Part shown: positions 1 through 64,000 of the stretch, one piece after another
Numbering within the stretch: position 1 is the stretch's first letter
Layout: each line of letters opens with the position of its first letter
Assembly (NCBI GenBank): GCA_017398425.1
Contig: JAFQFZ010000039.1
Coordinates: forward strand, 5,006 to 69,005
Direction of reading: 5' to 3'
Source: Clostridia bacterium
GTDB taxonomy: Bacteria; Bacillota; Clostridia; Oscillospirales; Acutalibacteraceae
Length of the DNA: 64,000 bases
Notes under the pieces: generated by a model
What the model saw: only the letters and a program-made list of their open reading frames with translations
What the model was told of the DNA's origin: nothing
Database searches by the model: none
Translations under genes and position numbers: made by a program

Positions 1-1542
1 CGTGCGCCCTCGATCGCGGAGGACATCGGCATGACGGCAGGCTGTGCGCGTGTGACCCTCACCGCTCAAGACAGTGGTTTGACGCTGTATTACACCACCG
101 ACGGCACCACCCCGACCTTGTCGTCCAAGCGCTACACGGGACCGATGGACATCCCCTGTGACACGACGCTCAAGGTGATCGGTATCGACAAATTCGGCAC
201 ACGCACTCCCGTCGCCTCCAAACGTATCGAAAAGCAGTACGACGGCGTGTTTGACGCAAGCTACTATCTGTCGCGCTATCCCGAATTGCATCAGCAATAC
301 GGCACGGACGAAAAAGCGCTTCTCGACCACTTCCTGAAAACCGGCTTGTACGAGGGACGTCAGGCAAGTCCTTTGTTTGCGATCGACTATTATATGACGC
401 AGTACCGCGACCTTTCGTCGATCTACGGTGCCAACCGCACCGCTTATATGGCGCACTTCCAATCGACGGGCATGAAAGAGGGCAGAAGAGGCTCGGTGCA
501 ATTCGATCCCGTGTCCTATCGCTTGCAGTATGCGGATCTGCGCCGCGCGTTCAAGAACGACTGGAAAAAATATTATATGCACTATCTGCGCGCAGGCATG
601 AAGGAGAATCGTGCCGGCACCGGTTGCCGCTACATGGAAAACGCCTTGACCGTGTATGAGGGACGAGACTATGCGTCGGTCTACAACTACGCCTATTATA
701 CGACCAAGTACCCCGACATCCTGAAAGCCTTCGGCTACGACGACGAAGCGACCCTGCGCCACTTCGTCAAAGCGGGTATGAAAGAGAAGCGTCAAGGCAA
801 CGCGCAGTTTGACGTGCGCTCTTACTATCGGCAGTATCCCGACCTGCGCCGCGTCTACGGTCAGAGCTTCGAAAAGTACTACCTCCATTACATTGCCAAC
901 GGCAAGCGCGAGGGACGCGCGTCGCGCGGATGCGCGGTGATGATGTCGCCGACGACGGTGTACGCCGGGGTCGACTACGCCGCCGTGTATGACTACACCT
1001 ACTACCTTGAGCATCAACCGCAGGTGCTTGCCGAATGCGGCGAGGACGACACCGCTGTGCTTCGCCACTTCGCCACCGTCGGTATGCCCAAAGGCGTGCA
1101 AGGAAATGAAGCCTTTTCGGTGGAGTCGTATTATAAGCAGTATCCCGATCTGCGCCGCGCGTTCGGTACGGACCTGACGCGCTACTACTATCACTACATC
1201 AAAGTCGGCAAGCGTGAGGGGCGTCGCACGAGCGGTTGCACCGCCATGGTCGGTTACACCACCGTGCAAAACGGGGTGGATTACGCCGCCGTATACGACT
1301 ACAACACCTACATGCGGTTGCATCCCGATCTCGCTAAGGTGTACAAATGGAACGAAAAGGCGGCGCTGGCGCATTTCGTGCGCTTCGGTGTGCGCGAGGG
1401 TCGTCAAGCGTCCGATGCCTTCAGCGTCAAAACGTATCGCGCACGGTACGCGGATTTGCAAAAGGCGTTCGGCGATGCGTATGAAAAGTACGTCAACCAT
1501 TATCTCAAGTGCGGCATCCGCGAAGGTCGCCGCGGTATCTAA
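1..1542 (+). CDS. Secreted repeat protein, 5'-truncated at window edge: Fn3-associated/chitobiase-C-like module followed by nine copies of a ~35-aa Y-x-x-YPDL...G...HY-x-x-G-x-x-EGR motif
   Basis: Frame 1 is open from base 1, with no stop before the ATG at 31. Stop is TAA at 1540-1542. TLYYTTDGTTPTLSSKRYTGPMDIP resembles CHB_HEX_C/Fn3-assoc modules. The motif recurs nine times, e.g. SYYKQYPDLRRAFGTDLTRYYYHYIKVGKREGRR. A terminator follows. Confidence 0.8.
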   Translation, partial: RAPSIAEDIGMTAGCARVTLTAQDSGLTLYYTTDGTTPTLSSKRYTGPMDIPCDTTLKVIGIDKFGTRTPVASKRIEKQYDGVFDASYYLSRYPELHQQYGTDEKALLDHFLKTGLYEGRQASPLFAIDYYMTQYRDLSSIYGANRTAYMAHFQSTGMKEGRRGSVQFDPVSYRLQYADLRRAFKNDWKKYYMHYLRAGMKENRAGTGCRYMENALTVYEGRDYASVYNYAYYTTKYPDILKAFGYDDEATLRHFVKAGMKEKRQGNAQFDVRSYYRQYPDLRRVYGQSFEKYYLHYIANGKREGRASRGCAVMMSPTTVYAGVDYAAVYDYTYYLEHQPQVLAECGEDDTAVLRHFATVGMPKGVQGNEAFSVESYYKQYPDLRRAFGTDLTRYYYHYIKVGKREGRRTSGCTAMVGYTTVQNGVDYAAVYDYNTYMRLHPDLAKVYKWNEKAALAHFVRFGVREGRQASDAFSVKTYRARYADLQKAFGDAYEKYVNHYLKCGIREGRRGI

Positions 1543-1548
1543 ACTATG

Positions 1549-1582
1549 AAAAACCGCCGCGCTATGCGGCGCGGCGGTTTTT
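1549..1582 (+). terminator. Rho-independent terminator
   Basis: GC-rich hairpin aaaaaccgccgcgc-tatg-cggcgcggcggttttt immediately after the stop codon. Confidence 0.85.
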
Positions 1583-1608
1583 GATATTTAGCAAAGGGGC
1601 GATATAAG

Positions 1609-2481
1609 ATGAAACTGGTATCCTTCGGTGAAGTCCTGTTTGATGTATATCCCGATGCGGCGCACATCGGTGGTGCACCGCTCAACGTGGCGGCGCACAC
1701 GGCATTGCACGGTGCGACGGTGCAGATGCTTTCGGCGGTCGGTGACGACGCGCTCGGTCAGCGCGCGCTCGAGCAGATGCGCGTGTGGGGCATCGGTACG
1801 GATTTGGTGACGGTGCATACCGATCTGCCGACGGGCGCTTGTAACGTGACGCTCGATGCCAACGGCATCCCGTCCTATGCTCTGGCAGAGAACACGGCGT
1901 GGGATCGCATCGAAGCGCCCGCTGCACCGCTCAACGCCGACGTGCTGTATTTCGGCACGCTGGCCCTGCGCAGTGAAGCCAACCGCAACACGCTGTCTCG
2001 TGTGCTTGCGGAAAACACGTTTGCCGAGGTGGTGGCGGATGTCAACATCCGCCGTCCGTTCTTCAACGAAACGACCATCCTCTTTGCACTCAAAAATGCG
2101 ACGATCCTCAAGCTCAGCGACGAAGACTGGGAGCAGATGCGTGCGTTTGTCCCGTCGGTGACCGCCGAGGAACCCGAAGCGATCTGCCGTGCGCTTGCGT
2201 CGCTCTTTGATAACCTGCGCGTGATCCTTTGGACGCAGGGTGGCGACGGTGCGTGCGCGTGGGAAGCGGCGACCGCCACGTGGATCCATCAACCTGCCGT
2301 GAAGGCGACGGTGGTGTCCACCGTCGGTGCGGGCGACAGCTTTGCGTCGTCGTTCCTGGCGCGCCGTCAGGAGGGTGCGTCGATCGCCGCGTGTTTGAAG
2401 CACGCCGCAACGGTGGCGGCGCTGGTCGTCTCGAATGAGTCGGCAGTCCCCGCCTACGACCCGAACGTCTTATCCGTCTGA
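1609..2481 (+). CDS. PfkB-family carbohydrate kinase (fructokinase-like)
   Basis: RBS AAGGGG upstream of the ATG. N-terminal FGEVLFDVYPD..IGGAPLNVA and C-terminal GAGDSFASSFLA match the PfkB signatures. Confidence 0.8.
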   Translation: MKLVSFGEVLFDVYPDAAHIGGAPLNVAAHTALHGATVQMLSAVGDDALGQRALEQMRVWGIGTDLVTVHTDLPTGACNVTLDANGIPSYALAENTAWDRIEAPAAPLNADVLYFGTLALRSEANRNTLSRVLAENTFAEVVADVNIRRPFFNETTILFALKNATILKLSDEDWEQMRAFVPSVTAEEPEAICRALASLFDNLRVILWTQGGDGACAWEAATATWIHQPAVKATVVSTVGAGDSFASSFLARRQEGASIAACLKHAATVAALVVSNESAVPAYDPNVLSV

Positions 2482-3243
2482 CTGCTTGCGGAAGGCGGTC
2501 GGGGACATGCCGTACTGCTTTCGGAACACGCGATTGAAGGTGCGGATGGTCGCAAATCCCGCCATATCCGATACTTCGGTCACGGAATAGGTCTTGTTTT
2601 TGAGCAACTGCACGGCGTTGTTCAGCCGCAGGGTATTGATATGGTCGCAAAACCCGATGCCCAGTCGCGTGCTGAAAATGTGCGACACGGTGCTTTTGCT
2701 CAGTTCCAACTCGGCGGCTACGGAGGCGATGCTGATGTCCTCTTTGTAGTGCTCCGTGCAATATTGCAGAATGCGCAGAACGGTATCACTCGATACCGTT
2801 CCTTTTTCTATGGAGTAAAAGGTGATCAGCTTTTCAAAGAACGCCGTCAAATACGCTTCGATGACGGTGCTGTAGCCGTCTCGCTCGAATTCTTCAAGTG
2901 CCATGGTCAGGAGCGCCACGGTGTTCGTGTCCGCCGCGGTGGTCGCTTGTAAGGGATAGCCTTTCAAGAACAGCTCATATTGGTTCGGGAGCATCGTCGG
3001 CTTGAGAACGAGGAGAATGTAATCCCCGTTACTGCTGTCGGTGTAGTGATGCACCTGGTTGGGGAAAACCAGGAAAAACTGCCCCTCCTCCACGCGGTAG
3101 GCGCGACCGTCGCAGTAGGCGATCGAAAAGCCGCGCTTGACAAACACCAGCTCAATATCCTCGTGGATGTGGGCAGGATAATCCAATTGCTTCGTGGAAT
3201 AAAACGCAGGCTCTTGTTTGGTTTCACGAAAGACTTTCCGCAT
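2470..3243 (-). CDS. AraC-family transcriptional regulator (cupin sensor + HTH)
   Basis: Cupin-like N-terminus (HIHEDIELVFVKRG) and C-terminal AraC HTH (SIASVAAELELSKSTVSHIF...TVTEVSDMAGFATIRTFNRVFRKQYGMSP). The 3' end overlaps the kinase gene convergently by 12 nt. Confidence 0.85.
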   Translation of the reverse strand: MRKVFRETKQEPAFYSTKQLDYPAHIHEDIELVFVKRGFSIAYCDGRAYRVEEGQFFLVFPNQVHHYTDSSNGDYILLVLKPTMLPNQYELFLKGYPLQATTAADTNTVALLTMALEEFERDGYSTVIEAYLTAFFEKLITFYSIEKGTVSSDTVLRILQYCTEHYKEDISIASVAAELELSKSTVSHIFSTRLGIGFCDHINTLRLNNAVQLLKNKTYSVTEVSDMAGFATIRTFNRVFRKQYGMSPTAFRKQSDG

Positions 3244-3292
3244 AGAATCCCCTTCTTTTGCATTTTTTGTCCGATAAACACCGTTTTATGAC

Positions 3293-3321
3293 TTGTATTG
3301 TAACAGAATTTGTCCTATAAT
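3293..3321 (+). promoter_or_regulatory. Sigma-70-type promoter for the 3459 gene
   Basis: TTGTAT, 17 nt, TATAAT in the AT-rich intergenic region. This leaves a ~135-nt leader. Confidence 0.55.
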
Positions 3322-3458
3322 ACAATAGGATACATAAGATTTTAATTATTTTGAACCGTTTTGGATATGTTGCACAAAAGCTGTGCGGTGTTTTTGGAAA
3401 CAAGGTTGGTACAAAAAGGTATGTATACCTGATCACATAATCTTTAGGAGGAAACAGT

Positions 3459-5549
3459 ATGAAGCAGATCATCAAAAGCAGCATCGGCATCCTGTGTGCG
3501 CTGGCGTTATTGTTGACGGCGCTTCCCGCCATCGTCTTGACGACGGAGCCGCTCACGGCGGATGCGGCGGTGACGCACCTTCCCGTGCAACGCCAGTACG
3601 ATGCAAAATGGAAGAACTATTACATCGGCGGTCGTTCCATGTATCAGACCGCTTGCGGTATCTTCTCCATCGTCAACTCGGTCGGTTGGTTGACCGGCAA
3701 GTCGATGGACGTTATGGAAGTGGGTCGTTGGGCGTACAGCATCAAGGCGTTCAACTACTCTTCCGGCGGCACGACACGTTCGTTGCTCTATCCGAAGCTC
3801 CAAGCGAAGTACGGCGCGCAGTACGGCTTCACCGTGGACTGCAACGGCACGCAAGGCTACTGGGCCGGTGCGTCCAGCTCCCGCCTGAAGAATCACCTTG
3901 AGAACGGCGGCGTGGCGATCGCGCACGTGAAGGGTCACTTCATCGCGGTCGTTGATTACGATCGTTCCAGCAACAAGTTCCGCATCTTTGACAGTGCTCC
4001 CAGCTCGGCGCGCGGCAGTAACGTCTACGGCGAGTATGGTCTCGGTGACGTGTGGCTTTCGCAGAGCTTCCTGCAGACGACGGCCAAGATGACCATCGAC
4101 TGGTACTGCCTGCTCTCGAGCACTACGCCCGTGACTCCCGCGGACACCGCGGAAAAGATCGGCACCTGGCAGCTCAACAGCAAAGCGCCCGCCAGCGACC
4201 CCCTCAACGTCCGTGAGGGCCCCGGCACCTCCTACACCGATATCGGTGACTTGGTCCAGGGCGACATCGTCTACACCAGCGAGCTTTCGGGCAGCTGGGG
4301 CAAGATCAAGAAGATGGACAGCGGTCTCGAAGGCTGGGCGAGTGTTTCGAGCTACGCGGATTACATCGGCGTGGACGCGCTCGGCGGCACCCCGACGCCC
4401 GCGTGGGGCGATGTGAGCACCTATCTGGACGAAAACGGTCGCCGCACCATCATCAACAACTCCGCCACCGACACGGTGGGTTACGATTTGCTGTTGCCCA
4501 TCGATATCGGTGTGGACACCACGCCCTACATGAGCCTGCAGATCACCCCGAACTACGGCAACGGCTACTATTTCGGTATTTCGCAAAACGGCAGCAGTCA
4601 CTTCATGTTGCGCGACTGCAGCTCGAGCAGTCAGCTGGTCGTGGCGGAAACCGCGCCTTTCATGACCACGTGGGAGAAGTTGGAGATCGACCTGCGTGAC
4701 TGGTGGAAACCCGAAGGCGGCGAGAAAATCAACATGGTGCGTATCTATGTGGCGCCCTCCTCTTCGATCACGGTTGATTATTTCTACTTTGCCGCGGCGA
4801 GCGGTAAGGTCACCGATACGACCTACAACCTCATTCGTCAAGCGACTCCCATCATTAACGAGAACCTGATGGATCCCAACTCGATCGCAGTCGAGAGCTA
4901 TGATCGCAAAGGTTCCTATTCCTACGACAACGGTCGTTTGACGGTCACCTCCAACAGCCCTGAAGGCTACTCGGTCGTGTTCAACCTCAACAAGGACTTC
5001 AAACCCGCCGAGACGAAGAACTGGCTCTTTGACCTGACTTCGACCACCGGCTTTGACGTGCAGCTCGTGGCGACGACCTCGGTCGGTGATTGGAACTACG
5101 GCTTGGTTGCCGACTTCTGGCCGGGTCTGTGCGATACCCTCGAAGACGGCTATCTCCCCGCCGAGACCTACAAAGGCGAGTGCGACGTGTACAGCTGCTA
5201 CACCTGGAACAACAACCTGCCCGCCAACGGTGTCAGCACCATCAAGCAAGTGCGTGTGGTTCTGGCAGGCGAAGGCACCCTGACGCTGAACTCTTTGCAG
5301 GTTTCCAATACGACCGACATCGTGCGTTATGCGGACGGTCTGCAGAAGGAAGAGACCACCACCGGCGGTCTCAAGGGCGACGTGGACGGCAACGGCTCGG
5401 TTTCGACCGCGGATGCGCGCGAACTGCTGATGCTGCTCCTCACCGGTACCGGTATGGACGACAGCATGAAGGCGATCGCGGACTTCAACGGCGACGGTGA
5501 GGTTTCGACCTCCGATGCCCGTGAACTGCTCCTTTCGGTGCTTCTCTAA
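3459..5549 (+). CDS. Secreted C39-like (papain-fold) cysteine peptidase domain + SH3b + beta-sandwich region + C-terminal dockerin
   Basis: RBS AGGAGG and a signal peptide. Candidate Cys/His pair in YQTACGIFSI and GHFIAVVDYD. SH3-like LNVREGPGTSYTDIGDLVQGDIVY. Dockerin duplicate GDVDGNGSVSTADARELL / DFNGDGEVSTSDARELL. Confidence 0.75.
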   Translation: MKQIIKSSIGILCALALLLTALPAIVLTTEPLTADAAVTHLPVQRQYDAKWKNYYIGGRSMYQTACGIFSIVNSVGWLTGKSMDVMEVGRWAYSIKAFNYSSGGTTRSLLYPKLQAKYGAQYGFTVDCNGTQGYWAGASSSRLKNHLENGGVAIAHVKGHFIAVVDYDRSSNKFRIFDSAPSSARGSNVYGEYGLGDVWLSQSFLQTTAKMTIDWYCLLSSTTPVTPADTAEKIGTWQLNSKAPASDPLNVREGPGTSYTDIGDLVQGDIVYTSELSGSWGKIKKMDSGLEGWASVSSYADYIGVDALGGTPTPAWGDVSTYLDENGRRTIINNSATDTVGYDLLLPIDIGVDTTPYMSLQITPNYGNGYYFGISQNGSSHFMLRDCSSSSQLVVAETAPFMTTWEKLEIDLRDWWKPEGGEKINMVRIYVAPSSSITVDYFYFAAASGKVTDTTYNLIRQATPIINENLMDPNSIAVESYDRKGSYSYDNGRLTVTSNSPEGYSVVFNLNKDFKPAETKNWLFDLTSTTGFDVQLVATTSVGDWNYGLVADFWPGLCDTLEDGYLPAETYKGECDVYSCYTWNNNLPANGVSTIKQVRVVLAGEGTLTLNSLQVSNTTDIVRYADGLQKEETTTGGLKGDVDGNGSVSTADARELLMLLLTGTGMDDSMKAIADFNGDGEVSTSDARELLLSVLL

Positions 5550-5558
5550 AGAGTAACG

Positions 5559-5594
5559 AAAAATCCCCTCGACATTGGTCGAGGGGATTTTTTT
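5559..5594. terminator. Bidirectional terminator between convergent genes
   Basis: aaaaatcccctcgac-attg-gtcgaggggattttttt, with an A-run on one side and a T-run on the other. Confidence 0.85.
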
Positions 5595-5601
5595 GCGTTT
5601 T

Positions 5602-6249
5602 TCACAGTGTGATGATGTGCAGGTCTTCGATGGTGGTTCCAGCGCATACGGCAATGCGCGCACCGCTCGGAAGACGAAATTCACGAAATTGCCACGACGC
5701 ATCGACGGGGGCGGTCACAAGTGTCGCGCCGTTGTTCGTGAGCGAAAAACAAAAGCGCTCCATCCCGACGGACAATCCCTTGCCGCACGCCTTGACCGCA
5801 CTTTCCTTGAGCGTCCAAAAGCGCAACGCGGCATCGAGGCGTTCGTGTGGTGGGAGGGACGTGAGAAACGCTTTCTCGGCATTACCGCAAACGCGTTCTG
5901 TGACCTTCAGGAGCGCGTCTCGCGGATGCTCGACGTCACACCCGACTTCCGTGTCCGACACGGCACAGACCGCCACAGAACCGCTGTGTGAGAGATTAAA
6001 ACCGAACGGCTTCCCTTCTGGGTGCGGCTTGCCGTGTGCGTCGCGCACAAGCGACGCTTTGGGCAAGCCCAGAACATTCGACGCGCGCCACAGCAGAAGC
6101 TCCGCACCAAGTGAGGCGCGCTGTGCAACGGGAGAGTGCAGGCGGTCGACCGCCGCGCGCCGCGCGTCGCTCACCGCGTCATAGGCACGGCGGTACGCGT
6201 CACCGACGAGTGCACTCGTGTCGGCAACGAAAACGTGGGTCGTGTTCAA
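5602..6249 (-). CDS. Sfp-type 4'-phosphopantetheinyl transferase
   Basis: FNLSHSGSVAVCAVS..EVGCDVE and WTLKESAVKACGKGL are the PPTase signature blocks. Confidence 0.8.
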   Translation of the reverse strand: MNTTHVFVADTSALVGDAYRRAYDAVSDARRAAVDRLHSPVAQRASLGAELLLWRASNVLGLPKASLVRDAHGKPHPEGKPFGFNLSHSGSVAVCAVSDTEVGCDVEHPRDALLKVTERVCGNAEKAFLTSLPPHERLDAALRFWTLKESAVKACGKGLSVGMERFCFSLTNNGATLVTAPVDASWQFREFRLPSGARIAVCAGTTIEDLHIITL

Positions 6250-6393
6250 GCATTTCCCTCCTTAGCGGTATCGTTTTCTTCAGTATATCACAGTTCTTTC
6301 GCAGTCGCAACGTGGAATTGTTATTGAAAATCGAGAGCGGTTGTTTTATAATAGAACCGGATGATATTACCTTGCCTCAAAGGAGGATGCTGT

Positions 6394-9300
6394 ATGAATA
6401 TGTTCGGTCGTATAGTGGGGATCGTGGGCGTTGTGTGCGGACTGTTGCTGTCACCGTTCACGCTGTGCGGTGTCGCACAGGCAGAAAATGCCCCTTTGCT
6501 TCAAAGCGGACGCTTTGAGACGGACAACAGCTTTTTGACCTACGAGCAATATGAAATGCTCGGGTTTGTCGGTTTGGGGTCTGCCGCGTCGCAGGATCTG
6601 GACCCGACCGCGCACCCTCTGCAGGATTACAACGACCCGTCCCTGACCTACACGGGAAACGTGGAATACGGTTGGTCGAATCCGCAGGTGCTCAGCGTGA
6701 TGCTGTCCTCGCCCTACTGGGATGAGCTGAACTACGGTGCGGACATGGGAGCCGCCGGCAGCACCAAATACACGGTGACAAGCGGTGTGGATATCGGCGG
6801 TACACTGGGGTATGACATCACGCTGTCCACCTCCTGCTCGGTGGCGGCGCGCGCGACCGCGGTCGGAAACGGAGCCGGTGCCGGTTTTGATGTGGGGGCG
6901 GCCGCCGGCTTTGCGCAAACGGTGCAGAGAAACAAAACCCAAAGCACGAGCTTTACCTTCGAAGCCGGTGCCGGGGACGACCACGTGGCGATGGTGGTGT
7001 TCCCGATGGCGGTGTATCAGTACGAATGGACGGTGAACGGCGAGAAGCAGTATGTGTTTGCCACAGTCCAGCTTACGCCGGTATTTGCCATGCAGACGCT
7101 CACCAACTACAACCGCGTTGCCAAACGATACAATCTGAACACCGACAGCACGCACTTGGTGCTTCCCGTGTTTGATATGCAGGATATTTGCCCCGGCTAT
7201 ACCCCGGGAGACCCGACAGGATGCTTCTCTGTGGAAAAGGGGTTACCGCAAGGCTTCACGATGATCAACGGAGCCTGGATGCCCTCGACGGTCGGTGACA
7301 CGCCCACCGCCGACCAAATTCGCGGCGAAACGCTGGTCTCCGCCTACGATTACACCGTCAGCCTCGGCAACGCCGACACCGGCGCGGAATCGAGTCTGGA
7401 AGTGTCCACCGCCGTCGGCGTATCGGGCGAAGTGCATGTGGCACTTTCCGGCTCGGTCTACGGCGAAGCCATCGGCGGATTTGATCTGTTTGGGTTTAAC
7501 GGTGAGGTCGCCGTACGGTCCACGTGGGGTGTGGAGTGCGGCGTGTCGCTGAGCACTTCACGCGTGATCAGCCGCGGCAACGCCTATTCCATGGAGTTTA
7601 TCGATCTTCCGTCTTCGGCGGCGACCGGTGTGACGGGACAAAATATCCCGAAAAGCGACTATGCGTTTCAAGCGCGGCTGGCGGTGTGGATGCCGACGGC
7701 CAAAGGGGAAAACGTAGCGTATGCCCCGTGCATCATCAGCCCCTTGACGGAGTTTTCCTCTGCAATGCCGTTGTATTTGCCCGACGATCTGCACGTGTCC
7801 GCTGTGACGCGTGACAGCATCACGCTGGCATGGTCGAACCCCGAAGAGTCGCCGCGCCTGCCGGATGTATATGCAGTGCATATGAAATCGGTCGGCGTCA
7901 CGTCGGCGTATTCCGAACGCACCACCGTCGATGCCGCGGCGCAGTCGATCACGATCGAGGGTTTGACTCCGAACACCACCTATGAGTTCGCGCTGTCGGC
8001 GCGCAAGGGCGAGCAAAACGGCGTGATCGGTCCATCGGTGACGGTGACTACGGTCGGCGACGGCTATCCGACCGTCACAAAGCAACCGACCGATCTGGTG
8101 GCTAAAGAGACGGAGAGAGCGGAGTTTTCCGTCGAAGCCGTGCCGTTTGAAAACGGCGCGAAGCTGACCTATCAATGGTATCGGTTGGACGAGGGACGCT
8201 ACGGCGCTTCGTGGACAAAGCTGATCGGACAAACCTCCGCCGTGTTCAACGCGGCGTACTATACCGCCGACGGTACGATCGGACGTGAAGATCGGGAAAC
8301 GCTTGACGGTACGATCTACGCCTGCCTCATCACCGAACAGCGCGCGTCGGGTGCGGTGAACATCAATTCCAACGCCGTGCGCCTGACCATCGATAACACC
8401 TACACTATCAAGAATTACAAAGAGCTTCGCGAACTGGCGCTCAGGGTGTCGCTCGGTGATCGGGAGGCGGCAAAGGCTACCTACTATCTCGACAACGACA
8501 TCGATGCCGCCGCGGGAGTGGAATGGGACGTCCCCATCGGTAGTGAGAGCGTTCCGTTTGTCGGAGCGTTTGACGGCCGCGGTCATACCATCCGCGGTCT
8601 GCATTACAGCGGCTACGATGCGCTCGGCTACCACGGTTTGTTCGGCGTTGTGTCCGATGCCGAACTGACGCGCATCTCGCTGGAGCAGGTGAACTTCAAT
8701 GTACAAGCCGCGTCGTTCGGTACGATCTGCGGCATGGCCACAAACGCAACAACCATCCGCGATTGCGCGGTCAGCGGCAAGATCAACGTCATCAACCGCA
8801 CCTATGCCGGCGGCATTTGCGGGTATGCGGCGTCGGGCAATGTGACGGTCGAACGTTGCCTTGTGAATGCCGAGATGGACACACGCGTCACCTATGCCGG
8901 CGGCATCTGCGGCTTTACCCGAGGTGATGTTCGCAACGTCGGCGTGGTTGGATCGCTCAAGGCGAAAAACCCCGCGTCTGACGGTCCCGACGGCGATGCA
9001 CCCGCCGGCTACGCGGGCGGTGTGTGCGGCTATTCGAAGGGCACTGTTTCCGATTCCTATTGCCGCGCCGACGTGGCCTACGGTCCGCACTATCGCAGCA
9101 ATATCACCAACGGCGCGCAAAGCAATTGCTATTACTACACTCCCACCGGCAACGGATCGGGTAATGTGCGCAGTGCGGCGGCGTTTGAAAGCGGTCAGGT
9201 CGCCTTTGAACTGAACAACGGCGTGACCGACGGCACACAGCCGTTCTATCAAGATCTCGATAACGGCAACACTCCGCAAGCTTATCCCGTGCTTGTCAAC

Positions 9301-9513
9301 AACGGAGACAACACGGTCTACGCCACCGAAGCGGGCGGTTATTCCAACGTGCAGATCATCGGTTCGTCGCCCGACCGCCCGCAGGACGATGCCGTGTCGT
9401 CGCCGCCGACGGGGGAATCGGATCCGATGTGGCTGTGGATGATCGGTTTGACGGCCATCTCGTTGCTGTCGGTGACTCTGATCGGCAAACGCCGAAAAGC
9501 CAAATCGTATTAA
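6394..9513 (+). CDS. Large surface protein: signal peptide, ~450-aa uncharacterised N-terminal domain, FN3, Ig-like, GLUG-repeat region, C-terminal TM anchor
   Basis: Start moved to the ATG at 6394, 7 nt after AGGAGG (the track starts at 6361). FN3-like LHVSAVTRDSITLAWSNP. YAGGICGY/YAGGVCGY recur as in GLUG motifs. C-terminal WLWMIGLTAISLLSVTLIGKRRKAK. Confidence 0.75.
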   Translation: MNMFGRIVGIVGVVCGLLLSPFTLCGVAQAENAPLLQSGRFETDNSFLTYEQYEMLGFVGLGSAASQDLDPTAHPLQDYNDPSLTYTGNVEYGWSNPQVLSVMLSSPYWDELNYGADMGAAGSTKYTVTSGVDIGGTLGYDITLSTSCSVAARATAVGNGAGAGFDVGAAAGFAQTVQRNKTQSTSFTFEAGAGDDHVAMVVFPMAVYQYEWTVNGEKQYVFATVQLTPVFAMQTLTNYNRVAKRYNLNTDSTHLVLPVFDMQDICPGYTPGDPTGCFSVEKGLPQGFTMINGAWMPSTVGDTPTADQIRGETLVSAYDYTVSLGNADTGAESSLEVSTAVGVSGEVHVALSGSVYGEAIGGFDLFGFNGEVAVRSTWGVECGVSLSTSRVISRGNAYSMEFIDLPSSAATGVTGQNIPKSDYAFQARLAVWMPTAKGENVAYAPCIISPLTEFSSAMPLYLPDDLHVSAVTRDSITLAWSNPEESPRLPDVYAVHMKSVGVTSAYSERTTVDAAAQSITIEGLTPNTTYEFALSARKGEQNGVIGPSVTVTTVGDGYPTVTKQPTDLVAKETERAEFSVEAVPFENGAKLTYQWYRLDEGRYGASWTKLIGQTSAVFNAAYYTADGTIGREDRETLDGTIYACLITEQRASGAVNINSNAVRLTIDNTYTIKNYKELRELALRVSLGDREAAKATYYLDNDIDAAAGVEWDVPIGSESVPFVGAFDGRGHTIRGLHYSGYDALGYHGLFGVVSDAELTRISLEQVNFNVQAASFGTICGMATNATTIRDCAVSGKINVINRTYAGGICGYAASGNVTVERCLVNAEMDTRVTYAGGICGFTRGDVRNVGVVGSLKAKNPASDGPDGDAPAGYAGGVCGYSKGTVSDSYCRADVAYGPHYRSNITNGAQSNCYYYTPTGNGSGNVRSAAAFESGQVAFELNNGVTDGTQPFYQDLDNGNTPQAYPVLVNNGDNTVYATEAGGYSNVQIIGSSPDRPQDDAVSSPPTGESDPMWLWMIGLTAISLLSVTLIGKRRKAKSY

Positions 9514-9518
9514 AAAAA

Positions 9519-9557
9519 CGAATCGCCCCTGCTTTTGAAAAAAGCAGGGGCGATTCG
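9519..9557. terminator. Bidirectional terminator
   Basis: cgaatcgcccctgctttt-gaaa-aaagcaggggcgattcg between convergent genes. Confidence 0.85.
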
Positions 9558-9574
9558 CGTTTCAGATCACGCGA

Positions 9575-12007
9575 TCATCCCAGGAGACTGAGGATGATCT
9601 GACGTGCATCGACGGTGGAGACGGTACCGTCGTGGTTGTAATCGGCGTAGGTGAGTTGTTCTTCGGTAAGTACATTGGGATCGATGGTGTATTTAAGCAC
9701 TTCGCGGCAATCGGTGGTGTTGACCGCGCCGTCCATGGTGACGTCACCGATGTCGTAGGTCGGCTCATCGGGATCGACGGGCGGTTCCACGGGCGGCTCG
9801 ACAACGGGCGGTGCGTTCGGATCGACCGCTGTAATGACGTAGGTGGGCTTACCGGCAAGACCCGGCTTGTGGTAATCAATGCCGTTCTTGTGGCGGTAGA
9901 CCACGCGGTAGAAGGTGTTGGGAGTCAATCCCGTAAAGGTGCCCGATTCCTGCCATGTCTCGCCGCCGTCGATGCTGATATCGTATCCGGTGCGCTCCGA
10001 CACGACGACCGTATCGTGGGTGAAGGACACCAGCGGCGGTACCTGCGAGGTGGCGGTGGTCTTGGTGGTGTATTCTAAGGTGATCGGCTCACTTGTCAGC
10101 GAACCGCGATAACTGCCCGTTGCCGTCACCTTAACGGTGATCTGCGAGCCGATGTACGACACGGCCGGCGTGTAGGTGCTCTTCGTTGCACCCGAGATCG
10201 CTTTGCCGTCGGCGTACCACTGATAGGAGAGCGTCGCGGCGTACGGTTTGACGGTAAACGTACCGGCAGTCAGCGTCGCACGGTATTCGGGAGCGCCGAG
10301 GATCTCCACTTCGCCCGAGATGGTCTTGCCGCTCGCCGTCGCGTAGCCGAACTGCTCGTCCATCCAGGCGATACGACCCTTCATATAGTTCTTCAGATAT
10401 TGCGTCTGCGCAAGCCACGATGTTTCACCGAGCTGAATGGCAGGAACGGAGAGCCACGAGGTGTTCGCGACCGCCGAGTCGTAGTTGTCGTGCCACAGCG
10501 CAAAGTTGTCGTTGGCGGCATCTTCAAGGTAGGGGACAAGACGGTCGATGTCTTCGAAGATCTTCTCAAGGATACCGCGGTCGTGCAGATCGGCCCAGCG
10601 TTTTTCCACCGCTGTGACGAAGCTGTCCATCTCGAACAGATTCTCATACCAGTCGGCGCGTTCGGTTTCGCGCGTGCGCCAACCGGTGGGATCGTCAATC
10701 TTGCTGTAAGCCACGGCACCCGAGCCGAGGTCGAAGTCCCATGCGGGACCCATAAAGAGCTTGCCGTCCTTATCCTTGAACAGCTTGACGCTGGAGAGGA
10801 AGTTGGAGTCGGTGTTTTTGAACGTCTCGTTGATGAGATACCAGTCGATGAAGCCGTCCATGTCGATATAATCCCACACGCGCTCGTCTTGTGCGCGGAT
10901 CAGATCGTTGACGGTTTGCAGATAGGTTTCGATGTAGTTGAGTTGTTCTTTGGAGGGGATCTCCGGCGTTTTGACCTGCACATACAGCTCTTGCTTGGAA
11001 TAGCCGCCGGTGTTTTCGATCACGAAATACGCCGCACCCTCCGATTCGTATTCCGCAAGAACGCGGGAGGAATCCTCGATCTCGAGGTAGTAGCCGACGT
11101 TGCCTTCGGGATAGAGCTGGACATCGTTGTCATCGAATTCGTCGCCGCTTTCGTCGATGGCGATGCGGGTGTCGTCGACCTGCACATGGTCGCCCATGTC
11201 ATACAATCCGAGGTAGGTACCGTTGAGGTACACTTCCACCGGGCGCATGCGCGGCACATAGACTTGGAAACCGGTGGTTTCGGCGGTGAAGGCGCTGAGT
11301 CGCGCACCGAAGCTGTAGGCAACGTCGTTGCGGATGGAAGCGGGATCCAGGAAGTTCGCCAAAAGCACCCAGCTCTTGGCTTTTCCGAGACCGAACACGT
11401 TTTGTTTGCTGTCAAACTTGATGCGATAGGGCTTCTTGTCATACAGCGAGGTGGAGTTGCCGCGCAGTTTGATGCCGCCCGTTGCCGCGATGATGTCCTT
11501 GCCGCCGTAGATGTCCGCACCGAGGACGGAAATCTCCGTCGGAACGTAATTGATCTTGTCGGGAATGGGAGCGTTCTCGGTATCGATGAGCACCACAGGG
11601 ATGCCGTTGTTTTCATCTACGATGGAGATCTGATATTCGGCGCGCGTGTTGTTGCCGTATACGATCAGCTCGTTTTCTTTCTTCAGCGTCACAGCCGTCT
11701 CGCCCGAGGTGATCTCGGTGCCGTTGAAGGTGACGGAATCTCCTTCAAACGCAAACTGCGGGATCAGCTCCGCGCCGACAAGGAGCGGATGGATTTTGGC
11801 GTTTTCCAGCACACGTCCGTCGCAAAGGGCGGTAAATTCCACGTCCCACGCAAGCCAGGCGTTGAGGGATTTCGGGAACGTCAGGGATGTCAGTTGGCAT
11901 CCGTTTTGCCCCCGGTAGACGGTGTAGCTGTCGAATGCCCAAACGGTACTCGGAAGAAGACCGATCAGCATCACGACAGCCAACAGAGTGGCAACGATTT
12001 TTTTCAT
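9575..12007 (-). CDS. cotH: CotH-family atypical kinase with Ig/FN3-like modules and C-terminal dockerin
   Basis: RBS GAGGAGG and a signal peptide. CotH blocks YDKKPYRIKFD, LLANFLDPASIRNDVAYSFG and VYLNGTYLGLYDMGDHV. Dockerin GDVTMDGAVNTTDCREVL / DYNHDGTVSTVDARQIIL. Confidence 0.8.
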   Translation of the reverse strand: MKKIVATLLAVVMLIGLLPSTVWAFDSYTVYRGQNGCQLTSLTFPKSLNAWLAWDVEFTALCDGRVLENAKIHPLLVGAELIPQFAFEGDSVTFNGTEITSGETAVTLKKENELIVYGNNTRAEYQISIVDENNGIPVVLIDTENAPIPDKINYVPTEISVLGADIYGGKDIIAATGGIKLRGNSTSLYDKKPYRIKFDSKQNVFGLGKAKSWVLLANFLDPASIRNDVAYSFGARLSAFTAETTGFQVYVPRMRPVEVYLNGTYLGLYDMGDHVQVDDTRIAIDESGDEFDDNDVQLYPEGNVGYYLEIEDSSRVLAEYESEGAAYFVIENTGGYSKQELYVQVKTPEIPSKEQLNYIETYLQTVNDLIRAQDERVWDYIDMDGFIDWYLINETFKNTDSNFLSSVKLFKDKDGKLFMGPAWDFDLGSGAVAYSKIDDPTGWRTRETERADWYENLFEMDSFVTAVEKRWADLHDRGILEKIFEDIDRLVPYLEDAANDNFALWHDNYDSAVANTSWLSVPAIQLGETSWLAQTQYLKNYMKGRIAWMDEQFGYATASGKTISGEVEILGAPEYRATLTAGTFTVKPYAATLSYQWYADGKAISGATKSTYTPAVSYIGSQITVKVTATGSYRGSLTSEPITLEYTTKTTATSQVPPLVSFTHDTVVVSERTGYDISIDGGETWQESGTFTGLTPNTFYRVVYRHKNGIDYHKPGLAGKPTYVITAVDPNAPPVVEPPVEPPVDPDEPTYDIGDVTMDGAVNTTDCREVLKYTIDPNVLTEEQLTYADYNHDGTVSTVDARQIILSLLG

Positions 12008-12029
12008 GTTGAGAACCTCCTCTTATCAA

Positions 12030-13433
12030 TCAGTCGTCCCTCTCGGAGGAGAACGACAAAATGTCTCCGTTGGCGGCGTCGATGAGATATTCGTATTCGA
12101 CGCCTCGATATTGAAACTCAAGTGCGTAGCGGATGTGGCCGCCTTGGTTTCTTGTGCGGATGTCCACGCGAATCGACAAATCGGGCACGTTGGCGTGCCG
12201 GAGTGCGATCTCCCGCGCTTGCTCGGCGGTAATGGGCATCGCTTTCGTTGCGGTCGTCGCAACGACCGTTGTCGTCGTGAGCGTTGTGGATTTCATGGTG
12301 GTTGAAGTCGCCGGCGTTGTCGAAGTCACCGTTGTGACCGGTGCGATCGTCGTTGCGGGAACCGATGCTTTGGTGGGGATAGTCACTTTGGTGGGTGCCG
12401 TGGTACGGATCTCCGTAGGACGGACGGTGCTTTCGGGACGGTCGTCCGCTTCTTTCTCCGCTTTCAGGATCGTGCCGTCCACGGCGTGAACGAGATATTC
12501 GTATTCCGTGGATTCAAACGTGAATTCCACTTCATAACACAGGACTCCGTTTTCACAGTCCCACTCCGCTTCCAGCTCGGTCACCGCGTCGGCCGTCAGC
12601 GTGGCATGCGCCAGCGCCGCCGCGGTCGCACGTTCGCGCCCGATGTACGCCCGTTCGCTTGCGTGACCGCGTCCGTGGACGGCAGGGAGCGCGATCTTTT
12701 CTGTCAACAAATGCAGGTCGTTGATCGGAAGTGTCGCCAAGCTCTCGAAGGTCTTAGTTTGGAGCGGATCGGCTTCGAGAATGCGACGCACCAACGCCGC
12801 TTTGCCAAGGCTGATGCCATGGGCATCGGCAAGCGCTTTCAGCTCGTCGTCCTTGACGACACGCTGGCTGAGTACCGCGCCCTCGACCTGTTTGTCGGCC
12901 ATGGTGCCGATCACTTCGTCGGTCAATTGTTGTTGCAACGTTTGCGCGTAGGTGTCATCGTCGTTATCAATGGTGATGAGAACGGAGTTTGCGGTATCGC
13001 TCAGATACCCGCCCTCCACCATAGAATCCACCAGCGCATCCACGGTATCGTTCAGCGAACGATCTTTCCAGTCGGTTTTTGCGAGGATCGCCTCGCCGTC
13101 GGCGTTCAGGGCGCGGACTTCAAGCACGGTTTCTTCTTTGTCCATAGAAATGGATACGCTGGGGTTGACGTCGAGCGAGACGACCGTCTCTGTCTTTGAT
13201 GCGAGGGGTAAGGGAGTATCCCTTCTCGAGAAATGCGAGATCATCGCACCGCCGATCACGGTCAACACCAGGGCGGCGGCGACGCTCATGGCGATATAGC
13301 GCCGAAAATGGGTTATTTTCGGGGGAGACGGAGGCGATTCCTCGCACGCGTCCAAAACTTCCTCGGATAAAGGCGGAACGGATAGCGCACCAAACCCATG
13401 TTGAACGTATTGTTCGATCTGTCGTTTTTTCAT
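12030..13433 (-). CDS. Anti-sigma-like single-pass membrane protein with two PepSY-like domains and a Thr-rich linker
   Basis: Start set at the ATG at 13433, forming an ATGA overlap with the sigma gene stop. TM segment YIAMSVAAALVLTVIGGAMISHF. PepSY-like ends (GVLCYEVEFTFESTEYEYLVHAVDGTIL; IRYALEFQYRGVEYEYLIDAANGDIL). No zf-HC2 motif is present. Confidence 0.65.
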   Translation of the reverse strand: MKKRQIEQYVQHGFGALSVPPLSEEVLDACEESPPSPPKITHFRRYIAMSVAAALVLTVIGGAMISHFSRRDTPLPLASKTETVVSLDVNPSVSISMDKEETVLEVRALNADGEAILAKTDWKDRSLNDTVDALVDSMVEGGYLSDTANSVLITIDNDDDTYAQTLQQQLTDEVIGTMADKQVEGAVLSQRVVKDDELKALADAHGISLGKAALVRRILEADPLQTKTFESLATLPINDLHLLTEKIALPAVHGRGHASERAYIGRERATAAALAHATLTADAVTELEAEWDCENGVLCYEVEFTFESTEYEYLVHAVDGTILKAEKEADDRPESTVRPTEIRTTAPTKVTIPTKASVPATTIAPVTTVTSTTPATSTTMKSTTLTTTTVVATTATKAMPITAEQAREIALRHANVPDLSIRVDIRTRNQGGHIRYALEFQYRGVEYEYLIDAANGDILSFSSERDD

Positions 13434-14002
13434 GCAGTATCCCCTTTTTCTAAAATCACACGTAGCTTCTTCAAAGCGCGGCTGTATTTGGACAGCACGG
13501 TCGGTAACGCGAGATGTAAGATTTGGGCAATTTCGCGATGGCGAAAACCACTCACCGCATGCAACACCACGATCTGTCGTTCTTCGTCGGACAGACGGTT
13601 CATGCAAGCGGACAAGGCCAATCGATCTTCGGTCGTGCACGGTATGCGGTCGTCGATCCATCCTTGCTCATCTTCTTCGGAGAGCGGGGTGGTTTTTTGC
13701 CGTGTGCGCAGCACCTGTACACAACGGTTATGTACAATGGTATAGATCCATGCTTTCGCTTTCCCTTGCGGGCGATAGGTTTTAGTGCCATGCACGATGG
13801 AAAGAAAGCTGTCCTGCAACACGTCCTGCGCGTCGTGCTCGTTTTGCACGACGGACAAGGCATAACCGTAGACCTCCTTGGAGATCGCTTCGTACAGACG
13901 CTGTAAGGCGTCACGGTCTCCCTGTCGTACGCGGTCAAGGAGATCGTCCAAATCCGGTGAGGCTGTGCTGTTCGCTACCGACGTCAAGTAGACTGTCAGC
14001 AC
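13430..14002 (-). CDS. ECF (sigma-70 family) RNA polymerase sigma factor
   Basis: Regions 2 and 4 are recognisable (DALQRLYEAISKEVYGYALSVV; LSDEERQIVVLHAVSGFRHREIAQILHLALPTVLSKYSRALKKL). Start set to the GTG at 14002, 9 nt after AGGAG. The track's TTG at 14011 directly abuts the RBS. Confidence 0.85.
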   Translation of the reverse strand: MLTVYLTSVANSTASPDLDDLLDRVRQGDRDALQRLYEAISKEVYGYALSVVQNEHDAQDVLQDSFLSIVHGTKTYRPQGKAKAWIYTIVHNRCVQVLRTRQKTTPLSEEDEQGWIDDRIPCTTEDRLALSACMNRLSDEERQIVVLHAVSGFRHREIAQILHLALPTVLSKYSRALKKLRVILEKGDTA

Positions 14003-14119
14003 ATTTCTCAACTCCTTTCATATACTTTAACGCGTGAACAAGGCATTTTATTGCACCGAATATAAAAAATTACGCGCCGCGACCGAAATTATCAGCCGCG
14101 ACGCGTTGTCGTTGGTAGA

Positions 14120-15235
14120 TCAGCGTTTGGCGCTGAGACGTTCTTTTTTGGCTTTTTTCGAGAAATAGATCTCGTTGCTGACCACAAAGATCAGCGAGAT
14201 CACCATCACAAGGTAGTAGCTGAGCAGTCGCCAGATCAGCATCACGCTGCTGGCATCGAGTTCAATGGCTTCGGTCACGATCTTCTCACCGATCAAGAAC
14301 ATAATGATGCATTTGAACACCTGACAAGCCGAGCCTTCCGTCGAACCCGAGGCACCGGGTGTGGGGATGAAGCCGACCGCAGTGATGGCAAACGACGTGC
14401 CGCACAGCACCATGAAGAAGTGCGAGAAATTGACGGGGATCCCGAGCGCCAACAGCGCAAAGAAGGTCGAACCGTAGAAGAAGACGAATGCGGCGATCTT
14501 GGTCAGCACCGCCAAGAGGCATTCCTTTTTGTGCTTCATCAGATCCGAAAACGCTTCCTGAACCTGCGTGAAATACTCTTTCGCACCGGCTTCTTTGGAC
14601 TTCAAGAACGCGAGCAAGCGAAACTTGCCGAAGAAGCGGATCATGCGAAGAAGCGCGTTGCGAAGTCCTTTGCTGGTGCCCAGCGCGATCATGATGACCA
14701 TCATCGAGAAGTTCAGCGCATAGCCGATGACAATGACGGGAATGAACGCAGGGTCGATGTGAGCGGTCAACTCCTCAAAATAGAACAAGCCGAGCAGCGA
14801 AAAACCGGTCGTCACGATCATGTAAATGATGAGGTTGGTGAGCAACAGACCGGTCGATTCGCCGATCTTCACCTTTGCGCGGGAGAAGGAGTGCGCCTGG
14901 AACGGTTGACCGCCTGTCGCGAGCGGCGTGATGCCGTTGAAGAAAAACTCCGTCATCGCGATCGAATAGGTCAGCTTGCCGGAGATCTTGCATCCGCGCG
15001 CCTTGGTGAGAATGCACAGCGACAGCGGATACAACGCCATGTACACAAGAAGCATGCAGGCACCCAGCAGGATGTACACCGGGTTGGCAGAAGCGAGCTT
15101 TTCCATAATACCCGGCAGGTCGTTGAACGACAACACCGTAAAGAACAGACACACCGCAATCAGCGCATACACCAAGAACAAGACGATCTTTTTTGCGCTG
15201 AGAGGGTTTTTTTGAGACGAATTATCCAAAACCAT
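14120..15235 (-). CDS. Polytopic membrane protein, lysyl-phosphatidylglycerol-synthase TM / flippase-like (UPF0104) family
   Basis: About 8 predicted TM helices. Architecture and length are typical of the MprF-TM-like family. Start set at the ATG at 15235, because a TTGACG-17-TATAAT promoter covers the track's TTG at 15313. Confidence 0.55.
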   Translation of the reverse strand: MVLDNSSQKNPLSAKKIVLFLVYALIAVCLFFTVLSFNDLPGIMEKLASANPVYILLGACMLLVYMALYPLSLCILTKARGCKISGKLTYSIAMTEFFFNGITPLATGGQPFQAHSFSRAKVKIGESTGLLLTNLIIYMIVTTGFSLLGLFYFEELTAHIDPAFIPVIVIGYALNFSMMVIMIALGTSKGLRNALLRMIRFFGKFRLLAFLKSKEAGAKEYFTQVQEAFSDLMKHKKECLLAVLTKIAAFVFFYGSTFFALLALGIPVNFSHFFMVLCGTSFAITAVGFIPTPGASGSTEGSACQVFKCIIMFLIGEKIVTEAIELDASSVMLIWRLLSYYLVMVISLIFVVSNEIYFSKKAKKERLSAKR

Positions 15236-15284
15236 GCTCCTTTCACAGCAAGGCAGAACACCGCTGAGATATGTAGTACAGTAT

Positions 15285-15313
15285 ATTATACCGAATAATT
15301 CGTGATTCGTCAA
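15285..15313 (-). promoter_or_regulatory. Sigma-70-type promoter for the flippase-like gene
   Basis: The minus strand reads TTGACG, 17 nt, TATAAT. Confidence 0.6.
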
Positions 15314-15363
15314 ATGTTGTCGACAGAAATTTACCGATTGTTAAGAAGTTGTAATTAACGCAT

Positions 15364-15405
15364 CTCCCGAAAGCGTCACCGAATCCTCGATGACGCTTTC
15401 GGGAG
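15364..15405 (-). terminator. Long hairpin just downstream of the 15408 gene (possible terminator)
   Basis: A 15-bp stem, ctcccgaaagcgtca...tgacgctttcgggag, with no clean U-run. Confidence 0.45.
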
Positions 15406-15407
15406 GG

Positions 15408-16379
15408 TCAGTCGACGGAAAGATGGACAAAGTTTCCGCTGAAAGACCACACGAAGTCCTCCTCCGGATTGCTTGAGGAAGAGATAAAGTTCAAATCCGA
15501 AATGAGGATTTCGGAATAGGAGGCAGGTGCCAGTGCTTTGAACGTGAGTCGGAAGAGCGGTTCGCCGTTTGTGTGGTTGCCGACCGAGCGGTGCGTGTCA
15601 AATTCGATGCGCACCGTGCCGTCTTCCGATTTGGAGGACGAAAACGCCGTGCCGTCCGGGAAGGCGGTGGCGGCGATGCCGTTTACATAGGGGTTTTGGA
15701 CACCCTCGCCGTTGACTGCGACCAATTCCATCACGTTCGCGTCGTAGGCGACGGTGAGCGAGCCTTTCACAAGGCAGGTCGTTCCGTTTGAGGAAAACGG
15801 GACGGTAAACAGCTCACCGACCGTTCCCACGGTTTCTACGGGAGAAAAGCGGACGAAGTGTACGATCGCTCCGAGCGGCGGCAACATACCACCATCGTGT
15901 TTTGTGGTTGTGGTGGTTGAAGGAACGGTGGTCGGGGAGGTGCTTCCCGTTGTAGAGACCGCGGTCGGCACGGTGGTCGGCGGCACGGTGGTCGGCGGCA
16001 CGGTGGTCCCGACGGTCGTTTGCACTGTAGTGTCGACTGTTGTGACGACGGTGCGGTCGGTGTCCTGCGTTACTTCGGTAGAGCCGGTGGTGGAGACGGC
16101 GGAGACGTCGGTCGATTCGCTCGAAGGCGGAGATGTTGTGTCATGCGGTGAAACGACGGTCGTCGTAACGGACGTAGGAATGGTCGTGGTGGTATCGGTG
16201 CCGAGCGGCACGGGTGTGCGATTGGCAGTGAAAAAGGTGGTTACCACCAACGCCATGGCACCGCAGAGCACGGCACCGCCGCAGATGGCGCGTGTGCGAC
16301 GACGCACCTTGGCAATGTGAATGATGCGTTCTTCACCGCGGCGGTGAATTTCTTGCTTCAACTCTTGCAAATCTCTCAA
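15408..16379 (-). CDS. Single-pass membrane protein: short basic cytoplasmic tail, TM, Thr/Pro-rich linker, C-terminal cohesin-like domain (putative anti-sigma-like partner)
   Basis: TTG start 7 nt after GGAGG, overlapping the sigma stop (TTGA). TM segment AICGGAVLCGAMALVVTTFF. The C-terminal ~150 aa follow the cohesin pattern (GELFTVPFSSNG..LVKGSLTVAYDANVMELVAV...DGTVRIEFD...GEPLFRLTFKAL). Confidence 0.55.
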   Translation of the reverse strand: MRDLQELKQEIHRRGEERIIHIAKVRRRTRAICGGAVLCGAMALVVTTFFTANRTPVPLGTDTTTTIPTSVTTTVVSPHDTTSPPSSESTDVSAVSTTGSTEVTQDTDRTVVTTVDTTVQTTVGTTVPPTTVPPTTVPTAVSTTGSTSPTTVPSTTTTTKHDGGMLPPLGAIVHFVRFSPVETVGTVGELFTVPFSSNGTTCLVKGSLTVAYDANVMELVAVNGEGVQNPYVNGIAATAFPDGTAFSSSKSEDGTVRIEFDTHRSVGNHTNGEPLFRLTFKALAPASYSEILISDLNFISSSSNPEEDFVWSFSGNFVHLSVD

Positions 16380-16921
16380 AACGGCACCTCCTCTCTCGAT
16401 AACAGTTCTTTGAGTTCTTTGCGTGCGCGATACAGCAGGTTGTCTATCTGTTTGGCGCTTTTCTTCATGACGCGCCCCGCGTCCTCGTAGGACAGATCCT
16501 CGAAGTACACTAAGTGTACCGCACTTTGCATGTCGGACGACAATTTTTCGATCGCGGCGGCCAGCGCCAGTGACTGATCGGATTTTTCGATGGGGTTTGC
16601 CTCTTGTGCTTCGTCGATCAACTCGCTGACGTCGGCAAAGCTGTGCGTGTTGCGCCGCTTATGATGGCGCAGATACGTCAGCGCACGGCTGCGACCGACC
16701 ATGAAAACGTACGTTTTCAATGACACCTTGAAGTTGTAGCGATACTTGTAGGCAAACAATTCAACAAAGGTGTCCACGGCAATGTCCTCAGCCGCTTGAT
16801 AATCCTGCACATAGCGATTCAGATAGTTCACAAGCTTGTGGAACATATCGTCCACGATGGCGTCGAATGCGTCTTTATCGCCGTCTATGTAGCGTTGATA
16901 GTGTTCGGCGTTGGTATCCAT
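16376..16921 (-). CDS. ECF (sigma-70 family) RNA polymerase sigma factor
   Basis: RBS GGAAAGGAG. Region 2 (DAFDAIVDDMFHKLVNYLNRYV..AEDIAVDTFVELF) and region 4 (YFEDLSYEDAGRVMKKSAKQIDNLLYRARKELK). Confidence 0.85.
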   Translation of the reverse strand: MDTNAEHYQRYIDGDKDAFDAIVDDMFHKLVNYLNRYVQDYQAAEDIAVDTFVELFAYKYRYNFKVSLKTYVFMVGRSRALTYLRHHKRRNTHSFADVSELIDEAQEANPIEKSDQSLALAAAIEKLSSDMQSAVHLVYFEDLSYEDAGRVMKKSAKQIDNLLYRARKELKELLSREEVPF

Positions 16922-17039
16922 ACGGCTCTCCTTTCCTGCGGAAAACGTCTCACTCTTTATACGACTGCAGAGAGGGGGATTTCCTTATAAAATATCTTTT
17001 TTTTTCAAAATTCGACCTTCGTACTCATGAAAAAGCGGC

Positions 17040-17075
17040 AAGCACCGTGGTGCTTGCCGCAAAAACGAAATGCAG
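17040..17075 (-). terminator. Terminator after pyrE
   Basis: gcggcaagcac/gtgcttgccgc hairpin, followed by TTTTT on the minus strand. Confidence 0.8.
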
Positions 17076-17078
17076 AGG

Positions 17079-17732
17079 TTATTTCGCGCCGTTGACCGCC
17101 AAATAATTCTTGATGCGAGTCACGTTCTCTTCGTTGGCGGGATCTTCTTCGAGGTACTCGATGATGTCGTACACGTCGACGACCGAGTACACAGGGAAGC
17201 CGAATTGCTCGGCGATCTCCTGCATCGCGCCCTTTTCGGTCTGACCCTTTTCTTTGCGGTCGACCATGATGAAGGTCGCAATGACCTTGGTGCCGTCGAG
17301 GTGGCTGAGGATCTCCATCGACTCGCGGATCGCCGTGCCGGCGGTGATGACGTCCTCGATGATGACGATCTCTTCGCCCGCTTGCGGGACATAGCCGACA
17401 AACATGCCGCCTTCGCCGTGATCCTTGACTTCCTTACGGTTGAAGAAGAAGGGGACGTTCAAGCCGTTCTTGGACAGCGCGACCGCCGCCGAGATGGACA
17501 GCGAAATGCCCTTGTACGCAGGACCGTACAGTACCGCATCCTTCTTGCCCAGCTTGTCGAAATACGCCTTGGCGTAAAACTCGCCCATCTTGGTGATCTG
17601 GTCACCGGTCTTGATCATACCGGCGTTGACGAAATAGGGGATCTTGCGACCGGATTTGGCGGTGAAGTCACCGAACTTCAGCACGCCCGCTTCTTGCAAG
17701 AACTCAATAAACTCTCTTTTGTACGCTTCCAT
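17079..17732 (-). CDS. pyrE: Orotate phosphoribosyltransferase
   Basis: MEAYKREFIEFLQEAGVLKFGDFTAKSGRKIPYFVNAG and the PRPP-binding loop IVIIEDVITAGTA. Confidence 0.9.
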   Translation of the reverse strand: MEAYKREFIEFLQEAGVLKFGDFTAKSGRKIPYFVNAGMIKTGDQITKMGEFYAKAYFDKLGKKDAVLYGPAYKGISLSISAAVALSKNGLNVPFFFNRKEVKDHGEGGMFVGYVPQAGEEIVIIEDVITAGTAIRESMEILSHLDGTKVIATFIMVDRKEKGQTEKGAMQEIAEQFGFPVYSVVDVYDIIEYLEEDPANEENVTRIKNYLAVNGAK

Positions 17733-17766
17733 GACAGACTCTCCTTTTTGTGAATCCTTGAAACTT

Positions 17767-20700
17767 TTATTGCGCGTCGATGGTCGAGATCGTCAGCGTA
17801 GTTTCCTCGAGCACGTCGAGCAGCGCTTTGACCGTATCAAGCGAGGTGAACATCGTCACGTTGTATTCCGTCGCGACCTGACGCAGTTTCGCACCGTCGG
17901 TGTCGCTGTTGGAACCGGGGTTTTTGGTATTGATGAGGTAGGCGATGTGACCTTGGCGCAGGGCGTTGGGGATCTCGTCGCTGCCGTCGCTGATCTTGGT
18001 GCGCACATGGGTGCGGATGTTGTGCTCCTTGAGGAAGGAGGCGGTACCCTCGGTCGCTTCGATGTTGAAGCCGAGCTGATAGAAACGGCGGATCAGCGGG
18101 AGCGCTTCTTCCTTATCCTTGTCGGCGATGGTGCAGAACACGGTGCCGTAGTTCTGCAGATGCATGCCCGAAGCCTGGAGTGCTTTGTAGACGGCACGGG
18201 TCATGGTGCGATCGTAGCCGATGGCTTCGCCGGTGGACTTCATTTCGGGAGACAGATACGCGTCGAGGCCGCGGATCTTGTTGAAGGAGAAGACGGGAGC
18301 CTTGACGTACCAGCGCTCTTTCTCATCGGGATAGATGTCAAAGAAGCCTTGCTCCTTGAGCGTCTTGCCGAGAATGACTTCGGTGGCGATGTCCGCCAGC
18401 GAGTAGCCGGTCGCCTTCGAGAGGAACGGAACCGTACGCGACGAACGCGGGTTCACCTCGATGATATAGACGTTGTCCTCGTTGTCAACGATGAACTGGA
18501 TGTTGAACAGACCGACGATGCCGATGCCCAGACCCAGCTTCTTGGCGTATTGCAGGATAATGCCCTTGACCTTGTTGGAGATGGAGAAGGGAGGATACAC
18601 GGAGATGGAGTCGCCCGAGTGAACGCCCGTGCGCTCGACCAGTTCCATGATGCCGGGCACGAACACGTCGCGACCGTCGCAAATGGCGTCGATCTCGACC
18701 TCGCGGCCTTGGATGTATTTATCCACCAAGACGGGTTTGTCTTCGTCGATCTCCACCGCCGTCTTCAGATAGTGGCGCAATTGCTCTTCGTTGGCGACGA
18801 TCTGCATCGCACGACCGCCCAACACGAAGGAGGGACGCACCAGCACGGGATAGCCGATGTCGGTCGCGGCGGCAATGCCGTCTTCCATGTTGGTCACCGC
18901 TTTGCCCTTGGCGCGCGGAATGTTCAGCTCGTTGAGCAGGTTTTCAAACTCGTTGCGGTCCTCGGCGCGGTCGATGGCGGCGCAGTCGGTACCGATGATC
19001 TTCACACCGCGATCGTGCAGGGGTTGCGCCAGATTGATGGCGGTCTGACCTCCGAGCGACGCGATCACGCCTTCGGGTCTCTCAAACTCGACGATGTTCA
19101 TCACGTCTTCGGGCGTGAGCGGCTCGAAATAGAGCTTGTCCGCGGTGGTGTAGTCGGTCGACACGGTCTCGGGGTTGTTGTTGATGATGATGGCTTCGTA
19201 GCCGGCGTTCTTGATGGTCATGACCGCATGGACGGTGGAATAGTCGAATTCCACGCCCTGTCCGATGCGGATGGGGCCTGCACCCAGCACGATGATCTTT
19301 TTCTTATCGGTCAAGCGCGAGGTGTTCTCGCCGGTATACGACGAATAGAAATACGGGATATACGCATTGGTGTGGCAGGTGTCCACCATCTTGAACACGG
19401 GGAACAGGTTGAGCTCCTTACGCATGTTGTAGACATCCAGCTCCGCGCAGTTCCACAGACGGGCGATATACTTATCCGAGAAGCCCATCTTCTTGGCGGC
19501 GGTGAGGATCTCGCCGTCCTTGCGCGTGCGAAGCACTTCCTCCATGTCGATGATGTTCTTGATGGTCTCGAGGAAGAAGGGGGTGATCATGGTGATCTCG
19601 TGGATCTTCTCGAGCGACACACCGTGGTAGATCAGCTCCGCGATCGCAAAGATGTTGTCCGAGCGGAATTCCGAAATGTATTCGAGAAGCTCCTCGACAC
19701 TCATGTGATCAAATTTGGAAAGGTACATATGATTCGCACCGATCTCCAAAGAGCGGATACCCTTGAGGAGCGCTTCCTCGAGGTTGGAGCCGATGCCCAT
19801 GATCTCGCCCGTCGCCTTCATCTGGGTACCCAGCTTGTTGGTGGCGGAAGCGAATTTATCAAACGGGAAACGCGGGAGCTTTGCGATGACGTAGTCGAGC
19901 TTCGGCTCAAACGCCGCGTTGGTGTTGGCGATCTTGATGTCCTCGAGCGCCATGCCCACCGCGATCTTCGCGGTGACGCGGGCGATGGGATAGCCCGAAG
20001 CCTTCGATGCGAGCGCCGACGAACGCGACACGCGCGGGTTGACCTCGATGAGGTAGTATTCCGAACTGTGCGGATTGAGCGCGAACTGCACGTTACAGCC
20101 GCCTTCGATCTGCAACTCTTTGATGAGCTTGATGGCGGAGTCGTTGAGCATCTTCTCGTCTTCTTTGGAGAGCGTCATGATCGGCGCCACGACGCAGGAG
20201 TCGCCGGTGTGCACGCCGACGGGATCGATGTTTTCCATGCCGCAGATGGTGATGGCGTGGTCGTTGGAGTCACGCATGACCTCAAACTCGATCTCCTTGT
20301 AGCCCTTGACCGACTTCTCGATCAACACCTGATGCACAGGAGAGAGATTGAACGCGTTGACGCCGATCTCCATCAGCTCGTCGTCGTTGTAGGCAAAACC
20401 GCCGCCGGTGCCGCCCAGCGTGAACGCGGGACGCAGAACGACGGGATAGCCGATGCGGTTGGCGGCCGCTTTGGCTTCTTCCAGAGAATAGGTGATCTCC
20501 GAGGGGATGACCGGCTCACCGATGGACTCGCACAGCTCTTTGAACATTTCGCGGTCTTCCGCGCGCTCAATGGAGGCGCTCGATGTACCGAGCAGTTCGA
20601 CACAGCACTCCTTGAGGATGCCCTTCTTTTCGAGCTGCATCGCCAGGTTCAGACCGGTTTGTCCGCCGATGCCGGGGATGATGGCGTCGGGGCGCTCGTG

Positions 20701-20937
20701 ACGGATGATCTTCGCCACGTATTCCAGCGTCAGCGGTTCCATGTAGACTTTGTCGGCGATGATGGTGTCGGTCATGATGGTGGCGGGGTTCGAGTTGCAA
20801 AGAACCACCTCATAGCCCTCTTCCTTCAGCGCCAAGCACGCTTGCGTACCGGCGTAGTCAAACTCGGCGGCTTGACCGATCACGATGGGACCGGAGCCGA
20901 TGATCAGGATCTTTTTGATGTCTGTTCTTTTTGCCAT
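17767..20937 (-). CDS. carB: Carbamoyl-phosphate synthase large subunit
   Basis: Start at MAKRTDIKKILIIGSGPIVIGQAAEFDYAGTQA, with RBS GGGAGG. Two ATP-grasp halves plus an MGS-like C-terminus. Length is 1056 aa. Confidence 0.95.
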   Translation of the reverse strand: MAKRTDIKKILIIGSGPIVIGQAAEFDYAGTQACLALKEEGYEVVLCNSNPATIMTDTIIADKVYMEPLTLEYVAKIIRHERPDAIIPGIGGQTGLNLAMQLEKKGILKECCVELLGTSSASIERAEDREMFKELCESIGEPVIPSEITYSLEEAKAAANRIGYPVVLRPAFTLGGTGGGFAYNDDELMEIGVNAFNLSPVHQVLIEKSVKGYKEIEFEVMRDSNDHAITICGMENIDPVGVHTGDSCVVAPIMTLSKEDEKMLNDSAIKLIKELQIEGGCNVQFALNPHSSEYYLIEVNPRVSRSSALASKASGYPIARVTAKIAVGMALEDIKIANTNAAFEPKLDYVIAKLPRFPFDKFASATNKLGTQMKATGEIMGIGSNLEEALLKGIRSLEIGANHMYLSKFDHMSVEELLEYISEFRSDNIFAIAELIYHGVSLEKIHEITMITPFFLETIKNIIDMEEVLRTRKDGEILTAAKKMGFSDKYIARLWNCAELDVYNMRKELNLFPVFKMVDTCHTNAYIPYFYSSYTGENTSRLTDKKKIIVLGAGPIRIGQGVEFDYSTVHAVMTIKNAGYEAIIINNNPETVSTDYTTADKLYFEPLTPEDVMNIVEFERPEGVIASLGGQTAINLAQPLHDRGVKIIGTDCAAIDRAEDRNEFENLLNELNIPRAKGKAVTNMEDGIAAATDIGYPVLVRPSFVLGGRAMQIVANEEQLRHYLKTAVEIDEDKPVLVDKYIQGREVEIDAICDGRDVFVPGIMELVERTGVHSGDSISVYPPFSISNKVKGIILQYAKKLGLGIGIVGLFNIQFIVDNEDNVYIIEVNPRSSRTVPFLSKATGYSLADIATEVILGKTLKEQGFFDIYPDEKERWYVKAPVFSFNKIRGLDAYLSPEMKSTGEAIGYDRTMTRAVYKALQASGMHLQNYGTVFCTIADKDKEEALPLIRRFYQLGFNIEATEGTASFLKEHNIRTHVRTKISDGSDEIPNALRQGHIAYLINTKNPGSNSDTDGAKLRQVATEYNVTMFTSLDTVKALLDVLEETTLTISTIDAQ

Positions 20938-20994
20938 ATAGAAAGACCTCCCATTTTTGCACGGAATAGACGGTTGCCTAAATTTTTTCATTTT

Positions 20995-21023
20995 ATTATA
21001 GCACAGCCCATGTTAATCGTCAA
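20995..21023 (-). promoter_or_regulatory. Sigma-70-type promoter for carB
   Basis: The minus strand reads TTGACG, 17 nt, TATAAT, about 55 nt upstream of the carB ATG. Confidence 0.6.
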
Positions 21024-21141
21024 TCAAAATTATGATCGGATTTTCAAGTTTTTACCGATGTTTTTTGTACCGTATTCCGCCCTCGCTTTTGAAGTATTAG
21101 GATGGTGTATATATTATATACCATAAAAAAAGATTCCCCTC

Positions 21142-21170
21142 TTGACAATTAGGAGGAAAAGTAGTATGGT
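21142..21170 (+). promoter_or_regulatory. Sigma-70-type promoter for the glycine riboswitch and symporter
   Basis: TTGACA, 17 nt, TATGGT. Confidence 0.65.
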
Positions 21171-21199
21171 TAGCAGGTTGAACTGAATAGCGCTATGTG

Positions 21200-21362
21200 A
21201 AATCAGCAGGAGATAAGGCTTCGGCCTTTCCAAAGGGGTAATACTCTCGGGTGTCTTAATGACGAAGACTGTTGACGGATGGCAATCTGGAGAAGTCCGC
21301 CGATGCGCGGATGCCGAAGGGGCAAGGGGTAACACCGCAATCTCTCAGGCAAAAGGACAGAT
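21200..21362 (+). ncRNA. Glycine riboswitch (clear 3' aptamer; degenerate or ghost 5' aptamer)
   Basis: The 3' aptamer CTGGAGAA..GCCGAAGGGGCAA..AATCTCTCAGGCAAAAGGACAG matches the glycine aptamer core. The upstream CAGGAGA..CCAAAGGGGTAA..TCTCGGGTG..GAC is a weaker copy. The downstream gene is an alanine/glycine symporter. Confidence 0.75.
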
Positions 21363-21407
21363 CAAAAGCTTTGCACGCTTCACGCGTGCGGTATCGTGTT
21401 CTTTTTT

Positions 21408-21445
21408 CACCGCTGTCCGCATAGGATCAGCGGTGTTTTCGTTTT
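21408..21445 (+). terminator. Riboswitch expression-platform terminator
   Basis: caccgctg-tccgcatagga-tcagcggtg followed by ttttcgtttt, about 40 nt before the symporter ATG. Confidence 0.75.
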
Positions 21446-21483
21446 ATTCGGTCGACAAATATTTTGAGGAGGTTCATAGGGGT

Positions 21484-23037
21484 ATGAACGAATTTTTATC
21501 CACCGTCGAAAGCGTCAACGGCGAAATCAACGGATTCGTCTGGGGCGCGTTCGGTCTGATCCTTTTGATCGGTACGGGTGTGGCCATCACCGTGATGACC
21601 AAGTGCTTCCAGGTGTCGCACATCGGTCTGTGGTTTAAGAACACGCTCGGCAGTCTGTTCAAGAAGGATGTCATCAAACACAGTAAAGAAAAAGGTTCCA
21701 TCTCGCCGTTCCAGGCGCTGTGCACGGCACTCGCCGCGACCGTCGGCACAGGCAACATCGCGGGTGTTGCGTCGGCGATCTGCGTCGGCGGTGCGGGTGC
21801 GGTGTTCTGGATGTGGGTCGCCGCCTTCTTCGGTATGATGACCAACTACGCGGAAAACGTCCTCGGCATCTACTACCGCCGCAAGAACGAAAAGGGCGAG
21901 TGGTCCGGCGGCGCGATGTACTATCTGCGCGACGGCCTCGGCAAGAAAAAGGGCATGAAGCACGTCGGCAAGGTGCTGGCGGTGCTGTTCTGCATCTTCA
22001 CGATGCTCGCTTCCTTCGGCATCGGCAGTATGGGTCAGGTCAACAAGATCGTCACCAACGTGGCGCAGGCATTCGACGTGTCGGCGCTGTCGTCCATCCA
22101 AGTGTTCGAAGGCGTGTCGCTGTATAACCTGATCCTCGGCATCGCGATCATGGCGCTGACCGCGCTCATCACGCTCGGCGGTCTGAAGCGTATCGCCAAC
22201 GTCGCGGAAAAGATCGTCCCCGTGATGGTGGTGCTCTTTGTGTTCGGTAGCCTTGTGGTCATCGGGGTCAACTACGCGAACGTCCTGCCGGCGTTCGGCG
22301 CGATCTTCAAAAATGCGTTCTGTCCGGAAGCGTTCGTCGGCGGCGGCATCGGTGCCGTCATCAGCAAGGTCGTCACCCAGGGCTTCAAGCGCGGCGTGTT
22401 TTCCAACGAAGCGGGTCTCGGCTCGTCGGTTATGGTGCACTCCAATTCGAACATCAAAGAACCCGTCAAGCAGGGCATGTGGGGTATCTTTGAAGTGTTT
22501 GCCGATACGATCGTCGTCTGCACGATGACCGCGCTTGTCATCCTGACGGCGGGCGGCCTGAACGGCGGCGTGTTCAACGCGGTGACCGGTGAGATCGCCG
22601 CGGGCTACAGCGACGCGACGCTGGTCGGCGGTGCGTTCAACTCCGTGTTCTCGTGGGGCGGCATCGGCGAGAAGTTCATCGCCATCGCCATGTTCCTCTT
22701 TGCGTTCACCACGGTGCTCGGCTGGTCGCACTACGGCTCCAAAGCGTGGGAGTACCTCTTCGGTGCGAAGACCACGATCATCTTCCGCATCATCCACGTG
22801 CTCACCGTGGTGCTTGGTGCGGTGCTTACGTCGTCGCTTGCTTGGGATATCTCCGATACCTTCAACGGCTTGATGATGATCCCCAACTTGATCGGTGTGC
22901 TGGTGTTGTCTCCGCTGGTCGTCAAGATCACGAAGAACTATCTGCGCCGTGTCAAGAAGAAGGAAAACATCGAACCGATGTACAACTTCGATCCCGAGAC
23001 CCAATCCGCCGAGCTGACTCGCGAGGTCGAAGAATAA
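21484..23037 (+). CDS. Sodium:alanine/glycine symporter (AGCS family)
   Basis: Start at MNEFLSTVESVNG after GAGGAGG. Contains ISPFQALCTALAATVGTGNIAGVA. Polytopic membrane protein. The track's upstream extension covers the riboswitch. Confidence 0.9.
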   Translation: MNEFLSTVESVNGEINGFVWGAFGLILLIGTGVAITVMTKCFQVSHIGLWFKNTLGSLFKKDVIKHSKEKGSISPFQALCTALAATVGTGNIAGVASAICVGGAGAVFWMWVAAFFGMMTNYAENVLGIYYRRKNEKGEWSGGAMYYLRDGLGKKKGMKHVGKVLAVLFCIFTMLASFGIGSMGQVNKIVTNVAQAFDVSALSSIQVFEGVSLYNLILGIAIMALTALITLGGLKRIANVAEKIVPVMVVLFVFGSLVVIGVNYANVLPAFGAIFKNAFCPEAFVGGGIGAVISKVVTQGFKRGVFSNEAGLGSSVMVHSNSNIKEPVKQGMWGIFEVFADTIVVCTMTALVILTAGGLNGGVFNAVTGEIAAGYSDATLVGGAFNSVFSWGGIGEKFIAIAMFLFAFTTVLGWSHYGSKAWEYLFGAKTTIIFRIIHVLTVVLGAVLTSSLAWDISDTFNGLMMIPNLIGVLVLSPLVVKITKNYLRRVKKKENIEPMYNFDPETQSAELTREVEE

Positions 23038-23057
23038 ACCCGAATTGCATATACAAT

Positions 23058-23092
23058 AAAAGCGGAGAGTGCTGTGCACTCTCCGCTTTTTC
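23058..23092. terminator. Terminator between convergent genes
   Basis: aaaagcggagagtgc-tgt-gcactctccgcttttt. Confidence 0.85.
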
Positions 23093-23117
23093 TGTCGTTG
23101 CTTCGATGTTGGGGTTC

Positions 23118-26100
23118 TCAGCTTCCCGATACGGTTTTGAACAGACGAAGCGCGTCCATCATATTGATGGTGCCGTCTCCCGTATAATCCGCGATCGCTT
23201 CTTGTTCCGCGGTCATCTCTCTGGCACCGTTGACGCAACCGAAGAGAAGCAGCGCATCCATCGTGTTGAGCATACCGTCTCCGTTCATGTCGCCCAGAAG
23301 CGCGGCCGTGCCGACGGTGATCTCAACGTAATCGTATTCGTCGAATCCCGTCGTGCCGTCCCACGGGGTCATCGCGTCACTGCCGTATTCGCTGACTGTC
23401 ACCGTGGCGCCGTCAGCGATCGACACATCGCACCATGCGATCGCGTAATCGATGGGTGTACGGGCAATGAGCGTGCCGCCGTTGACCGTCACCGGCGGAT
23501 AATCGTCGCCGTTGATGCCGCACTGCGGCCCGTACACGTCCAGTGTGCCGCCGTTCACCGTCAGGCTTTTATACAGCCAGAGGCCGTCGTATTTATTGTC
23601 CTTCACGACAACCGTGCCGCTGTTCACCGTGACGTCGCCCGTTGCAAAAATTCCTTCGCCGTTCGTGATCAGCGTCAAGTCGCCGTCACCCTCCAACGTC
23701 AGCGAGCTGCCGGTGACGATGCCGTTGGCGTTCGGCGACGTCAGTGTCGAGGACAGCTCCGTCTTGATTGTCAGCGGGTGATAGGCGTCAACCATGTTAT
23801 AATCGCCCTGCGCTGTCCACGTAAAATCATGCAGCGTCAGTACGCCGTCTTTGTAGTAGGCGTAGCCTGCGTCCTTGTCAACAGTATCTTCGGTTCGGAC
23901 ACCCCAATGATCGCTGTCGAGATACAGGCCGTCCCGCAACCACATACCGCCGACGAACACGCCGTCGACGTTTTTGGCAAGTTCGAAGGTGCGTGCCGCT
24001 TCGACCGTGTTCACGGCACCGTCATCCGTGTTGCTGTCGGTCGAATAGACAAAGCTTGCGGGAACGCCGTCCACGGTGACGTTAACGGCAAGGGTGCCTT
24101 CGTTATCGGTGGCAAACCAACCGCCGTCGTACGTTTCCAACGTCGCGTACACCTGATGGCGGCGATCGGATTTGAACTTACCGTCCAGTCGGCTGAAGCC
24201 GGCTCCCGCCGTACCCGGATTGGTTTCATAGTACCACTCCAGCCCCGTGTAATTTACAAGGTCGGTTTTGACGACTGCGTCGCTGTCGGGTGTTTTGCCG
24301 CCGATCGGATACTGCACGTCCACGATCTCGATATCGGTGATGCACGAGGCGGTGTCGTATTCGGCGTACACAACCGCCGCTTCATCCGTCAGATAATAAT
24401 ATTGTGCGAACTCGCCGTTGAGCACCGCACCGCGGGAGTCAAGATTGATGGACCGTCCCGCAGACGGAAGGAGACGGATCTCGACCCGATACACGGTGTT
24501 CTTCTTGAAGCATTCCTCATAGGAAAGCGAAGCGATCCGATATCCGTTGTCATCCAGCTCATACCACGTCACACCGCCGAATTGTGTGTAGGGACTGCTG
24601 ATCGTCACGTTAAAGTCGGGCGCTTGTCCCGGCGCAGGGCGCATCAGTTCGCCGATCTCCGCATAATCGGTCACACCCGTATAGGAAGCCTCCCCAAGCT
24701 CACCGTATGCCCACAGAACGCTCGCCGTACATCCGTCATCACTAACAACGATGTTCAGACCGGTAGAGCCGTCATAACCGTTATACAGGGTTTCGTTGCC
24801 GTTGACCGATCCGCGGATCACGGCGGTCTGTGCAAACGTATACGGTTCTGCCGCTTCCACGGTATACACCGCGCTGTACGTATTTCCTTTTCGGAACGTC
24901 GTGTTCTCGGCCATCGTATGGCCGTTTTCGATCCACGTCACGCCGGTGACGGTGGCATAGGGCATCAACGCTTCCGTCAGCGACGCGTCGGCATAGGGGC
25001 GCTGTCCGACGGACGGTGCCACCGCGCCGATAACGTCGATGCGGTTGATCGGATCCGGTAAGGAAGCGAGCGGAATATAAAGCGCGGCCACCTGGATCTG
25101 TTTTGAAGATACCGGCTGAAAGTTCGTTTGAACCGCACCGCGGACAGACACGTTGAGCGGTTGCTCGTCCGTTGAAAAGTCACTCAAAGAATCCGCGGAT
25201 ACGCCGACCACCCACGCATAGAGGTAACCTTCTTCAAAAACGTCATTTACGGTCAGCTCACGGATCTCGGATTCGTTCTCGCTGATGCGCAACCACGTAA
25301 GATCTACGGATTCTTTAGCGGCGGGAATATCCTCTTTGTATCCGTATTCTACGGTGGCCACCGTATCCACCTTGTTTCCGACTACGGGAGTACGGATATC
25401 GGTGAAGGTGATATCCTCAATGGTACGGGACGTGCTGTTACAGGCGGGAAAATCAAATGTGACCTGCACGATCTGTGCAGGACTTTGATCGCCGTACGGT
25501 TCCACTCGTGCAGGCAATCCGTTGACAGTGGCACGGATATACGGATCGACCGTGCCGTCCTCGTGCAAAAGGTAACAAAGGCGCGTGCTGTCCTGGAAAA
25601 TCGATTTGGCTTTCACCAGTACCGTGACGCTGTAGTCGGCGCCCTCGTTGAACACCGAATTGCTGTTACACGTGAAATGATTTGTGCGGTTGACCCATTT
25701 GACACCGTCATAAAACCCGTTCGCGGTCACGGGTGCGTATTCGCAGTTTTCGCCGTAAAGTGTCGGCGCGTACGACGCTTTTTTGCCTGCCACGGGATAC
25801 GGGATATTCAGACCGATACGGTCGGCACCGCCGCCGAGAACATCGGTGTCGGCGCAGGTGAATTTGGTGCGAAGCTTCAAGTAGCGGCTCTGATCCTCTT
25901 CTTGCGCCGAGATATTGACAGCCTCAATGCCTTCAACGGTTGCGTTTACGGCACTTTCTCCGCCTTCGGTGGCAAAACGGTAAGGATCTTTGGCTCTCAG
26001 CTGTATTTCCATGGTATAGGTTTCGCCCGCTTTAAAGGTATCGGTTTCGTCTAAAATGGAATACGTATTGCTGTTATACCACGCAACGCCGTTGATAAAC

Positions 26101-26684
26101 GCCGTGCCTGCGTAAGGATCGATCTCCATACGCTCGTGATCGTACGCCAGTGTAAAGACGGGAGCTTCCCCTGCAACGGGGCGAAGATTACCGCCGACCG
26201 CCACTTCGGCAATATCGGGAGGCGGATTTTTACATACCCCGAAATCGTATGTCACCACGGCCTTACTGGCATAGCCGTTCGTAACGACGGCAGGTTCGCC
26301 GTTGACCGTTGCTTCCAATGAGGAAGAAAATTGATAGAAATAGTTTTGGACGTACACGGCCACGTGCACCGTATATGCGTGTCCCGCGACGAAAAGTTCT
26401 CCTTCCTCCAGATAACGTCCGTCGGTATAATCGTACCAACCGACACCGCGATGGTAATGGAGATTGTCTTTCTGCTCCACATATACACGCGCGGCGTTGG
26501 TCGGCAACGCACCGACTCCGACGTCAAAGTCCGCTTCACGCCCTGCCATCGGTGCCTCGGCGTATACTTTTAAAAAAGTCAATGTGTCAATATGCAGTCC
26601 GTCGGCCAACGCTGACAGCGGCAATGCATTACACAGCATGAACAAAACCGCAACAACGGCGGTTATCGCTTTCTGCATTTTCAT
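23118..26684 (-). CDS. 1188-aa secreted modular protein: ~8 reiterated ~120-aa beta-sandwich-like modules, a beta-helix-like segment and a C-terminal dockerin
   Basis: RBS AAAGGAGG and signal peptide MKMQKAITAVVAVLFMLCNALPLSALA. Modules repeatedly end in ..ATVNG.PA.V. The segment LTLEGDGDLTLITNGEGIFATGDVTVNSGTVVV..LTVNGGTLDV is beta-helix-like. Dockerin GDMNGDGMLNTMDALLLF / DYTGDGTINMMDALRLF. Confidence 0.75.
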   Translation of the reverse strand: MKMQKAITAVVAVLFMLCNALPLSALADGLHIDTLTFLKVYAEAPMAGREADFDVGVGALPTNAARVYVEQKDNLHYHRGVGWYDYTDGRYLEEGELFVAGHAYTVHVAVYVQNYFYQFSSSLEATVNGEPAVVTNGYASKAVVTYDFGVCKNPPPDIAEVAVGGNLRPVAGEAPVFTLAYDHERMEIDPYAGTAFINGVAWYNSNTYSILDETDTFKAGETYTMEIQLRAKDPYRFATEGGESAVNATVEGIEAVNISAQEEDQSRYLKLRTKFTCADTDVLGGGADRIGLNIPYPVAGKKASYAPTLYGENCEYAPVTANGFYDGVKWVNRTNHFTCNSNSVFNEGADYSVTVLVKAKSIFQDSTRLCYLLHEDGTVDPYIRATVNGLPARVEPYGDQSPAQIVQVTFDFPACNSTSRTIEDITFTDIRTPVVGNKVDTVATVEYGYKEDIPAAKESVDLTWLRISENESEIRELTVNDVFEEGYLYAWVVGVSADSLSDFSTDEQPLNVSVRGAVQTNFQPVSSKQIQVAALYIPLASLPDPINRIDVIGAVAPSVGQRPYADASLTEALMPYATVTGVTWIENGHTMAENTTFRKGNTYSAVYTVEAAEPYTFAQTAVIRGSVNGNETLYNGYDGSTGLNIVVSDDGCTASVLWAYGELGEASYTGVTDYAEIGELMRPAPGQAPDFNVTISSPYTQFGGVTWYELDDNGYRIASLSYEECFKKNTVYRVEIRLLPSAGRSINLDSRGAVLNGEFAQYYYLTDEAAVVYAEYDTASCITDIEIVDVQYPIGGKTPDSDAVVKTDLVNYTGLEWYYETNPGTAGAGFSRLDGKFKSDRRHQVYATLETYDGGWFATDNEGTLAVNVTVDGVPASFVYSTDSNTDDGAVNTVEAARTFELAKNVDGVFVGGMWLRDGLYLDSDHWGVRTEDTVDKDAGYAYYKDGVLTLHDFTWTAQGDYNMVDAYHPLTIKTELSSTLTSPNANGIVTGSSLTLEGDGDLTLITNGEGIFATGDVTVNSGTVVVKDNKYDGLWLYKSLTVNGGTLDVYGPQCGINGDDYPPVTVNGGTLIARTPIDYAIAWCDVSIADGATVTVSEYGSDAMTPWDGTTGFDEYDYVEITVGTAALLGDMNGDGMLNTMDALLLFGCVNGAREMTAEQEAIADYTGDGTINMMDALRLFKTVSGS

Positions 26685-26918
26685 GCCGGATTCCTCCTTT
26701 GTGATATGGTTTCACAGGTTTGTATACACTCGCAGAAGTATCCCGTCGATACTTCTGTGCGGTATTGGATGGTGCCCCGAGGATTCTTTTGCGTCAGAAC
26801 CGCCGTGTCGGTAAAATGCGGATCCGCGTTTTACCGGATTTATAAGGCATCACTCCTTAAGCGTCGGTTCTGTTCATGTTTGTGCGGCGGGCACTTTTGC
26901 CAAGTATTTGCTGAATAC

Positions 26919-26947
26919 AGTATAGCATGCCGAAACCGAAAAGTCAC
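26919..26947 (-). promoter_or_regulatory. Possible promoter for the 23118-26684 gene (long leader)
   Basis: The minus strand reads GTGACT, 17 nt, TATACT. The -35 is weak. The ~230-nt leader contains two strong hairpins (26734-26758 and 26809-26836). Confidence 0.3.
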
Positions 26948-27351
26948 TAGTGTTATCATAGTTTTTATGTGAAAAGGCGGCAAAGAAAATTCGCCGCCGG
27001 CAATTCAACGACTGCAGCTTTACCGTTGCCGACACGATGAATCGCTCACCGCCACGCTGACAAATATTCATTAACGATTTGGAAATGACAGTCCGCTGCA
27101 CTTGTGCTGCACTAACGATGCTTGGGTGCGCATATAAGGCGTGAAAAGGCGGTAGAACCGCGTGGCGTATACGCAAAAGCAGAGGCGTCATCGTAGGGCG
27201 GGGGCTTGCTCCCGCCGTTTTGCGTAATTTCGCGGTGGCACCAAGGCACCGCCCTACGCAAAAACAATCATTATTGGACGGACTCGAAGTCGCTTCGCGA
27301 CCCCTCCCCAGATGCCCGAAAATCACGGCGGGCGCATCCGCGCTGATCCTT

Positions 27352-27532
27352 GACAGTGAAATCACTCGCGTTCGCTCGTGGTGAAATCGAAACCTGACGG
27401 TTTCGGTGAAATTTTCTGCTACGCAGAAAGTGAAATTAAATCCACCCATCCGGCGTCGAGCCGGATTTCATCCCCGTAGGGGATTTCATCGTCGAAGACG
27501 ATTTAATCCACCCGACAGGGTGGATTTAACTG
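27352..27532. repeat. Array of seven or eight short perfect hairpins separated by a constant 7-nt A/T-rich spacer (GTGAAAT(C/T) in the left half, ATTT(C/A)A(T/C) in the right half)
   Basis: Read directly: GTGAAATC[gaaacc-tgac-ggtttc]G GTGAAATT[ttctgc-tac-gcagaa]A GTGAAATTaaatccacccat[ccggc-gtcga-gccgg]ATTTCAT[cccc-gta-gggg]ATTTCAT[cgtc-gaa-gacg]ATTTAAT[ccaccc-gaca-gggtgg]ATTTAAC. Confidence 0.7.
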
Positions 27533-27565
27533 AAAAAGACGATTGCTTTCGCAATCGTCTTTTTC
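27533..27565. terminator. Bidirectional terminator-like hairpin
   Basis: gaaaaagacgattgc-tttc-gcaatcgtcttttt. Confidence 0.7.
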
Positions 27566-27566
27566 T

Positions 27567-27587
27567 TGGCAGGGGCAGAAGGACTCG
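27567..27587 (-). repeat. 21-nt exact copy of the tRNA-Trp 3' end (T-loop to CCA): att-like direct repeat / tRNA fragment
   Basis: tggcaggggcagaaggactcg at 27567-27587 is identical to 27785-27805, the 3' end of tRNA-Trp. Confidence 0.85.
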
Positions 27588-27749
27588 TCCGTTTGCGGTG
27601 CCCGAAATTCGCTGTTCTCGCTCACGCTCGGCGAATTTCGACCGCGGCACACACTTATGCCTCGCTGTATCGTCCGCAGGACGCGCTCGGCAACGTGTCC
27701 CTCAGCACGCTCCGCGTGCCTCGGGTTCGAAGCACTTTACCGATACGAA

Positions 27750-27784
27750 AACAAAAAGCACACCGCATGGTGTGCTTTTTGTTT
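27750..27784 (-). terminator. Terminator after the tRNA operon
   Basis: gcacacc-gcat-ggtgtgc hairpin, followed on the minus strand by tttttgtttt. Confidence 0.8.
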
Positions 27785-27860
27785 TGGCAGGGGCAGAAGG
27801 ACTCGAACCCTCGGCACGCGGTTTTGGAGACCGCTGCTCTACCAACTGAGCTATGCCCCT
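27785..27860 (-). tRNA. trnW: tRNA-Trp (anticodon CCA), CCA-encoded
   Basis: The reverse complement aggggcatagctcagttggtagagcagcggtCTCCAAAaccgcgtgccgagggttcgagtccttctgcccctgcca folds as a cloverleaf with a CT-CCA-AA anticodon loop. Confidence 0.95.
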
Positions 27861-27919
27861 ATATTCGATTTCGGAGAAGGCGGAAGACCGAGGGCTCGGT
27901 CTTCCGCGGCTTCACCGTT

Positions 27920-27996
27920 TGGTGGGCCTTCAGGGACTCGAACCCGGGACCGACCGGTTATGAGCCGGTGGCTCTAACCAACTGAGCTAAAGGCCC
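27920..27996 (-). tRNA. tRNA with CAT anticodon (elongator Met or lysidine-type Ile2; not initiator)
   Basis: The reverse complement gggcctttagctcagttggttagagccaccggCTCATAAccggtcggtcccgggttcgagtccctgaaggcccacca forms a cloverleaf with one T-stem mismatch. The G1-C72 pair argues against an initiator. Confidence 0.85.
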
Positions 27997-28039
27997 GTTT
28001 TCTCCGTTTTGCGCTCGTTTCCAAGCGGGAACAAGAAAC

Positions 28040-28068
28040 ATTTTACCATAAAAGCGCAGGATGTCAAG
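28040..28068 (-). promoter_or_regulatory. Promoter of the tRNA operon (extended -10)
   Basis: The minus strand reads TTGACA, 16 nt ending in TGg, then TAAAAT. Confidence 0.65.
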
Positions 28069-28172
28069 ATGTTTTTTTGTTTCTTTGAAAGAAACTTTCA
28101 TGGGGTGGTGTATTTTTCGGAACATGCGGGCATACTTCCGATAACCACCGAATCGAGAAAGGAGAAAAACCG

Positions 28173-28607
28173 ATGATCGAACAAGATACCATCCGCCTGC
28201 TTCGCGAGTGCGATGCGGGGGTAAAAATGGGTACGGCGTCCATCGACGACGTTCTGCCTCACGTCAAGTCCGAGACGCTCAAGACTCGTCTCAAAGACTG
28301 CAAGCAACAACACAACAAGCTCCAAGACGAGATCCAAATCGAACTCGACCGCTACGGCGACGAGGGCAAAGCGCCCAATCCCATGGCCAAGGGGATGTCG
28401 TGGGTCAAAACCAACGTCATGCTCGCGATGGACGAATCCGACAGCACCATCGCCGATCTGATGACCGACGGGTGCAACATGGGGGTCAAATCCCTCAATC
28501 AATATCTCAACGAGTATGAAGCCGCCGATGAGCGATCCAAAGACATCACCAAACGCCTCATTCAACTCGAAGAACGCCTTGCCGTAGATATCCGCGATTT
28601 TCTTTGA
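28173..28607 (+). CDS. Small all-helical hypothetical protein (four-helix-bundle-like)
   Basis: RBS AAAGGAG. Coding-like composition. I recognise no family signature. Confidence 0.6.
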   Translation: MIEQDTIRLLRECDAGVKMGTASIDDVLPHVKSETLKTRLKDCKQQHNKLQDEIQIELDRYGDEGKAPNPMAKGMSWVKTNVMLAMDESDSTIADLMTDGCNMGVKSLNQYLNEYEAADERSKDITKRLIQLEERLAVDIRDFL

Positions 28608-28610
28608 CCT

Positions 28611-28643
28611 TGGAGCCGTATGCGCCTTGCGTGCATACGGCTT
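28611..28643 (+). terminator. Terminator
   Basis: gccgtatgc-gccttgcgt-gcatacggc followed by tttt. Confidence 0.65.
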
Positions 28644-28688
28644 TTGTGATATGATAGGGTATACTTTTATACAAGAGAGGGTGGCGGC

Positions 28689-31172
28689 ATGGAACGCTTT
28701 GCATGGGAGGTGCGCCCGAAGGCGCACAAGGATGCGATCGTCACGATCGGCGCGGCGCGGTTCACGGTGTTGACCGATCGTCTGCTCCGCTTGGAATACG
28801 ATGCACGCGGTGTGTTTGAAGACCGCGCGAGTCAGGCGGTGTTTTACCGCGATTTTCCCGCCGTGGAGTTTACTGTAACACAGCAAGACGGCGTCTTGAC
28901 GCTCGACACAGGCGCACTCGCGCTGACCTATCGTCTCGGCACACCGTTTTCCGAAGAGACGCTGTCGATCGCCTTACATACCGAACCCGCAAGCACCTGG
29001 CACTTCGGCGAAGAATTTGAAGATCTCGGCGGCACGGTACGTACGCTCGACGGCGTCGACGGGGCGATCCCGCTTGGGCGCGGCGTATGCTCGCGTTTTG
29101 GTATCGCGGTGATCGATGACAGTCGCTCGATGCTCCTCGGCGAAGACGGCTGGGTGGAGGTGCGTTCCTCCGATACCCGCGACGTTTACGTCTTCGGCTA
29201 CGGCTACGACTATCGCGGCGCGGTCGCGGATTTCATGCGCCTGACGGGCGAGCCGCCGCTGTTGCCGTCGTATGCGCTGGGCAACTGGTGGAGTCGGTAT
29301 CACCGCTACACCCAGCAAGAATACATCGACCTGATGGAACGCTTCAAGCAAGAAGCAATTCCGTTTTCGGTGGCGGTCGTCGATATGGACTGGCACATCA
29401 CCGAGATCCCCGAATCTCTTCAAGAAACGGAAGAACGCGTCCGTGACGGTTGGACAGGCTACACGTGGAATGAGGAGTTGTTCCCCGATTACAAAGCCTT
29501 TCTTCGCTATTTGCATGACAGCCGACTCAAAACCGCTTTGAACCTGCATCCGCACGCGGGCATTCGCCGTCACGAAGCGATGTACGAAGACATGGCTCGG
29601 GCTTGCGGCATCGATCCGAACAGCGGTGAGCGTGTGCGGTTCGACATCCTCTCCAAGACTTTTATGGCGCACTATTTCGACATCGTGCACCACCCCTACG
29701 AAGAGGACGGGGTCGACTTCTGGTGGATGGACTGGCAACAGGGCACGGACTATTTCTGGATCCATGAACCGAACAAGGACGGTCAGCTTCGCGATGAGCG
29801 CGAAGTGCTCGATCCCTTGTGGATGCTCAACCATTTGCACATTCTCGATATTTCCCGCGGCGGCAAACGCCCGATGTTTTTCTCGCGGTACAGCGGACCG
29901 GGCAGTCAGCGGTATCCCGTCGGCTTTTCGGGCGATACCTTTGTGTCGTGGGAATCCTTGAAATTCCAGCCGTATTTCACCGCCACGGCGTCGAACATCG
30001 GCTATCCGTGGTGGAGCCACGACATCGGCGGTCACATGTTCGGCTATCGCGACGACGAGCTGACGCTTCGCTGGATGCAACTGGGTGTCTTTTCGCCCAT
30101 CAACCGCCTGCACAGCACCGCCAATGAGTATCAACGCAAAGAGCCGTGGTGCTATGGGGATGAGGTCGCGCCGATCATGGGGGATTGGCTTCGTCTGCGC
30201 CACCGTTTGTTCCCGTATCTTTATACCATGAATCATCGCACGCACACGGCGTGTGAGCCGCTCGTGCAACCGATGTACTATTCGCATCCGAAATGCAGTG
30301 CGGCGTATGAAGTGCCGAATCAGTATTGGTTCGGAAGCGAATTGATGGTCGCCGCGATCACCGCGCCGCGCAGTCCGATCAGCCGTCTGTCGCGCACCGA
30401 AGCGTGGCTGCCGAAAGGCGATTGGTTCGACTTCGAAAACGGACTGCACTATGCGTCGCGTTGCGGTCGAAAAACGATCCTCAACCGCGCGCTTTCGTCC
30501 TATCCCGTCCTTGCCAAAGCGGGTGCGATCGTGCCGACGGCGGTGTTTGAGGACAACCGCCTCGAAAGCGCAAAGACGCTTGAAATTTTGGTGTTCCCGG
30601 GAGCGGACAACACCTTCACGCTCTACGAAGACGGCGGCGACGGACAGGACTACCGCGACGGTGCGTTTGCCACCACCGCCATGCACTTGGCATACGGCGA
30701 CGAAGCGGTCTTCACGATCGATGCCGCCAAAGGCGACCTCTCACTGTTGCCGCAAACGCGGCGGTACCTTTTGAAATTCCGCGGCTTCCACCGCGACGTG
30801 CAAGCAGCGATGACGGTGGACGGCGATCCCGTTTCGACGACCGCCTCCTACGACCGCGCGACCAACACGCTGTGCCTTGCGGCGGAAGCTTCGCCCGCGC
30901 AGACGGTGCAGGTGACGCTTACGGGCGCTTGCTTGATGCACGATAACGCCGACGTGACCGAACGCCTGCTCGACGTGATCCAAAAATCGCAGATGCAGAT
31001 CGCCTGGAAATGCGAGTTGCACGATGCGATGACGGGGGAGGACGCGATCCATCGCAAGCTGATGCGTGCGTCTGCCCTCGGCTACGGATGCGACGCGGTG
31101 CGCGATGCACTCAAAGAACTGCTCACCCTCACGGAAGACGAATACGAAGGCGACCAATCCACGTGGTTGTAA
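28689..31172 (+). CDS. Glycoside hydrolase family 31 (alpha-glucosidase/alpha-xylosidase-like)
   Basis: GH31 blocks SVAVVDMDWH, GVDFWWMDWQQG and RYSGPGSQRYPVGFSGD. No signal peptide. Confidence 0.8.
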   Translation: MERFAWEVRPKAHKDAIVTIGAARFTVLTDRLLRLEYDARGVFEDRASQAVFYRDFPAVEFTVTQQDGVLTLDTGALALTYRLGTPFSEETLSIALHTEPASTWHFGEEFEDLGGTVRTLDGVDGAIPLGRGVCSRFGIAVIDDSRSMLLGEDGWVEVRSSDTRDVYVFGYGYDYRGAVADFMRLTGEPPLLPSYALGNWWSRYHRYTQQEYIDLMERFKQEAIPFSVAVVDMDWHITEIPESLQETEERVRDGWTGYTWNEELFPDYKAFLRYLHDSRLKTALNLHPHAGIRRHEAMYEDMARACGIDPNSGERVRFDILSKTFMAHYFDIVHHPYEEDGVDFWWMDWQQGTDYFWIHEPNKDGQLRDEREVLDPLWMLNHLHILDISRGGKRPMFFSRYSGPGSQRYPVGFSGDTFVSWESLKFQPYFTATASNIGYPWWSHDIGGHMFGYRDDELTLRWMQLGVFSPINRLHSTANEYQRKEPWCYGDEVAPIMGDWLRLRHRLFPYLYTMNHRTHTACEPLVQPMYYSHPKCSAAYEVPNQYWFGSELMVAAITAPRSPISRLSRTEAWLPKGDWFDFENGLHYASRCGRKTILNRALSSYPVLAKAGAIVPTAVFEDNRLESAKTLEILVFPGADNTFTLYEDGGDGQDYRDGAFATTAMHLAYGDEAVFTIDAAKGDLSLLPQTRRYLLKFRGFHRDVQAAMTVDGDPVSTTASYDRATNTLCLAAEASPAQTVQVTLTGACLMHDNADVTERLLDVIQKSQMQIAWKCELHDAMTGEDAIHRKLMRASALGYGCDAVRDALKELLTLTEDEYEGDQSTWL

Positions 31173-31186
31173 AGGAGTAACGGAAT

Positions 31187-32134
31187 ATGAAGATTGTGAT
31201 AACCGATTGGAAAACGGTTACGGACGGTGACCTGTCGCTCGACAGCCTCCAAGCGATCGGCGAGGTGACGGCGTATCCGCTCACAAAACCCGAAGAAATC
31301 GTCGAGCGCATCTGCGACGCAGACGTCGTGCTGTGCAACAAAACACCGCTCACGGCGGAGGTGCTGAAAGACGCGCCGCACCTGCGCTACATCGGTCTGT
31401 TTGCGACCGGCTACAACAACATCGATCTGGCGTATACGAACGCCCACGGCATCACCGTGTGCAACGCGGGCGGCTATTCGACCGACGCGGTGGCGCAACA
31501 CACCTTTGCCATGTTGCTCAGTCTTGCCAGCCGCACCGAAGAGTATCGCCGCTTCACCGCCGAAGGACATTGGATCGGGAGCGACGTGTTTTCGCCGTTT
31601 TGCTACCCGATGTTTGAACTCAGCGGACTGACGCTCGGCATCGTCGGCTACGGCAACATCGGCAAAGCGGTTGCGAAGATCGCCAACGCCTTTGGCATGA
31701 AGGTGCTTTGCTACACGCGCACCAAGCGGGCCGATGCGGAGGTGGAGTTCGTCGACTTTGACGACCTGCTCGCCCGTGCCGACATCGTGTCGGCGCATTG
31801 CCCTTTGAATCCGCAGTCGGAGCGACTCTTTAACGCCGACGCGTTTTCGAAGATGAAGGACGGCGCGATCTTCCTCAACACGTCGCGCGGCGGCGTGGTG
31901 GACGAAGCGGCGCTCAAAGCGGCGCTCGAAAACGGCAAGCTCCGTGCGGCGGGACTCGACGTGTTGCAAACGGAGCCGATGGCGGCGGATTGTCCGCTTT
32001 TCGGTGTGGAAAATTGCCTCATCACGCCGCATGTGGCGTGGGCACCTCTCCAAACCCGACAGCGCCTTTTGGCACTTGTTTGCGACAATTTGCGCGCGTT
32101 TTTGGACGGAACGCCGCAAAATGTGGTGAAATAA
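31187..32134 (+). CDS. D-isomer-specific 2-hydroxyacid dehydrogenase (glycerate dehydrogenase-like)
   Basis: NAD-binding GIVGYGNIGKAVAKIA. Catalytic region FLNTSRGGVVDE...ITPHVAWA. Confidence 0.85.
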   Translation: MKIVITDWKTVTDGDLSLDSLQAIGEVTAYPLTKPEEIVERICDADVVLCNKTPLTAEVLKDAPHLRYIGLFATGYNNIDLAYTNAHGITVCNAGGYSTDAVAQHTFAMLLSLASRTEEYRRFTAEGHWIGSDVFSPFCYPMFELSGLTLGIVGYGNIGKAVAKIANAFGMKVLCYTRTKRADAEVEFVDFDDLLARADIVSAHCPLNPQSERLFNADAFSKMKDGAIFLNTSRGGVVDEAALKAALENGKLRAAGLDVLQTEPMAADCPLFGVENCLITPHVAWAPLQTRQRLLALVCDNLRAFLDGTPQNVVK

Positions 32135-32219
32135 TGCAAAAACCACTTGCGTGAACGAGGCTTTCCTTGTACAATAGAGACAGACCTTGAATAAAAACGG
32201 AAAAAGGAGTTGCGATTTC

Positions 32220-34397
32220 ATGGGTATTACCTTTGACAAATCCACACAATTCTTTCATCTGACCACGAAAAATACCAGCTATCTGTTCGGTATTTTTGAC
32301 AACAACTACCTCTACAGTCCGTACTACGGTCGTCGCCTGCGTGAGGGAACCGATCTCAAGCGCTTGTGGCAAAAATATCCGTCGGGCTTTTCTCCGAACT
32401 ACGAAGGCGCGCCGTCGGTAGACTATGCGCTCGATCTGATCCCCACCGAGTATCCTGCGTACGGCGGCGGCGACTATCGTAATCCCGCTGTGGGTGTGCA
32501 CTTTGAGGACGGCAGCCGCATCATCGACCCGAAGTTCGTGTCCTACACCATCACCGACGGCAACGAAGAACTCAAAGGTCTTCCGAGCCTGTCTGGCGGT
32601 GACCAAACGCTGGAAGTGCTCCTGCGCGACGAGCCGTCGGGCGTGGAGATCGTGCTCCACTATGTGATTTTCGAAGACATCGACATCATCGCCCGCAGTG
32701 CCCGCATCATCAACGGCACGAATGAGGCGATCCGGGTGACCCGTGCGCTCAGTATGAGCATGGATCTTCCCATCGCGGATTACGATATGATCGGTCTGTA
32801 CGGCACCCACATTCGTGAGCGCCAGATCGACCGTTCGCCGCTTCGTCACGGCATCCAGTCGGTGGGTAGCCGCCGCGGCACCTCGTCGCATCATCACAAC
32901 CCGTTCATCTCCTTCGTCTCCAAAACGACGACCGAAGAGCAGGGCGATGCCTACGGTTGCGCGCTGATCTACAGCGGCAACTGGATCGGCGTTGCCGAGG
33001 TCGATCCGTTCGGCGGTGCGCGTGTGCAGATGGGCATCCATCCGGCGGACTTCTCTTGGAAGCTGAATCCCGGCGAGGAGTTCGTCACCCCCGAAGCGGT
33101 CATCACCTATACCCACAACGGCATGAACCGTATGTCGCAAAACTTCCACGACGCGTTCCGCTATCATCTGGGTCACACCAAGAATCGCAACAAGCGTCGT
33201 CCCATCGTTGTCAACAACTGGGAAGCGACCTACTTTGATTTTGATGAAGAGAAGCTCCTTGGTATCATCGAGAGCTGCAAGGGTCTCGGCATCGACACCT
33301 TCGTCCTCGACGACGGTTGGTTCGGTCATCGCGACACCGACAACAGCTCGCTGGGTGATTGGTTTGTCCACACCGGCAAGCTCCCCAACGGCTTGACCCC
33401 GCTCATCGAGAAGTGCGAAGAGCAGGGCATGACCTTCGGCCTCTGGTTCGAACCGGAGATGATCTCCGAGGACAGCGAGCTGTACCGCGCGCATCCCGAT
33501 TGGGCGCTCAAGAAGAACGGTCGTCCGTTCTGCCGCGGTCGTCAGCAGCTCATCCTCGACCTCTCGCGTGAGGACGTTCTCGAATACCTGCAAGAGACGG
33601 TCGGCGGCGTTCTGCGCAACAACCGCATTTCCTATGTGAAATGGGATATGAACCGCCACTTCACCGAAGCCTATTCCGAGGCGCTTCCGCCCGATCAGCA
33701 GGGCGAAGTGTTCCACCGCTTTGTGCTCAACCTCTATCGCTTCATGGCGTACCTCAACGAGAACTTCCCCGATCTGGTGATCGAGGGTTGCTCGGGCGGC
33801 GGCGGACGTTTCGACGCCGGCGTGCTGTACTATCAGCCGCAGATCTGGACGTCGGATGACTCCGATGCCATCGAGCGCCTTAAGATCCAATACGGCACGT
33901 CGATGTGCTATCCGCCGCAGGCGATGACGGCGCACCTTTCGGCGTCCCCGAACCATCAGATGAACCGCGTCACGCCCTACAACACGCGTGCTCTGGTGGC
34001 GCAGAGCGCGTCGTTCGGCTATGAGCTGAACCCCTTGCACCTCACCGACGAGGAGCGCGCTCAGATCAAGACACAGACCGACCGTTATCGCGAGGTCAGC
34101 GATATGATCCTCAAGGGCGACTTCTACCGTCTCATCAACCCGTTCAACACCAACGCTTGCGCGTGGATGTTCGTCCTGCCCGATAAGAGCAAGGCGTATG
34201 CGGTGTATGTCCGTCAGCTCAACCTGCCGGCGGATCCGGTCAAGGTGTTGAAGTTCCAGGGTCTGGATCCCGAGGCTGTCTACCACATCGACGAGCTGGA
34301 TGCCGACTTCGGCGGCGACGAGCTGATGTATGCCGGTGTTGCTTTGAAGCATCTGTGGGATTTTGAAGCGACCAGCTTCACGCTCACGAAGAAATAA
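32220..34397 (+). CDS. Alpha-galactosidase, GH36
   Basis: Start at the ATG at 32220, 10 nt after AAGGAG. GH36 blocks YVKWDMNR, EGCSGGGGRFD and WTSDDSDAIERLKIQYGTS. Confidence 0.9.
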   Translation: MGITFDKSTQFFHLTTKNTSYLFGIFDNNYLYSPYYGRRLREGTDLKRLWQKYPSGFSPNYEGAPSVDYALDLIPTEYPAYGGGDYRNPAVGVHFEDGSRIIDPKFVSYTITDGNEELKGLPSLSGGDQTLEVLLRDEPSGVEIVLHYVIFEDIDIIARSARIINGTNEAIRVTRALSMSMDLPIADYDMIGLYGTHIRERQIDRSPLRHGIQSVGSRRGTSSHHHNPFISFVSKTTTEEQGDAYGCALIYSGNWIGVAEVDPFGGARVQMGIHPADFSWKLNPGEEFVTPEAVITYTHNGMNRMSQNFHDAFRYHLGHTKNRNKRRPIVVNNWEATYFDFDEEKLLGIIESCKGLGIDTFVLDDGWFGHRDTDNSSLGDWFVHTGKLPNGLTPLIEKCEEQGMTFGLWFEPEMISEDSELYRAHPDWALKKNGRPFCRGRQQLILDLSREDVLEYLQETVGGVLRNNRISYVKWDMNRHFTEAYSEALPPDQQGEVFHRFVLNLYRFMAYLNENFPDLVIEGCSGGGGRFDAGVLYYQPQIWTSDDSDAIERLKIQYGTSMCYPPQAMTAHLSASPNHQMNRVTPYNTRALVAQSASFGYELNPLHLTDEERAQIKTQTDRYREVSDMILKGDFYRLINPFNTNACAWMFVLPDKSKAYAVYVRQLNLPADPVKVLKFQGLDPEAVYHIDELDADFGGDELMYAGVALKHLWDFEATSFTLTKK

Positions 34398-34408
34398 TAC
34401 CTACCCCT

Positions 34409-34442
34409 ATAGGGCTGTCGGTTTTCGACAGCCCTATCTTTC
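34409..34442 (+). terminator. Terminator
   Basis: atagggctgtcg-gttt-tcgacagccctat followed by cttt. Confidence 0.7.
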
Positions 34443-34460
34443 GGAAAAAGGATCGATAAT

Positions 34461-35345
34461 ATGCAAGGATGGATCGTTTACAACGGCTTTTGGAACAAAG
34501 AGGAACCGCCGTTTGCCGTCAAGTCGCTTGTGCAAGCGGGTGAAAAAGAGGGCGTCACCCTCAAAGCCGTCCCCAACACCGCCGTTTACGCGCACCTGAC
34601 GAGCGACGCGGCGCTCACCGAAGAGCGCCCGCCTTTTGCGCTTTTTTGGGACAAGGATGTGCGTTTGGCGCGCGCGATGGAAGCGACGGGAATGCGGCTG
34701 TATAACACCGCGTCCGCTGTTGCGGTGTGCGATGACAAGTCCGCCACCCAGCTCGCTTTGTGCGGTCACGGCATTCCGATGCCCGAGACCTTCGTCGCCC
34801 CGATGACCTATGTGGCGTACGACGAGGCGGGGGAGCGCTTTCTGCAAACTGCCGAGCAACAGCTTGGCTATCCGCTCATCGTCAAGGAGTGCTTCGGCTC
34901 GCTCGGCGGTCAGGTGTATTTGGCGAAAACCCCCGAAGAGCTTCGTTCTTTGGCGGCATCGATGGCGGCGCGCCCCTTTGTATTGCAGCGGTTTATCGCC
35001 GCATCGAAGGGCATGGATCGCCGATTGTACGTCGTCGGCGACGAGGTGGTCGCTGCGATGACCCGTCAAAACGACACCGATTTTCGCGCGAACGTCGGGT
35101 CGGGCGGACACGGCACACCGTACACGCCCACCCCCGAAGAAACGGCACTTGCGTTGCGTTGTGCGAAGATCCTCGGTTGCGGCGTGGCGGGCGTCGATCT
35201 GTTGTATGAAACGGACGGATCGCCCTTTGTGTGTGAGGTCAATTCCTCCGCACAAACCAAAGAGCTGTCGGCGTGCACGGGTGTCGACGTCGACCGCGCG
35301 ATCGTGCGGTACGTTAAGCGTTGCGAAGCGGCGGTTGGATATTGA
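34461..35345 (+). CDS. RimK-type ATP-grasp ligase
   Basis: ATP-grasp pattern YPLIVKECFGSLGGQVYLAKT...RLYVVGDEVVAAMTR...DFRANVGSGG...GVDLLYETDGSPFVCEVNSS. Confidence 0.75.
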   Translation: MQGWIVYNGFWNKEEPPFAVKSLVQAGEKEGVTLKAVPNTAVYAHLTSDAALTEERPPFALFWDKDVRLARAMEATGMRLYNTASAVAVCDDKSATQLALCGHGIPMPETFVAPMTYVAYDEAGERFLQTAEQQLGYPLIVKECFGSLGGQVYLAKTPEELRSLAASMAARPFVLQRFIAASKGMDRRLYVVGDEVVAAMTRQNDTDFRANVGSGGHGTPYTPTPEETALALRCAKILGCGVAGVDLLYETDGSPFVCEVNSSAQTKELSACTGVDVDRAIVRYVKRCEAAVGY

Positions 35346-35408
35346 CAACCGTCCCTTCATGCACTATACTGTATAGCGGCAAAAATGAGTAAGGAAGTTG
35401 AAAAGCAT

Positions 35409-37235
35409 ATGGCAACGATTGAAAACTTGAGAAATATTGCGATCATCGCGCACGTTGACCACGGCAAAACCACCCTGGTCGACCAACTGCTTCGTCAAAA
35501 CGGCATCTTCCGTGCCAACGAGCAGGTGGCAGAGCGCGTGATGGACTCGGGCGATCTGGAGCGTGAGCGCGGCATCACCATCCTCGCCAAAAACACCGCC
35601 ATCATGGTGGGCGACACGAAGATCAACATCGTCGACACGCCCGGTCACGCCGACTTCGGCGGTGAGGTGGAGCGTATCCTCCTGATGGTGGACGGCGTGC
35701 TGTTGCTCGTCGACGCGTTCGAAGGCTGTATGCCGCAGACGAGATTCGTTCTGAAGAAGGCGCTCGGTCTGGGCAAAAAGCCGCTCGTGGTCGTCAACAA
35801 GATCGACCGTGAGGGCGCGCGCCCCGACGAAGTGATCGACGAGATTTTGGATCTGTTTATCGAGCTCGGTGCATCGGATGACCAGCTCGACTTCCCCGTG
35901 GTGTACGCTTCGGGGCGCGACGGTTATGCGTCGCTCGATCCGACGGTGCGCGAGGGCGACATGAAGCCGCTCACCGACGCGATCCTCGAGCATATCCCCG
36001 CACCGGAGGGTGACCCCGACGGTCCGCTTCAAATTTTGTTTTCTAATATCGATTACGACGAATACACGGGACGCATCGGCGTCGGTCGCGTGGAACGCGG
36101 CAGCGTCAAAAACGGACAAGGCGTCATGATGTGCTCCGAAAACGGCAAAAACCGCCCTGCGCGCATCGGCAAGCTGTATCAGTTTGAAGGCCTGCGTCGC
36201 GTGGAATGCGAAAGCGCCTCGGTCGGCGATCTGATCGCCGTCAGCGGCATCACGGACATCAACATCGGCGAGACGGCGTGCGCGCCCGATGCGCCCGAGG
36301 CGTTGCCGTTCGTGCGCATCGACGAGCCGACCATTTCGATGCTCTTTATGGTCAATAACAGCCCCTTTGCCGGCAAGGAAGGCAAATTTGTCACCTCGCG
36401 CAATCTGCGCGACCGCCTCTTCAAAGAGGTGCAGACCAACGTCAGTATGCGTGTGCGTGAGACGGAGACGACCGATGCGTTTGAGGTGTCGGGACGCGGC
36501 GAGCTGCATCTGTCCATTTTGATCGAGACGATGCGCCGCGAGGGTTATGAGTTTGCGGTGTCCAATCCGCGCGTGATTTACAAAGAAGAAGACGGCGTGC
36601 TGTATGAGCCGATGGAGCTGTTGATGATCGAGGTGCCTGAGATGTATGTCGGCGCCGTCATGGAAAAGCTCGGCTCGCGCAAGGCGGAGATCGTCAACAT
36701 GGGAACGCGCGATACCGGTACGAGCCACCTCGAATTCCGCATCCCGTCGCGCGGTCTGATGGGTTATCGTCAGCAATTCCTGACCGATACCAACGGCAAC
36801 GGCATCATGAACAGCGTGTTCGAGGGTTACGAGCCGTTCAAGGGCGAGATCTCCCAGCGCTTGCAGGGTTCGCTCGTGTCTTATGAAACGGGCGAGACGA
36901 GTGCTTACGGTTTGTTCAACGCGCAGGATCGCGGCGACTTGTTTGTCGGCGCGGGTGTCGCGGTGTACGAAGGCATGATCGTCGGTCAGTCCCCGAAGAA
37001 CGAGGACATCACCGTCAACGTCTGTAAGAAGAAACACGTGACCAATATGCGCGCCGCCGGTTCGGACGACGCGCTTCGCTTGACACCGCCGACGGTGTTG
37101 TCTTTGGAGCAATCGCTCGAGTTCATCAACGACGATGAGCTTGTGGAGGTCACGCCCAAATCCATCCGTCTTCGCAAGCGCATACTTTCGCACGAACTGC
37201 GCATGAAAGCACTTTCCAAGAAAAAGGATAAGTAA
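35409..37235 (+). CDS. typA: Translational GTPase TypA/BipA
   Basis: [22 protein letters not shown] and [14 protein letters not shown]. Full-length EF-G-like domains. Start could also be the ATG at 35385. Confidence 0.92.
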
Positions 37236-37261
37236 TACAGTTGAATAGGAGGCGACGCCGC

Positions 37262-39445
37262 ATGATCAAAAGACCGTTTCTGATCCTGGGCGTCGCTTCG
37301 TTTTTGTCGGCGTTTATTGCGTCGTTTTTCTCGCTGTGGATCATGATCGTGGCGGCGTTGACAGCGGCGGTCGGAGCTCTTTTTGCGTGGCTGTTGCGCG
37401 CGAAAAAGGGCATGACGACCGTGTCACTTGCTTGCATCGGTGTGTTGCTGGCAAGCGGTGTGTATGCGCTCGAGGAATGGACAGTCGTGCGTCCGGCGTT
37501 GGCGCTCGACGGCACGATCGCCTATGCGGTGATGCGCGTGGAGGAGCAAACGAGCGAGAACGGCTACAAGGTCACCGTGGAAAGCGGCGACCTGCCGCAG
37601 GGACTGCGTATGTATCTGCAGATCAATGACTACACCGTTAAAGCTACGCGAGGTGACGTGTACGTCGGTGAAGTGGTGTTATCGGCGGCGTATACCGAAG
37701 AAAGCCCGTACGGAGAACAGCAAGCCAAGGCAAGCGGTGTCTATCTGTATGCCGAGACGAGCGGCGATCCGTTCTTGTGGTACGACAAACAGTCCGAACG
37801 CCCATGGTGGGATCGCGCTCTTTACGGCGGACGCGAGGCACTTCATAAGTCGCTGCTTGAGCATCTCGATGCGTCCGACGCGGCGCTTTGTGAGAATATG
37901 ACGGTCGGGTCGGGGGCGATCCTCGACGAAACGACCCAAACGGCGTTTCGCCGGTGCGGTGTCTATCATTTGCTGGTGGTATCGGGGTTGCACGTGAGCT
38001 TGCTCACGGGTGCGGTGCTCGCGTTGCTCAAGGCGTGCCGTGTGCATCGTCTTGTGCGCATGATCGCGGCGATGGTGACGGCGGTTCTCTTTGCGGCGTT
38101 TTGCGGATTTTCCATGTCGGTCGTGCGCGCGATGTGGATGATGCTCATCACCCTGTTTGCGGGACTCGTTCATCGCCGTGGTGACGGGCTCAATTCCGTC
38201 GGCCTTGCGGCGCTGGTGATGGTGTGTGTCGACCCGTTTTGCGTGGCCGATATCGGCTGGCAGCTGTCGTTTGTCGCGACGATCGGCATGGTGGGACTTC
38301 TGCCCGTTTGGACACGGGACGTCACCACGCGGATCGCACAGCGTTGGCCTCGTTTCGAACGCTTGACCGTGCCCGTGTTGACCACCGTCGGAGCGAGCCT
38401 TTGTGCCACGCTTGTGACACAGCCGCTCACAGCGTTTTATTTCGGTGAGCTGTCGCTCGTATTTTTGCCTGCCAATTTGTTGTGTGTGCCCGTCGCGTCT
38501 CTTCTCTTGGTGCTGTGCTTTGCGGCGGTGACGATCGGCGGCGTGATACCGCCGATCGCGGATGCGCTCTATGTCGTGATCGCTTGGCTCTGCGATGGGA
38601 TCTCCGGCTATACCGCATGGCTGTCTTCGGCGCCGTGGTCGTCGATCATCGTGTGTACACCGCCGCTTCTTTTGTGGCTGTTTGCGTTGCCCTTTGCGGT
38701 GATCGCGGCGTATCGTGTGCAGAAGATGCAAGGGATCTTGCGCGTAACAGCGTTGATGCTGTGCGTGGTGTGCGTGGCGCAAACGGCGTTTCTTTGGATG
38801 TCCAACGGGGTGACGACGGTGGCGTTTGCGCGGTCCTCGTCGCTGACTGCCCTTGTCAAAACCGACCGCGGTTGCGGGTTGCTGTGCACCGAAAATGAAG
38901 AATCTCTCGCGGCGATCCCGTCGCTTCTTCGCAGGGAGGACGTGTCGAGCTTGGCGTTTGTCGTCGTGTTCCCCGATGAGAACACCGAAAAGCCGCTTGC
39001 GTGGCCGAGTATCCCTGTGGATCATGTGGTGCTGACCGCTCCGAAAAGAAGCTATGCCTCCTTGCCGATCGCCGCGCGCTTCAGTACCCTTTCGGACGGC
39101 GAAGCGTTGCGCTTCGGCGCGCAAAGCGCGTTGGAGCGGGAAGGGGAGAGCTATCGCCTGCGCATCGGGAATACGTCGATGCTGCTCGTTTCGAAGGCGT
39201 GTGATGCGGCGGCACTTCCCGATGCGTGGAAAACCGTCGACGTATTGCTGCTTCGCGGTTCCGTTCCGCAAAATGCGGATGCGCTCACCGCCGATCAGGT
39301 GGTGGTGTATACCGTGCCGATCGCGTCGTATCGCTTGCGTGACACCTTGCCGCATCGGTTCGGTACGTTGTGGCTGCCGTCGTGTTACAAAGCCCCCGTG
39401 TTTTTGACGCGTGGATCGCACGATCTCATCTTGCGCACCTATTAA
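37262..39445 (+). CDS. comEC: ComEC/Rec2-family DNA internalisation channel protein (C-terminal MBL domain lacks the HxHxDH motif)
   Basis: ATG 9 nt after AGGAGG. Competence-domain block FRRCGVYHLLVVSGLHVSLL. Polytopic membrane protein. No HxHxDH anywhere in the C-terminal ~200 aa. Confidence 0.85.
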   Translation: MIKRPFLILGVASFLSAFIASFFSLWIMIVAALTAAVGALFAWLLRAKKGMTTVSLACIGVLLASGVYALEEWTVVRPALALDGTIAYAVMRVEEQTSENGYKVTVESGDLPQGLRMYLQINDYTVKATRGDVYVGEVVLSAAYTEESPYGEQQAKASGVYLYAETSGDPFLWYDKQSERPWWDRALYGGREALHKSLLEHLDASDAALCENMTVGSGAILDETTQTAFRRCGVYHLLVVSGLHVSLLTGAVLALLKACRVHRLVRMIAAMVTAVLFAAFCGFSMSVVRAMWMMLITLFAGLVHRRGDGLNSVGLAALVMVCVDPFCVADIGWQLSFVATIGMVGLLPVWTRDVTTRIAQRWPRFERLTVPVLTTVGASLCATLVTQPLTAFYFGELSLVFLPANLLCVPVASLLLVLCFAAVTIGGVIPPIADALYVVIAWLCDGISGYTAWLSSAPWSSIIVCTPPLLLWLFALPFAVIAAYRVQKMQGILRVTALMLCVVCVAQTAFLWMSNGVTTVAFARSSSLTALVKTDRGCGLLCTENEESLAAIPSLLRREDVSSLAFVVVFPDENTEKPLAWPSIPVDHVVLTAPKRSYASLPIAARFSTLSDGEALRFGAQSALEREGESYRLRIGNTSMLLVSKACDAAALPDAWKTVDVLLLRGSVPQNADALTADQVVVYTVPIASYRLRDTLPHRFGTLWLPSCYKAPVFLTRGSHDLILRTY

Positions 39446-39491
39446 AAATGTGCTATACTGAAGAAAATCGAAATGCAAAGGAGGCGGGGAT

Positions 39492-40547
39492 ATGCCGATG
39501 ACCGAACAAGATCTCAAGCAACATTTGAGCGGTGGTGCGCTGTCACCGCTCTACTTTTTCTACGGTGAGGAACCGTATCTGATCGCGCATTATGCCACGC
39601 GATTGGTCGACAAAGCCGTTCCTCCCGATGATATGGCGGCGTTCAATCTGCATGTGTTTGACGGCACATCGCTGTCGCTCGATGAACTGGAGGCGGCGGT
39701 GGAAGCGTTGCCGCTAATGGGGGACAACACCTGTGTATGGGTGAAGGATTACGATGCCGGTGCGGCGAATGCCGCTGTGACCGAGCGCATGACCGCCATC
39801 CTCAAAACGGTGGCGGAGCCTTGCGTGCTTGTGTTTTCGGTCACGGCGTTTGAACCCGATATGAAGAAAAACGCCAAATGGAAAGCGTTCTTGAAAGAAG
39901 TGGACAAGCGGGGTGTGTCGGTGGCGTTTGTGCGCCGCACCACCTCCGAAACGGCGGCGCTGTTGGTGCGCGGTGCCAAGAAGCGCGGTTGTGCACTCGA
40001 CACCCCGACCGCCAATCTCATGATCGAGCAATGCGGCAACGAGCTGTTCTTGTTGCTCAATGAGCTGGATAAGTTGTGCGCCGTGGTCGGCAACGGCGGC
40101 ACCATCACCCCCGACACGGTCAAAACGGCGGCGGTCAAACAGCTCGATGCTTCGGTGTACGAGCTGTCCAAAGCGTTGTTGCAAAAGCGGTACGACGCGG
40201 CGTACGACTGTATCATGCGGTTGTTTGCGTGCGGCGAAGAACCGATCCGCATTCTGGCGGTGCTGTCGGAATCCTATGCCGATTTGTACCGCGCCAAGAT
40301 CGCGGCGATCGGCGGCGTGCAGGCGAGTGCGCTGTCGCAGGACTTTGTCAGCTACCGCGGACGTGAATTCCGTTTGCGCAATGCGGCGCGCGATTGTCGC
40401 AGTTTGTCGGTGCCGGCTCTGCGCGAATGCTTGCAGATCCTCGGTGTTGCCGACACGCGCATGAAGAGCAACGCTTCGTCGCTCCATCGCCTGATTTTGG
40501 AGGAAACGGTGGCGCGGTTGATCCTCGTTGCGAAGGAGAGCCGCTGA
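39492..40547 (+). CDS. holA: DNA polymerase III delta subunit
   Basis: Conserved comEC-holA order. N-terminal LSPLYFFYGEEPYLI. About 350 aa. Confidence 0.85.
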   Translation: MPMTEQDLKQHLSGGALSPLYFFYGEEPYLIAHYATRLVDKAVPPDDMAAFNLHVFDGTSLSLDELEAAVEALPLMGDNTCVWVKDYDAGAANAAVTERMTAILKTVAEPCVLVFSVTAFEPDMKKNAKWKAFLKEVDKRGVSVAFVRRTTSETAALLVRGAKKRGCALDTPTANLMIEQCGNELFLLLNELDKLCAVVGNGGTITPDTVKTAAVKQLDASVYELSKALLQKRYDAAYDCIMRLFACGEEPIRILAVLSESYADLYRAKIAAIGGVQASALSQDFVSYRGREFRLRNAARDCRSLSVPALRECLQILGVADTRMKSNASSLHRLILEETVARLILVAKESR

Positions 40548-41134
40548 TGAGGCAGGTACACAAGGCGATCGTGGTGGAAGGCCGCTACGATACCATCCGT
40601 CTGCGCACACTTGTGGACGCGGTGATCGTGCAAACCAACGGCTTTCGCATCTTTAAAGATAAAGAATCGATGGCGATGCTTCGCCGTTTGGCGCAAGAGC
40701 GCGGTCTCATCGTGCTGACCGACAGCGACGCGGCGGGATTTCTCATCCGCGACCACATCGCTTCCGCCTTTCCGACGTCACAGGTCGCACACGCGTATAT
40801 TCCTCCCGTCGTCGGCAAGGAATCACGCAAGGACGCTCCGTCCAAAGAAGGGTTGCTCGGCGTGGAGGGAATGCGCGATGAGGCGCTGCTCAAGGCGCTC
40901 GAGCAGGTCGGTGCATTTGAGGAATCTCCCCCGCAAAGGAAACCGTTTTTGACGACGGCGCGCTTGTTTGACGACGGCTTGACGGGACGAAAGGACAGCA
41001 AGAAAAGACGGGAGCAACTGTGTCTGGCGCTGTCGCTCCCGACGCATCTGTCCACAGCGCGATTGTCGGAGGTGCTCAACGCCGCCTACACGGAAGAGGA
41101 GTACACTGCGGCACTGGCATCGCAGAAAGGATGA
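40547..41134 (+). CDS. Toprim-domain protein (RNase M5-like / DUF4093 type)
   Basis: ATG overlaps the holA stop (TGATGA). AIVVEGRYDTIRL...IVLTDSDAAGFLIRDHI is a Toprim signature. Confidence 0.7.
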   Translation: MRQVHKAIVVEGRYDTIRLRTLVDAVIVQTNGFRIFKDKESMAMLRRLAQERGLIVLTDSDAAGFLIRDHIASAFPTSQVAHAYIPPVVGKESRKDAPSKEGLLGVEGMRDEALLKALEQVGAFEESPPQRKPFLTTARLFDDGLTGRKDSKKRREQLCLALSLPTHLSTARLSEVLNAAYTEEEYTAALASQKG

Positions 41135-41140
41135 ATCGGT

Positions 41141-41965
41141 ATGAAACTGCAATATCTCGGTACCGCGGCGGCGGAAGGGTTTCCGGCGATGTTCTGCGAC
41201 TGCGAAACGTGTGAGCGTGCGCGCAAGGCAGGCGGAAAGAATTGGCGCTTGCGAAGCGGTATGCTCGTCAACGACACGGCGATGATCGATTTCGCGCCCG
41301 ATGCGTTGACGATGGTGCAACGCTTCGGCGTGCGGCTGTCGGCGGTGCGTGATCTGTTTGTTACCCATTCGCACCACGACCATTTCAACACAGCGGATCT
41401 GTCAACGCGGGAAAACGGTGCGTTTTGCGTGCTGAAGGACGCGCGCCCGATGAACGTGTTTGCGAACGAAGCGGCGAAAAACCGCTTGGATGCGTATGTC
41501 GGACGTGCCGGATGTGATCACTATCTGAACGTGACGACGGTGTCCTATTTTCAAACCTATGAAGCGGAAAACGGGATGCGTTTCACCTTTTTGCCCGCCG
41601 ATCACGCGCCGTTTGAAAAAGCGGGGTTTTATGTGATGCAGGAGGGGGACAAGACCGCCGTCTATATGCACGACACCGGCATCCCGCCGCAGGAATCGAT
41701 GGCGTATTTGCAGACACTGTCCATCGATTTTCTGAGCGTCGACTGCACCTACGGCTTAGGCAACGAGGAACACGGACACATGGGTGTTCCGGCGATTCGC
41801 CGTGTGGTCGAGGGGCTTCGCCAAAGCGGTGCACTCAAAGCGGATGCCACGGTGGTACTTCACCATTTCACGCACTTTTGCGGTATGCTTCATGAGGAAT
41901 TGGAGCAGGCGGTCAAAGAGGACGGCTTTTTGGTGGCGTACGACGGCATGATCGTCGAAATTTAA
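41141..41965 (+). CDS. MBL-fold metallo-hydrolase (PhnP-like)
   Basis: HSHHDH motif. N-terminal GTAAAEGFPAMFCDCETCERARKAGGKNWRLRS is typical of the PhnP-like subgroup. Confidence 0.75.
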   Translation: MKLQYLGTAAAEGFPAMFCDCETCERARKAGGKNWRLRSGMLVNDTAMIDFAPDALTMVQRFGVRLSAVRDLFVTHSHHDHFNTADLSTRENGAFCVLKDARPMNVFANEAAKNRLDAYVGRAGCDHYLNVTTVSYFQTYEAENGMRFTFLPADHAPFEKAGFYVMQEGDKTAVYMHDTGIPPQESMAYLQTLSIDFLSVDCTYGLGNEEHGHMGVPAIRRVVEGLRQSGALKADATVVLHHFTHFCGMLHEELEQAVKEDGFLVAYDGMIVEI

Positions 41966-41976
41966 CGCGCGGCGTC

Positions 41977-42005
41977 TTGACTTTTGCACGCCGCGAGAGT
42001 ATACT
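41977..42005 (+). promoter_or_regulatory. Promoter of the FMN riboswitch-ribU unit
   Basis: TTGACT, 17 nt, TATACT. Confidence 0.65.
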
Positions 42006-42019
42006 CATATCATGATAAC

Positions 42020-42135
42020 AAGAGTCTTCGGGGCGGGGTGCGATTCCCCACCGGCGGTGAAAGTCCGCGAGCCGCTTGCGCGGTTGATTCGGTGCAATTC
42101 CGAAACCGACGGTACAGTCCGGATGGAAGAAGACG
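42020..42135 (+). ncRNA. FMN riboswitch (RFN element)
   Basis: cttcGGGGCGGGGTGCGATTCCCCACCGGCGGTGAAAGTCCGCGAGC...GGTGCAATTCCGAAACCGACGGTACAGTCCGGATGGAAGAAG matches the RFN consensus blocks. Confidence 0.9.
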
Positions 42136-42163
42136 AAACGACAAGATCGCTTGCGTTTGTATT

Positions 42164-42198
42164 CGCCCCGCGCTTTTTCGGCGCGGGGCGTTTTTGTT
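42164..42198 (+). terminator. FMN riboswitch terminator
   Basis: cgccccgcgc-tttttcg-gcgcggggcg followed by tttttgttt. Confidence 0.85.
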
Positions 42199-42219
42199 TC
42201 GTTAGGGGAGTGTTTGACC

Positions 42220-42885
42220 ATGAAAACCGATCGTATCCGCCATATGTCCGTCACAGCCATGCTGTGCGCGGTGGCATATCTCATCACGTTTGTGTTCCAT
42301 TTCAAGGTGGGTTTCTTGACCTTTGATTTTAAAGACGCGATGTTGGTACTCACGTCGCTGTTGTTTGGGCCGCTCTACGGTGTCGGTTCGGCATTGCTTG
42401 TGGGTCTGCTTGAATTCATCACCATCAGCGACACGGGCTTTTGGGGTCTTGTAATGAACGTGTTGTCCTCCGCGACGATGGCGCTCGTAGCGGGCTTGAT
42501 CTACAAACGTCGCCGTAACCTCGGCGGTGCGGTGGTCGGCTTGGTGAGCGCGGTGGTCGCGACGGTCGCGGTGATGTTGCTCGCCAACCTGTTCATCACC
42601 CCGATCTACACCCCCACTTTGACGCTTTCGGACGTGGCGGCGATGATCCCGACCATGCTGTTGCCGTTCAATCTTTGTAAGGCGGTCATGAATGCGGCGG
42701 TGGTGATGTTGCTTTATAAACCGCTTATCTCGGCTCTGCGCCGCACCGGCATGATTCCAGGGAGCGATAAAGCTTACCGCGTCGGAACGGCGTCGGTGGC
42801 GGTCATCGTTTCGGCGGTTGCGGTGTTTGCGGCGGCTTGTGTGGCGGTGGTCGTTTGGATGGGCGGCTCGGCACAGTTCTTTTAA
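42220..42885 (+). CDS. ribU: ECF-transporter S component for riboflavin
   Basis: ATG after AGGGGAG. Small ~6-TM protein (MKTDRIRHMSVTAMLCAVAYLITFVFHF...) directly behind an FMN riboswitch. Confidence 0.8.
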   Translation: MKTDRIRHMSVTAMLCAVAYLITFVFHFKVGFLTFDFKDAMLVLTSLLFGPLYGVGSALLVGLLEFITISDTGFWGLVMNVLSSATMALVAGLIYKRRRNLGGAVVGLVSAVVATVAVMLLANLFITPIYTPTLTLSDVAAMIPTMLLPFNLCKAVMNAAVVMLLYKPLISALRRTGMIPGSDKAYRVGTASVAVIVSAVAVFAAACVAVVVWMGGSAQFF

Positions 42886-42894
42886 AGAAAACGG

Positions 42895-42922
42895 TTGACA
42901 ACGCCGAAATTTGTGGTATACT
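42895..42922 (+). promoter_or_regulatory. Promoter of the SAM riboswitch-metK unit (extended -10)
   Basis: TTGACA, 16 nt ending in TGg, then TATACT. Confidence 0.65.
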
Positions 42923-42941
42923 GTCAGTGGTCAATTGAATA

Positions 42942-43047
42942 CCCCTTATCAAGAGTGACGGAGGGAACAGGCCCTGTGATGTCCGACAACCTGCCGACGG
43001 AGACGTCGGTAAGGTGCCAAATCCTGCGGGTAAAACCGAAAGATGAG
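42942..43047 (+). ncRNA. SAM-I riboswitch (S-box)
   Basis: CTTATCAAGAGTGACGGAGGGAACAGGCCCTGTGATGTCCGACAACC...GGTGCCAAATCCTGCGGG...AGATGAG matches the S-box consensus. Confidence 0.9.
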
Positions 43048-43057
43048 TTTGCTTTGT

Positions 43058-43090
43058 GTGCGCCGTTCGGTTTTCGAACGGCGCATTTTC
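43058..43090 (+). terminator. S-box terminator
   Basis: gcgccgttcg-gttt-tcgaacggcgc followed by atttt. Confidence 0.85.
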
Positions 43091-43113
43091 GATGTTGAAA
43101 GGAGTTTGATACT

Positions 43114-44298
43114 ATGGCTACCCATTTCTTTACGTCTGAATCGGTGACGGAAGGTCACCCCGATAAAGTGTGCGATCAGGTGTCTGACGCGGTGCTCGAC
43201 GCGATCCTGGCGCAAGACCCTGCGGCGCACGTCGCGTGCGAGACGGTCGCCACCACGGGCATCGTGATGGTGATGGGCGAGATCACCACAACGGCCAAGG
43301 TGGACATCCCTGCCATCGTGCGTGAGGTCACCACCGACATCGGCTACGACGGTCGTGATGAAGGCTTCGACGGCAACACCTGCGAGATCGTGGTGCGCCT
43401 GGATGAGCAATCTCCCGACATCGCCATGGGTGTCAACGACGCGATGGCGGTGCGCGGTCAGAAAGCGGATCCCTATGACGTGACGGGTGCGGGCGATCAG
43501 GGCATGATGTTCGGCTTTGCGTGCGACGAAACGCCCGAATTGATGCCGCTGCCCATCGCGTTGTCTCACAAGCTCGCGCGTCGTTTGACGGCGGTGCGCA
43601 AGGACGGCATCTTGCCGTATCTGCGTCCCGACGGCAAGACGCAGGTGACGGTGGAATACGACGGCGACAAGGCGCTGCGCGTGGAGACGGTCGTGGTGTC
43701 CACCCAGCATGACGCCGACGTGGATCTCGAGACCATTCGCCGCGATCTGATCGCCGAGGTCATCCGTCCGATCGTTCCCGCTGAACTGCTCGACGATAAC
43801 ACGAAGATCCTTGTTAACCCGACGGGTCGTTTCGTGGTCGGCGGACCGCAGGGCGACAGCGGCTTGACGGGTCGCAAGATCATCGTTGATACCTACGGCG
43901 GTCGTGCCGGTCACGGCGGTGGTGCGTTCTCGGGCAAAGACCCGACGAAGGTGGACCGCAGTGCCGCGTACATGGCGCGCTACGCCGCGAAGAACGTCGT
44001 GGCGGCGGGTCTTGCCAAGCGTTGCGAAGTCCAGCTCGCCTACGCCATCGGTGTGGCGCAACCGGTGTCGGTGTTTGTCGATACCGAAGGCACGGGTATT
44101 GCGTCCGACGATGCGATCGCAACGGCGATCAAATCGGTGTTTGATTTCCGTCCCGCCGCCATCATCGATACGCTGAAGCTCCGCCGTCCGCAGTACCGCG
44201 ATGTCGCGGCGTACGGTCACATGGGTCGTGAGGATCTCGACGTGATGTGGGAAAAGACCGACAAGGTCGACGCGCTCAAGGCGGCGCTGAACGCCTAA
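43114..44298 (+). CDS. metK: S-adenosylmethionine synthetase
   Basis: [37 protein letters not shown] and [16 protein letters not shown]. Confidence 0.97.
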
Positions 44299-44314
44299 AA
44301 CCGAATCTTCAAAA

Positions 44315-44356
44315 AACGTCGCATCTGTTCTTTTGGGGGTGGATGCGGCGTTTTTT
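44315..44356 (+). terminator. Terminator after metK
   Basis: acgtcgcatc...gatgcggcgt followed by ttttt (one G-T pair in the stem). Confidence 0.7.
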
Positions 44357-44407
44357 CGTCCATATAGCGGCATATGAGGAAAATTCGAAGAAAATGCGCA
44401 GTTCGGC

Positions 44408-44436
44408 TTGACGAAAATGGATAAAAAGTATATACT
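44408..44436 (+). promoter_or_regulatory. Promoter of the 44480 gene
   Basis: TTGACG, 17 nt, TATACT. This overlaps the track's alternative TTG start, which supports the ATG at 44480. Confidence 0.6.
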
Positions 44437-44479
44437 ATATCCTGGAATTTTGGGGATTATGTCTTTATTGGAGGTTTTT

Positions 44480-46390
44480 ATGAAAAAGGTTCGAAAATCG
44501 AAGCGCGTGCTTTCGCTGGTGCTTAGTGCCGTTCTGCTGATGGGCGGCGTTGTCTTTGAGGGCGCTTCGACGGCGATGGCGGCGAGTGAATTCGATTATA
44601 CGTTCAATACCGGTGATGCGCGTGCCGTTTTGATGAGTGTGTTGACGGGACAGGAAGCCGACACAAAGCTCGGTTCCCTGAGCGATCGCAACACGGACAA
44701 TCGTATCAATACGACCGATGTGCGCATGATGCTCAACGAGATCATCGCCGGCACCAATACGGTCACGTTGGTCAACAATGCGTTCCGCCTTTCGACCATC
44801 TCCGATGTGACCGATTCGTCGGCAACGCGCACCTATACGGTGTATGCCCCTTACACCGACACCTACACGCTCAAGTGCAGTAATGCCTCGTCCATCACGA
44901 TCTACCGCGGCGATACGCTGGTTGCTTCGGGTACGACGACGGTGAATGCTTCGTTGACGGAAGGCACCGGTTACAAGCTGACGGTGAAGACGAGGACCGC
45001 GAACGCGTCGTTTGAGATGAGCTGTGTCGCGAACAACCACCAGGTCACCCTGCCCTACGATGTGGCAAAACCTGCCGACATCAGCGGCATTTCGCTCGAT
45101 AACAGCGGCGGCTACACCATTGCTTCGTCGGATCTGAACTATCAAAAGCGTGAGGGCGGCACCTACATCTATTGCAACAATCCCGAACAGATCATGTCCA
45201 CCTCCGTCGGCAAGGCGTTTATGCGAGATAAGGGCTTGACGGGCGATGTCTTTATGACCTTCGAGCACACGAATTTCTCGAATCAGTCGGTGTATTTCGG
45301 CTATCAGGTCTTGAACGAGACCGACCACGACGTGTATGTCACCGTCACCAATGTCGGCTACCAGACGAGCGGCTCATGGTACGGTCAAAAGGCGTGGTAC
45401 GATTTCTACAACACGTCCTTTGATCTCATCCCCGAAAATACCTACGACAACGCAGATTACCTTTTTGAATCCTACACGCCCCGCGTGTTCCAGCCGATCA
45501 CCTATCGTTTGCCCGCAGGTCAATATTTCTATGTGGTCGGCGGCACGTCGAGCGATGCCTACCGCAACATCAACGTGGACGGCACCGCCAACAAGTACGT
45601 CTACAACAGCGGTTGCGCCAACGCGGCGGTGAAGTTCAGCGTCACCGGCGGCGAAGTGACCGGCACGATGTATTGCTATCGCCGTACCTCGCAGGTGGCG
45701 GCGAAGCCCGCCGAGATGGGCTACCGTTGCGATACCAACACCAGAACGGGCGAGAGCTACGGTCTGCAGTATCAAGGTACTGCCGATCATCACGGTGTCA
45801 TCGACAGCTACCTGAGCTGGACGTTCAACGATTCCATCGGTGGCGGTATGTTGCCCGTCAGCTACACGACGTCCTATGCGTCGCCTGCGAACATTCAAGC
45901 AACGGGTGCCTACGGTCTCTATGACAACAAGGATCACACCTATTCGCGCCGCTTTGACTGGCAGACCCACATCAATCAACAGGATGTCAACACCGCCGTC
46001 GGCACGGACTTGGTCGGTTTCCGTTGTCGTGATGCCAACGGTGTGGAACGCCTGGTCGATTCCTACCACGCCGACGGCACAGGCAACTTCGGTAACTTCG
46101 GCAACTGGATGATCGAATATCAGGAACACTTCTCCTTCGTCAACCAAGGCAATAAAACGCGCACCATCACCTTGAATTACATGGACAACGGTGCCATGTT
46201 GATGATGCCGCGTGACAGCCAAACAGGCGAAGTGCTGGAAGCGAAGCTCCCCGTCGGTGGAAGCCAAACGGGCTACAACTACAGCTACTCGATCACCATC
46301 CCGCCGCACAGCTCCAAGCAGATCACCATGACGTATCTGCTGTTGCCGATGTCGGCGGGCACCGTCACCCACAGTGCGGTCATTGCGTAA
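44480..46390 (+). CDS. Secreted protein with an N-terminal dockerin-like module and a ~480-aa uncharacterised C-terminal domain
   Basis: ATG after GGAGG. Signal peptide ...GASTAMA. Dockerin-like GDARAVLMSVL / DRNTDNRINTTDVRMMLNEII directly after the signal peptide. I do not recognise the remainder. Confidence 0.7.
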   Translation: MKKVRKSKRVLSLVLSAVLLMGGVVFEGASTAMAASEFDYTFNTGDARAVLMSVLTGQEADTKLGSLSDRNTDNRINTTDVRMMLNEIIAGTNTVTLVNNAFRLSTISDVTDSSATRTYTVYAPYTDTYTLKCSNASSITIYRGDTLVASGTTTVNASLTEGTGYKLTVKTRTANASFEMSCVANNHQVTLPYDVAKPADISGISLDNSGGYTIASSDLNYQKREGGTYIYCNNPEQIMSTSVGKAFMRDKGLTGDVFMTFEHTNFSNQSVYFGYQVLNETDHDVYVTVTNVGYQTSGSWYGQKAWYDFYNTSFDLIPENTYDNADYLFESYTPRVFQPITYRLPAGQYFYVVGGTSSDAYRNINVDGTANKYVYNSGCANAAVKFSVTGGEVTGTMYCYRRTSQVAAKPAEMGYRCDTNTRTGESYGLQYQGTADHHGVIDSYLSWTFNDSIGGGMLPVSYTTSYASPANIQATGAYGLYDNKDHTYSRRFDWQTHINQQDVNTAVGTDLVGFRCRDANGVERLVDSYHADGTGNFGNFGNWMIEYQEHFSFVNQGNKTRTITLNYMDNGAMLMMPRDSQTGEVLEAKLPVGGSQTGYNYSYSITIPPHSSKQITMTYLLLPMSAGTVTHSAVIA

Positions 46391-46410
46391 GTTCACAATC
46401 GTATAAACAC

Positions 46411-46443
46411 AGCGCGGTGCAGAAACTCTGCACCGCGCTTTTT
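46411..46443 (+). terminator. Terminator
   Basis: agcgcggtgcag-aaact-ctgcaccgcgct followed by tttt. Confidence 0.85.
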
Positions 46444-46450
46444 GTATAAC

Positions 46451-46489
46451 AAAAAGATATCCCCCGTTCCGTTCGGAACAGGGGATATC
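46451..46489 (-). terminator. Terminator after gdhA
   Basis: gatatccccc-gttccgttcggaac-aggggatatc, followed on the minus strand by ttttt. Confidence 0.8.
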
Positions 46490-46502
46490 CGTGTGTTTAA
46501 AA

Positions 46503-47852
46503 TTACACCACGCCTTGCGCAAGCATCGCTTCCGCGACCTTCTCGAAGCCGGCGATGTTGGCACCGGCGATGAGATCGCCTTCCATGCCGTACTTCTTCG
46601 CCGCCGCCACGGAGGACTCGAAGATGTCCTTCATGATCTGCTTGAGCTTCGCGTCGACTTCTTCCGCCGTCCAGCTGTAACGCATGGAGTTCTGCGACAT
46701 CTCGAGACCCGAGACCGCCACGCCGCCGGCGTTGACCGCCTTGGAGGGAGCCACGACCACGCCGTTCTCCTTGAAGTACGCCACGGCGTCCGCGGTGGTG
46801 GGCATGTTGGAAACCTCAACGTAGTACTTGATGCCGTTGGCAACGATCTTCTTCGCGTCCTCAAGCACGACCTCGTTCTGGGTCGCGCAGGGCATCACAA
46901 CGTCGACCTTCACGCCCCACGGCTTCTCGCCGGGGAAGAAGGGAACGCCGAACTTGTCGGCATACGCCTTGACTTCGTTCTTGCCGGAAGCGCGCATCTC
47001 GAGCATGAAGTTGATCTTCTCCTCGGTGGTAACGCCTTCCTCGTCGTAGATGTAGCCGTCGAGGCTCGAAAGCGTGACGACCTTACCTCCGAGCTGAGCA
47101 ACCTTCAGCGCGGTACCCCAAGCCACGTTGCCGAAGCCGGAGATCGCAACCGTCTTGCCCTTGATGTCTTCGCCCATGGACTTGAGCATCTCGACGGTGT
47201 AGTACACCGCACCGAAGCCCGTCGCTTCCGGACGGATGAGCGAGCCGCCGTAGGGGCGACCCTTACCGGTCAGAACGCCCGTGAACTCGTTGCGCAGGCG
47301 CTTGTACTGACCGTACATATAGCCGACCTCACGCGCGCCGACGCCGATGTCACCGGCAGGCACGTCGGTGTCCGCGCCGATGTGGCGCTGGAGCTCGGTC
47401 ATGAAGCTCTGGCAGAAACGCATGACTTCGCCGTCGCTCTTGCCGGCGGGATCGAAGTCGGAACCGCCCTTACCGCCGCCCATGGGGAGGGTGGTCAGGC
47501 TGTTCTTGAAGGTCTGCTCAAAGCCGAGGAACTTGATGATGGACGCGTTGACCGTCTTGTTGAAACGGATGCCGCCCTTGTAGGGACCGATGGCGGAGTT
47601 GAACTGCACGCGATAGCCGCGGTTCACCTGCACCTTGCCGTTGTCGTCGACCCACGGCACGCGGAAGAAGATCTGGCGCTCCGGCTCGACCATGCGCTCG
47701 ATGATGCCGGCTTCCTGATACTTCGGGTTTTGCTCGATGACGGGCTCGAGAGACTCGAGAACCTCGTAGACGGCCTGTTGGAACTCAGGCTCGTTCGGGT
47801 TGCGCGCCTCGACATCGGCGTACACTTTCTTCAAATACTCATTGTTGATCAT
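46503..47852 (-). CDS. gdhA: NADP-specific glutamate dehydrogenase
   Basis: Start at MINNEYLKKVYADVEARNPNEPEFQQAV after AAGGAGG. Active-site block LPMGGGKGGSDFDP. Confidence 0.95.
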   Translation of the reverse strand: MINNEYLKKVYADVEARNPNEPEFQQAVYEVLESLEPVIEQNPKYQEAGIIERMVEPERQIFFRVPWVDDNGKVQVNRGYRVQFNSAIGPYKGGIRFNKTVNASIIKFLGFEQTFKNSLTTLPMGGGKGGSDFDPAGKSDGEVMRFCQSFMTELQRHIGADTDVPAGDIGVGAREVGYMYGQYKRLRNEFTGVLTGKGRPYGGSLIRPEATGFGAVYYTVEMLKSMGEDIKGKTVAISGFGNVAWGTALKVAQLGGKVVTLSSLDGYIYDEEGVTTEEKINFMLEMRASGKNEVKAYADKFGVPFFPGEKPWGVKVDVVMPCATQNEVVLEDAKKIVANGIKYYVEVSNMPTTADAVAYFKENGVVVAPSKAVNAGGVAVSGLEMSQNSMRYSWTAEEVDAKLKQIMKDIFESSVAAAKKYGMEGDLIAGANIAGFEKVAEAMLAQGVV

Positions 47853-47938
47853 GAAAACTGCCTCCTTACAGCGGAATTCCTGAGAATGGGTCAACCTTGC
47901 ACCTGCAAAATTGACGCGTTGCATTCGCAACAAAATCA

Positions 47939-47967
47939 ATTATAGCCCCTTTTTTTGCGTTTGGCAA
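47939..47967 (-). promoter_or_regulatory. Promoter of gdhA
   Basis: The minus strand reads TTGCCA, 17 nt, TATAAT. Confidence 0.6.
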
Positions 47968-48021
47968 GCGTTTTTTGCAAGTTTTTGGTTCAAAAAATGC
48001 AAAAAATTTTTAAAAACCGTA

Positions 48022-48050
48022 ATGACTTTTTTGTCTTTTTGTTGTATAAT
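48022..48050 (+). promoter_or_regulatory. Possible promoter of the 48088 gene
   Basis: ATGACT, 17 nt, TATAAT. Confidence 0.45.
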
Positions 48051-48087
48051 GGGCGTAGAGATACTATCAACAGCGGAGGTGTTTGGG

Positions 48088-48858
48088 ATGAAAAAATGGA
48101 TTTGCTTGATTTTGAGCTTTACACTGACCTTAACGATGGCAGTGATTCCGATGACAGCGTTTTCCGCATCGCACATCGTTTCGACCGAAAATCCCGCGTT
48201 TACCTATGAGATCCTTGAGGACGAAACGATTCGCATTCGCGGCGTTAACTCCCGAATGGTGCAGTCGTATCCTTTGGTGATCCCCGAAACGCTTGACGGT
48301 TACACCGTGACGATGGTCGGCGGTTTTGACCTTCCGAAACCGGGCGGACTCGTGTTGCCGAAGACGGTGAAGCATCTGTATGAATGGTCTTTCGAGGGAT
48401 TGTATGTCGGAGAGCTCTATCTCCCTGAGGGATTGGAAACGATCTCTTATCACATTTACGATGAAGGAGACAACATTGTCATCCCGCGATCCGTCACCTC
48501 CATCGAGATGCGTGCGTTCGGATGGGGTGGCACACCAACCACCCTTGCGGGGCAACCCCTGCCGCCCGGCACCATCACGCATACACCGGGATTTACCGTG
48601 TATTCCGACGGCAATGAGGTGGCGCGCGCCTATGCGGAGTCGGAGGGGCACGACTATGTAGATCTGAGCACCTTTGCGCGAGGCGATATGGATTTGAACG
48701 CAACAACGAATACGATGGATGCCTTGACGGTGTTGTCGATCGCGAGCGGCGATCAATACGGCACGGCGGTACACCGTGTGATGGCGGACGTCGACCGCAA
48801 CGATACCATCAATATGATGGACGCGCTTTTGGTGTATCGAGAGGCCTCCGGTGAATAA
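48088..48858 (+). CDS. Secreted BspA-type leucine-rich-repeat protein with C-terminal dockerin
   Basis: ATG after GGAGG. Signal peptide MKKWICLILSFTLTLTMAVIPMTAFSA. LRR_5-like IPETLDGYTVTMVGG..LPKTVKHLYEWSFEG..LPEGLETIS..IPRSVTSIEMRAF. Dockerin GDMDLNATTNTMDALTVL / DVDRNDTINMMDALLVY. Confidence 0.7.
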   Translation: MKKWICLILSFTLTLTMAVIPMTAFSASHIVSTENPAFTYEILEDETIRIRGVNSRMVQSYPLVIPETLDGYTVTMVGGFDLPKPGGLVLPKTVKHLYEWSFEGLYVGELYLPEGLETISYHIYDEGDNIVIPRSVTSIEMRAFGWGGTPTTLAGQPLPPGTITHTPGFTVYSDGNEVARAYAESEGHDYVDLSTFARGDMDLNATTNTMDALTVLSIASGDQYGTAVHRVMADVDRNDTINMMDALLVYREASGE

Positions 48859-48870
48859 AAACAAAGGGGA

Positions 48871-48898
48871 AGCGACCACGTTTTGTGGTCGCTTTTTT
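48871..48898 (+). terminator. Terminator
   Basis: agcgaccac-gtttt-gtggtcgct followed by ttttt. Confidence 0.8.
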
Positions 48899-48899
48899 G

Positions 48900-48928
48900 T
48901 TGCATTTTTATGATGGGAATGGTATAAT
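48900..48928 (+). promoter_or_regulatory. Promoter of the pyrC operon (extended -10)
   Basis: TTGCAT, 17 nt ending in TGg, then TATAAT. Confidence 0.6.
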
Positions 48929-48960
48929 ACATCTATATGCGACCTCACGGAGGGATATGG

Positions 48961-50250
48961 ATGGCAAAACGACTTTTGAAAGGGGCGCGCGTGATCGATC
49001 CGTCGGTCGGATTCGATGCGATCGCCGATCTGTTGTACGACGAAGACCGCGGTGTGATTCTGGCTCTGGAGCGCGAGATCGCGCCGACGGAGGACACCGT
49101 CGTGACCGACGTGAGCGGTCTGGTGGCGGCACCGGGTCTTGTGGACTTGCATGTGCATCTGCGCGATCCCGGTCAAACTCATAAAGAAGATGTGTTCAGC
49201 GGTTGTGCGGCGGCGGCAGCGGGCGGCGTGACTTCGGTGTTCGCGATGCCCAATACGACCCCCGCACTCGACTCGCCCGAGGTGATCGAAGCGCTCCTCG
49301 AAAAGGCGAAGACCGCGACGGCGCGTGTGTATCCCGTGGGTGCCGTGACCAAAGGACTCAAAGGCGAAGAGATGACCGATTTCGCATCACTCAAAGCGGC
49401 GGGCGCGGCGGCGTTTTCCGACGACGGGCGCCCGGTTCTGACGGCGGATTTCACGCAAAAGGCGCTGGAAAACGCCAAGGCAGTCGGTCTGACCTATATG
49501 GCACACTGCGAGGAATTGACGCTCGTGCGCGGCGGTTTGATGAATGAAGGCGACGTGTCGCGCGAAATCGGCGTACCCGGTGTGACGCGTGCCGCCGAGG
49601 AAGTCGGCACTGCGCGTGAGATCGCGTTGGCGGCGCAGACGGGTTGCCCCGTGCACATTTGCCATGTGTCCACCCGAGGGGCGGTGAACATGATCCGCGC
49701 CGCGCAAAAGGACGGTGTCAAGGTGACGGGCGAAACCGCCCCGCACTACATCGCCCTGACCGATGAAGCATTGCGTGCAAAGGACGCGGACTACCGCATG
49801 AGTCCGCCGCTTCGCACGGCGGACGACCAAGCGGCGCTCATCGAAGCGTTGCAGGACGGCACGCTCTCGTCGATCGCGACCGACCATGCACCGCACTCGC
49901 CCGAAGAAAAGGCGGACTTTTCCAAAGCGCCCAACGGCTCGATCGGCATGGAAACGTCGCTCGCGGCGAGCCTTACCTATCTCGTGCACAGCGGCAAGCT
50001 GACGCTTCCCGCGCTCATCGCCTTGATGTCGACGAATCCTGCGAAGATCGCCGGCATTCCTGCCGGCACGTTGCAGGCGGGCGCGGCGGCGGACGTCGTG
50101 CTGTTTGATCCCGACGAGGAGTGGACGGTCGATGTCGAACGTCTGCACGGACGCTCCAAAAACTGTCCGTTCAAGGGCATGACCCTGAAAGGACGCGTAA
50201 AAATGACGATTTGCGGCGGTCGTGTGGTTTACGACGCCGCTGAAAGATAA
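48961..50250 (+). CDS. pyrC: Dihydroorotase
   Basis: ATG 6 nt after GGAGGG. Metal-binding DLHVHLRDPG. Also ...SIATDHAPH. Confidence 0.92.
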   Translation: MAKRLLKGARVIDPSVGFDAIADLLYDEDRGVILALEREIAPTEDTVVTDVSGLVAAPGLVDLHVHLRDPGQTHKEDVFSGCAAAAAGGVTSVFAMPNTTPALDSPEVIEALLEKAKTATARVYPVGAVTKGLKGEEMTDFASLKAAGAAAFSDDGRPVLTADFTQKALENAKAVGLTYMAHCEELTLVRGGLMNEGDVSREIGVPGVTRAAEEVGTAREIALAAQTGCPVHICHVSTRGAVNMIRAAQKDGVKVTGETAPHYIALTDEALRAKDADYRMSPPLRTADDQAALIEALQDGTLSSIATDHAPHSPEEKADFSKAPNGSIGMETSLAASLTYLVHSGKLTLPALIALMSTNPAKIAGIPAGTLQAGAAADVVLFDPDEEWTVDVERLHGRSKNCPFKGMTLKGRVKMTICGGRVVYDAAER

Positions 50251-50264
50251 GGAGGAACTGACAA

Positions 50265-51179
50265 ATGGGAATGAAACGACTGGTGGATGCGGTTCGCGCC
50301 AAGCAAAATCCGACGGTGGCGGGTCTCGACCCTCGCCTTGACTATCTGCCTGAATTTTTGAAAGAGAAAGCGTATGCCGAGTTCGGCAAAACGCTCGAAG
50401 GCGCGGCGGCGGCCGTGCTGGAATACAACAAAGCTCTCATCGACGCGATGTACGACATCGTCCCCGCGATCAAACCCCAAGCGGCGTACTATGAGCTGTA
50501 CGGCTGGGCGGGTGTGAAGACGCTGGCGGAAACCATCGCCTATGCACGCGACAAGGATATGTACGTCATCACCGATGGTAAGCGCAACGACATCGGCACC
50601 ACGATGGAAGCCTACGCGGCGGCGCACCTCGGTTTGGTGGATGTGGACGGCGAGCAGTATGCGCCGTTTGACGGCGACGCGCTGACCGTCAACGGTTACC
50701 TCGGCGCGGACGGCATCAAGCCGCTCCTCTCCATCTGCAAGGAGCGCGATCGCGGCATCTTCGTGCTGTGCAAGACTTCGAACCCCTCGTCGGGTGAACT
50801 GCAAGACCGTCTGCTCGACGGCGAAGCGCTCTACGCGCGCATGGGCGACCTGTGCGAAGCGTGGGGTGCCGATACCATCGACGAAAGCGGCTATTCGGCG
50901 GTCGGCGCGGTGGTGGGTGCGACCTATCCCGCTCAGCTTGCCGAGCTCCGCGCTCGCTTGCCGCACACCTATTTCCTCGTGCCCGGCTACGGTGCGCAGG
51001 GCGGCGGCGCGGCGGATGTCGCTCCTGCGTTTGACAAGGACGGCATGGGCGCAATCGTCAACTCCTCGCGCGGCATTTTGTGCGCGTGGAAGAAAGAAGG
51101 TTGCGACCCGGCGGACTTTGCCGGTGCGGCGCGCCGCGAAGCGATCCGTATGAAAGCGGATCTGACCTCCGTTTGGTAA
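50265..51179 (+). CDS. pyrF: Orotidine-5'-phosphate decarboxylase (long, type 2)
   Basis: RBS AAGGAGG. VAGLDPRLDYLP, ...DGKRNDIGTT and ...LVPGYGAQGG. Confidence 0.9.
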   Translation: MGMKRLVDAVRAKQNPTVAGLDPRLDYLPEFLKEKAYAEFGKTLEGAAAAVLEYNKALIDAMYDIVPAIKPQAAYYELYGWAGVKTLAETIAYARDKDMYVITDGKRNDIGTTMEAYAAAHLGLVDVDGEQYAPFDGDALTVNGYLGADGIKPLLSICKERDRGIFVLCKTSNPSSGELQDRLLDGEALYARMGDLCEAWGADTIDESGYSAVGAVVGATYPAQLAELRARLPHTYFLVPGYGAQGGGAADVAPAFDKDGMGAIVNSSRGILCAWKKEGCDPADFAGAARREAIRMKADLTSVW

Positions 51180-51196
51180 CGGACAAGGAGACGGGT

Positions 51197-52402
51197 ATGA
51201 AACGTTCGATTCGTTGGATCGTCTGCTTTTTGACGATGATGATGACCGTCGGTGTGCTCCCGATGTCGGCGGCGCCGGCCGTTTCGACGGTGGATCTGGC
51301 ATCGGCGGCAGAGAATGTCAAACTCCTTGGACGCACGACGGTGAGTGAAAAGGGCATCGAGCCGCATTCGACGGGTGCCGGCATTGCGTTTTATGCGGAA
51401 TGCGGTGGCGACATCACGCTGACGATGACCGGAAAACCCACCAAATTCAGCTCGCTGTACTTGGCGGTGTTCGTCGACGGCGAACAGCACCGCGTGGAAT
51501 TTCCGTGCGAGCTCAATCGCCGCTCCACCGAAGAGTTGGTGATCGCGACGGATCTCGAACCGGGCAAGCACACGATCGAGATCGTGCGCGAGACCGAAGA
51601 AAACTATGGCACCTACCTCTGGGAGTCGATCTCACTCGACGGAGTGATCTCGCCGATGGAGGAGCGCCCCTTGCTGATCGAATTTGTCGGAGACTCTCTT
51701 ACGGCGGGTTACGCTTCGTACCCCGAAACGGAGGATCGCCAAGGGCTGTCCGTCGAACACCCCGCCTATGAAGCGGGCGTGAAAACGTACGCCTACCTGA
51801 CTGCCGAAGCGCTTCATGCCGATTTTCAATCGGTGTGCGCCAGCGGTTACGGTGTTGTGCGCGGCTATAACAACGACGGCGTGACCGTCCCCGAACTGTA
51901 TGAATACGCCGGCTACTACCACAATAAGAGCGACGACGGCAAGTGGTCGTTTGCGCGGCAAGCGGACGTGGTGGTCATCAACCTCGGCTCCAACGACGCG
52001 GCACGCGGCGTTTCCGAGGACGAGATGCGTGACGGCGCGAAAGCGTTTTTGCAGTCGGTGCGTGAGCACAATCCCGAAGCGTCTGTTGTGTGGATGACGG
52101 GCAAGTCGAGTGCAAAGTATGACGACGTGCTCAGCGCCGTCGTGGAGGAACTCGGCGGGGCAGAGGAGAAGTTCCATTTTGTCAACCTTCCCGAAGGCTC
52201 GAGCGGCGGCGCGGGTCACCCGAATCTTGATGAACACGCCGAAACAGCCGATGCCTTGACGCAGTTCCTGCAGGAATCGGTGATCCCTGCACCCGCTGAA
52301 GACGGAACCCTCGGCACCGTGTTGTGGGTTTGCGGTGCGGTGCTTCTCGCGGTGATCGTCGCGGTGGCGTTTTTCGTTTGGAAGAAAAAGGCGGCGGGTT
52401 GA
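51197..52402 (+). CDS. SGNH/GDSL hydrolase (CE2-like: N-terminal beta-sandwich + esterase) with signal peptide and C-terminal TM anchor
   Basis: ATG after AAGGAG. Block I IEFVGDSLTAGY, block III VVINLGSNDA and block V GHPN. C-terminal VLWVCGAVLLAVIVAVAFFVWKKK. Confidence 0.8.
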   Translation: MKRSIRWIVCFLTMMMTVGVLPMSAAPAVSTVDLASAAENVKLLGRTTVSEKGIEPHSTGAGIAFYAECGGDITLTMTGKPTKFSSLYLAVFVDGEQHRVEFPCELNRRSTEELVIATDLEPGKHTIEIVRETEENYGTYLWESISLDGVISPMEERPLLIEFVGDSLTAGYASYPETEDRQGLSVEHPAYEAGVKTYAYLTAEALHADFQSVCASGYGVVRGYNNDGVTVPELYEYAGYYHNKSDDGKWSFARQADVVVINLGSNDAARGVSEDEMRDGAKAFLQSVREHNPEASVVWMTGKSSAKYDDVLSAVVEELGGAEEKFHFVNLPEGSSGGAGHPNLDEHAETADALTQFLQESVIPAPAEDGTLGTVLWVCGAVLLAVIVAVAFFVWKKKAAG

Positions 52403-52439
52403 CCCGCCGCGGATATCATAGTAGGAGGAATGTTCCGAT

Positions 52440-53216
52440 ATGCGTTATGTACAAGAGCAATGTACTCTGATTTACAAAGAGGAGATCGCCAAGGGTGTGT
52501 TCTCCTTCACCCTGAAAGCGCCGCAGATCGCGTTGCGCGCGGAATGCGGACAATTTGTCAACGTGCTGTGCGACCCGTTCCAGTTGCGCCGTCCGATCTC
52601 CATCGGCGGTTTCGATGCCGATGCGGGCATCCTGCGTCTGGTGTTTGAGGTGCGCGGCAAAGGTACCGACTGGCTCGCATCCTTGGAAGACGGCGCGACG
52701 GTCGACCTGCTCGGCCCGCTCGGTCACGGCTTCCCCTTGATGGCATCAGACAAGAAAGCGGTCATGATCGGCGGCGGCATCGGCACGCCTCCGCTCCTTC
52801 CGCTGTGCCGTCGCTACGGCAAGAACGCCACGCTCATCAGCGGTTTCCGCACGGCGTCAGCGGTGATTTTGAAGGAGGATGCCGAGGCGTTCGGCGCACG
52901 CAACGTGGTGTGCACCGACGACGGCACGAGCGGCTTTGCAGGCTTCACGACGCAAGCGCTCGAAGAGGAACTCAAGAACGGCACGTTCGACGTGGTGTAC
53001 ACCTGCGGTCCGAAGATCATGATGAAAAAGGTCGCCGAACTTGCCAAGGCCTACGATATCCCGTGCTATGTCTCGATGGAAGAGCGCATGGCGTGCGGCG
53101 TAGGTGCGTGCCTCGGTTGCGCGTGCAAAACCAAGAAAGAGGACGGCTCGTCGGCGATGACGCGTGTGTGCATGAACGGTCCTGTGTTTGAAGCATCGGA
53201 GGTGGATTTCGAATGA
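52440..53216 (+). CDS. pyrK: Dihydroorotate dehydrogenase electron-transfer subunit
   Basis: RBS AGGAGG. FAD/NAD fold. C-terminal 2Fe-2S motif CGVGACLGCAC. Confidence 0.9.
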   Translation: MRYVQEQCTLIYKEEIAKGVFSFTLKAPQIALRAECGQFVNVLCDPFQLRRPISIGGFDADAGILRLVFEVRGKGTDWLASLEDGATVDLLGPLGHGFPLMASDKKAVMIGGGIGTPPLLPLCRRYGKNATLISGFRTASAVILKEDAEAFGARNVVCTDDGTSGFAGFTTQALEEELKNGTFDVVYTCGPKIMMKKVAELAKAYDIPCYVSMEERMACGVGACLGCACKTKKEDGSSAMTRVCMNGPVFEASEVDFE

Positions 53217-54124
53217 CGGATATGCGAGTATCGATCGCCGGCGTGGAGATGAAGAATCCCATCATCACCGCTTCGGGCGCGTTTGGCTACGGCATGGAAT
53301 ACAACGAGATGTACCCGATCGAAAAGCTCGGCGGCATCTCCTGCAAAGGCACGACCTTGAACGAGCGTCAAGGTAACCCCGGCCCGCGTATTGCGGAGAC
53401 CCCGTCGGGTATGCTCAACAGCGTCGGTCTGCAAAACCCCGGCAGCGAAGCGTTCATCAACATCTATCTGCCGTGGCTTCGCCAGCGCGACATCACCGTG
53501 ATCGCGAACATTGCCGGTCACAGCCTCGACGAATATCGCGAGGTCGCGCGTCGCGTGTCCGACGCGAACGTCGACCTGGTGGAGCTCAACATCTCCTGCC
53601 CCAACGTCAAAGAGGGCGGCATGAGCTTCGGCACGTCTTGCGAGAGCGTCGAAGCGGTCGTGTCCGAGGTACGCAAGGTGTGCAACCGCCCCTTGGTCGT
53701 CAAGCTGACCCCCAACGTCACGGACATCGGCTCCATCGCGCAAGCGGCTGAAGCCGCCGGTGCGGATGCCGTGTCGCTCATCAATACCATCACGGGCATG
53801 CGCATCGACATTCGCACGCGCCGCCCGATTCTCAAAAACAACATCGGCGGTCTGTCGGGTCCGGCGGTGTTCCCGGTGGCGGTGCGCATGGTGCGCGAGG
53901 TCTACAAAAAGGTCAACATCCCGATCATCGGCATGGGCGGCGTGTCCACGTGGGAAGATGCCGCCGAGATGATGATGGCGGGTGCCGCCGCGATCCAGGT
54001 CGGTGCCGCGCTGTTCCGCGATCCGTTTGCACCGCTCAAGATCATCGACGGTCTGCAGACGTTTGCCGATCAGCAAGGTCTCAAGTCCATCACCGAGCTG
54101 ACCGGTTCGGTGCAGGAGTGGTGA
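53213..54124 (+). CDS. pyrD: Dihydroorotate dehydrogenase B, catalytic subunit
   Basis: ATGA overlap with pyrK. NPIITASGAFGYG, ...ELNISCPNV and ...GGLSGPAVFPVA. Confidence 0.93.
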   Translation: MTDMRVSIAGVEMKNPIITASGAFGYGMEYNEMYPIEKLGGISCKGTTLNERQGNPGPRIAETPSGMLNSVGLQNPGSEAFINIYLPWLRQRDITVIANIAGHSLDEYREVARRVSDANVDLVELNISCPNVKEGGMSFGTSCESVEAVVSEVRKVCNRPLVVKLTPNVTDIGSIAQAAEAAGADAVSLINTITGMRIDIRTRRPILKNNIGGLSGPAVFPVAVRMVREVYKKVNIPIIGMGGVSTWEDAAEMMMAGAAAIQVGAALFRDPFAPLKIIDGLQTFADQQGLKSITELTGSVQEW

Positions 54125-54128
54125 ACCG

Positions 54129-54554
54129 ATGATCATAATGGCGATCGATTTCGGTCATGTGCGCACGGGTGTGGCGGTGTCGGATGCAACCGAACTGCTC
54201 GCGTCGCCCGTCGGCACCGTCACCGAACGGAAGGATGAGGTGCTCCTCAAAAAGCTGGCGGTCATCGCCAAGGAACGAAGAGCCGAGATGCTGGTTGTCG
54301 GCTTACCGCGCAACATGGACGGTTCGTGCGGCGACAGCGCCAAACGGTGCGAAGCGCTCGGCAACGCTCTCGGAGAAATGACGGGACTGCCCGTGACTAT
54401 GTGGGACGAACGGTTGACGACCGTCTCCGCGATCGGCTACCTCAACCAAACCGACACGCGCGGCAAAAAGCGCAAAGCGGTGGTGGACACCGTCTCTGCG
54501 GTGATCATCCTGGAAGATTATCTGCGCCGTCGAAAAAACGGAATCGGATTATAA
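54129..54554 (+). CDS. ruvX: Holliday-junction resolvase-like RuvX/YqgF
   Basis: MAIDFGHVRTGVAVSD and ...VVGLPRNMDGS. 141 aa. Confidence 0.88.
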   Translation: MIIMAIDFGHVRTGVAVSDATELLASPVGTVTERKDEVLLKKLAVIAKERRAEMLVVGLPRNMDGSCGDSAKRCEALGNALGEMTGLPVTMWDERLTTVSAIGYLNQTDTRGKKRKAVVDTVSAVIILEDYLRRRKNGIGL

Positions 54555-54615
54555 AGAATCGAGTGAGATGAGGATGTTCATTGTGTCTGTTGTTTAAAGC
54601 AAAGGAGTGGATGTT

Positions 54616-55011
54616 ATGTACTTCCGTAAGTCGTTGATCTTTTTGACGATGATGGCGTTGTTATTGACGTTGACTTCATGCACAACAGTTGTCCCCGATT
54701 CTTACGAAAACGGACAAGCCGTGTTTAAATATTCGGATAAGGACATCCAAGTGACCCTTTCCGAAGAAGAACTGGCGATGGTATGCGATATGTTTGCCGG
54801 TAAAGAGTTGTATATGGGTAATCCTTCTTGTGGGTTTACAGAAGATGTAGCCATCAAGTTGGATAACAAGGACACGTTCTGTATCGCGTGTGATAAATGC
54901 GGAATCGTGTTTTGGAAAGAACAACTGCGGTATTTTAGGCTTACAGATTCCGAAAATGAACAATTGCGTGCCATGCTGGAGTCGCATGGATTTCGATTCC
55001 CGTGCATTTAA
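54616..55011 (+). CDS. Small Cys-rich lipoprotein, hypothetical
   Basis: ATG 9 nt after AAGGAG. Lipobox LLTLTSC. Visibly lower GC than its neighbours. A terminator follows. Confidence 0.6.
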   Translation: MYFRKSLIFLTMMALLLTLTSCTTVVPDSYENGQAVFKYSDKDIQVTLSEEELAMVCDMFAGKELYMGNPSCGFTEDVAIKLDNKDTFCIACDKCGIVFWKEQLRYFRLTDSENEQLRAMLESHGFRFPCI

Positions 55012-55027
55012 AAGAATACGAGAAAAA

Positions 55028-55058
55028 GCAGTCGAGACGGTGTTCTCGACTGCTTTTT
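55028..55058 (+). terminator. Terminator
   Basis: gcagtcgaga-cggtgt-tctcgactgc followed by ttttt. Confidence 0.85.
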
Positions 55059-55164
55059 CTTGCGCCTCGTGCGCGGATTTGCGACACCTCGGCGGGGAGG
55101 TGTTGCGTCGGATGCGCGATTGTGCTATACTGAAGGTATCGTATTTGAAAAGGGGGAGAGCGCG

Positions 55165-58100
55165 GTGTTGCAACTGATTTTGGGACGTTCGGGCTTCGGT
55201 AAAACGCACGAAGCGACCGAGCGCATCGTCGCGGCGGCGCACGCCCAAACGGGCGGTGCGTCGGTGCTCATTGTGCCCGAGCAAGCCTCGTTTGAAACGG
55301 AACGTGCGTTGGTGCGTCGCCTCGGAGATGCGGATGTCGCCAAGGTGCAGGTTCTCAGCTTCACCCGCATGATCGAAACGCTGATGAAGGAGCACGCGGG
55401 TCGCCCGCTCTCAAACGGTGCCAAGATCATGCTGATGAGCCGTGCCGTGGCGGAGTGTGCCGATCGTCTGACGCTGTATGCCGACGCGAAGCGCGCCGAC
55501 ACCGTGTCCGCCCTTCTTGACGCGGCGACCGATTGCCATCAGGCGGCGGTCACCCCGTCGGCACTTAGCGAGGCAGCGGACAAGCTCCCCGAAGGGGCGT
55601 TGCGTCAAAAGACAGCAGAGATCTCCCTGCTTTTGGAAACCTATCATACGCTCAAGGCAGATTGCGGCTACGATCCGCAGGAGAGCCTCAGTGTGTTTGC
55701 CGCATTTTTGGAGGAGACGCGTCCGTTGCAAGGGGCTACCGTGGTGGTGGACGGCTTTCGCAGTTTCACCGCCCCCGAATTGCAGGTGCTGTCCGCCTTG
55801 ATGGCGCAGGCAGCTTCGGTGACGGTGACACTCTGCACCGATCGTGTGCACGACGATACCGACGGTCTTGATCGCTTTTCGGTGGTGATGCAAACAGCAC
55901 GTCGTTTGATGCGCGCCGCCGAGGAGCGCGGCTGTGCGGTGGAAAAACCGCAGTTGCTGATGACTCCGCACCGCTTCCGAAACGATACGCTCGAGGCGCT
56001 CGAAGCCACCGTCTTCACCCCTGAACAATGGGAGGTCGAGCCGTCTGAGGCGGTGCGGTTAACCGTGTGTTCGGATATCTATGAAGAGTGCAGTTTTGTC
56101 GCACAGACGATTCGTCGTTTGATGCGCACCGAGGGTCGCCGCGCCCGTGAATTTGCGGTGGTGGCGCGTGATCTGACGTCCTATGTCGGCGTGCTGGATG
56201 CGGCGTTCGATGCCGCCGAGATTCCCTACTACCTCGACCGTCGCGCTCCCATTGCGGGCGAGGGATTGATCGCGGCGGTGACGGCGGCGGTCAAGATCGC
56301 CGTCGGCGACTGGCGCACCGAGTCGCTTCTGCGCTTGATGAAGACGGGTTTGCTCGGCTTTTCCGCGTCGTCCGCGGCAACACTCGAAAATTACGTATAC
56401 GTTTGGAACATCACCGGTGCGCAGTTTAAAAACGAATGGCAGGCGCATCCGCGCGGCTTTGTGCCGACGCTCACGGCGCGTGATGAGGGACAGCTTGAAC
56501 GTCTCAACCGCTTGCGCCGTCGGTTGGTGCGTCCGCTTGTGACGCTGGCAAAATCGCTGTCGTCGCCTTTGAACGGCGAGGAGTTTGCCACGGCGGTCTA
56601 TAAGTATGTCCGTGCGGCACGCATCGATCGCATGATTGCCGGGCGGATCCGTCGTTTGCGCAAAACCGACCCGTCGCTCGCCGAACACACCGAACAGGTG
56701 TGGAACGCGTTTGTTTCGATTTTGGATGACATGGCAACGGTGCTCGGAGAGGATCGTCTCGACGCCGCGCACCTGCTTGAATTGTTCCGCTCGGCAACGG
56801 TCAAGACCGACGTCGGCACCATTCCGCAATTGCTCGATGCGGTACAGATCGGCGCCGCGGATCGGATGCGGTTCGCCGCACCGTCGATCGTGTTTGTGTT
56901 GGGTGCCAACGAAGGCGTGTTCCCGTCGTTGCCGTCGGGCGGCGGACTGTTCAGCGACCGCGACCGCCGTATGCTCGGTGAGGTCGGCGTGCAATTTGAG
57001 GACGACCGTGAAGAGCACACCGCGACCGAACGCTTTTTGGCGTACACGGCGCTCTCGGCGGCGAGTGAGCAGGTCTACGTTTCGACGCTTCTGCAAACGC
57101 CGGACGGCGAGCGTGGCGAGCGCTCGTCCATCTGGCAAACCGTTACAGCGCATCTGCCGTTTGTCACGGAACGAGCCGCTGTTGCGGATGACGGCTCCGA
57201 TATCGAAACCGTCGGAGCGGCGTTTGAGCGGATGGCGGACGGCTTTTGCGCGGGCACGCCGTTGTCGCGCGCGTTGTACCGCTTGCTGTGGGAGGATGAA
57301 TCGCTTCGCGGACGGCTGTCCGCCATGACGCGCATGCGCGAGGAAACCCCCGTGACCTTCGCGTCTGAAGCGGAGGCGGCTCGTTTCTTCGGCGACCGCA
57401 TGGTGCTGTCGCCGTCGCGTGTGGAGCGGTATCATCAATGCCGCTTTGCCTATTTCTGTCAGTACGGTTTGCGCGCGTTGCCGCGTCGCACCGCTGAACT
57501 CGGTGCGCTGGAATTCGGCACGCTGACGCACTATGTGATGGAGCATACGTTGCCGCAGTATATTGCCGAAGGCATCGACACCATCCGTAAGGCGCGGTGC
57601 TTTGAGGATGCCAAGGCGACGTCGATGCGCTTTGTGGACGACGAGATGGGCGGACTTGAAGACAAACCGCCGCGCTTTACCTATTTGCTGATACGCTTGC
57701 AGGGTGTGTGCGGCAACTTCCTGTGGCAAGCGGTGCGCGAACTGTCGCAAAGCCGCTTTGTCCCGACGGATTATGAGCTGTCGATCGGCTACGGCGACGA
57801 TAATGTGGAGCCGATGACCTTCACCTTGCCCGACGGAGCGCAGGTCGCGATGATCGGGCAGATCGACCGCGTCGATGTCTACGATCAAGGGACGACGCGC
57901 TATGTCCGCGTCATCGATTACAAGACGGGCAGTAAGCAGTTCCGTCTGGAGGACGTGGTCGAGGGTATCAACCTGCAAATGCTCATCTATATGATGACAC
58001 TCTGGAAGAACGGCGGCAAACGGTACGGCGAGGTGCTCCCCGCAGGACTGCTGTATATGCCGTCAAAGACCCCGATGGTCAAGGCAGAGGAGGCACCTAC

Positions 58101-58500
58101 CGAAGCGGCACGCGAACAACAACAAATGAAGCAAATGCGCATGAACGGTCTGCTTCTCGACGATGAGCAGGTGCTTCGCGCGATGGAGCCGGGCGTGCAA
58201 GGGGTGTTCATCCCCGCCAAGCTGAAAAAGGACGGCTCGCTCTCGAAAACCAGCTCGGTGGCGACGCTGGCGCAGTTCGGTGCGCTTGGTCGCCGCGCAC
58301 AAAAATTGCTCACGGATATGGCAAAGACTCTGCGTGCGGGTGATGTGGATACCTGTCCGTTCGTGACCTCGTCGAACGATCCGTGCCGCTATTGTGATTA
58401 TCGCGCGGTGTGCGGTCACGAATCGGACGATCGTGTGCGCGAGCCGTCGTGCAGCAGTACGGAAGAGGTACTTGCATCCTTAACGGAAACGGAGGAGTAA
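55165..58500 (+). CDS. addB: Helicase-exonuclease AddAB, subunit AddB (RexB)
   Basis: GTG start after AAGGGGGAG. N-terminal LILGRSGFGKTH. C-terminal PD-(D/E)XK nuclease with Fe-S cysteines (..CRFAYFC.. and CPFVTSSNDPCRYCDYRAVC). Confidence 0.88.
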   Translation: MLQLILGRSGFGKTHEATERIVAAAHAQTGGASVLIVPEQASFETERALVRRLGDADVAKVQVLSFTRMIETLMKEHAGRPLSNGAKIMLMSRAVAECADRLTLYADAKRADTVSALLDAATDCHQAAVTPSALSEAADKLPEGALRQKTAEISLLLETYHTLKADCGYDPQESLSVFAAFLEETRPLQGATVVVDGFRSFTAPELQVLSALMAQAASVTVTLCTDRVHDDTDGLDRFSVVMQTARRLMRAAEERGCAVEKPQLLMTPHRFRNDTLEALEATVFTPEQWEVEPSEAVRLTVCSDIYEECSFVAQTIRRLMRTEGRRAREFAVVARDLTSYVGVLDAAFDAAEIPYYLDRRAPIAGEGLIAAVTAAVKIAVGDWRTESLLRLMKTGLLGFSASSAATLENYVYVWNITGAQFKNEWQAHPRGFVPTLTARDEGQLERLNRLRRRLVRPLVTLAKSLSSPLNGEEFATAVYKYVRAARIDRMIAGRIRRLRKTDPSLAEHTEQVWNAFVSILDDMATVLGEDRLDAAHLLELFRSATVKTDVGTIPQLLDAVQIGAADRMRFAAPSIVFVLGANEGVFPSLPSGGGLFSDRDRRMLGEVGVQFEDDREEHTATERFLAYTALSAASEQVYVSTLLQTPDGERGERSSIWQTVTAHLPFVTERAAVADDGSDIETVGAAFERMADGFCAGTPLSRALYRLLWEDESLRGRLSAMTRMREETPVTFASEAEAARFFGDRMVLSPSRVERYHQCRFAYFCQYGLRALPRRTAELGALEFGTLTHYVMEHTLPQYIAEGIDTIRKARCFEDAKATSMRFVDDEMGGLEDKPPRFTYLLIRLQGVCGNFLWQAVRELSQSRFVPTDYELSIGYGDDNVEPMTFTLPDGAQVAMIGQIDRVDVYDQGTTRYVRVIDYKTGSKQFRLEDVVEGINLQMLIYMMTLWKNGGKRYGEVLPAGLLYMPSKTPMVKAEEAPTEAAREQQQMKQMRMNGLLLDDEQVLRAMEPGVQGVFIPAKLKKDGSLSKTSSVATLAQFGALGRRAQKLLTDMAKTLRAGDVDTCPFVTSSNDPCRYCDYRAVCGHESDDRVREPSCSSTEEVLASLTETEE

Positions 58501-58505
58501 ACGAT

Positions 58506-59744
58506 ATGGAGATCGGAATTTTGATCGCCGCTTCGGTGGCGGCGGTCGCGGCGGTCGCGGCGCTTTGTGTCACACTCGCGCGTGGGCGAAACGACCGCTC
58601 CCTGCGCGATGTCAAGGAGGATATCGTCGCCGCCAACGATCGCGCTCTCTCGGCGGCGACGACCGCCAACACGCGGCAAACCGCCTTGATGGATCAGCAC
58701 ATGAAAGAACGTCAAGAAGCGTTGCAACAAGCGGTCACCACCTCGATGACGCAGATGGAACAGCGCCTGCGTACCATGGAAGCGATGAACGAGCAAAAGC
58801 TCGATGCGATCCGCACGTCGATGGAGCAACGCCTGCAATATCTGCAAGAAGACAACAACCGCCGTTTGGATGAAATGCGCAAAACGGTGGATGAGAAACT
58901 GCAAAAGACGCTTGAAGACACGATGACGCAGTCTTTCCGCTTGGTCAACGAACGCCTCGAGCAAGTGTACAAAGGACTCGGCGAGATGCAAACCCTTGCG
59001 GGCGGTGTCGGGGATCTCAAAAAGGTGCTGTCGAACGTGAAAACACGCGGCATCCTCGGCGAGATCCAGCTCGGTGCGATTTTGGAAGAAATTTTGGCTC
59101 CCGAGCAGTATGAAGTCAATGTCGCCACCGTGCCGTCGAGCACGGCGGTGGTAGAATTTGCCGTGAAGCTTCCCGGCACCGACGGGGAGACGGTCTATCT
59201 CCCGATCGACTCGAAGTTCCCCGGCGACGCCTATGCGGCGTTGCAGGATGCCTACGACAGCGGCAATCCCGAGGCGGTCAACCAAGCGGCGGCGGTGCTG
59301 ACCACCCGCCTTAAGAGCTTTGCCAAGGACATCCGCGACAAGTACATCGAGCCGCCCTTCACGACGGATTTCGCCATCATGTTTTTGCCGTTTGAGGGAC
59401 TGTACGCCGAGGCGGTCAACCGCGGACTGGTGGAGGTGCTTCAGCGCGATTATAAAGTCAACCTCGCAGGCCCCAGCACGATGGCGGCGCTTCTCAACAG
59501 CCTGCAGATGGGCTTCCGCACGCTCGCCATTCAAAAGCAAAGCGGTGAAGTGTGGAAACTGCTCGGTGCGGTGCGCACGGAATTTGACAAATTCAGCGAT
59601 ATTTTGACGATGACGCAAACGCGACTCGATCAGGCGAACAAAGAACTCGACAAGCTGGTCGGTGTGCGCACCCGCGCCATTCAGCGCCGTCTGCGTGATG
59701 TGGAGCGGGTGGAGGAATCCACCGCCGCGTCACTCTTGGAATAA
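58506..59744 (+). CDS. rmuC: DNA recombination protein RmuC
   Basis: ATG after GGAGGAG. N-terminal TM, long coiled coil, then the RmuC nuclease-like block VEFAVKLPG...YLPIDSKFP. Confidence 0.88.
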   Translation: MEIGILIAASVAAVAAVAALCVTLARGRNDRSLRDVKEDIVAANDRALSAATTANTRQTALMDQHMKERQEALQQAVTTSMTQMEQRLRTMEAMNEQKLDAIRTSMEQRLQYLQEDNNRRLDEMRKTVDEKLQKTLEDTMTQSFRLVNERLEQVYKGLGEMQTLAGGVGDLKKVLSNVKTRGILGEIQLGAILEEILAPEQYEVNVATVPSSTAVVEFAVKLPGTDGETVYLPIDSKFPGDAYAALQDAYDSGNPEAVNQAAAVLTTRLKSFAKDIRDKYIEPPFTTDFAIMFLPFEGLYAEAVNRGLVEVLQRDYKVNLAGPSTMAALLNSLQMGFRTLAIQKQSGEVWKLLGAVRTEFDKFSDILTMTQTRLDQANKELDKLVGVRTRAIQRRLRDVERVEESTAASLLE

Positions 59745-59756
59745 GGAGGAGAATCT

Positions 59757-60206
59757 ATGTTGACGATACGCGCTGCCGTCCCCGCCGATCGCGAAACGTA
59801 TTTCGCGATGGCAAAGGCATTTTATCAAACCGACGCCGTGATGCATCCCATTCCCGATGTCCATTTCGAAACCACATGGGAAGAAGTGATGCGCTCCTCG
59901 CTCTATGCCGCGATCGATATCCTCGAAGCGGACGGCGAGACGGTCGGCTATGCGCTCTACGCCAAAACCTATTCGCAAGAGGCCGGCGGTATGGTGTTGT
60001 GGGTGGAGGAATTGTTCCTTTGCGGGGAACACCGCGGAAAAGGCTACGGTCGAGCGTTTTTTGAACAGCTTTTGAAGACACTTCCGCCCGAGGTGCGCCG
60101 TGTGCGTCTCGAAGCGGAACGCGACAACGCGCGAGCGGTTCGCTTGTACGAATCGCTCGGCTTTGAGTGGATGGAATATGAATCCATGATGCTTGAACGC
60201 GCATGA
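59757..60206 (+). CDS. GNAT-family N-acetyltransferase
   Basis: RBS AAGGAGGAG. Acetyl-CoA motif CGEHRGKGYGRAFFEQL. Confidence 0.85.
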   Translation: MLTIRAAVPADRETYFAMAKAFYQTDAVMHPIPDVHFETTWEEVMRSSLYAAIDILEADGETVGYALYAKTYSQEAGGMVLWVEELFLCGEHRGKGYGRAFFEQLLKTLPPEVRRVRLEAERDNARAVRLYESLGFEWMEYESMMLERA

Positions 60207-60327
60207 GAAAACACGTTTGCACCTTCTCGGTGCAAACGTGTTTTTTTGTCGAAACAACGGTTGTAAAGCGCGACCGAATGCAGTATACTGTAGAAAAGGA
60301 ACCGTTCTTTTGAGGAGTGTGAAGGCT

Positions 60328-61242
60328 GTGAAATGTGCGTCTTGCGGTTTTGAAAATCAAAAAGGCAGTCGCTTTTGCGAGCAATGCGGCGCCGCGCTTG
60401 TGAAAAAACCGAAATTGTGGGTGTGGATCGTGCCGCCGATCGTGTTTGCACTTGCGGTGATCGCGGTGATCGTGATCGTTGTGTGCGGAGGCGGACACAA
60501 TCACGAGGAGTCGTGTCATCCCTCCACCTCTTCCGCCACACAGGTGACTACGACCGTGACCAACCCGACGACCACTCCGACGACCGCACCAACGACCGTT
60601 TCGACAACGACGGTGCCCACGGTCGCTCCCAAAACGCCGTTGACGCTCGATGACCAAGGGCGCTACGATATCAATATCTTCTTGAGCAACTTCTCCGAAC
60701 AGCATTTTGCGGAATCGGTGTCGTTCGATGCGGCAAACGCGGACACGGAGACGCTGATCGAATTTGTGCATTTGTTCAATTACATCAATCGCTACAGCGT
60801 CTTGCACGACAACCACTATCGGCAAGACGGAAAAGAGTATGTCTACTTGACGTTTGACGAGATCAATCGCGATCTGGAACGCTTCTCCGGCTTGTCGGTG
60901 ACGGCCTCACAAGCACAGACGGCGATGCCTGCAACGGAGTTTCGTTTTGTGACGAATGACCGCGTGTGTTGGATGCCGGCGGCGGGTGCGTCCCACGGCA
61001 GTTTTACGATTGTCGACGCCATGTATGCGCGCCCCGACGGCACGTATGAGGCGGAGTTCACCATCTACGATTTTACCGATATGGGCGGCGGCAACCACAT
61101 TACCGATGAATCGGTGTATTACATGACGGCCACTGAGGCGTTGCGCCTTGCAAACGTCGAAGTGTACGCAAGCGGTCGTGCGGTGGTGCGTGCGGCGAAC
61201 GGCGATTCGCCCTATCATTTGATCGCCTACGACGTGTATTGA
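60328..61242 (+). CDS. Zinc-ribbon / TM / Thr-Pro linker / extracellular-domain protein, hypothetical
   Basis: GTG 10 nt after GAGGAG. CASCGFENQKGSRFCEQCGA zinc ribbon. TM WVWIVPPIVFALAVIAVIVIVVC. Linker TTTVTNPTTTPTTAPTTVSTTTVPT. Confidence 0.65.
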   Translation: MKCASCGFENQKGSRFCEQCGAALVKKPKLWVWIVPPIVFALAVIAVIVIVVCGGGHNHEESCHPSTSSATQVTTTVTNPTTTPTTAPTTVSTTTVPTVAPKTPLTLDDQGRYDINIFLSNFSEQHFAESVSFDAANADTETLIEFVHLFNYINRYSVLHDNHYRQDGKEYVYLTFDEINRDLERFSGLSVTASQAQTAMPATEFRFVTNDRVCWMPAAGASHGSFTIVDAMYARPDGTYEAEFTIYDFTDMGGGNHITDESVYYMTATEALRLANVEVYASGRAVVRAANGDSPYHLIAYDVY

Positions 61243-61263
61243 GAAGAACGGAGGGGAGATTCC

Positions 61264-62490
61264 ATGAAACGAATCGTAATGATCGTGTTGGCGTTGACGC
61301 TGATGCTCGCGTCCCTATCGGCGTGTTCTTCACAGTCCGCGTTGCCGCAATGGGGCATACCGGACGATCGGAATGAGCCGTTGACTCCCGTCACTCAACC
61401 GCAGGAGGACGAAGAGGAGATCGACCCATCGTATCAGGCGGTGCTCAAAGCGATTGCGGAATCGCTTCCGTGGGACGCAGAGCCGCTGTATCTGAACGGC
61501 GAGCCTTTGAGCGCGATGTATTACGGCGCCGACTCGTCTGACATCGGCTATGCACTGCACGATGTGAACGGCGATGGTGTGAAGGAATTGGTGGTTGCAG
61601 AGATCGCCCAATCGGATCACGTTTTCCTTGATCTGTTCACGCTGTGCAACGGGCGCGCCAAACTCGTGTGCAGTTCGGACAACAAAACCCGCTACAGTCT
61701 GCGCACCGACGGCACGATCTTGTACACTTGGTCGGTCGGTATGGGACAGGGGGTAAGCGGTTGCGATCGGTATCGGCTTGACCCCCAAACGGGCGAATTG
61801 ACGCTGGAAGTGCGCGTTTGCCAAGATATGGAATACGCAAGATCGCTCGGCATGTCCAACCAAAGCTGGTTTGTTTCCTATACCGACACCGACCGCTCGT
61901 CTTACAGCGCGATTTCACAAGTCGATGCCACCGCCAAGGAAGAAGAACTGACGGATGAGACGATGCGGTGTCGACTGTCTTATACCCCCTTGTCGGAGTT
62001 GACGTTTGATAACGTGTCCGATACCGTCGACACGCAAGCCCCCAAACCGAAGACTATGATGGATTACCGCGGTTACACCATCGGTGACGTGACCGATCTG
62101 TACGGCATCGACTACAAGATTCAAGATTTTCTCTATATGGGCGGGTGGGGCGAGATCGTCTACCCCGACGACAAAACACCGGTCTGCTTCTTTTATTCGT
62201 GCTACGCCGGCGACATGGGAAAACCCGTCAGCAACGATGAACGTGTGGCGGGCGTCGGATTGGGCGCGGCCGATTGTGAGGATCAAACCCTGCTCATCCA
62301 TGAAGGCGCCCCCATCACGATGAAGGCCTCGGATTATCGAGCAAAATTCCCCGATGGTGTCTACAGCGAGAATTATGACAGCTTAGGTATGTTGTATTCT
62401 TACACATACAATGGCTGTGATATTACCGCTTCGTGGCACGACAACAATACCGAACGTGCCGCGGATTGGATCGTGATCAGCTATAACTAA
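61264..62490 (+). CDS. Lipoprotein, hypothetical
   Basis: RBS GGAGGGGAG. Lipobox LMLASLSAC. I recognise no family signature. Confidence 0.65.
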   Translation: MKRIVMIVLALTLMLASLSACSSQSALPQWGIPDDRNEPLTPVTQPQEDEEEIDPSYQAVLKAIAESLPWDAEPLYLNGEPLSAMYYGADSSDIGYALHDVNGDGVKELVVAEIAQSDHVFLDLFTLCNGRAKLVCSSDNKTRYSLRTDGTILYTWSVGMGQGVSGCDRYRLDPQTGELTLEVRVCQDMEYARSLGMSNQSWFVSYTDTDRSSYSAISQVDATAKEEELTDETMRCRLSYTPLSELTFDNVSDTVDTQAPKPKTMMDYRGYTIGDVTDLYGIDYKIQDFLYMGGWGEIVYPDDKTPVCFFYSCYAGDMGKPVSNDERVAGVGLGAADCEDQTLLIHEGAPITMKASDYRAKFPDGVYSENYDSLGMLYSYTYNGCDITASWHDNNTERAADWIVISYN

Positions 62491-62494
62491 AGGA

Positions 62495-62535
62495 ACTCCC
62501 CCGAAGCATTTTTACATGCTTCGGGGGAGTTTTTT
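62495..62535. terminator. Terminator between convergent genes
   Basis: aactcccccgaagcat-ttttac-atgcttcgggggagtt followed by ttttt. Confidence 0.85.
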
Positions 62536-62541
62536 GTACGA

Positions 62542-63432
62542 TCATATAAGGTCGATGGTGGTTGCCAACATGCTTCTCGCATCGCCGGTTTCGATTTTGC
62601 CGTTACCGTCAAAATCCGCGGTGCTCAGCCAATCGTCGCTGAGCGGCATCACCCCTGATAAGCAATACGACAGCACAAGTCGTGCGTCACCGGTGGTCAG
62701 CTTGCCGTCTTGGTTCACGTCTCCCTTGGGAAAGCAACCTACCTCTACTCCTTCGATGGTCAAATACGCATACGCGCCGAACGCGCAATCGTTCTCGCGG
62801 ATATAGAGTTTTGCCTCTCCTTCGGCAAGCGCCGTCACATACACTGTGTCACTGCCGTCTTCATAGGAGATTGCAATGTTCGTCGACGTGGTGTCAACCG
62901 AGCCGCCGCGCGCAATCTTGGTGACGGGATGGTAGAACTGAATCGCGCGGGTTTCACCGACCTGCATAGGAGAGCGGTCGTAGGACAGCTGTGTGATATA
63001 ATCGGGGACAACCGTGGTCGTGGTGGTTTCCGCTTCGATGGTCAAATACGCATACGCGCCGAATGCGCAATCGTTCTCGTGGATATAGAGTTTTGCCTCT
63101 CCTTCGGCAAGCGCGGTCACATACACCGTGTCACTGCCGTCTTCATAGGAGATCGCAATGTTCGTCGATGTGGTGTCCACCGAGCCGCCGCGCGCAACCT
63201 TGGTGACGGGATGGTAGAACTGAATCGCGCGGGTTTCACCGACCACCATAGGAGAGCGATCGTAGGAGAGCTGTGTGGCGTAGCAAGCAACGGCGGTGGT
63301 CGTGGTGGTGGTTTCGTTGTCGGCGGCGACCGCGACGGAGGTGTTCGCGGTAATCGTCGATGCGCATACACAGGTCGTGAGCAGAACGGGCGTCACAAGA
63401 AGGCTGAGGTGTTTCAAAAAATGTCGTTTCAT
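62542..63432 (-). CDS. Secreted protein with two near-identical Ig-like (Big_2-like) domains and a C-terminal dockerin
   Basis: ATG at 63432, 8 nt after AGGAG (the track's GTG at 63441 abuts the RBS). Signal peptide present. Duplicated TQLSYDRSPM.VGETRAIQFYHPVTK.ARGGSVDTTSTNIAISYEDGSDTVYVTALAEGEAKLYI. Dockerin GDVNQDGKLTTGDARLVL / DFDGNGKIETGDARSML. Confidence 0.75.
   Translation of the reverse strand: MKRHFLKHLSLLVTPVLLTTCVCASTITANTSVAVAADNETTTTTTAVACYATQLSYDRSPMVVGETRAIQFYHPVTKVARGGSVDTTSTNIAISYEDGSDTVYVTALAEGEAKLYIHENDCAFGAYAYLTIEAETTTTTVVPDYITQLSYDRSPMQVGETRAIQFYHPVTKIARGGSVDTTSTNIAISYEDGSDTVYVTALAEGEAKLYIRENDCAFGAYAYLTIEGVEVGCFPKGDVNQDGKLTTGDARLVLSYCLSGVMPLSDDWLSTADFDGNGKIETGDARSMLATTIDLI
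62755..63290. repeat. Tandem direct duplication (~235-bp homologous cores about 270 bp apart, roughly 13 mismatches)
   Basis: gatggtcaaatacgcatacgcgccgaa...ggtttcaccgacc occurs at about 62755-62990 and again at about 63037-63260, differing at scattered positions. Confidence 0.9.
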
Positions 63433-63453
63433 CAAGATCACTCCTTTTTGAGA

Positions 63454-64000
63454 TTACGGTGCGGTGGTGGTTGTGGTGGTCGTCGTGGTGGTTGTCGTGG
63501 TGGTCGTCGTAGTGGGGCGTGTATGAAACGTGCGCGTTGTCTGTGATGTGGGAAAGAGACTCGGTGCACTGTTTGTCGGTTCCGACGGCGTCGTGGACGG
63601 GGTGGTGCTGATGACAGCGGTCGTCGGTACGGTCGGCGACGTGGTCGGCATGGTCGTTACGCGCGCGGTCGTGCGTACAGTCGTGGACGGTACAGTAGGG
63701 CGTGCAGTGGATTCGATTGTCGTCGGTGTCGTCGGCGCGTCGGTGGGACGGACCGCGGCGGTGGTGTGTGCGACCGAGGGGGAAGAGGATGGAGTCGTGC
63801 CGACTGTCGTTTCGGTTACTTCGGTCGTTTGCGACTGCGATGAGGTGGAGGCGGTGGGGACTGCCAAGAGCGTCTGCGGCTCGGGGGACGGCCACGTTGC
63901 CAAAAATGTCCACACAATCAAGGAGAGCGAGGAAGTCAGCAAAAGCGCGTGCCGCACACGGCGTGCCGCGCGACGGCGAGCGACGAGACGCTCTTCGCCT
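63454..64000 (-). CDS. Single-pass membrane protein with a Thr/Pro-rich extracellular tail, N-terminus beyond the window; paralog of the N-terminal part of the 15408-16379 protein
   Basis: The frame stays open to base 64000. The upstream codons read GEERLVARRRAARRVRHALLLTSSLSLIVWTFL. Compare GEERIIHIAKVRRRTRAICGGAVLCGAMALVV in the 15408 gene. The protein ends in a 17-residue poly-Thr run. Confidence 0.6.
   Translation of the reverse strand, partial: GEERLVARRRAARRVRHALLLTSSLSLIVWTFLATWPSPEPQTLLAVPTASTSSQSQTTEVTETTVGTTPSSSPSVAHTTAAVRPTDAPTTPTTIESTARPTVPSTTVRTTARVTTMPTTSPTVPTTAVISTTPSTTPSEPTNSAPSLFPTSQTTRTFHTRPTTTTTTTTTTTTTTTTTAP

Follow-up and report, generated by a model that had tools for sequence, protein, structure and literature searches.

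A probable lineage-specific operon encoding an ECF sigma factor, a SEAL-PepSY anti-sigma factor and a dockerin-bearing CotH kinase-type protein in an uncultured Clostridia bacterium

Three adjacent minus-strand genes of an uncultured member of the Clostridia from gut or rumen probably form a lineage-specific operon, in which an autoregulated ECF sigma factor and a SEAL-PepSY anti-sigma factor would be coupled to a dockerin-anchored output protein of the CotH kinase type. Each of the parts is already known; it is the wiring of sigma factor, SEAL-PepSY protein and CotH-dockerin protein (CotH-Doc) that is new. Positions below are those of the window, the whole 64-kb stretch of DNA that was analysed.

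Gene arrangement and boundaries

The three genes and the elements that bound them are as follows, in the direction of transcription.

14072-14106, minus strand: intrinsic terminator on the upstream side, a 15-bp stem with 10 GC pairs followed by a T-run, which ends the LPG_synthase_TM gene
14027-14055, minus strand: predicted autoregulatory ECF promoter, TGCAATAAAA-N13-CGTTAA, with a -35-like element at 14055-14046 and a -10-like element at 14032-14027
13430-14002, minus strand: ECF-type sigma factor, 190 aa (Pfam Sigma70_r2 and r4_2; TIGR02937)
12030-13433, minus strand: single-pass membrane anti-sigma factor, 467 aa (ATGA overlap; Pfam; orthologue alignment)
9575-12007, minus strand: secreted CotH-dockerin protein, 810 aa (Pfam, AF2, Foldseek and profile search of the PDB)
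9518-9558, minus strand: intrinsic terminator on the downstream side, a 19-bp stem with 10 GC pairs followed by a T-run, 17 nt past the CotH stop codon

The tight packing described in an earlier note on this DNA was confirmed in every detail, as the TGA of the sigma gene and the ATG of the anti-sigma gene (13433) share an ATGA overlap and exactly 22 nt (ttgataagaggaggttctcaac, with an AGGAGG ribosome-binding site) separate the anti-sigma stop codon from the CotH ATG at 12007. No strong terminator was found on the minus strand between the two flanking ones, and the final 300 nt of the window's anti-sigma gene yielded no sigma-70-like site. The terminator at 14072-14106 suggests that the triplet is insulated from upstream transcription, and gene geometry alone suggests that the three genes are co-transcribed as one operon. 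The triplet thus looks like the operon-like unit that had been proposed, with terminators on both sides, no strong one inside and a ribosome-binding site only in the 22-nt gap. Of the outcomes that the earlier note had named as grounds for giving up its reading (loss of the CotH catalytic residues, independent transcription of the genes, or absence of the triplet from all relatives), none emerged from the computational tests.

The sigma factor and its predicted promoter

The maximal open reading frame of the sigma gene spans 13430-14011 and begins with TTG; the alternative GTG start at 14002 is more plausible because it lies 9 nt after a GGAG, and it agrees with both the public gene call and the coordinate in the earlier note. 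The product is small, contains sigma regions 2 and 4 only, as is typical of ECF (group 4) factors, and scored 85 bits against the NCBIfam model TIGR02937 (sigma70-ECF; cut-off 42.9), which together with its Pfam domains bears out the initial ECF-type assignment. No NCBIfam equivalog model was reached, and there was no sigma-I model among the top NCBIfam matches. Two further ECF traits, a co-encoded anti-sigma factor and a conserved (here predicted) promoter motif upstream, are likewise present in the sequence.

The motif TGCAATAAAA-N13-CGTTAA occurs a single time in the window. It recurs ahead of the sigma gene, in the same place, at two related loci (L083 and L085), with a variant at a third (L081), and a regular-expression search of the wider sigma/SEAL-PepSY family recovered it in 26 of 42 distinct sigma upstream regions. 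Across 1.22 Mb of sequence, approximately 49 of 57 matches fell at sigma upstream regions. The motif was not found ahead of the tandem CotH pairs described below or of other genes in the window, nor was a second copy found ahead of cargo genes in the wider family. As defined here, it can be used for genome-wide prediction of the regulon of the ECF/SEAL-PepSY family.

The anti-sigma factor

From the N-terminus, the anti-sigma factor consists of a cytoplasmic part (residues 1-45), a transmembrane (TM) helix, a SEAL/RsgI_M domain, a first PepSY domain, a Thr-rich linker and a second PepSY domain.

13230-13298, minus strand: TM helix, residues ~46-68
12789-13187, minus strand: predicted SEAL (RsgI_M, PF23750) autoproteolytic domain, Pfam E = 9e-29, 101 bits vs 25.3
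13161-13166, minus strand: predicted scissile bond between Asn90 and Pro91, in an LDVNPS motif
12456-12644, minus strand: PepSY domain 1, the best Pfam stretch (265-327 in a numbering with one extra N-terminal residue)
12045-12236, minus strand: PepSY domain 2, approximate bounds, from the second Pfam stretch and a conserved C-terminal block in orthologues

The public automatic gene call makes this protein shorter (419 aa); the 467-aa form with the ATGA overlap is preferred on the basis of the orthologue alignment. The original description as a PepSY anti-sigma factor holds in that the protein is membrane-bound with two extracytoplasmic PepSY domains (Pfam E = 1e-18, two stretches), but it missed the membrane-proximal SEAL domain of the RsgI type that lies ahead of them. 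The linker of ~70 residues between the two PepSY domains is Thr-rich in the window, and in orthologues it is acidic or holds a third PepSY domain. The LDVNPS motif is invariant in an alignment of four anti-sigma orthologues, and an Asn-Pro autocleavage site has been demonstrated experimentally in RsgI proteins, in which SEAL autoproteolysis is followed by RasP/RseP cleavage (PMC10328401; PMC10556640). The presence of this motif in the SEAL domain points to a specific activation route, namely autocleavage and then site-2 proteolysis.

The window pair shares with SigI/RsgI of B. subtilis and C. thermocellum a single-pass anti-sigma factor with a membrane-proximal SEAL domain, an invariant Asn-Pro and distal sensors, and both pairs are apparently autoregulated. 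Membership of the RsgI family was nonetheless rejected: the extracytoplasmic SEAL/RsgI_M domain and the Asn-Pro motif of that family are present in the sequence, whereas the N-terminal 82 residues gave no match to RsgI_N even at E < 10, the cytoplasmic part has only ~45 residues, and the partner is not a sigma-I but an ECF-type sigma factor with an ECF-like promoter. SEAL-PepSY fusions were noted previously as widespread in Firmicutes, and were described as having no disordered region and sometimes no anti-sigma or TM part (Brogan et al., 2023, PMC10556640). In contrast, the window protein has a cytoplasmic N-terminus, a TM helix and the Thr-rich inter-PepSY linker, is paired with an ECF sigma factor and, uniquely in its clade, is followed by CotH-Doc.

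The CotH-dockerin protein

The following features were recognised in the third gene product.

Residues 1-24, minus strand: signal peptide, by inspection only, ending in VWA before FD (MKKIVATLLAVVMLIGLLPSTVWA, then FD)
Residues ~30-130, minus strand: N-terminal beta-sandwich
10361-11473, minus strand: CotH kinase-like domain, residues 179-549 (PF08757, E = 1e-44)
10736-10810, minus strand: CotH active-site aspartates, D400 (KNTD, 10808-10810) and D424 (WDFD, 10736-10738)
Residues ~560-735, minus strand: Ig-like and FN3-like modules, then a Pro-rich linker (Foldseek, phmmer)
9584-9748, minus strand: type-I dockerin, residues 754-808 (Dockerin_1, E = 8e-9, 36.1 bits vs 22.9)

The match to PF08757 scored 153.6 bits (gathering score 23.8) and covered profile positions 1-322 in full. 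With the AF2 model (pLDDT 82.1), the best Foldseek matches were 5JDA and 5JD9 (B. cereus CotH; E = 8e-13, target-normalised TM 0.69), after which came FN3/Ig tandems, and phmmer matched the Ig/FN3-like middle region to phage Hoc. The dockerin carries two Ca-binding repeats, DVTMDGAVNTTD and DYNHDGTVSTVD, and its region matches many solved dockerins in a profile search of the PDB. An identical protein in NCBI is named 'CotH kinase family protein [Clostridia bacterium]'. Pfam, Foldseek and the signal peptide thus bear out the initial description of a secreted CotH with Ig/FN3 modules and a C-terminal dockerin.

A phmmer search of the CotH protein against the PDB missed 5JD9, which was obtained only via a profile built from CotH homologues. 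In the resulting profile alignment both catalytic aspartates are kept, D400 and D424 aligning with the corresponding residues of 5JD9, so that the alignment to a characterised CotH proposed in the earlier note came out in its favor. Among 46 CotH homologues D424 is invariant and D400 is kept in at least 90%, and the conserved Lys-Lys strand of CotH is strictly kept, as are the catalytic and metal-binding aspartates. D400 and D424 are presumably equivalent to D228 and D251 of B. subtilis CotH, mapping onto the B. subtilis sequence having given positions 228 and 251. Mutations of these two residues, one catalytic (D228) and the other metal-binding (D251), inactivate the B. subtilis enzyme (PMC7821199). 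Judged by its sequence, the window protein would be an enzyme of the CotH family and of the Fam20-like kinase type whose active site is intact, and its probable role is to phosphorylate a substrate at the surface or outside the cell. It has the same fold and the same aspartates as the spore-coat kinase of Bacillus (5JD9/5JDA), and differs from it in its signal peptide, its dockerin and its large N- and C-terminal extensions; identity is ~15%, and the window gene has neither a cotB/cotG context nor a link to sporulation sigma factors.

Exported, dockerin-tagged CotH proteins are not new and are established cellulosome components, for example C. thermocellum CseP/Cthe_0044, R. cellulolyticum Ccel_1101 and fungal CotH-Doc proteins (PMC4711584, PMC12774918, PMC12484212). 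CseP (Cthe_0044/Clo1313_2188) and Ccel_1101 resemble the window protein in that they are secreted and join a CotH domain to a type-I dockerin at the C-terminus. The likeness to CseP extends to regulation, since cseP has a promoter that the alternative sigma factor sigma-I6 recognises (PMC4711584), and the anti-sigma factor of sigma-I6, RsgI6, carries a SEAL domain (PMC10328401). Unlike cseP, the window CotH gene is linked in cis to its sigma/anti-sigma pair, as the last member of the probable operon, its sigma factor is of the ECF type and not a sigma-I, the sensor is PepSY and not a carbohydrate-binding or GH module, and the product has additional Ig/FN3 modules.

Conservation in relatives and in the wider sigma family

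As the earlier note had suggested, the triplet was looked for in related genomes. The order sigma, SEAL-PepSY and CotH-Doc also occurs at L081 and L082, L083 and L085, and at L169 anti-sigma, CotH and CotH-Doc genes are present on a contig that ends before the sigma position. The triplet is conserved in at least four other contigs, with flanking genes that differ among loci, and all sigma-linked CotH proteins form one monophyletic clade in a neighbour-joining tree. These orthologues came from a separate search for encoding contigs; a contig scan had yielded just four close relatives, each of them in a tandem pair of CotH genes with no sigma factor.

In the wider family, a metagenome scan gave at least 562 SEAL-PepSY relatives, and in most of 80 metagenomic loci a sigma orthologue (phmmer E mostly 1e-40 to 1e-55) lies directly upstream of SEAL-PepSY. 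The gene downstream varies or is convergent, and CotH was found within 5 kb at 0 of the 80 loci, suggesting that it is an add-on to the sigma/SEAL-PepSY module and not part of its core logic. This distribution favors an alternative, unlikely in our judgement, in which sigma and anti-sigma factor are a self-contained envelope-stress module downstream of which CotH-Doc has landed, to be expressed mainly from a housekeeping promoter of its own as one of several paralogues of a cohesin-dockerin surface system. CotH-Doc paralogues do exist without any sigma factor, and the stretch that separates anti-sigma from CotH holds a perfect sigma-70-type promoter (TTGACA-18-TATAAT) in L083 and a TATAAT with a hairpin in L081, so CotH may be expressed independently or additionally in some relatives. 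What speaks for the operon instead is that a gap of just 22-27 nt, holding a ribosome-binding site only, is seen in the window, L085 and L169, that the 3' end of the window's anti-sigma gene is free of sigma-70-like sites (see above), and that gene order is kept across the clade (CotH 64-72% and anti-sigma 33-42% identical) despite rearranged flanks. In view of the housekeeping-type elements in L083 and L081, ECF control of CotH had been overstated; it is a relation that we infer.

The neighbours of other family members bear on what CotH-Doc does. The closest CotH-Doc paralogues occur in tandem pairs or in an operon with a fused GT2/pyruvyl-transferase gene, again without a sigma factor; one of them (P0027/P0034) overlaps this fused GT2 and polysaccharide pyruvyl-transferase gene by 4 nt, and some sigma loci of the wider family go on to a gene for a LysM cell-wall-binding protein. 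Both observations would suit a reading that we hold to be somewhat less probable again than a housekeeping promoter, namely that CotH-Doc is in practice no protein kinase and acts on glycans or cell-wall polymers, or is a structural or adhesive part of a surface complex, in which case the operon would tune surface glycopolymer chemistry or complex assembly and not protein phosphorylation. The Fam20 family includes a xylose kinase, and Fam20B is a glycan kinase. CotH is distantly related to this family (PMC7821199), no substrate has been identified for any cellulosomal CotH (PMC12774918), and cellulosomal CotH has been described as having no defined function and an extracellular kinase role as unexpected (PMC12774918, PMC12484212). 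Two points speak against this reading: the strictly kept aspartates and Lys-Lys strand suggest an active phosphotransferase of some kind, and the only characterised bacterial CotH enzymes phosphorylate Ser/Thr-rich proteins (PMC7821199).

Proposed mechanism

In the three-gene operon that we favor, the ECF sigma factor would be held at the membrane by the single-pass SEAL-PepSY anti-sigma factor, the SEAL domain of which, by analogy with RsgI, would cleave itself constitutively between Asn90 and Pro91 with the two halves remaining bound together. A stimulus from outside the cell, whether a bound ligand or a pulling force on the PepSY ectodomain, would dislodge the outer half, and a site-2 protease of the RasP/RseP type could then cut the membrane stub and free the sigma factor. 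Such autocleavage and regulated intramembrane proteolysis are carried over from the RsgI model. The freed sigma factor would transcribe from the TGCAATAAAA-N13-CGTTAA promoter ahead of its own gene, and read-through would yield more sigma factor, anti-sigma factor and CotH-Doc, the last of which would be exported by the Sec pathway and bound, via its dockerin, by a surface or scaffold protein that carries a cohesin. For the CotH-Doc circuit we infer the inducing signal, the kinase activity, its substrate, the source of ATP and the docking partner; a point against this explanation is that a kinase beyond the membrane would need a supply of ATP there, which is not evident. The site-2 protease would be encoded elsewhere than in the window.

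Cellulosomes of bacteria and of fungi repeatedly contain CotH-dockerin proteins, and the triplet offers an experimental handle on their purpose: where CotH-Doc follows a small switch of sigma and anti-sigma factor whose promoter can be recognised, its surface effects would be traceable via the sigma factor. The locus further suggests, from its sequence, that ECF sigma factors with PepSY sensors make use of autoproteolytic signalling by SEAL domains of the RsgI type, in a family that is widespread in gut Firmicutes. A more ambitious proposal, which we consider doubtful and a shade less probable than the glycan or structural role above, is a dedicated surface-phosphorylation circuit, in which an envelope or surface cue perceived by the SEAL-PepSY protein would turn on the dockerin-anchored CotH kinase, which would phosphorylate components of the cohesin-dockerin surface assembly or of the cell wall and feed back on the sensor, possibly via the neighbouring cohesin-bearing putative anti-sigma factor. 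If true, a cellulosomal CotH would for the first time have a defined regulatory input and physiological role, and bacteria would offer a case of regulated phosphorylation outside the cell.

Cohesin-dockerin context

A putative anti-sigma factor encoded 1.4 kb upstream of the triplet (15408-16379) was said in the earlier note to contain a cohesin-like domain.

15411-15893: cohesin domain of the neighbouring putative anti-sigma factor (Pfam Cohesin, 29.3 bits vs 24.1 with the isolated domain)

The domain is indeed a cohesin by this score and by that of a homologue of the protein (P0122, 33.4 bits), and its top Foldseek matches are cohesins, on a weak model. Matches of the cohesin-bearing protein to WD40 repeats were dismissed as spurious and caused by a short repeat-like stretch. 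This neighbour invites the idea of a closed sensing loop, in which either the PepSY ectodomain binds CotH-Doc, or CotH-Doc docks on the neighbour's cohesin and modifies Thr-rich linkers, which are present in both window anti-sigma proteins; the enzyme's output would then feed back on sigma activity. We regard it as highly improbable: the adjacency is not conserved, the cohesin-bearing neighbour being absent at orthologous loci, acidic linkers replace the Thr-rich one in anti-sigma orthologues, and the wider sigma/SEAL-PepSY family works without CotH. The link between the CotH triplet and its cohesin neighbour that the earlier note had raised is not borne out by the relatives. A homologue search with the cohesin-bearing protein gave no match besides itself, and an exhaustive HMMER search gave two proteins that share its architecture.

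A comparison of the window's four dockerins showed no clear specificity grouping. The dockerin on CotH, three other dockerin proteins and one cohesin in the window suggest that the organism uses a cohesin-dockerin system; with no cellulases nearby, the window's dockerins decorate non-cellulolytic proteins (SH3_3, Cthe_2159-like).

Organization of the sigma/anti-sigma/CotH unit

The three closely packed minus-strand genes described in the earlier note, encoding an ECF sigma factor (13430-14002), an anti-sigma factor (12030-13433) and a dockerin-bearing CotH protein (CotH-Doc; 9575-12007), are present in the window as stated. The TGA of the sigma gene, which ends at 13430, and the ATG of the anti-sigma gene share ATGA at 13433-13430, and exactly 22 nt, with AGGAGG inside, separate the anti-sigma end at 12030 from the ATG at 12007 of the 810-aa CotH-Doc protein. 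The sigma start at 14002 used in that note is a GTG that lies 9 nt past GGAG; it matches the public 190-aa call and is the most plausible. The unit is bordered by the following elements:

14106-14072, minus strand: terminator with a 15-bp stem, directly upstream of the triplet
14055-14027, minus strand: motif TGCAATAAAA-N13-CGTTAA, upstream of the sigma gene and just past the upstream terminator
9558-9518, minus strand: terminator with a 19-bp stem, directly downstream of the triplet

No comparable terminator was found on the minus strand between these two, and we infer that the three genes are co-transcribed. The sigma protein consists of regions 2 and 4 only; it scores 85 bits against the ECF superfamily model TIGR02937 (cut-off 42.9) and reaches no equivalog model.

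The anti-sigma factor combines SEAL and PepSY domains

The anti-sigma factor has a cytoplasmic segment of ~45 residues followed by one TM helix, and between the membrane and its two PepSY domains, correctly recognized from the sequence, lies an RsgI_M domain (PF23750, E = 9e-29), the autoproteolytic SEAL domain of RsgI-type anti-sigma factors. SEAL domains have been shown to cut themselves at an Asn-Pro that is conserved and sits between strands one and two, and the halves remain bound until the ectodomain is removed, whereupon RasP/RseP cleaves the stub (PMC10556640; PMC10328401). The window protein carries LDVNPS, which in the alignment is invariant in four orthologues at an overall identity of only 38-42%. 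Since its N-terminus gave no match to RsgI_N, the protein is RsgI-like outside the membrane yet not a member of the RsgI family. The public automatic annotation (419 aa; 8719-9978 of L168, the public copy of the locus) was rejected as starting 48 codons too late and thereby removing the cytoplasmic sigma-binding segment; the conserved N-terminus in the orthologue alignment backs a 467-aa protein whose start overlaps the sigma gene. Among relatives, the anti-sigma factor has three PepSY domains at locus L083 and long acidic tails at L085 and L169.

CotH-Doc retains the catalytic aspartates

The third protein matches the whole CotH profile (E = 1e-44) and carries a type-I dockerin, in agreement with its initial assignment. 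AlphaFold, supplied with 29 homologues, gave a model (pLDDT 82) whose best structural matches are B. cereus CotH 5JDA/5JD9 (E = 8e-13, TM 0.69 normalized to the target), followed by FN3/Ig tandems covering residues 560-735, in line with the Ig/FN3-like modules of the earlier note. In the profile alignment KNTD (D400) and WDFD (D424) align with two aspartates of 5JD9, a pair that 23 residues separate in Bacillus CotH. In the B. subtilis CotH sequence, D228 and D251 fall exactly in NYD and WDYD. Mutations of D228 and D251 inactivate B. subtilis CotH (PMC7821199). D424 does not vary among 46 homologues, at least 90% of which also keep D400. Because both residues align with the Bacillus aspartates and are conserved, the catalytic residues, which the earlier note had left to an alignment, are present. 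An identical MAG-derived protein in NCBI is named 'CotH kinase family protein [Clostridia bacterium]', and dozens of homologues (55-72% identity) come from MAGs of rumen and gut that bear the label Oscillospiraceae or Acutalibacteraceae.

The triplet is conserved in one lineage and its regulatory pair is widespread

Gene context was read for nine CotH homologues and fell into four classes (L numbers denote public or metagenomic loci):

Sigma / SEAL-PepSY anti-sigma / CotH-Doc: L081 and L082, L083, L085
Contig-end case of the same class, in the order anti-sigma, CotH, CotH-Doc: L169
Tandem CotH-Doc pairs without sigma: L001-L003, L084, L086
CotH-Doc overlapping a fused GT2/polysaccharide pyruvyl-transferase gene: L170, L171
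CotH flanked by two other dockerin proteins: L087

Conservation in relatives, on which the earlier reading depended, was thus found, with gene order kept in L081/L082, L083 and L085. A neighbour-joining tree places all sigma-linked CotH proteins in a single clade and the genes flanking the triplet vary from locus to locus, so that within one lineage the triplet is conserved as a unit. The sister tandem pairs (L001, L002, L003, L084, L086), a conserved arrangement in which a protein of ~800-980 aa precedes one of ~980-1035 aa, have no sigma or anti-sigma gene nearby. At least three CotH-Doc genes occur in genome GCA_054281815.1.

A metagenome scan with the anti-sigma alignment confirmed 562 relatives. 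In the best 80 loci of these, an orthologous ECF sigma gene lies directly upstream in most and CotH within 5 kb in none (0/80), so the sigma/SEAL-PepSY pair is a widespread module and CotH-Doc its lineage-specific cargo. Downstream of the pair, a common human-gut organism has a gene for a LysM protein, and elsewhere the gene there is unrelated or convergent. In that organism, seen at many loci from human gut metagenomes (L112-L153), the LysM-domain protein has 260-304 aa and its gene begins ~60 nt past the pair, a spacing that is constant.

A predicted family-wide promoter motif precedes the sigma gene

The TGCAATAAAA-N13-CGTTAA motif recurs at equal distance from the sigma gene in L083 and L085, and L081 has a variant -10 element. 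The wider family shows the consensus aTGCAATAAAA-N12/13-GCATTAa, with a GAAAGGAG ribosome-binding site after it. A regular expression for the motif matched 26 of the 42 distinct regions upstream of sigma genes, and ~49 of its 57 matches in 1.22 Mb sit at the sigma upstream position; the 64-kb window has a single copy, and the tandem CotH pairs have none. This family-wide motif is newly defined here, and its pattern is the expected signature of a predicted autoregulated ECF promoter.

Expression of the window CotH from this promoter depends on read-through. The anti-sigma-CotH gap of 22-27 nt in the window, L085 and L169 leaves no room for an intergenic promoter. L083 has a perfect TTGACA-18-TATAAT (7933-7962) between the anti-sigma and CotH genes, overlapping the anti-sigma stop codon, and L081 has TATAAT plus a hairpin there; some orthologues may therefore express CotH independently or additionally. 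In L169 (3916-4046) a terminator-like hairpin and then a promoter-like element lie between two CotH genes.

Comparison with known systems

CotH-dockerin proteins are long-known cellulosome components, e.g., C. thermocellum CseP, R. cellulolyticum Ccel_1101 and fungal proteins (PMC4711584, PMC12774918, PMC12484212), sigma-I6 recognizes the cseP promoter (PMC4711584), and Brogan et al. (PMC10556640) had already remarked that SEAL-PepSY fusions are frequent. Unlike the sigma-I6/CseP system, the window has an ECF sigma factor instead of sigma-I and CotH-Doc is placed in cis with sigma and anti-sigma; the sensor is PepSY, in contrast to carbohydrate-sensing anti-sigma factors. The novelty is this combination of ECF sigma, PepSY sensor and CotH-Doc in cis.

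Cohesin, dockerin and surface proteins nearby

A second ECF sigma gene (16376-16921, minus strand) overlaps by 4 nt the gene at 15408-16379, whose 323-aa product runs from a short cytoplasmic N-terminus through one TM helix and a Thr/Pro-rich linker to a C-terminal domain of ~160 residues. The cohesin-like domain suspected there was missed by a Pfam scan of the full-length protein and found when the domain (15411-15893) was scanned alone (Pfam Cohesin, 29.3 bits vs threshold 24.1); Foldseek on a weak single-sequence model of it (pLDDT 63) likewise ranked cohesin modules first. An exhaustive HMMER search returned two proteins of the same architecture (P0122 and P0123), and one of the two likewise scores above the Cohesin threshold. 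Literature searches found no precedent for a cohesin-bearing putative anti-sigma factor such as this one. The orthologous triplet loci lack this neighbour, which leaves a possible functional link with the CotH dockerin unsupported.

Four dockerin proteins, CotH-Doc included, are encoded in the window; the others are:

3459-5549, plus strand: SH3_3-Doc protein
23118-26684, minus strand: Cthe_2159-like-Doc protein, 1188 aa
62542-63441, minus strand: Doc protein, 299 aa, with two near-identical internal repeats of ~85 residues

No cellulases lie near the window dockerin genes, only a GH31 at 28689-31172, and the cohesin-dockerin system seems to display non-cellulolytic proteins. The CotH-Doc paralogues P0027/P0034 (57-61% identical) overlap by 4 nt the fused glycosyltransferase-2 and polysaccharide pyruvyl-transferase gene (L170 3605-8439; L171 3578-8439), an overlap which hints that cell-surface glycopolymers are the targets or the working partners of this CotH family. 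Convergent to the triplet, 6361-9513 (plus strand) encodes a surface protein of 1050 aa. It has a signal peptide and an FN3 domain, weakly matches the N-terminal region of M26 IgA proteases, and ends in SPPTG, a hydrophobic stretch and KRRKAKSY, a C-terminus that resembles a sortase sorting signal.

Follow-up and report, generated by a model that had tools for sequence, protein, structure and literature searches.

The SigI/RsgI systems of Clostridium (Acetivibrio) thermocellum and its relatives pair an alternative sigma factor with a co-transcribed membrane anti-sigma factor whose stalk-borne extracellular binding module reports on the state of a cellulosome-type system outside the cell (PMC4711584; PMC10328401), and their promoters are autoregulated. 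The sensor modules in the cited literature are polysaccharide-binding CBM3, CBM35, CBM42, PA14 and GH10 domains, none of them a cohesin, and Asn-Pro autocleavage of the RsgI periplasmic domain is documented (PMC10328401). A known sigmaI6 target (PMC4711584; PMC10328401) is CseP (Cthe_0044), which has a signal peptide, a CotH domain and a C-terminal type-I-like dockerin; sigmaI6 activated its promoter in a heterologous B. subtilis reporter assay (PMC4711584). In RpoE–RseA, SigW–RsiW and SigV–RsiV, which signal by intramembrane proteolysis, the sigma gene precedes and is translationally coupled to the gene of a single-pass, N-in, C-out anti-sigma factor, behind an autoregulatory promoter with an AAC/GGAA-type −35 and a CGT-type −10 element. 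Membrane- or wall-anchored scaffoldins of the anchoring type (OlpA and OlpC of C. thermocellum, and TM-anchored proteins, PMC11557425) display a single surface cohesin by means of a linker and an anchor in dockerin-rich organisms.

The locus analysed here lies in a 64-kb window, the whole stretch of DNA that was studied, and recalls each of these systems in part. Region 9575–16921 holds six open reading frames, all on the minus strand, and their domains are those given in the initial annotation. These genes are three independent transcription units (Table 1), adjacent by happenstance in the present strain. Promoters and terminators set the bounds of the units, the terminator scan placed terminators between them, and the 4-nt/ATGA gene overlaps and the 22-nt gap before the CotH gene fall inside units only. 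As a whole, the locus is probably best explained as three separate units, one of them a cassette of an ECF sigma factor and a cohesin-tipped putative anti-sigma factor.

Table 1 Positions of features in the 64-kb window
Feature	Position	Strand	Evidence or remark
Unit A	16987-15364	-	sigma2 and cohesin protein, two-gene cassette
ECF-type promoter of sigma2 cassette, TAAGGAAAT-N13-GTCGTATAA	16955..16987	-	motif conservation
sigma2, ECF (group 4) sigma factor, 181 aa	16376..16921	-	Sigma70_r2, Sigma70_r4_2, TIGR02937
Cohesin-bearing single-pass membrane protein, putative anti-sigma2, 323 aa	15408..16379	-	PF00963, PDB profile search, AF2 and Foldseek
Cytoplasmic N-terminus, ~30 aa	16290-16379	-	predicted topology
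TM helix	16224-16289	-	predicted topology
Thr/Pro-rich linker, ~110 aa	15888-16223	-	
Cohesin domain	15411-15887	-	PF00963, PDB profile, Foldseek
Stem-loop closing cassette, cccgaaagcgtca...tgacgctttcggg	15364..15405	-	13-15 bp stem
Presence/absence polymorphism	15379..16979	.	1,601 bp absent in L011; blastn co-linearity and three-way alignment A3
Unit B	15313-14072	-	flippase-like gene alone
sigma-70-type promoter, TTGACG-17-TATAAT	15285..15313	-	matches 11/12 positions
Flippase-like membrane protein, 371 aa, ATG at 15235	14120..15235	-	PF03706 (2.4e-24), TIGR00374
Intrinsic terminator 3' of flippase-like gene	14072..14106	-	15-bp stem then T-run
Unit C	14002-9575	-	sigma1, anti-sigma1 and CotH-dockerin
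sigma1, ECF sigma factor, 190 aa from GTG start	13430..14002	-	Sigma70_r2, r4_2, Sigma70_ECF
anti-sigma1, membrane, 467 aa	12030..13433	-	RsgI_M (PF23750, 9e-29) and two PepSY
Secreted CotH-dockerin protein, 810 aa, last gene of sigma1 operon	9575..12007	-	signal peptide, CotH PF08757 (1.2e-44), Dockerin_1 (7.8e-09)
Strong intrinsic terminator 3' of CotH gene	9518..9558	-	19-bp stem then T-run
Dockerin(-like) gene	3459-5549		
Dockerin(-like) gene	23118-26684		
Dockerin(-like) gene	47911-48858		weak
Dockerin(-like) gene	62542-63441		

The first protein of the cassette, sigma2, is a homologue of the solved ECF sigma factors AlgU, RpoE and SigW; it is 72% identical to its orthologues on contigs L007 and L008 but shares only 20% with sigma1. 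Its stop codon is overlapped by 4 nt by the TTG start of the cohesin protein gene, and this translational coupling is strictly conserved in the three lineages. The motif TAAGG(G)AAA-N13/14-GTCG(T/A)ATAA is conserved 5' of both orthologues, and also occurs upstream of an LRR-dockerin gene on L007. The cassette promoter is the single site of its type in the window (PWM score 40.5, next-best 14.5), and the same scan of the 64 kb found none near the CotH, sigma1 or flippase-like gene. At its other end the cassette closes with a stem-loop that the terminator scan did not call because its tail is not T-rich. Gene order, coupling and the autoregulatory type of promoter match RpoE–RseA, SigW–RsiW and SigV–RsiV.

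The C-terminus of the coupled 323-aa protein, a type-II single-pass membrane protein, is a true cohesin, which bears out the initial annotation's "cohesin-like" call. Pfam gave no match for the full-length protein; the C-terminal 159 aa alone pass Cohesin PF00963 (29.3 bits, E 1.1e-06; cut-off 24.1 bits). A PDB search with a cohesin subfamily profile matched cohesins only, the top-50 Foldseek matches of the AF2 model (moderate confidence, pLDDT 64) are all cohesins (TM ~0.6–0.7), and P0002 has a precomputed PF00963 match. It is also, as first proposed, the only cohesin of the window: scanning all six frames with the subfamily profile HMM brought up no second copy, and Pfam scans found none in the other large ORFs. 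At least eight metagenome contigs encode the identical protein. A basic RRRTR cluster precedes its TM helix, which therefore predicts an N-in, C-out topology as in the RseA, RsiW and RsiV proteins. Unlike those anti-sigma factors, it has a cytoplasmic segment of only ~30 aa, shorter than classical anti-sigma domains, in which no ASD or ZAS domain is detectable, and outside the membrane it presents a cohesin at the end of a long Thr/Pro-rich stalk.

The conserved pairing of sigma2 with the cohesin protein, behind an autoregulatory-type promoter, makes cohesin–dockerin signalling through sigma2 plausible, with the pair acting as a sensor of cell-surface dockerin proteins. We infer that the conserved, basic cytoplasmic head most likely sequesters sigma2 as an anti-sigma factor would, and that the stalk could carry the cohesin across the cell wall, where it would bind a dockerin borne by a secreted or surface protein. 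Dockerin occupancy, or its loss, would then alter the proteolytic removal of the anti-sigma factor, and the freed sigma2 would fire TAAGGGAAA-N13-GTCGWATAA promoters, namely that of its own operon and, in relatives, that of a BspA-type LRR surface protein gene. Of the signalling model in the initial annotation, the membrane-anchored extracellular cohesin coupled to an ECF sigma factor is supported (4-nt overlap, three lineages), and the six-gene single unit is not. The parallel with SigI/RsgI has limits: sigma1 and sigma2 are not SigI but canonical ECF factors that possess region 4.2; RsgI_N is missing from both anti-sigma proteins, and the periplasmic autocleavage domain of RsgI from the cohesin protein; and a cohesin sensor would bind a protein ligand. 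We found no description of an ECF sigma/anti-sigma-like pair with an extracellular cohesin module in the searched literature; such a module in such a pair is rare, and is the kernel of interest here.

The cohesin protein might instead be a plain membrane-anchored, single-cohesin anchoring scaffoldin that sigma2 transcribes and that has no anti-sigma function, a reading we regard as unlikely. TM-helix proteins with one cohesin have been put forward as anchoring scaffoldins of a non-SLH kind (PMC11557425), the nearest relatives of this cohesin occur in scaffoldin-like proteins (Coh-Doc, Doc-Coh-Coh and Coh-SLH), neither Pfam (E≤10) nor the PDB search recognised an anti-sigma domain in the N-terminus, and the dockerin of the LRR neighbour on L007 would need an anchor. 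A passive anchor, however, needs no such N-terminus, yet the cytoplasmic part is the most conserved of the protein, with 17 of 34 positions invariant in the three-lineage alignment (50%) versus 30 of 159 in the cohesin (19%). In contrast to OlpA, OlpC and the TM-anchored scaffoldins, this protein is anchored by an N-terminal TM helix that follows the conserved peptide, its gene overlaps that of an ECF sigma factor, and it has neither an SLH domain nor a sortase signal. The strictly conserved coupling likewise argues against a mere anchor, as does a parallel architecture on L015, where the gene of a sigma factor 44% identical to sigma2 shows the same coupling, here to the gene of a protein that runs from a short N-terminus through a TM helix and a linker to a serpin. 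Members of the sigma2 clade can therefore exchange their sensor module, a modular pattern typical of anti-sigma factors; the N-termini of the two partners show no significant BLASTP similarity. Finally, L008 retains the cohesin although its LRR protein is anchored by SLH domains.

If the protein is a putative anti-sigma factor, as we favour, its cohesin fold could still sense a glycan, a host component or a wall component in the way of the CBM-using RsgI sensors, although we think this improbable. Its sequence is divergent (Pfam score 29 bits, 21–38% identity to ten subfamily cohesins in alignment A2), and cohesin-like modules do exist outside cellulosomes, those of C. perfringens GH84/GH33 and of Archaeoglobus being among the Foldseek matches. 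Against this, the non-cellulosomal C. perfringens matches (2jh2 and 2o4e) are known to bind dockerin-like partners, the organism is rich in dockerins (five dockerin or dockerin-like genes in the 64 kb), and the nearest cohesin relatives also carry dockerins or SLH domains, as in a working cohesin–dockerin network.

The sigma2/cohesin cassette is a discrete two-gene unit that is variably present among strains. Contig L011, from the same species (95.9–97.5% DNA identity, CotH 98% identical), and contig L012, from a sister species (91–93.5%), both keep pyrE, the flippase-like gene, sigma1, anti-sigma1 and CotH, and the cassette is cleanly absent from both; L012 lacks 15361–17029 (blastn co-linearity, alignment A3). 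L011 still has the sequence that lies upstream of the sigma2 −35 element, as well as the 3' arm of the hairpin that closes the cassette, its right-hand deletion boundary, and these remnants at both edges point to a deletion. The cassette is known in three lineages only, the present one, L007 and L008. In the latter two it sits in unrelated contexts and is followed by a BspA-type LRR surface protein gene, which on L008 starts 45 nt downstream of the cassette, with no CotH, flippase or second ECF gene nearby. The LRR protein of L007 bears a dockerin and that of L008 bears SLH domains and no dockerin, so the ligand of the cohesin cannot in every lineage be the co-regulated neighbour.

Unit B, a housekeeping-type gene, has a sigma-70 promoter to itself, the one seen in the initial annotation, and a terminator as well. 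The promoter is conserved in the cassette-free L011 and L012, and the start codon is that called in metagenome contigs. The domain search (PF03706/TIGR00374) detected an LPG_synthase_TM domain only and no aminoacyl-PG synthase domain.

Unit C is an ordinary ECF operon whose anti-sigma factor, joined to sigma1 by an ATGA overlap, belongs to a very large clostridial family (>1,500 members). It comprises a short cytoplasmic N-terminus, a TM helix, an RsgI-like periplasmic domain of the autocleaving kind with the Asn-Pro motif VSLDVNPSVS, a PepSY domain, a Thr-rich linker and a second PepSY domain. The 22-nt gap that follows contains an RBS and no terminator, and L011 retains the order sigma1, anti-sigma1, CotH. 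CotH is probably cargo of the sigma1 operon: a signal would trigger regulated proteolysis, release sigma1 and bring about transcription of the operon, including the secreted CotH-dockerin protein. That protein matches CseP in domain plan and in its predicted alternative-sigma-dependent transcription, but its gene lies within the sigma/anti-sigma operon itself, the sensor is PepSY and not a CBM, and extra Ig-like modules stand between its CotH domain and dockerin. CotH is probably neither required for the cassette nor connected to it, though the two may be linked by an unrecognised promoter or at the protein level alone.

It is highly improbable that a single signalling island comprises all six genes, with the CotH dockerin docked on the cohesin and the two sigma factors together coupling that contact to transcription: the genes are co-oriented within 7.3 kb, both interaction domains are real and six contigs at least 99.95% identical keep the arrangement, but terminators separate the units, L011 and L012 keep CotH and sigma1 without the cassette, neither of the relatives with the cassette has CotH, the flippase or a second ECF gene nearby, and no sigma2-type promoter lies by CotH, sigma1 or the flippase-like gene in the window. 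The neighbourhood is not conserved, which by the initial annotation's own standard counts against its self-contained island. The annotation's view that the co-location is unlikely to be accidental found no support either: with five dockerin or dockerin-like genes in 64 kb, any given point is expected to have one within ±3.4 kb with P ~0.35–0.41. The dockerins also differ in flavour, with T-T/T-V ... D-C/A-R in CotH versus N-M-x-D-x-M-L in the LRR protein of L007.

The six minus-strand genes between positions 9575 and 16921 carry the domains that the initial annotation had assigned to them, as ORF calls and searches of Pfam and NCBIfam confirmed, and the sigma-70 promoter proposed for the flippase-like gene is present. 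Strong intrinsic terminators after pyrE, the flippase-like gene and the CotH gene, together with a stem-loop after the cohesin gene, divide these genes into three transcription units: unit A, comprising sigma2 and the cohesin protein; unit B, the flippase-like gene; and unit C, comprising sigma1, anti-sigma1 and the CotH-dockerin protein. We rejected membership of the flippase-like gene in either sigma unit because it has its own promoter and terminator, both unchanged where unit A is absent. Its product matches PF03706 and TIGR00374 across residues 48–389 and has no C-terminal aminoacyl-PG synthase domain, and is thus a stand-alone flippase-like protein and not MprF.

Features of the window and of one related metagenome locus
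Feature	Position	Strand	Description
SH3_3-dockerin gene	3459-5549	plus	motif scan and Pfam
CotH terminator	9558-9518	minus	strong intrinsic
CotH-dockerin gene	9575-12007	minus	PF08757, 153 bits, E 1.2e-44; PF00404, 36 bits, E 7.8e-09; dockerin by motif scan and Pfam
Anti-sigma1 gene	12030-13433	minus	single-pass; RsgI-like central/periplasmic domain PF23750, 101 bits; two PepSY
sigma1 gene	13430-14002	minus	ECF sigma
Flippase-like gene terminator	14106-14072	minus	strong intrinsic
Flippase-like gene	14120-15235	minus	LPG_synthase_TM/flippase-like domain only
Promoter TTGACG-17-TATAAT	15313-15285	minus	sigma-70; upstream of flippase-like gene
Stem-loop after cohesin gene	15405-15364	minus	13-15 bp
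Cohesin protein gene	15408-16379	minus	323 aa; C-terminal cohesin
sigma2 gene	16376-16921	minus	ECF sigma
pyrE terminator	17060-17035	minus	strong intrinsic
Cthe_2159-dockerin gene	23118-26684	minus	motif scan and Pfam
Weak LRR-like protein gene, degenerate dockerin	47911-48858	plus	sub-threshold LRR_5, 19 bits; dockerin, 16.8 bits
299-aa dockerin protein gene	62542-63441	minus	motif scan and Pfam
sigma and partner of L015	L015:703-1931		metagenome contig JAEIGA010490341.1 (JGI/NCBI)

Comparison across relatives revealed that this neighbourhood is not conserved. The exact cohesin protein (the proteins of the window's MAG are MBQ46175xx at NCBI) occurs on at least eight ruminant-gut metagenome contigs, six of them 99.95–100% identical to the window. 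By contrast with these cassette-bearing contigs, the conspecific contig L011, with flanks of 95.9–97.5% DNA identity and a 98% identical CotH, lacks window positions 15379–16979 and reads pyrE, flippase-like, sigma1, anti-sigma1, CotH, and the sister-species contig L012 (GCA_045630705.1), 91–93.5% identical to the window, is without 15361–17029; the two contigs hold the nearest members of the anti-sigma1 family. In L011 the sequence just ahead of the sigma2 -35 element remains and runs directly into the 3' arm of the hairpin that closes the cassette, so that this contig appears to have arisen by deletion. Neither direct repeats nor a target-site duplication were found flanking the cassette, and no integrase or transposase was found nearby. 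In L007, an Acutalibacteraceae MAG, the cohesin protein P0003 is paired with an ECF sigma that shares 72% identity with sigma2, and directly downstream lies the gene of a BspA-type LRR protein with a terminal dockerin. On the ruminant contigs L008–L010 a sigma of the same type is paired with the cohesin protein P0002, and an LRR gene begins 45 nt downstream; its product is homologous to the LRR protein of L007 (36–38% identity) and has three terminal SLH domains, not a dockerin. CotH and flippase-like genes and a second ECF pair are missing from both types of locus, whose flanks are unrelated to the window.

Because L011 and L012 lack the pair and its context differs in L007 and L008, sigma2 and the cohesin gene form a separable 1.6-kb cassette, and the sigma1–CotH operon persists alone. 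The six genes had been proposed to form one self-contained cohesin–dockerin signalling island; this comparison does not support that proposal and shows the grouping to be an accidental juxtaposition. The co-location of cohesin and dockerin had also been considered unlikely to be accidental, an argument that fails on density: motif scans and Pfam found five dockerin or dockerin-like genes in the 64 kb, so that the chance of one lying within ±3.4 kb of an arbitrary point is approximately 0.35–0.41. The cassette itself is, judging from L011, dispensable within the species, and it is rare, with three lineages among 1.84 billion representative proteins. A genome scan with the anti-sigma alignment identified one locus only, and a JGI metagenome scan with the same alignment gave no match.

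Several lines of evidence establish that the domain previously described as cohesin-like is a cohesin. The full-length 323-aa protein gave no Pfam or NCBIfam match; the C-terminal 159 aa alone passed PF00963 (29.3 bits against a gathering cut-off of 24.1, E 1.1e-06), and a precomputed PF00963 match is present in its homologue P0002. A subfamily profile (A2) of the eleven closest cohesin domains matched only cohesins among PDB sequences, with end-to-end matches including 6kgc, 2vn5 and 5nrk. An AF2 model from an 11-sequence alignment, which superseded a poor single-sequence model (pLDDT 50), was all-beta and of moderate confidence (pLDDT 64, pTM 0.66), and the best 50 PDB matches returned for it by Foldseek were all cohesins (TM 0.5–0.7). 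Together, the profile search, model and structural comparison identify the nine-stranded beta-sandwich (jelly-roll) fold of cohesins, at moderate model confidence. As the initial annotation had also supposed, it is the sole cohesin in the window: neither the subfamily HMM, run over all six frames, nor Pfam searches of the other large ORFs found a second one.

Queried on its own in a word-index search, the cohesin domain matched nothing, not even the query protein, and finding relatives required exhaustive HMMER searches of the 1.84 billion representatives. Only two other proteins share the architecture, P0002 (327 aa) and P0003 (341 aa); further relatives are scaffoldin-like cohesin proteins of the types Coh-Doc, Doc-Coh-Coh and Coh-SLH. 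We retained P0002, P0003, P0021, P0031, P0032, P0034, P0044 and P0045 as reliable relatives and discarded the long multi-stretch matches, mostly scaffoldin-like in look, since those inspected were actinobacterial WD40 proteins matched through the 'LPDGT...DGTVR' segment. In phmmer the cohesin segment AFPDGTAFSSSKSEDGTVRIEF draws WD40-repeat proteins (among P0004–P0043) with E down to 1e-13, by which automated annotation of the subfamily could easily be misled. The Thr/Pro linker contains 15-nt tandem repeats specifying PPTTV (window 15950–16010), and a 318-aa allele, P0001, differs from the cohesin protein by one such unit, indicating that linker length is polymorphic.

Gene order, predicted topology and conservation suggest that the cohesin protein probably functions as an anti-sigma factor. 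Its gene lies immediately downstream of sigma2, with a 4-nt overlap kept in the window, L007 and L008, and its product is predicted to be a single-pass N-in, C-out protein with a basic RRRTR cluster followed by a 22-residue hydrophobic helix. The cytoplasmic head of around 30 aa is the most conserved region across the three lineages (50% invariant versus 19% in the cohesin), and the Thr/Pro-rich stalk of around 110 aa resembles the wall-crossing regions of RsgI proteins (PMC10328401). No recognisable anti-sigma domain (ASD/ZAS, RsgI_N or similar) was detected in the protein; residues 1–164 matched no Pfam family at E ≤ 10 and gave no meaningful PDB match, and the N-terminus had no paralogue in any locus compared. 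A second metagenome scan identified L015, where the gene of an ECF sigma with 44% identity to sigma2 is overlapped by the next gene downstream. The product of this second gene has a short, basic N-terminal segment followed by a TM helix, then a linker of low complexity rich in Ser, Glu and Pro, and finally a serpin domain (PF00079, 56 bits) cut off by the contig end. BLASTP found no significant similarity between the N-termini of this partner and the cohesin protein. Anti-sigma families typically combine one shared framework with extracellular modules that can be exchanged, as cohesin and serpin would be here. The serpin-tipped protein could be a protease bait or a sensor.

Both sigma1 and sigma2 matched Sigma70_r2, r4_2 and TIGR02937 above cut-off and possess only regions sigma2 and sigma4, as expected of ECF factors, with 20% identity between them; the product of the sigma2 gene also matches solved AlgU, RpoE and SigW structures. 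Neither pair is of the SigI/RsgI type, as both sigmas have a canonical region 4.2 and neither partner has RsgI_N. Upstream of sigma2 orthologues in three lineages we found the motif TAAGG(G)AAA-N13/14-GTCG(T/A)ATAA, present in the window as TAAGGAAAT-N13-GTCGTATAA, a putative autoregulatory promoter whose -35 and -10 elements are conserved. The motif also precedes the LRR-dockerin gene of L007, and the predicted conserved output of sigma2 in relatives is an LRR surface protein. A pattern search allowing at most one mismatch found one site in the 64-kb window, upstream of sigma2, and the best PWM score was 40.5 versus 14.5 for the next-best site, which lies inside a gene. With a single site in the window, nothing places the CotH, sigma1 or flippase-like gene in the sigma2 regulon. 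We considered whether the weak LRR-like ORF of the window, whose degenerate dockerin reads GDMDLNATTNTMDAL ... ADVDRNDTINMMDAL, might be the LRR gene's orthologue in another position and rejected this, given 27% local identity to the L007 LRR-dockerin protein, sub-threshold domains and no sigma2-type promoter. The sigma2 scan also returned L016 and L041, more distant ECFs with uninformative partners. At L016:520–1300, promoter-like AAAAATTTTCCAACGAACGACCGTAACTTTTTTC lies upstream and directly downstream of an ECF gene (33% identity to sigma2), which may be a further ECF that regulates itself and a neighbouring target.

Unit C, in turn, is a conventional ECF module, with anti-sigma1 carrying an Asn-Pro autocleavage motif and PepSY sensors and with the CotH-dockerin protein as cargo. 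The anti-sigma1 ATG overlaps the sigma1 stop as ATGA, and the 22-nt gap before the CotH gene contains an RBS. The autocleavage motif, as defined previously (PMC10328401), is found in anti-sigma1 only, within VSLDVNPSVS just past the TM helix, and the cohesin protein has no RsgI periplasmic domain. The CotH protein begins with the signal-like sequence MKKIVATLLAVVMLIGLLPSTVWA, has a type-I-like dockerin at its C-terminus and so combines signal peptide, CotH and dockerin in the manner of CseP, a CotH-Doc protein whose promoter, assayed with a reporter in the heterologous host B. subtilis, was activated by C. thermocellum sigmaI6 (PMC4711584), a parallel to the cargo of unit C. The anti-sigma1 family is very large (more than 1,500 matches), and neither CotH nor a flippase-like gene adjoins its distant members in L013 and L014. 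Between the conspecific strains of the window and L011, anti-sigma1 (P0046 in L011) is 84% identical next to the 98% identical CotH, with the divergence concentrated in the Thr-rich linker between the PepSY domains and in the C-terminal one of the two, a distribution suggesting that the sensor end has recombined or is evolving rapidly. Converging on the CotH gene, positions 6361–9513 of the plus strand encode a 1050-aa surface protein with fn3, GLUG and M26_N-like segments, a C-terminal hydrophobic anchor and a weak, sub-threshold LPXTG-like match, and without a dockerin; it could be an adhesin or a protease-like wall protein.

There is nothing unusual about CotH-dockerin proteins, stand-alone flippase-like proteins or ECF pairs whose anti-sigma is of the RsgI_M/PepSY kind, which leaves the 1.6-kb cassette as the only salvageable, moderately interesting element. 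Cohesin–dockerin pairs are the structural glue of cellulosomes, amylosomes and similar complexes; the regulators known to date, SigI/RsgI, respond to the polysaccharide substrate and not to the assembly or occupancy of the complex. In the studies cited here, RsgI proteins sense through carbohydrate-binding or GH modules, including CBM3, CBM35, CBM42, PA14 and GH10 (PMC3413522, PMC4711584, PMC10328401), TM-anchored single-cohesin proteins appear only as putative anchoring scaffoldins (PMC11557425), and recent work on Acutalibacteraceae 'mucinolysomes' nowhere mentions sigma factors (PMC12997984). We found no description of a cohesin-bearing anti-sigma in the open-access full-text literature searched, and classify the cassette as a putative ECF sigma/single-pass anti-sigma pair whose sensor is of a new type.

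A bolder and rather doubtful reading is that the cassette represents the first cohesin–dockerin interaction used as a transmembrane signalling input, with the cohesin of the anti-sigma monitoring the presence or docking of dockerin-bearing surface proteins. For unit A we propose a mechanism of which we infer each step beyond an extracellular cohesin and its coupling to sigma2: the cohesin would bind a dockerin protein at the outer wall face, dockerin occupancy or its loss would change proteolytic removal of the anti-sigma, and released sigma2 would activate its own cassette and, where present, the adhesin-like LRR gene. On the bolder reading, feedback on how far its cellulosome-like surface network is assembled would reach the cell's transcription by a direct, testable route from surface protein–protein docking, and the cohesin-tipped anti-sigma would offer a compact, engineerable receptor in which the cohesin could be swapped to recognise another protein ligand. 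The putative serpin sensor of L015 suggests a clade of ECF anti-sigmas sensing proteins, not small molecules or glycans.

The dockerins fall into two flavours, one with [ST]-[TGV]-x-D-[AC]-R helices (CotH, SH3_3 and the 299-aa protein) and one with N-[TM]-[MA]-D-[AT]-[LM] helices (the L007 LRR dockerin, the Cthe_2159 protein and the weak LRR-like protein). If the co-regulated LRR dockerin of L007 were the ligand of the cohesin, the CotH dockerin would be of the wrong flavour, which we regard as only a lead. No scaffoldin is visible within the window. Genes for glycoside hydrolases of families 31 and 36 lie at 28689–31172 and 32187–34397 and, with the SH3_3, Cthe_2159 and 299-aa dockerin proteins, point to a cellulosome-like surface system rich in dockerins for this uncultured Clostridia MAG from ruminants.

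What the first reader, a model, noticed from the sequence alone, without database searches (positions are those of the whole stretch)
15408..16921. ECF sigma factor translationally coupled to a membrane protein that displays a cohesin-like domain
The sigma gene stop and the downstream start overlap (TTGA), which is the usual sigma/anti-sigma arrangement. The partner lacks a zf-HC2 or other recognisable anti-sigma domain. It has only a ~28-aa basic cytoplasmic tail, one TM helix and a Thr/Pro linker. Its ~150-aa extracellular domain follows the cohesin pattern (GELFTVPF..KGSLTVAYDANVMELVAV..DGTVRIEFD..GEPLFRLTFKAL). Known carbohydrate-sensing anti-sigma proteins of cellulosome producers (RsgI type) carry CBM or GH-like sensors. 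A cohesin as the outward-facing module would mean the ligand is a dockerin-bearing protein. That implies either sensing of the cell's own or foreign dockerin proteins, or sigma-linked surface anchoring. I am not aware of a described example.
Basis: partly seen in the sequence, partly recalled or inferred. Interest (0 to 1): 0.8.

Follow-up and report, generated by a model that had tools for sequence, protein, structure and literature searches.

The report
ECF sigma paired with membrane-anchored cohesin
A gut Clostridia bacterium couples a stress-type sigma factor gene to a membrane protein that displays a genuine cohesin, so a cell-surface protein-docking module may be wired directly to gene regulation, which has not been described before.

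Summary
On the minus strand, an ECF sigma gene (16376-16921) overlaps by 4 nt (TTGA) a 323-aa gene (15408-16379). That gene encodes a 30-aa basic cytoplasmic tail, one TM helix, a 113-aa Thr/Pro/Ser/Val-rich linker and a C-terminal beta-sandwich.

Pfam misses the domain, but it is a real, divergent cohesin:
- An orthologue passes the Pfam Cohesin threshold.
- Family profiles put solved cohesins at the top.
- The best 50 PDB matches of the AlphaFold model are all cohesins.

The pair belongs to a large, undescribed clostridial sigma/partner family. In 88 loci:
- the partner overlaps the sigma stop by 4 nt in 71;
- every partner has the same roughly 25-aa basic N-terminal motif followed by a TM helix;
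- the ectodomain varies (unknown domains, serpin, Thr-rich only), and is a cohesin in only four lineages.

A family-specific promoter (ATAAGGAAT / TCGTATAAT) precedes the sigma gene. In the closest orthologue a second copy precedes an adjacent LRR-dockerin gene.

The anti-sigma role and any dockerin sensing are inferred, not shown. The N-terminal module matches no known anti-sigma domain. I rate this a new variant of a known kind, of moderate to high interest.

The parts
16956..16988 (-). ECF-type promoter of the operon (ATAAGGAAA-N14-GTCGTATAAA). It matches the family consensus: -35 ATAAGGAAT, -10 TCGTATAAT.
   Evidence: The motif is present in 73 of 85 upstream regions of family sigma genes. 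The window site scores 27.5 bits; the highest score in 20 shuffles of the window was 20.2.
17035..17060 (-). Intrinsic terminator of the upstream pyrE-like gene. It marks the 5' boundary of the sigma operon.
   Evidence: An 11-bp GC-rich stem followed by TTTTT. The upstream gene 17079-17732(-) carries a Pribosyltran domain in the near-identical locus L002.
16376..16921 (-). ECF (group IV) sigma-70 factor, 181 aa. NCBI accession MBQ4617513.1.
   Evidence: Sigma70_r2 and Sigma70_r4_2; TIGR02937 at 77 bits, above the 42.9 cut-off.
16387..16391 (-). Shine-Dalgarno sequence (GGAGG), 7 nt upstream of the partner's TTG start and inside the end of the sigma gene.
   Evidence: Read directly from the sequence.
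15408..16379 (-). Partner gene, 323 aa, TTG start overlapping the sigma stop (TTGA). NCBI accession MBQ4617512.1, annotated 'hypothetical protein'.
   Evidence: The start is supported by the conserved N-terminus MR[DN] in the orthologues, which use ATG, TTG or GTG starts.
16290..16379 (-). Cytoplasmic N-terminal module, residues 1-30 (MRDLQELKQEIHRRGEERIIHIAKVRRRTR). It is the hallmark of the partner family and the putative sigma-binding (anti-sigma) segment.
   Evidence: It is the most conserved region: 60% identical to the orthologues, against 31-38% for the cohesin. The motif MRxLxExKAEIFRRSExRI recurs in partners of the family. It has no Pfam or PDB match.
16227..16289 (-). Single transmembrane helix, residues 31-51. 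It acts as a signal anchor with the N-terminus inside.
   Evidence: Hydropathy scan: all 73 non-redundant family partners have a TM segment starting at residues 23-46 (median about 26) after a net-positive segment.
15888..16226 (-). Linker, residues 52-164, rich in Thr, Val, Pro and Ser. It includes TTVPP repeats.
   Evidence: Composition. The strain variant P0001 is 5 residues shorter and has one TTVPP unit fewer.
15414..15881 (-). Divergent cohesin domain, residues 167-322.
   Evidence: HMM envelope. Orthologue P0002 hits Pfam Cohesin at 33.4 bits, above the 24.1 cut-off. Profiles hit solved cohesins. For the AF2 model, the Foldseek top 50 are all cohesins, with target-normalised TM-score up to 0.74.
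15364..15405 (-). Perfect 19-bp hairpin starting 3 nt after the partner stop codon. It is the likely operon end, although no T-tract follows.
   Evidence: RNA fold energy -39.2 kcal/mol, z = -5.7. The next gene (LPG_synthase_TM, 14120-15313) has its own TTGACG-17-TATAAT promoter.

Best explanation
This is a two-gene, self-regulated ECF sigma operon.

The second gene encodes a single-pass membrane protein with its N-terminus inside the cell. Its 30-aa basic, probably helical N-terminus is the family-specific module that most likely holds the sigma factor at the membrane, in the manner of an anti-sigma factor. Its ectodomain is a roughly 110-aa Thr/Pro-rich linker that could reach into or across the cell wall, ending in a genuine but divergent cohesin.

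The protein is therefore at once a membrane-anchored, single-cohesin scaffoldin and the input or sequestration component of the sigma switch. The cohesin most likely docks one or more dockerin-bearing surface proteins. Removal or proteolysis of the ectodomain, or a change in cohesin occupancy, would free the sigma factor. The free sigma would then raise transcription of its own operon and, in relatives, of an adjacent dockerin-bearing protein. That would couple surface-complex assembly to transcription.

Shown:
- the ECF sigma;
- the 4-nt coupling and its conservation;
- the membrane topology by hydropathy;
- the cohesin fold and homology;
- the conserved promoter;
- the second promoter copy before a dockerin gene in L001.

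Inferred:
- sigma binding by the tail;
- dockerin binding by the cohesin;
- any link between cohesin occupancy and sigma release.
For: Sigma:
- It is an ECF sigma.

Conservation of the pair:
- The sigma/partner pair with a 4-nt overlap is conserved in L001 (an Acutalibacteraceae MAG; sigma 72% identical), L003/L004 (72%), L005 (60%) and L006 (54%).
- The overlap is present in 71 of 88 family loci.

Partner N-terminus:
- All 73 non-redundant partners have a net-positive N-terminal segment of about 25 aa followed by one TM helix.
- The motif MRxLxExKAEIFRRSExRI recurs while the ectodomains differ. That pattern is typical of anti-sigma families.
- The N-terminal 30 aa are the best conserved part of the protein, at 60% identity against 31-38% for the cohesin.

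Cohesin:
- phmmer against 1.84 billion representative proteins finds P0002 and P0003 with the same architecture, and bona fide Cohesin(+Dockerin) proteins P0019 and P0029-P0031 (Pfam).
- Profile A1 hits 38 PDB sequences at E<=1, 37 of them cohesin-containing proteins; several of the best matches (E 1e-5 to 2e-4) span the whole domain.
- The three-member subfamily profile alone puts cohesins in the top 8 PDB hits.
- The AF2 model has a 9-strand sandwich, pTM 0.61-0.63. Foldseek gives 36 hits at E<1e-3, all cohesins.

Promoter and regulon:
- The family promoter is conserved and unique in the window.
- In L001, ATAAGGGAAA-N10-GCGGTCGAATAA occurs twice. One copy precedes the sigma gene. The other lies 68 nt before an LRR_5 + dockerin gene directly downstream of the cohesin gene.
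- In L006 the gene 15 nt after the cohesin partner has an N-terminal dockerin-like module (E 2e-12). The L005 third gene also carries a dockerin.
Against: - The N-terminal module matches no known anti-sigma domain in Pfam or PDB. At about 25-30 aa it is shorter than class I anti-sigma domains. No interaction test was possible.
- The window protein itself fails the Pfam Cohesin model. The AF2 models are of only moderate confidence (pLDDT 59-63).
- In the window the operon ends in a hairpin with no third gene. No second promoter copy exists within the 64 kb.
- In L003 the homologous downstream LRR protein carries SLH domains, not a dockerin. In L005 the partner has no cohesin although the next gene has a dockerin. 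The cohesin-next-to-dockerin pairing is therefore not strict.
- Dockerin genes are frequent in these genomes: five in this 64-kb window. Some adjacency is expected by chance.
- No evidence bears on signal transduction.
Confidence: 0.5

Rival explanations
1. The protein is only an anchoring scaffoldin. It is a membrane-tethered, monovalent scaffoldin that pins dockerin proteins to the cell. It may still sequester the sigma through its tail, but the cohesin has no sensory role. The sigma would respond to generic envelope signals or simply co-express the anchor.
For: - Transmembrane-anchored single cohesins are already reported as putative anchoring scaffoldins in Ruminococcus species (PMC13463774; PMC11557425).
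- Other family members carry effector-like ectodomains. Serpin is fused to the partner in L055 and L072, and is encoded as a separate third gene in 19 of 56 loci. This suggests the ectodomain can be a displayed effector ('cargo') rather than a sensor.
- A long Thr/Pro linker is typical of displayed modules.
Against: - It does not explain why the anchor shares a conserved cytoplasmic motif and strict translational coupling with an ECF sigma across 88 loci.
- In L001 the sigma-type promoter drives a dockerin protein, which links regulation to cohesin ligands.
Confidence: 0.3
2. The partner is not an anti-sigma factor. It is merely the first target gene of the sigma. The basic N-terminus plus hydrophobic segment would be an unusually long signal anchor with no sigma contact.
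For: No homology to any anti-sigma domain. The cytoplasmic part is very short.
Against: - The sequence of the tail, not just its charge, is conserved across partners with unrelated ectodomains.
- The 4-nt start/stop overlap in 71 of 88 loci is the classic arrangement for producing two proteins in fixed proportion.
- No other candidate anti-sigma gene is present in the operon.
Confidence: 0.12
3. The domain has a cohesin fold but its ligand is not a dockerin. It could bind a glycan, a host or dietary protein, or another module type, and would act as a conventional sensor.
For: - Identity to characterised cohesins is low (10-19% in Foldseek alignments).
- The loop at residues ~230-255 of the protein is modelled with low confidence.
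- Non-cellulosomal cohesin-like modules exist in the PDB hits, for example C. perfringens GH84 (2jh2, 2o4e).
Against: - Its nearest non-orthologous relatives are Cohesin+Dockerin adaptor proteins of the same bacterial group.
- The window encodes five dockerin proteins and no other cohesin.
- Dockerin genes are adjacent in L001, L005 and L006.
Confidence: 0.08

Closest known systems
RsgI/SigI biomass-sensing anti-sigma systems of cellulosome producers (Acetivibrio thermocellus and relatives)
   Same: Both involve a membrane-spanning partner of an alternative sigma factor in a cohesin/dockerin-using clostridial bacterium. In both, the N-terminus is cytoplasmic, there is one TM helix, and an extracellular module belongs to the cellulosome toolbox (PMC6582324, PMC10328401, PMC11557425).
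   Different: - The sigma here is a canonical ECF sigma (r2 + r4_2), not SigI.
- The partner has no RsgI_N and no autoproteolytic RsgI_M domain.
- The sensor position is occupied by a cohesin, a protein-binding module, instead of a CBM, PA14 or GH module.
- A true RsgI_M + PepSY protein with its own sigma lies about 2 kb away at 12030-14011.
Membrane-anchored single-cohesin 'anchoring scaffoldins' of Ruminococcus and other Clostridia
   Same: A single cohesin is attached to the lipid bilayer by one TM helix, in genomes rich in dockerin proteins (PMC13463774; PMC11557425).
   Different: - Where the two papers state the position, the TM helix is C-terminal. Neither paper mentions a link between these proteins and a sigma factor.
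- Here the anchor is N-terminal, carries a conserved cytoplasmic motif, and is translationally coupled to an ECF sigma.
Classical single-pass ECF anti-sigma factors (RsiW, RsiV, RseA type) released by regulated intramembrane proteolysis
   Same: Operon order sigma then partner, start/stop overlap, N-in single-pass topology, variable extracytoplasmic domain, and an autoregulated promoter.
   Different: The cytoplasmic part is only about 25-30 aa and has no ASD or zf-HC2 homology. In size it is closer to the minimal class II anti-sigma domains (CnrY, NepR; from my own knowledge), but no sequence similarity was found.
Monovalent Cohesin-Dockerin adaptor proteins (about 240 aa) of Oscillospirales metagenomes (P0029, P0030, P0039-P0075)
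   Same: These are the closest sequence relatives of the cohesin outside the orthologues (24-31% identity). They share motifs: G-D/E-x-h-x-V-P near the start (h = hydrophobic), Y-D-P-x-x-L-E, N-P-Y/F, and F-T-L-T-F-K.
   Different: They are secreted proteins with a signal peptide and a C-terminal dockerin. They have no TM anchor. Their genomic context, including any sigma link, was not examined.

Membership tests
Cohesin (Pfam PF00963) | Sequence match to the Pfam Cohesin model above the gathering score | tested here: not met
   The window protein gives no Pfam hit even at E<=1. Its orthologue P0002 (E 4.9e-22 to the window domain) scores 33.4 bits, above the 24.1 cut-off. More distant phmmer hits P0019 and P0029-P0031 also pass. 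Membership therefore rests on transitive homology.
Cohesin (Pfam PF00963) | Profile-level homology to experimentally solved cohesins | tested here: met
   Profile A1 hits 38 PDB sequences at E<=1, 37 of them cohesin-containing proteins; the best is 1.8e-8, and full-length alignments reach about 1e-5. The profile of the three sigma-linked proteins alone puts cohesins in the top 8 hits (E 0.0026-0.026).
Cohesin (Pfam PF00963) | Nine-stranded beta-sandwich (jelly-roll) fold | tested here: met
   The AF2 models have 9 strands and pTM 0.61-0.63, but pLDDT of only 59-63. In Foldseek against PDB, 36 hits at E<1e-3 and the top 50 are all cohesins, with target-normalised TM-scores of 0.55-0.74.
Cohesin (Pfam PF00963) | Calcium-dependent binding of a dockerin | not testable with these tools
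   No complex prediction or binding assay was available. Five candidate dockerins lie in the window.
ECF (group IV) sigma-70 factors | Only the sigma-2 and sigma-4 regions; match to the ECF superfamily model | tested here: met
   Sigma70_r2 (37 bits) and Sigma70_r4_2 (39 bits). TIGR02937 scores 77.2 bits, above the 42.9 cut-off. The protein is 181 aa.
ECF (group IV) sigma-70 factors | Conserved, probably autoregulated promoter upstream of the sigma operon | tested here: met
   The consensus ATAAGGAAT-N13/14-TCGTATAAT occurs in 73 of 85 family upstream regions. The window site at 16956-16988 scores 27.5 bits. That the sigma itself uses this promoter is inferred.
Anti-sigma factors (class I ASD / zf-HC2, RsgI) | Recognisable anti-sigma domain (ASD, zf-HC2, RskA, RsgI_N) | tested here: not met
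   No Pfam or NCBIfam hit. A 42-sequence N-terminal alignment finds no anti-sigma factor: its profile in PDB and each member scanned against Pfam. One member gave a weak DUF3379 hit (E 0.0087) and one a weak RseC_MucC hit (E 0.017).
Anti-sigma factors (class I ASD / zf-HC2, RsgI) | Gene directly downstream of, and translationally coupled to, the sigma gene; conserved across species | tested here: met
   The TTGA overlap is present here. A 4-nt overlap is present in 71 of 88 loci.
Anti-sigma factors (class I ASD / zf-HC2, RsgI) | Single-pass topology: conserved cytoplasmic N-terminus and variable extracytoplasmic C-terminus | tested here: met
   Hydropathy and charge in 73 non-redundant partners. 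Ectodomains found: cohesin, serpin, Thr-rich only, and unknown.
Anti-sigma factors (class I ASD / zf-HC2, RsgI) | Direct binding and inhibition of the cognate sigma | not testable with these tools
No multimer prediction was available.
Anchoring scaffoldin | Cohesin joined to a cell-surface anchoring device (SLH, sortase signal or TM helix) | tested here: met
   An N-terminal TM helix, a 113-aa linker and a cohesin. No SLH domain or LPXTG motif was detected (sequence).

The most novel reading that the evidence does not exclude
Cohesin-dockerin binding is used as a signalling input. The membrane protein reports whether its cohesin is occupied by a dockerin-bearing surface protein. Some of those proteins are transcribed from the sigma's own promoter, as in L001. 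The protein would release or retain the ECF sigma accordingly. This would be an assembly checkpoint, or feedback loop, for cell-surface cohesin-dockerin complexes. It would belong to a large, undescribed clostridial ECF family whose minimal 25-aa anti-sigma module is fused to interchangeable protein-binding ectodomains (cohesin, serpin).
Probability: 0.3. Interest if true: 0.85.

Novelty: new variant of a known kind. Interest (0 to 1): 0.62.

Why it matters
Regulation of cohesin-dockerin systems outside the RsgI/SigI paradigm is essentially unknown. [quoted passage not shown]

A sigma/partner pair whose extracellular module is itself a cohesin would give a direct, testable route from surface-complex assembly to transcription, in gut Clostridia of the Acutalibacteraceae kind.

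It also exposes a large, unannotated ECF sigma/partner family. The family has a defined promoter and a minimal N-terminal module that no database recognises. Its ectodomains include serpins as well as cohesins.

In practical terms, the family promoter motif allows regulon prediction in complete genomes. The cohesin is also a candidate membrane anchor for dockerin-tagged proteins.

Tried and rejected
1. Direct Pfam and NCBIfam scans of the partner, and phmmer against PDB, gave no hits. Homology had to be established through orthologues and profiles.

2. The exhaustive phmmer search returned about 30 large multi-repeat proteins. I first suspected they were multi-cohesin scaffoldins. The twelve I checked against Pfam are all WD40 proteins, and the rest match the same short stretch. 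They match only the short 'DGTVRxxD' stretch (query residues ~70-115), so I rejected them as spurious.

3. The single-sequence AF2 model gave cohesin top hits but TM-scores of only 0.3-0.46. It was replaced by the alignment-based model.

4. The metagenome scan using the partner's N-terminal patterns found no relatives. The genome scan found only L001. The sigma alignment was used instead.

5. A search for further sigma-type promoters in the window found none. This covered regular expressions and a position-weight matrix built from 64 non-redundant family promoters. Nothing exceeded the shuffle range. The 17.5-bit site at 48019-48050, in front of a small LRR/dockerin-like ORF, lacks the invariant GG of the -35 box and looks like a sigma-70 promoter. 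The site at 24861-24891 lies inside a coding region.

6. The position-weight matrix misses the L001 and L003 promoters because their -35 box reads AAGGGAAA. They were compared by eye and by exact matching instead.

7. The ECF reclassification paper gave no group assignment for this sigma.

8. A lipoprotein or cleaved-signal-peptide reading of the N-terminus was rejected. The segment before the hydrophobic helix is 30 aa long and conserved in sequence, and there is no lipobox or AxA-type cleavage site (sequence).
Full report
**Observation**

Both genes lie on the minus strand. The sigma gene spans 16376-16921 (181 aa). The partner spans 15408-16379 (323 aa, TTG start). The two share the four bases TTGA, and a GGAGG Shine-Dalgarno sequence lies 7 nt before the TTG.

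The sigma has Sigma70_r2 and Sigma70_r4_2 and passes the ECF superfamily model TIGR02937 (77 bits against a cut-off of 42.9).

The partner has no Pfam or NCBIfam hit even at E<=1.
- a 30-aa basic tail;
- a 21-aa hydrophobic helix;
- a 113-aa linker that is 37% Thr, 15% Val, 12% Pro and 12% Ser;
- a beta-rich domain of about 160 aa.

NCBI holds the protein as MBQ4617512.1, 'hypothetical protein [Clostridia bacterium]'.

**Is the C-terminal domain a cohesin?**

An exhaustive phmmer search of 1.84 billion representative proteins gave 38 hits.
- The best three are a 98%-identical strain variant (P0001) and two proteins with the same architecture (P0002 at E 4.9e-22; P0003 at E 9.5e-18).
- P0002 passes Pfam Cohesin (33.4 bits against a cut-off of 24.1).
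- P0019, P0029, P0030 and P0031 are Pfam Cohesin proteins, and three of them also carry dockerins.
- About 30 of the remaining hits are large multi-repeat proteins. The twelve I checked against Pfam are all WD40 proteins, and the rest match the same stretch. They match only the short DGTVRxxD stretch, so I discarded them.

A profile of the eight cohesin-like domains hits 38 PDB sequences at E<=1, 37 of them cohesin-containing proteins; several of the best matches (E 1e-5 to 2e-4) span the whole domain. A profile of just the three sigma-linked proteins still puts cohesins in the top eight places.

An alignment-based AlphaFold2 model reached pLDDT 59 and pTM 0.61 and shows a 9-strand sandwich. 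Foldseek against PDB gave 36 matches at E<1e-3. These, and the whole top 50, are cohesins of types I, II and III and of the C. perfringens kind. Target-normalised TM-scores reach 0.74.

I conclude that the domain is a genuine but divergent cohesin. It is the only cohesin in the window, which also encodes five dockerin ORFs.

**Is the pairing with the sigma meaningful?**

The sigma has two 72%-identical orthologues. One lies in an Acutalibacteraceae MAG (L001). The other lies in metagenome contigs L003/L004. Each is followed, with the same 4-nt overlap, by a cohesin-bearing partner (P0003 and P0002).

Two more distant relatives show variations.
- A 54%-identical sigma (L006) is followed by a 384-aa partner with the same N-terminus, a Thr-rich linker and a cohesin (HMM E 7e-19).
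- A 60%-identical sigma (L005) has a partner with the same N-terminus and linker but no cohesin.

Beyond these lies a large family. The search returned 2,882 sigma hits at E<1e-20, and the best 120 are at least 49% identical. I collected 80 further loci from metagenomes. Across the 88 loci examined:
- the partner ORF overlaps the sigma stop by 4 nt in 71;
- all 73 non-redundant partners have a net-positive N-terminal segment of about 25 aa followed by a TM helix starting at residues 23-46;
- the tail carries a recurring motif, MRxLxExKAEIFRRSExRI, with E10 and R14 at least 90% conserved.

The ectodomains differ. They include unknown domains, serpins fused directly to the partner (L055, L072), Thr-rich sequence only, and cohesin in just four lineages.

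In the cohesin subgroup the tail is the best conserved region, at 60% identity against 31-38% for the cohesin.

A conserved cytoplasmic module, one TM helix and a variable outside domain is the standard anatomy of an anti-sigma family. However, the module matches no known anti-sigma domain in Pfam or PDB. No binding test was possible. The anti-sigma role is therefore an inference from comparative genomics.

**Operon and promoter**

A terminator ends the upstream pyrE-like gene at 17035-17060.

A motif lies 35 nt upstream of the sigma start, at 16956-16988. It is shared by 73 of 85 family upstream regions, with consensus -35 ATAAGGAAT and -10 TCGTATAAT. The window site scores 27.5 bits, and nothing else in the window exceeds the shuffled controls.

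A perfect 19-bp hairpin (-39 kcal/mol, z = -5.7) starts 3 nt after the partner stop codon. The next gene (LPG_synthase_TM) has its own sigma-70-type promoter.

In this genome the operon therefore holds just the two genes.

**Link to dockerins in relatives**

In L001 the promoter sequence ATAAGGGAAA-N10-GCGGTCGAATAA occurs twice. One copy precedes the sigma gene. The other lies 68 nt before the gene directly downstream of the cohesin gene. An exact 22-base match at fixed spacing in 16 kb is far beyond chance. That downstream gene encodes a BspA-type LRR protein with a C-terminal dockerin.

In L006 the gene 15 nt after the cohesin partner has an N-terminal dockerin-like module (E 2e-12). In L005 the next gene also has a dockerin and shares a C-terminal domain with the L006 protein.

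Three points count against a strict rule.
- In L003 the homologous LRR protein (36-38% identical) carries SLH domains instead of a dockerin.
- L005 has a dockerin gene but no cohesin on its partner.
- Dockerin genes are common in these genomes.

**Mechanism**

I think the protein most likely sequesters the ECF sigma through its short tail while displaying a cohesin on a linker that could reach into or across the cell wall. The cohesin would dock dockerin-bearing surface proteins, some of them transcribed from the sigma's own promoter type.

Whether cohesin occupancy controls sigma release is unproven. The plainer reading is a membrane-anchored scaffoldin that happens to be built on an anti-sigma chassis, and it remains a serious rival.

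Serpins in this family occur both fused to the partner and as separate third genes, in 19 of 56 loci. This shows that the chassis is used with protein-binding ectodomains. It is compatible with both readings.

**Comparison with known systems**

- RsgI/SigI systems share the general logic. They use a different sigma type and a different N-terminal domain, have an autoproteolytic RsgI_M domain, and use carbohydrate-binding sensors. A real RsgI_M + PepSY protein with its own sigma lies next door at 12030-14011.
- Transmembrane-anchored single cohesins have recently been reported in Ruminococcus as putative anchoring scaffoldins. Neither paper mentions a link to a sigma factor (PMC13463774; PMC11557425).
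- Searches of the held library for cohesin together with anti-sigma terms, and term searches inside three of the papers, found no description of such a fusion.

**Verdict**

The cohesin assignment is well supported. The anti-sigma role is probable. Dockerin sensing is plausible but untested. I rate the finding a new variant of a known kind, with interest 0.62.

Noticed in passing
window 12030-14011 (-): A second sigma/anti-sigma pair lies about 1.4 kb downstream of the cohesin gene. It comprises an ECF-type sigma (13430-14011) and a membrane protein with RsgI_M (101 bits) and two PepSY domains (12030-13436). A CotH-kinase + dockerin protein follows at 9575-12007.
   Followed up: partly
L007, L010, L016, L023, L037 and others (third gene); L055:4549-6786 and L072:4558-6024 (fused): The wider sigma family is strongly associated with serpins. 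In 19 of 56 loci the gene after the partner is a serpin; the two read in full (L007, L010) have a lipoprotein-like signal. In 4 loci the serpin is fused to the partner's tail and TM helix. I found no description of an ECF sigma / membrane protein / serpin operon.
   Followed up: partly
L001:8630-8661 and L001:8727-9863: A second, near-identical copy of the L001 sigma promoter precedes a BspA-type LRR_5 + dockerin gene. Its homologue in L003 (6571-8448) has the same LRR region but three SLH domains in place of the dockerin. This is a swap of the surface-anchoring module.
   Followed up: yes
window ~15950-16000 (linker region of the partner): Linker length varies between strains. The 98%-identical protein P0001 (318 aa) is 5 residues shorter and has one TTVPP unit fewer in the linker.
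   Followed up: no
L005:5543-6154: The partner of a 60%-identical sigma has the family N-terminus, a TM helix and a 150-aa Thr-rich tail, but no cohesin or other globular domain. The next gene (806 aa) nevertheless carries an internal dockerin.
   Followed up: partly
window 48089-48858 (+): A small secreted protein with weak LRR_5 and weak dockerin matches, distantly similar to the L001 LRR-dockerin protein (27% over 174 aa). Its upstream region looks like a sigma-70 promoter, not the ECF motif.
   Followed up: partly
window 23118-26684 (-): An 1188-aa protein with a Cthe_2159-like carbohydrate-binding domain and a dockerin. Of the window's dockerins, this one is most similar to the dockerins next to the cohesin genes in L001 and L005 (42-45% identity). 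That makes it the first candidate ligand to test.
   Followed up: no
one search hit list (P0004-P0038): A short stretch of the cohesin (SEDGTVRIEFD) mimics the WD40 repeat signature. It drew roughly 30 WD40 proteins into an exhaustive phmmer search at E as low as 3e-13. This is a caution for automated annotation of the domain.
   Followed up: yes
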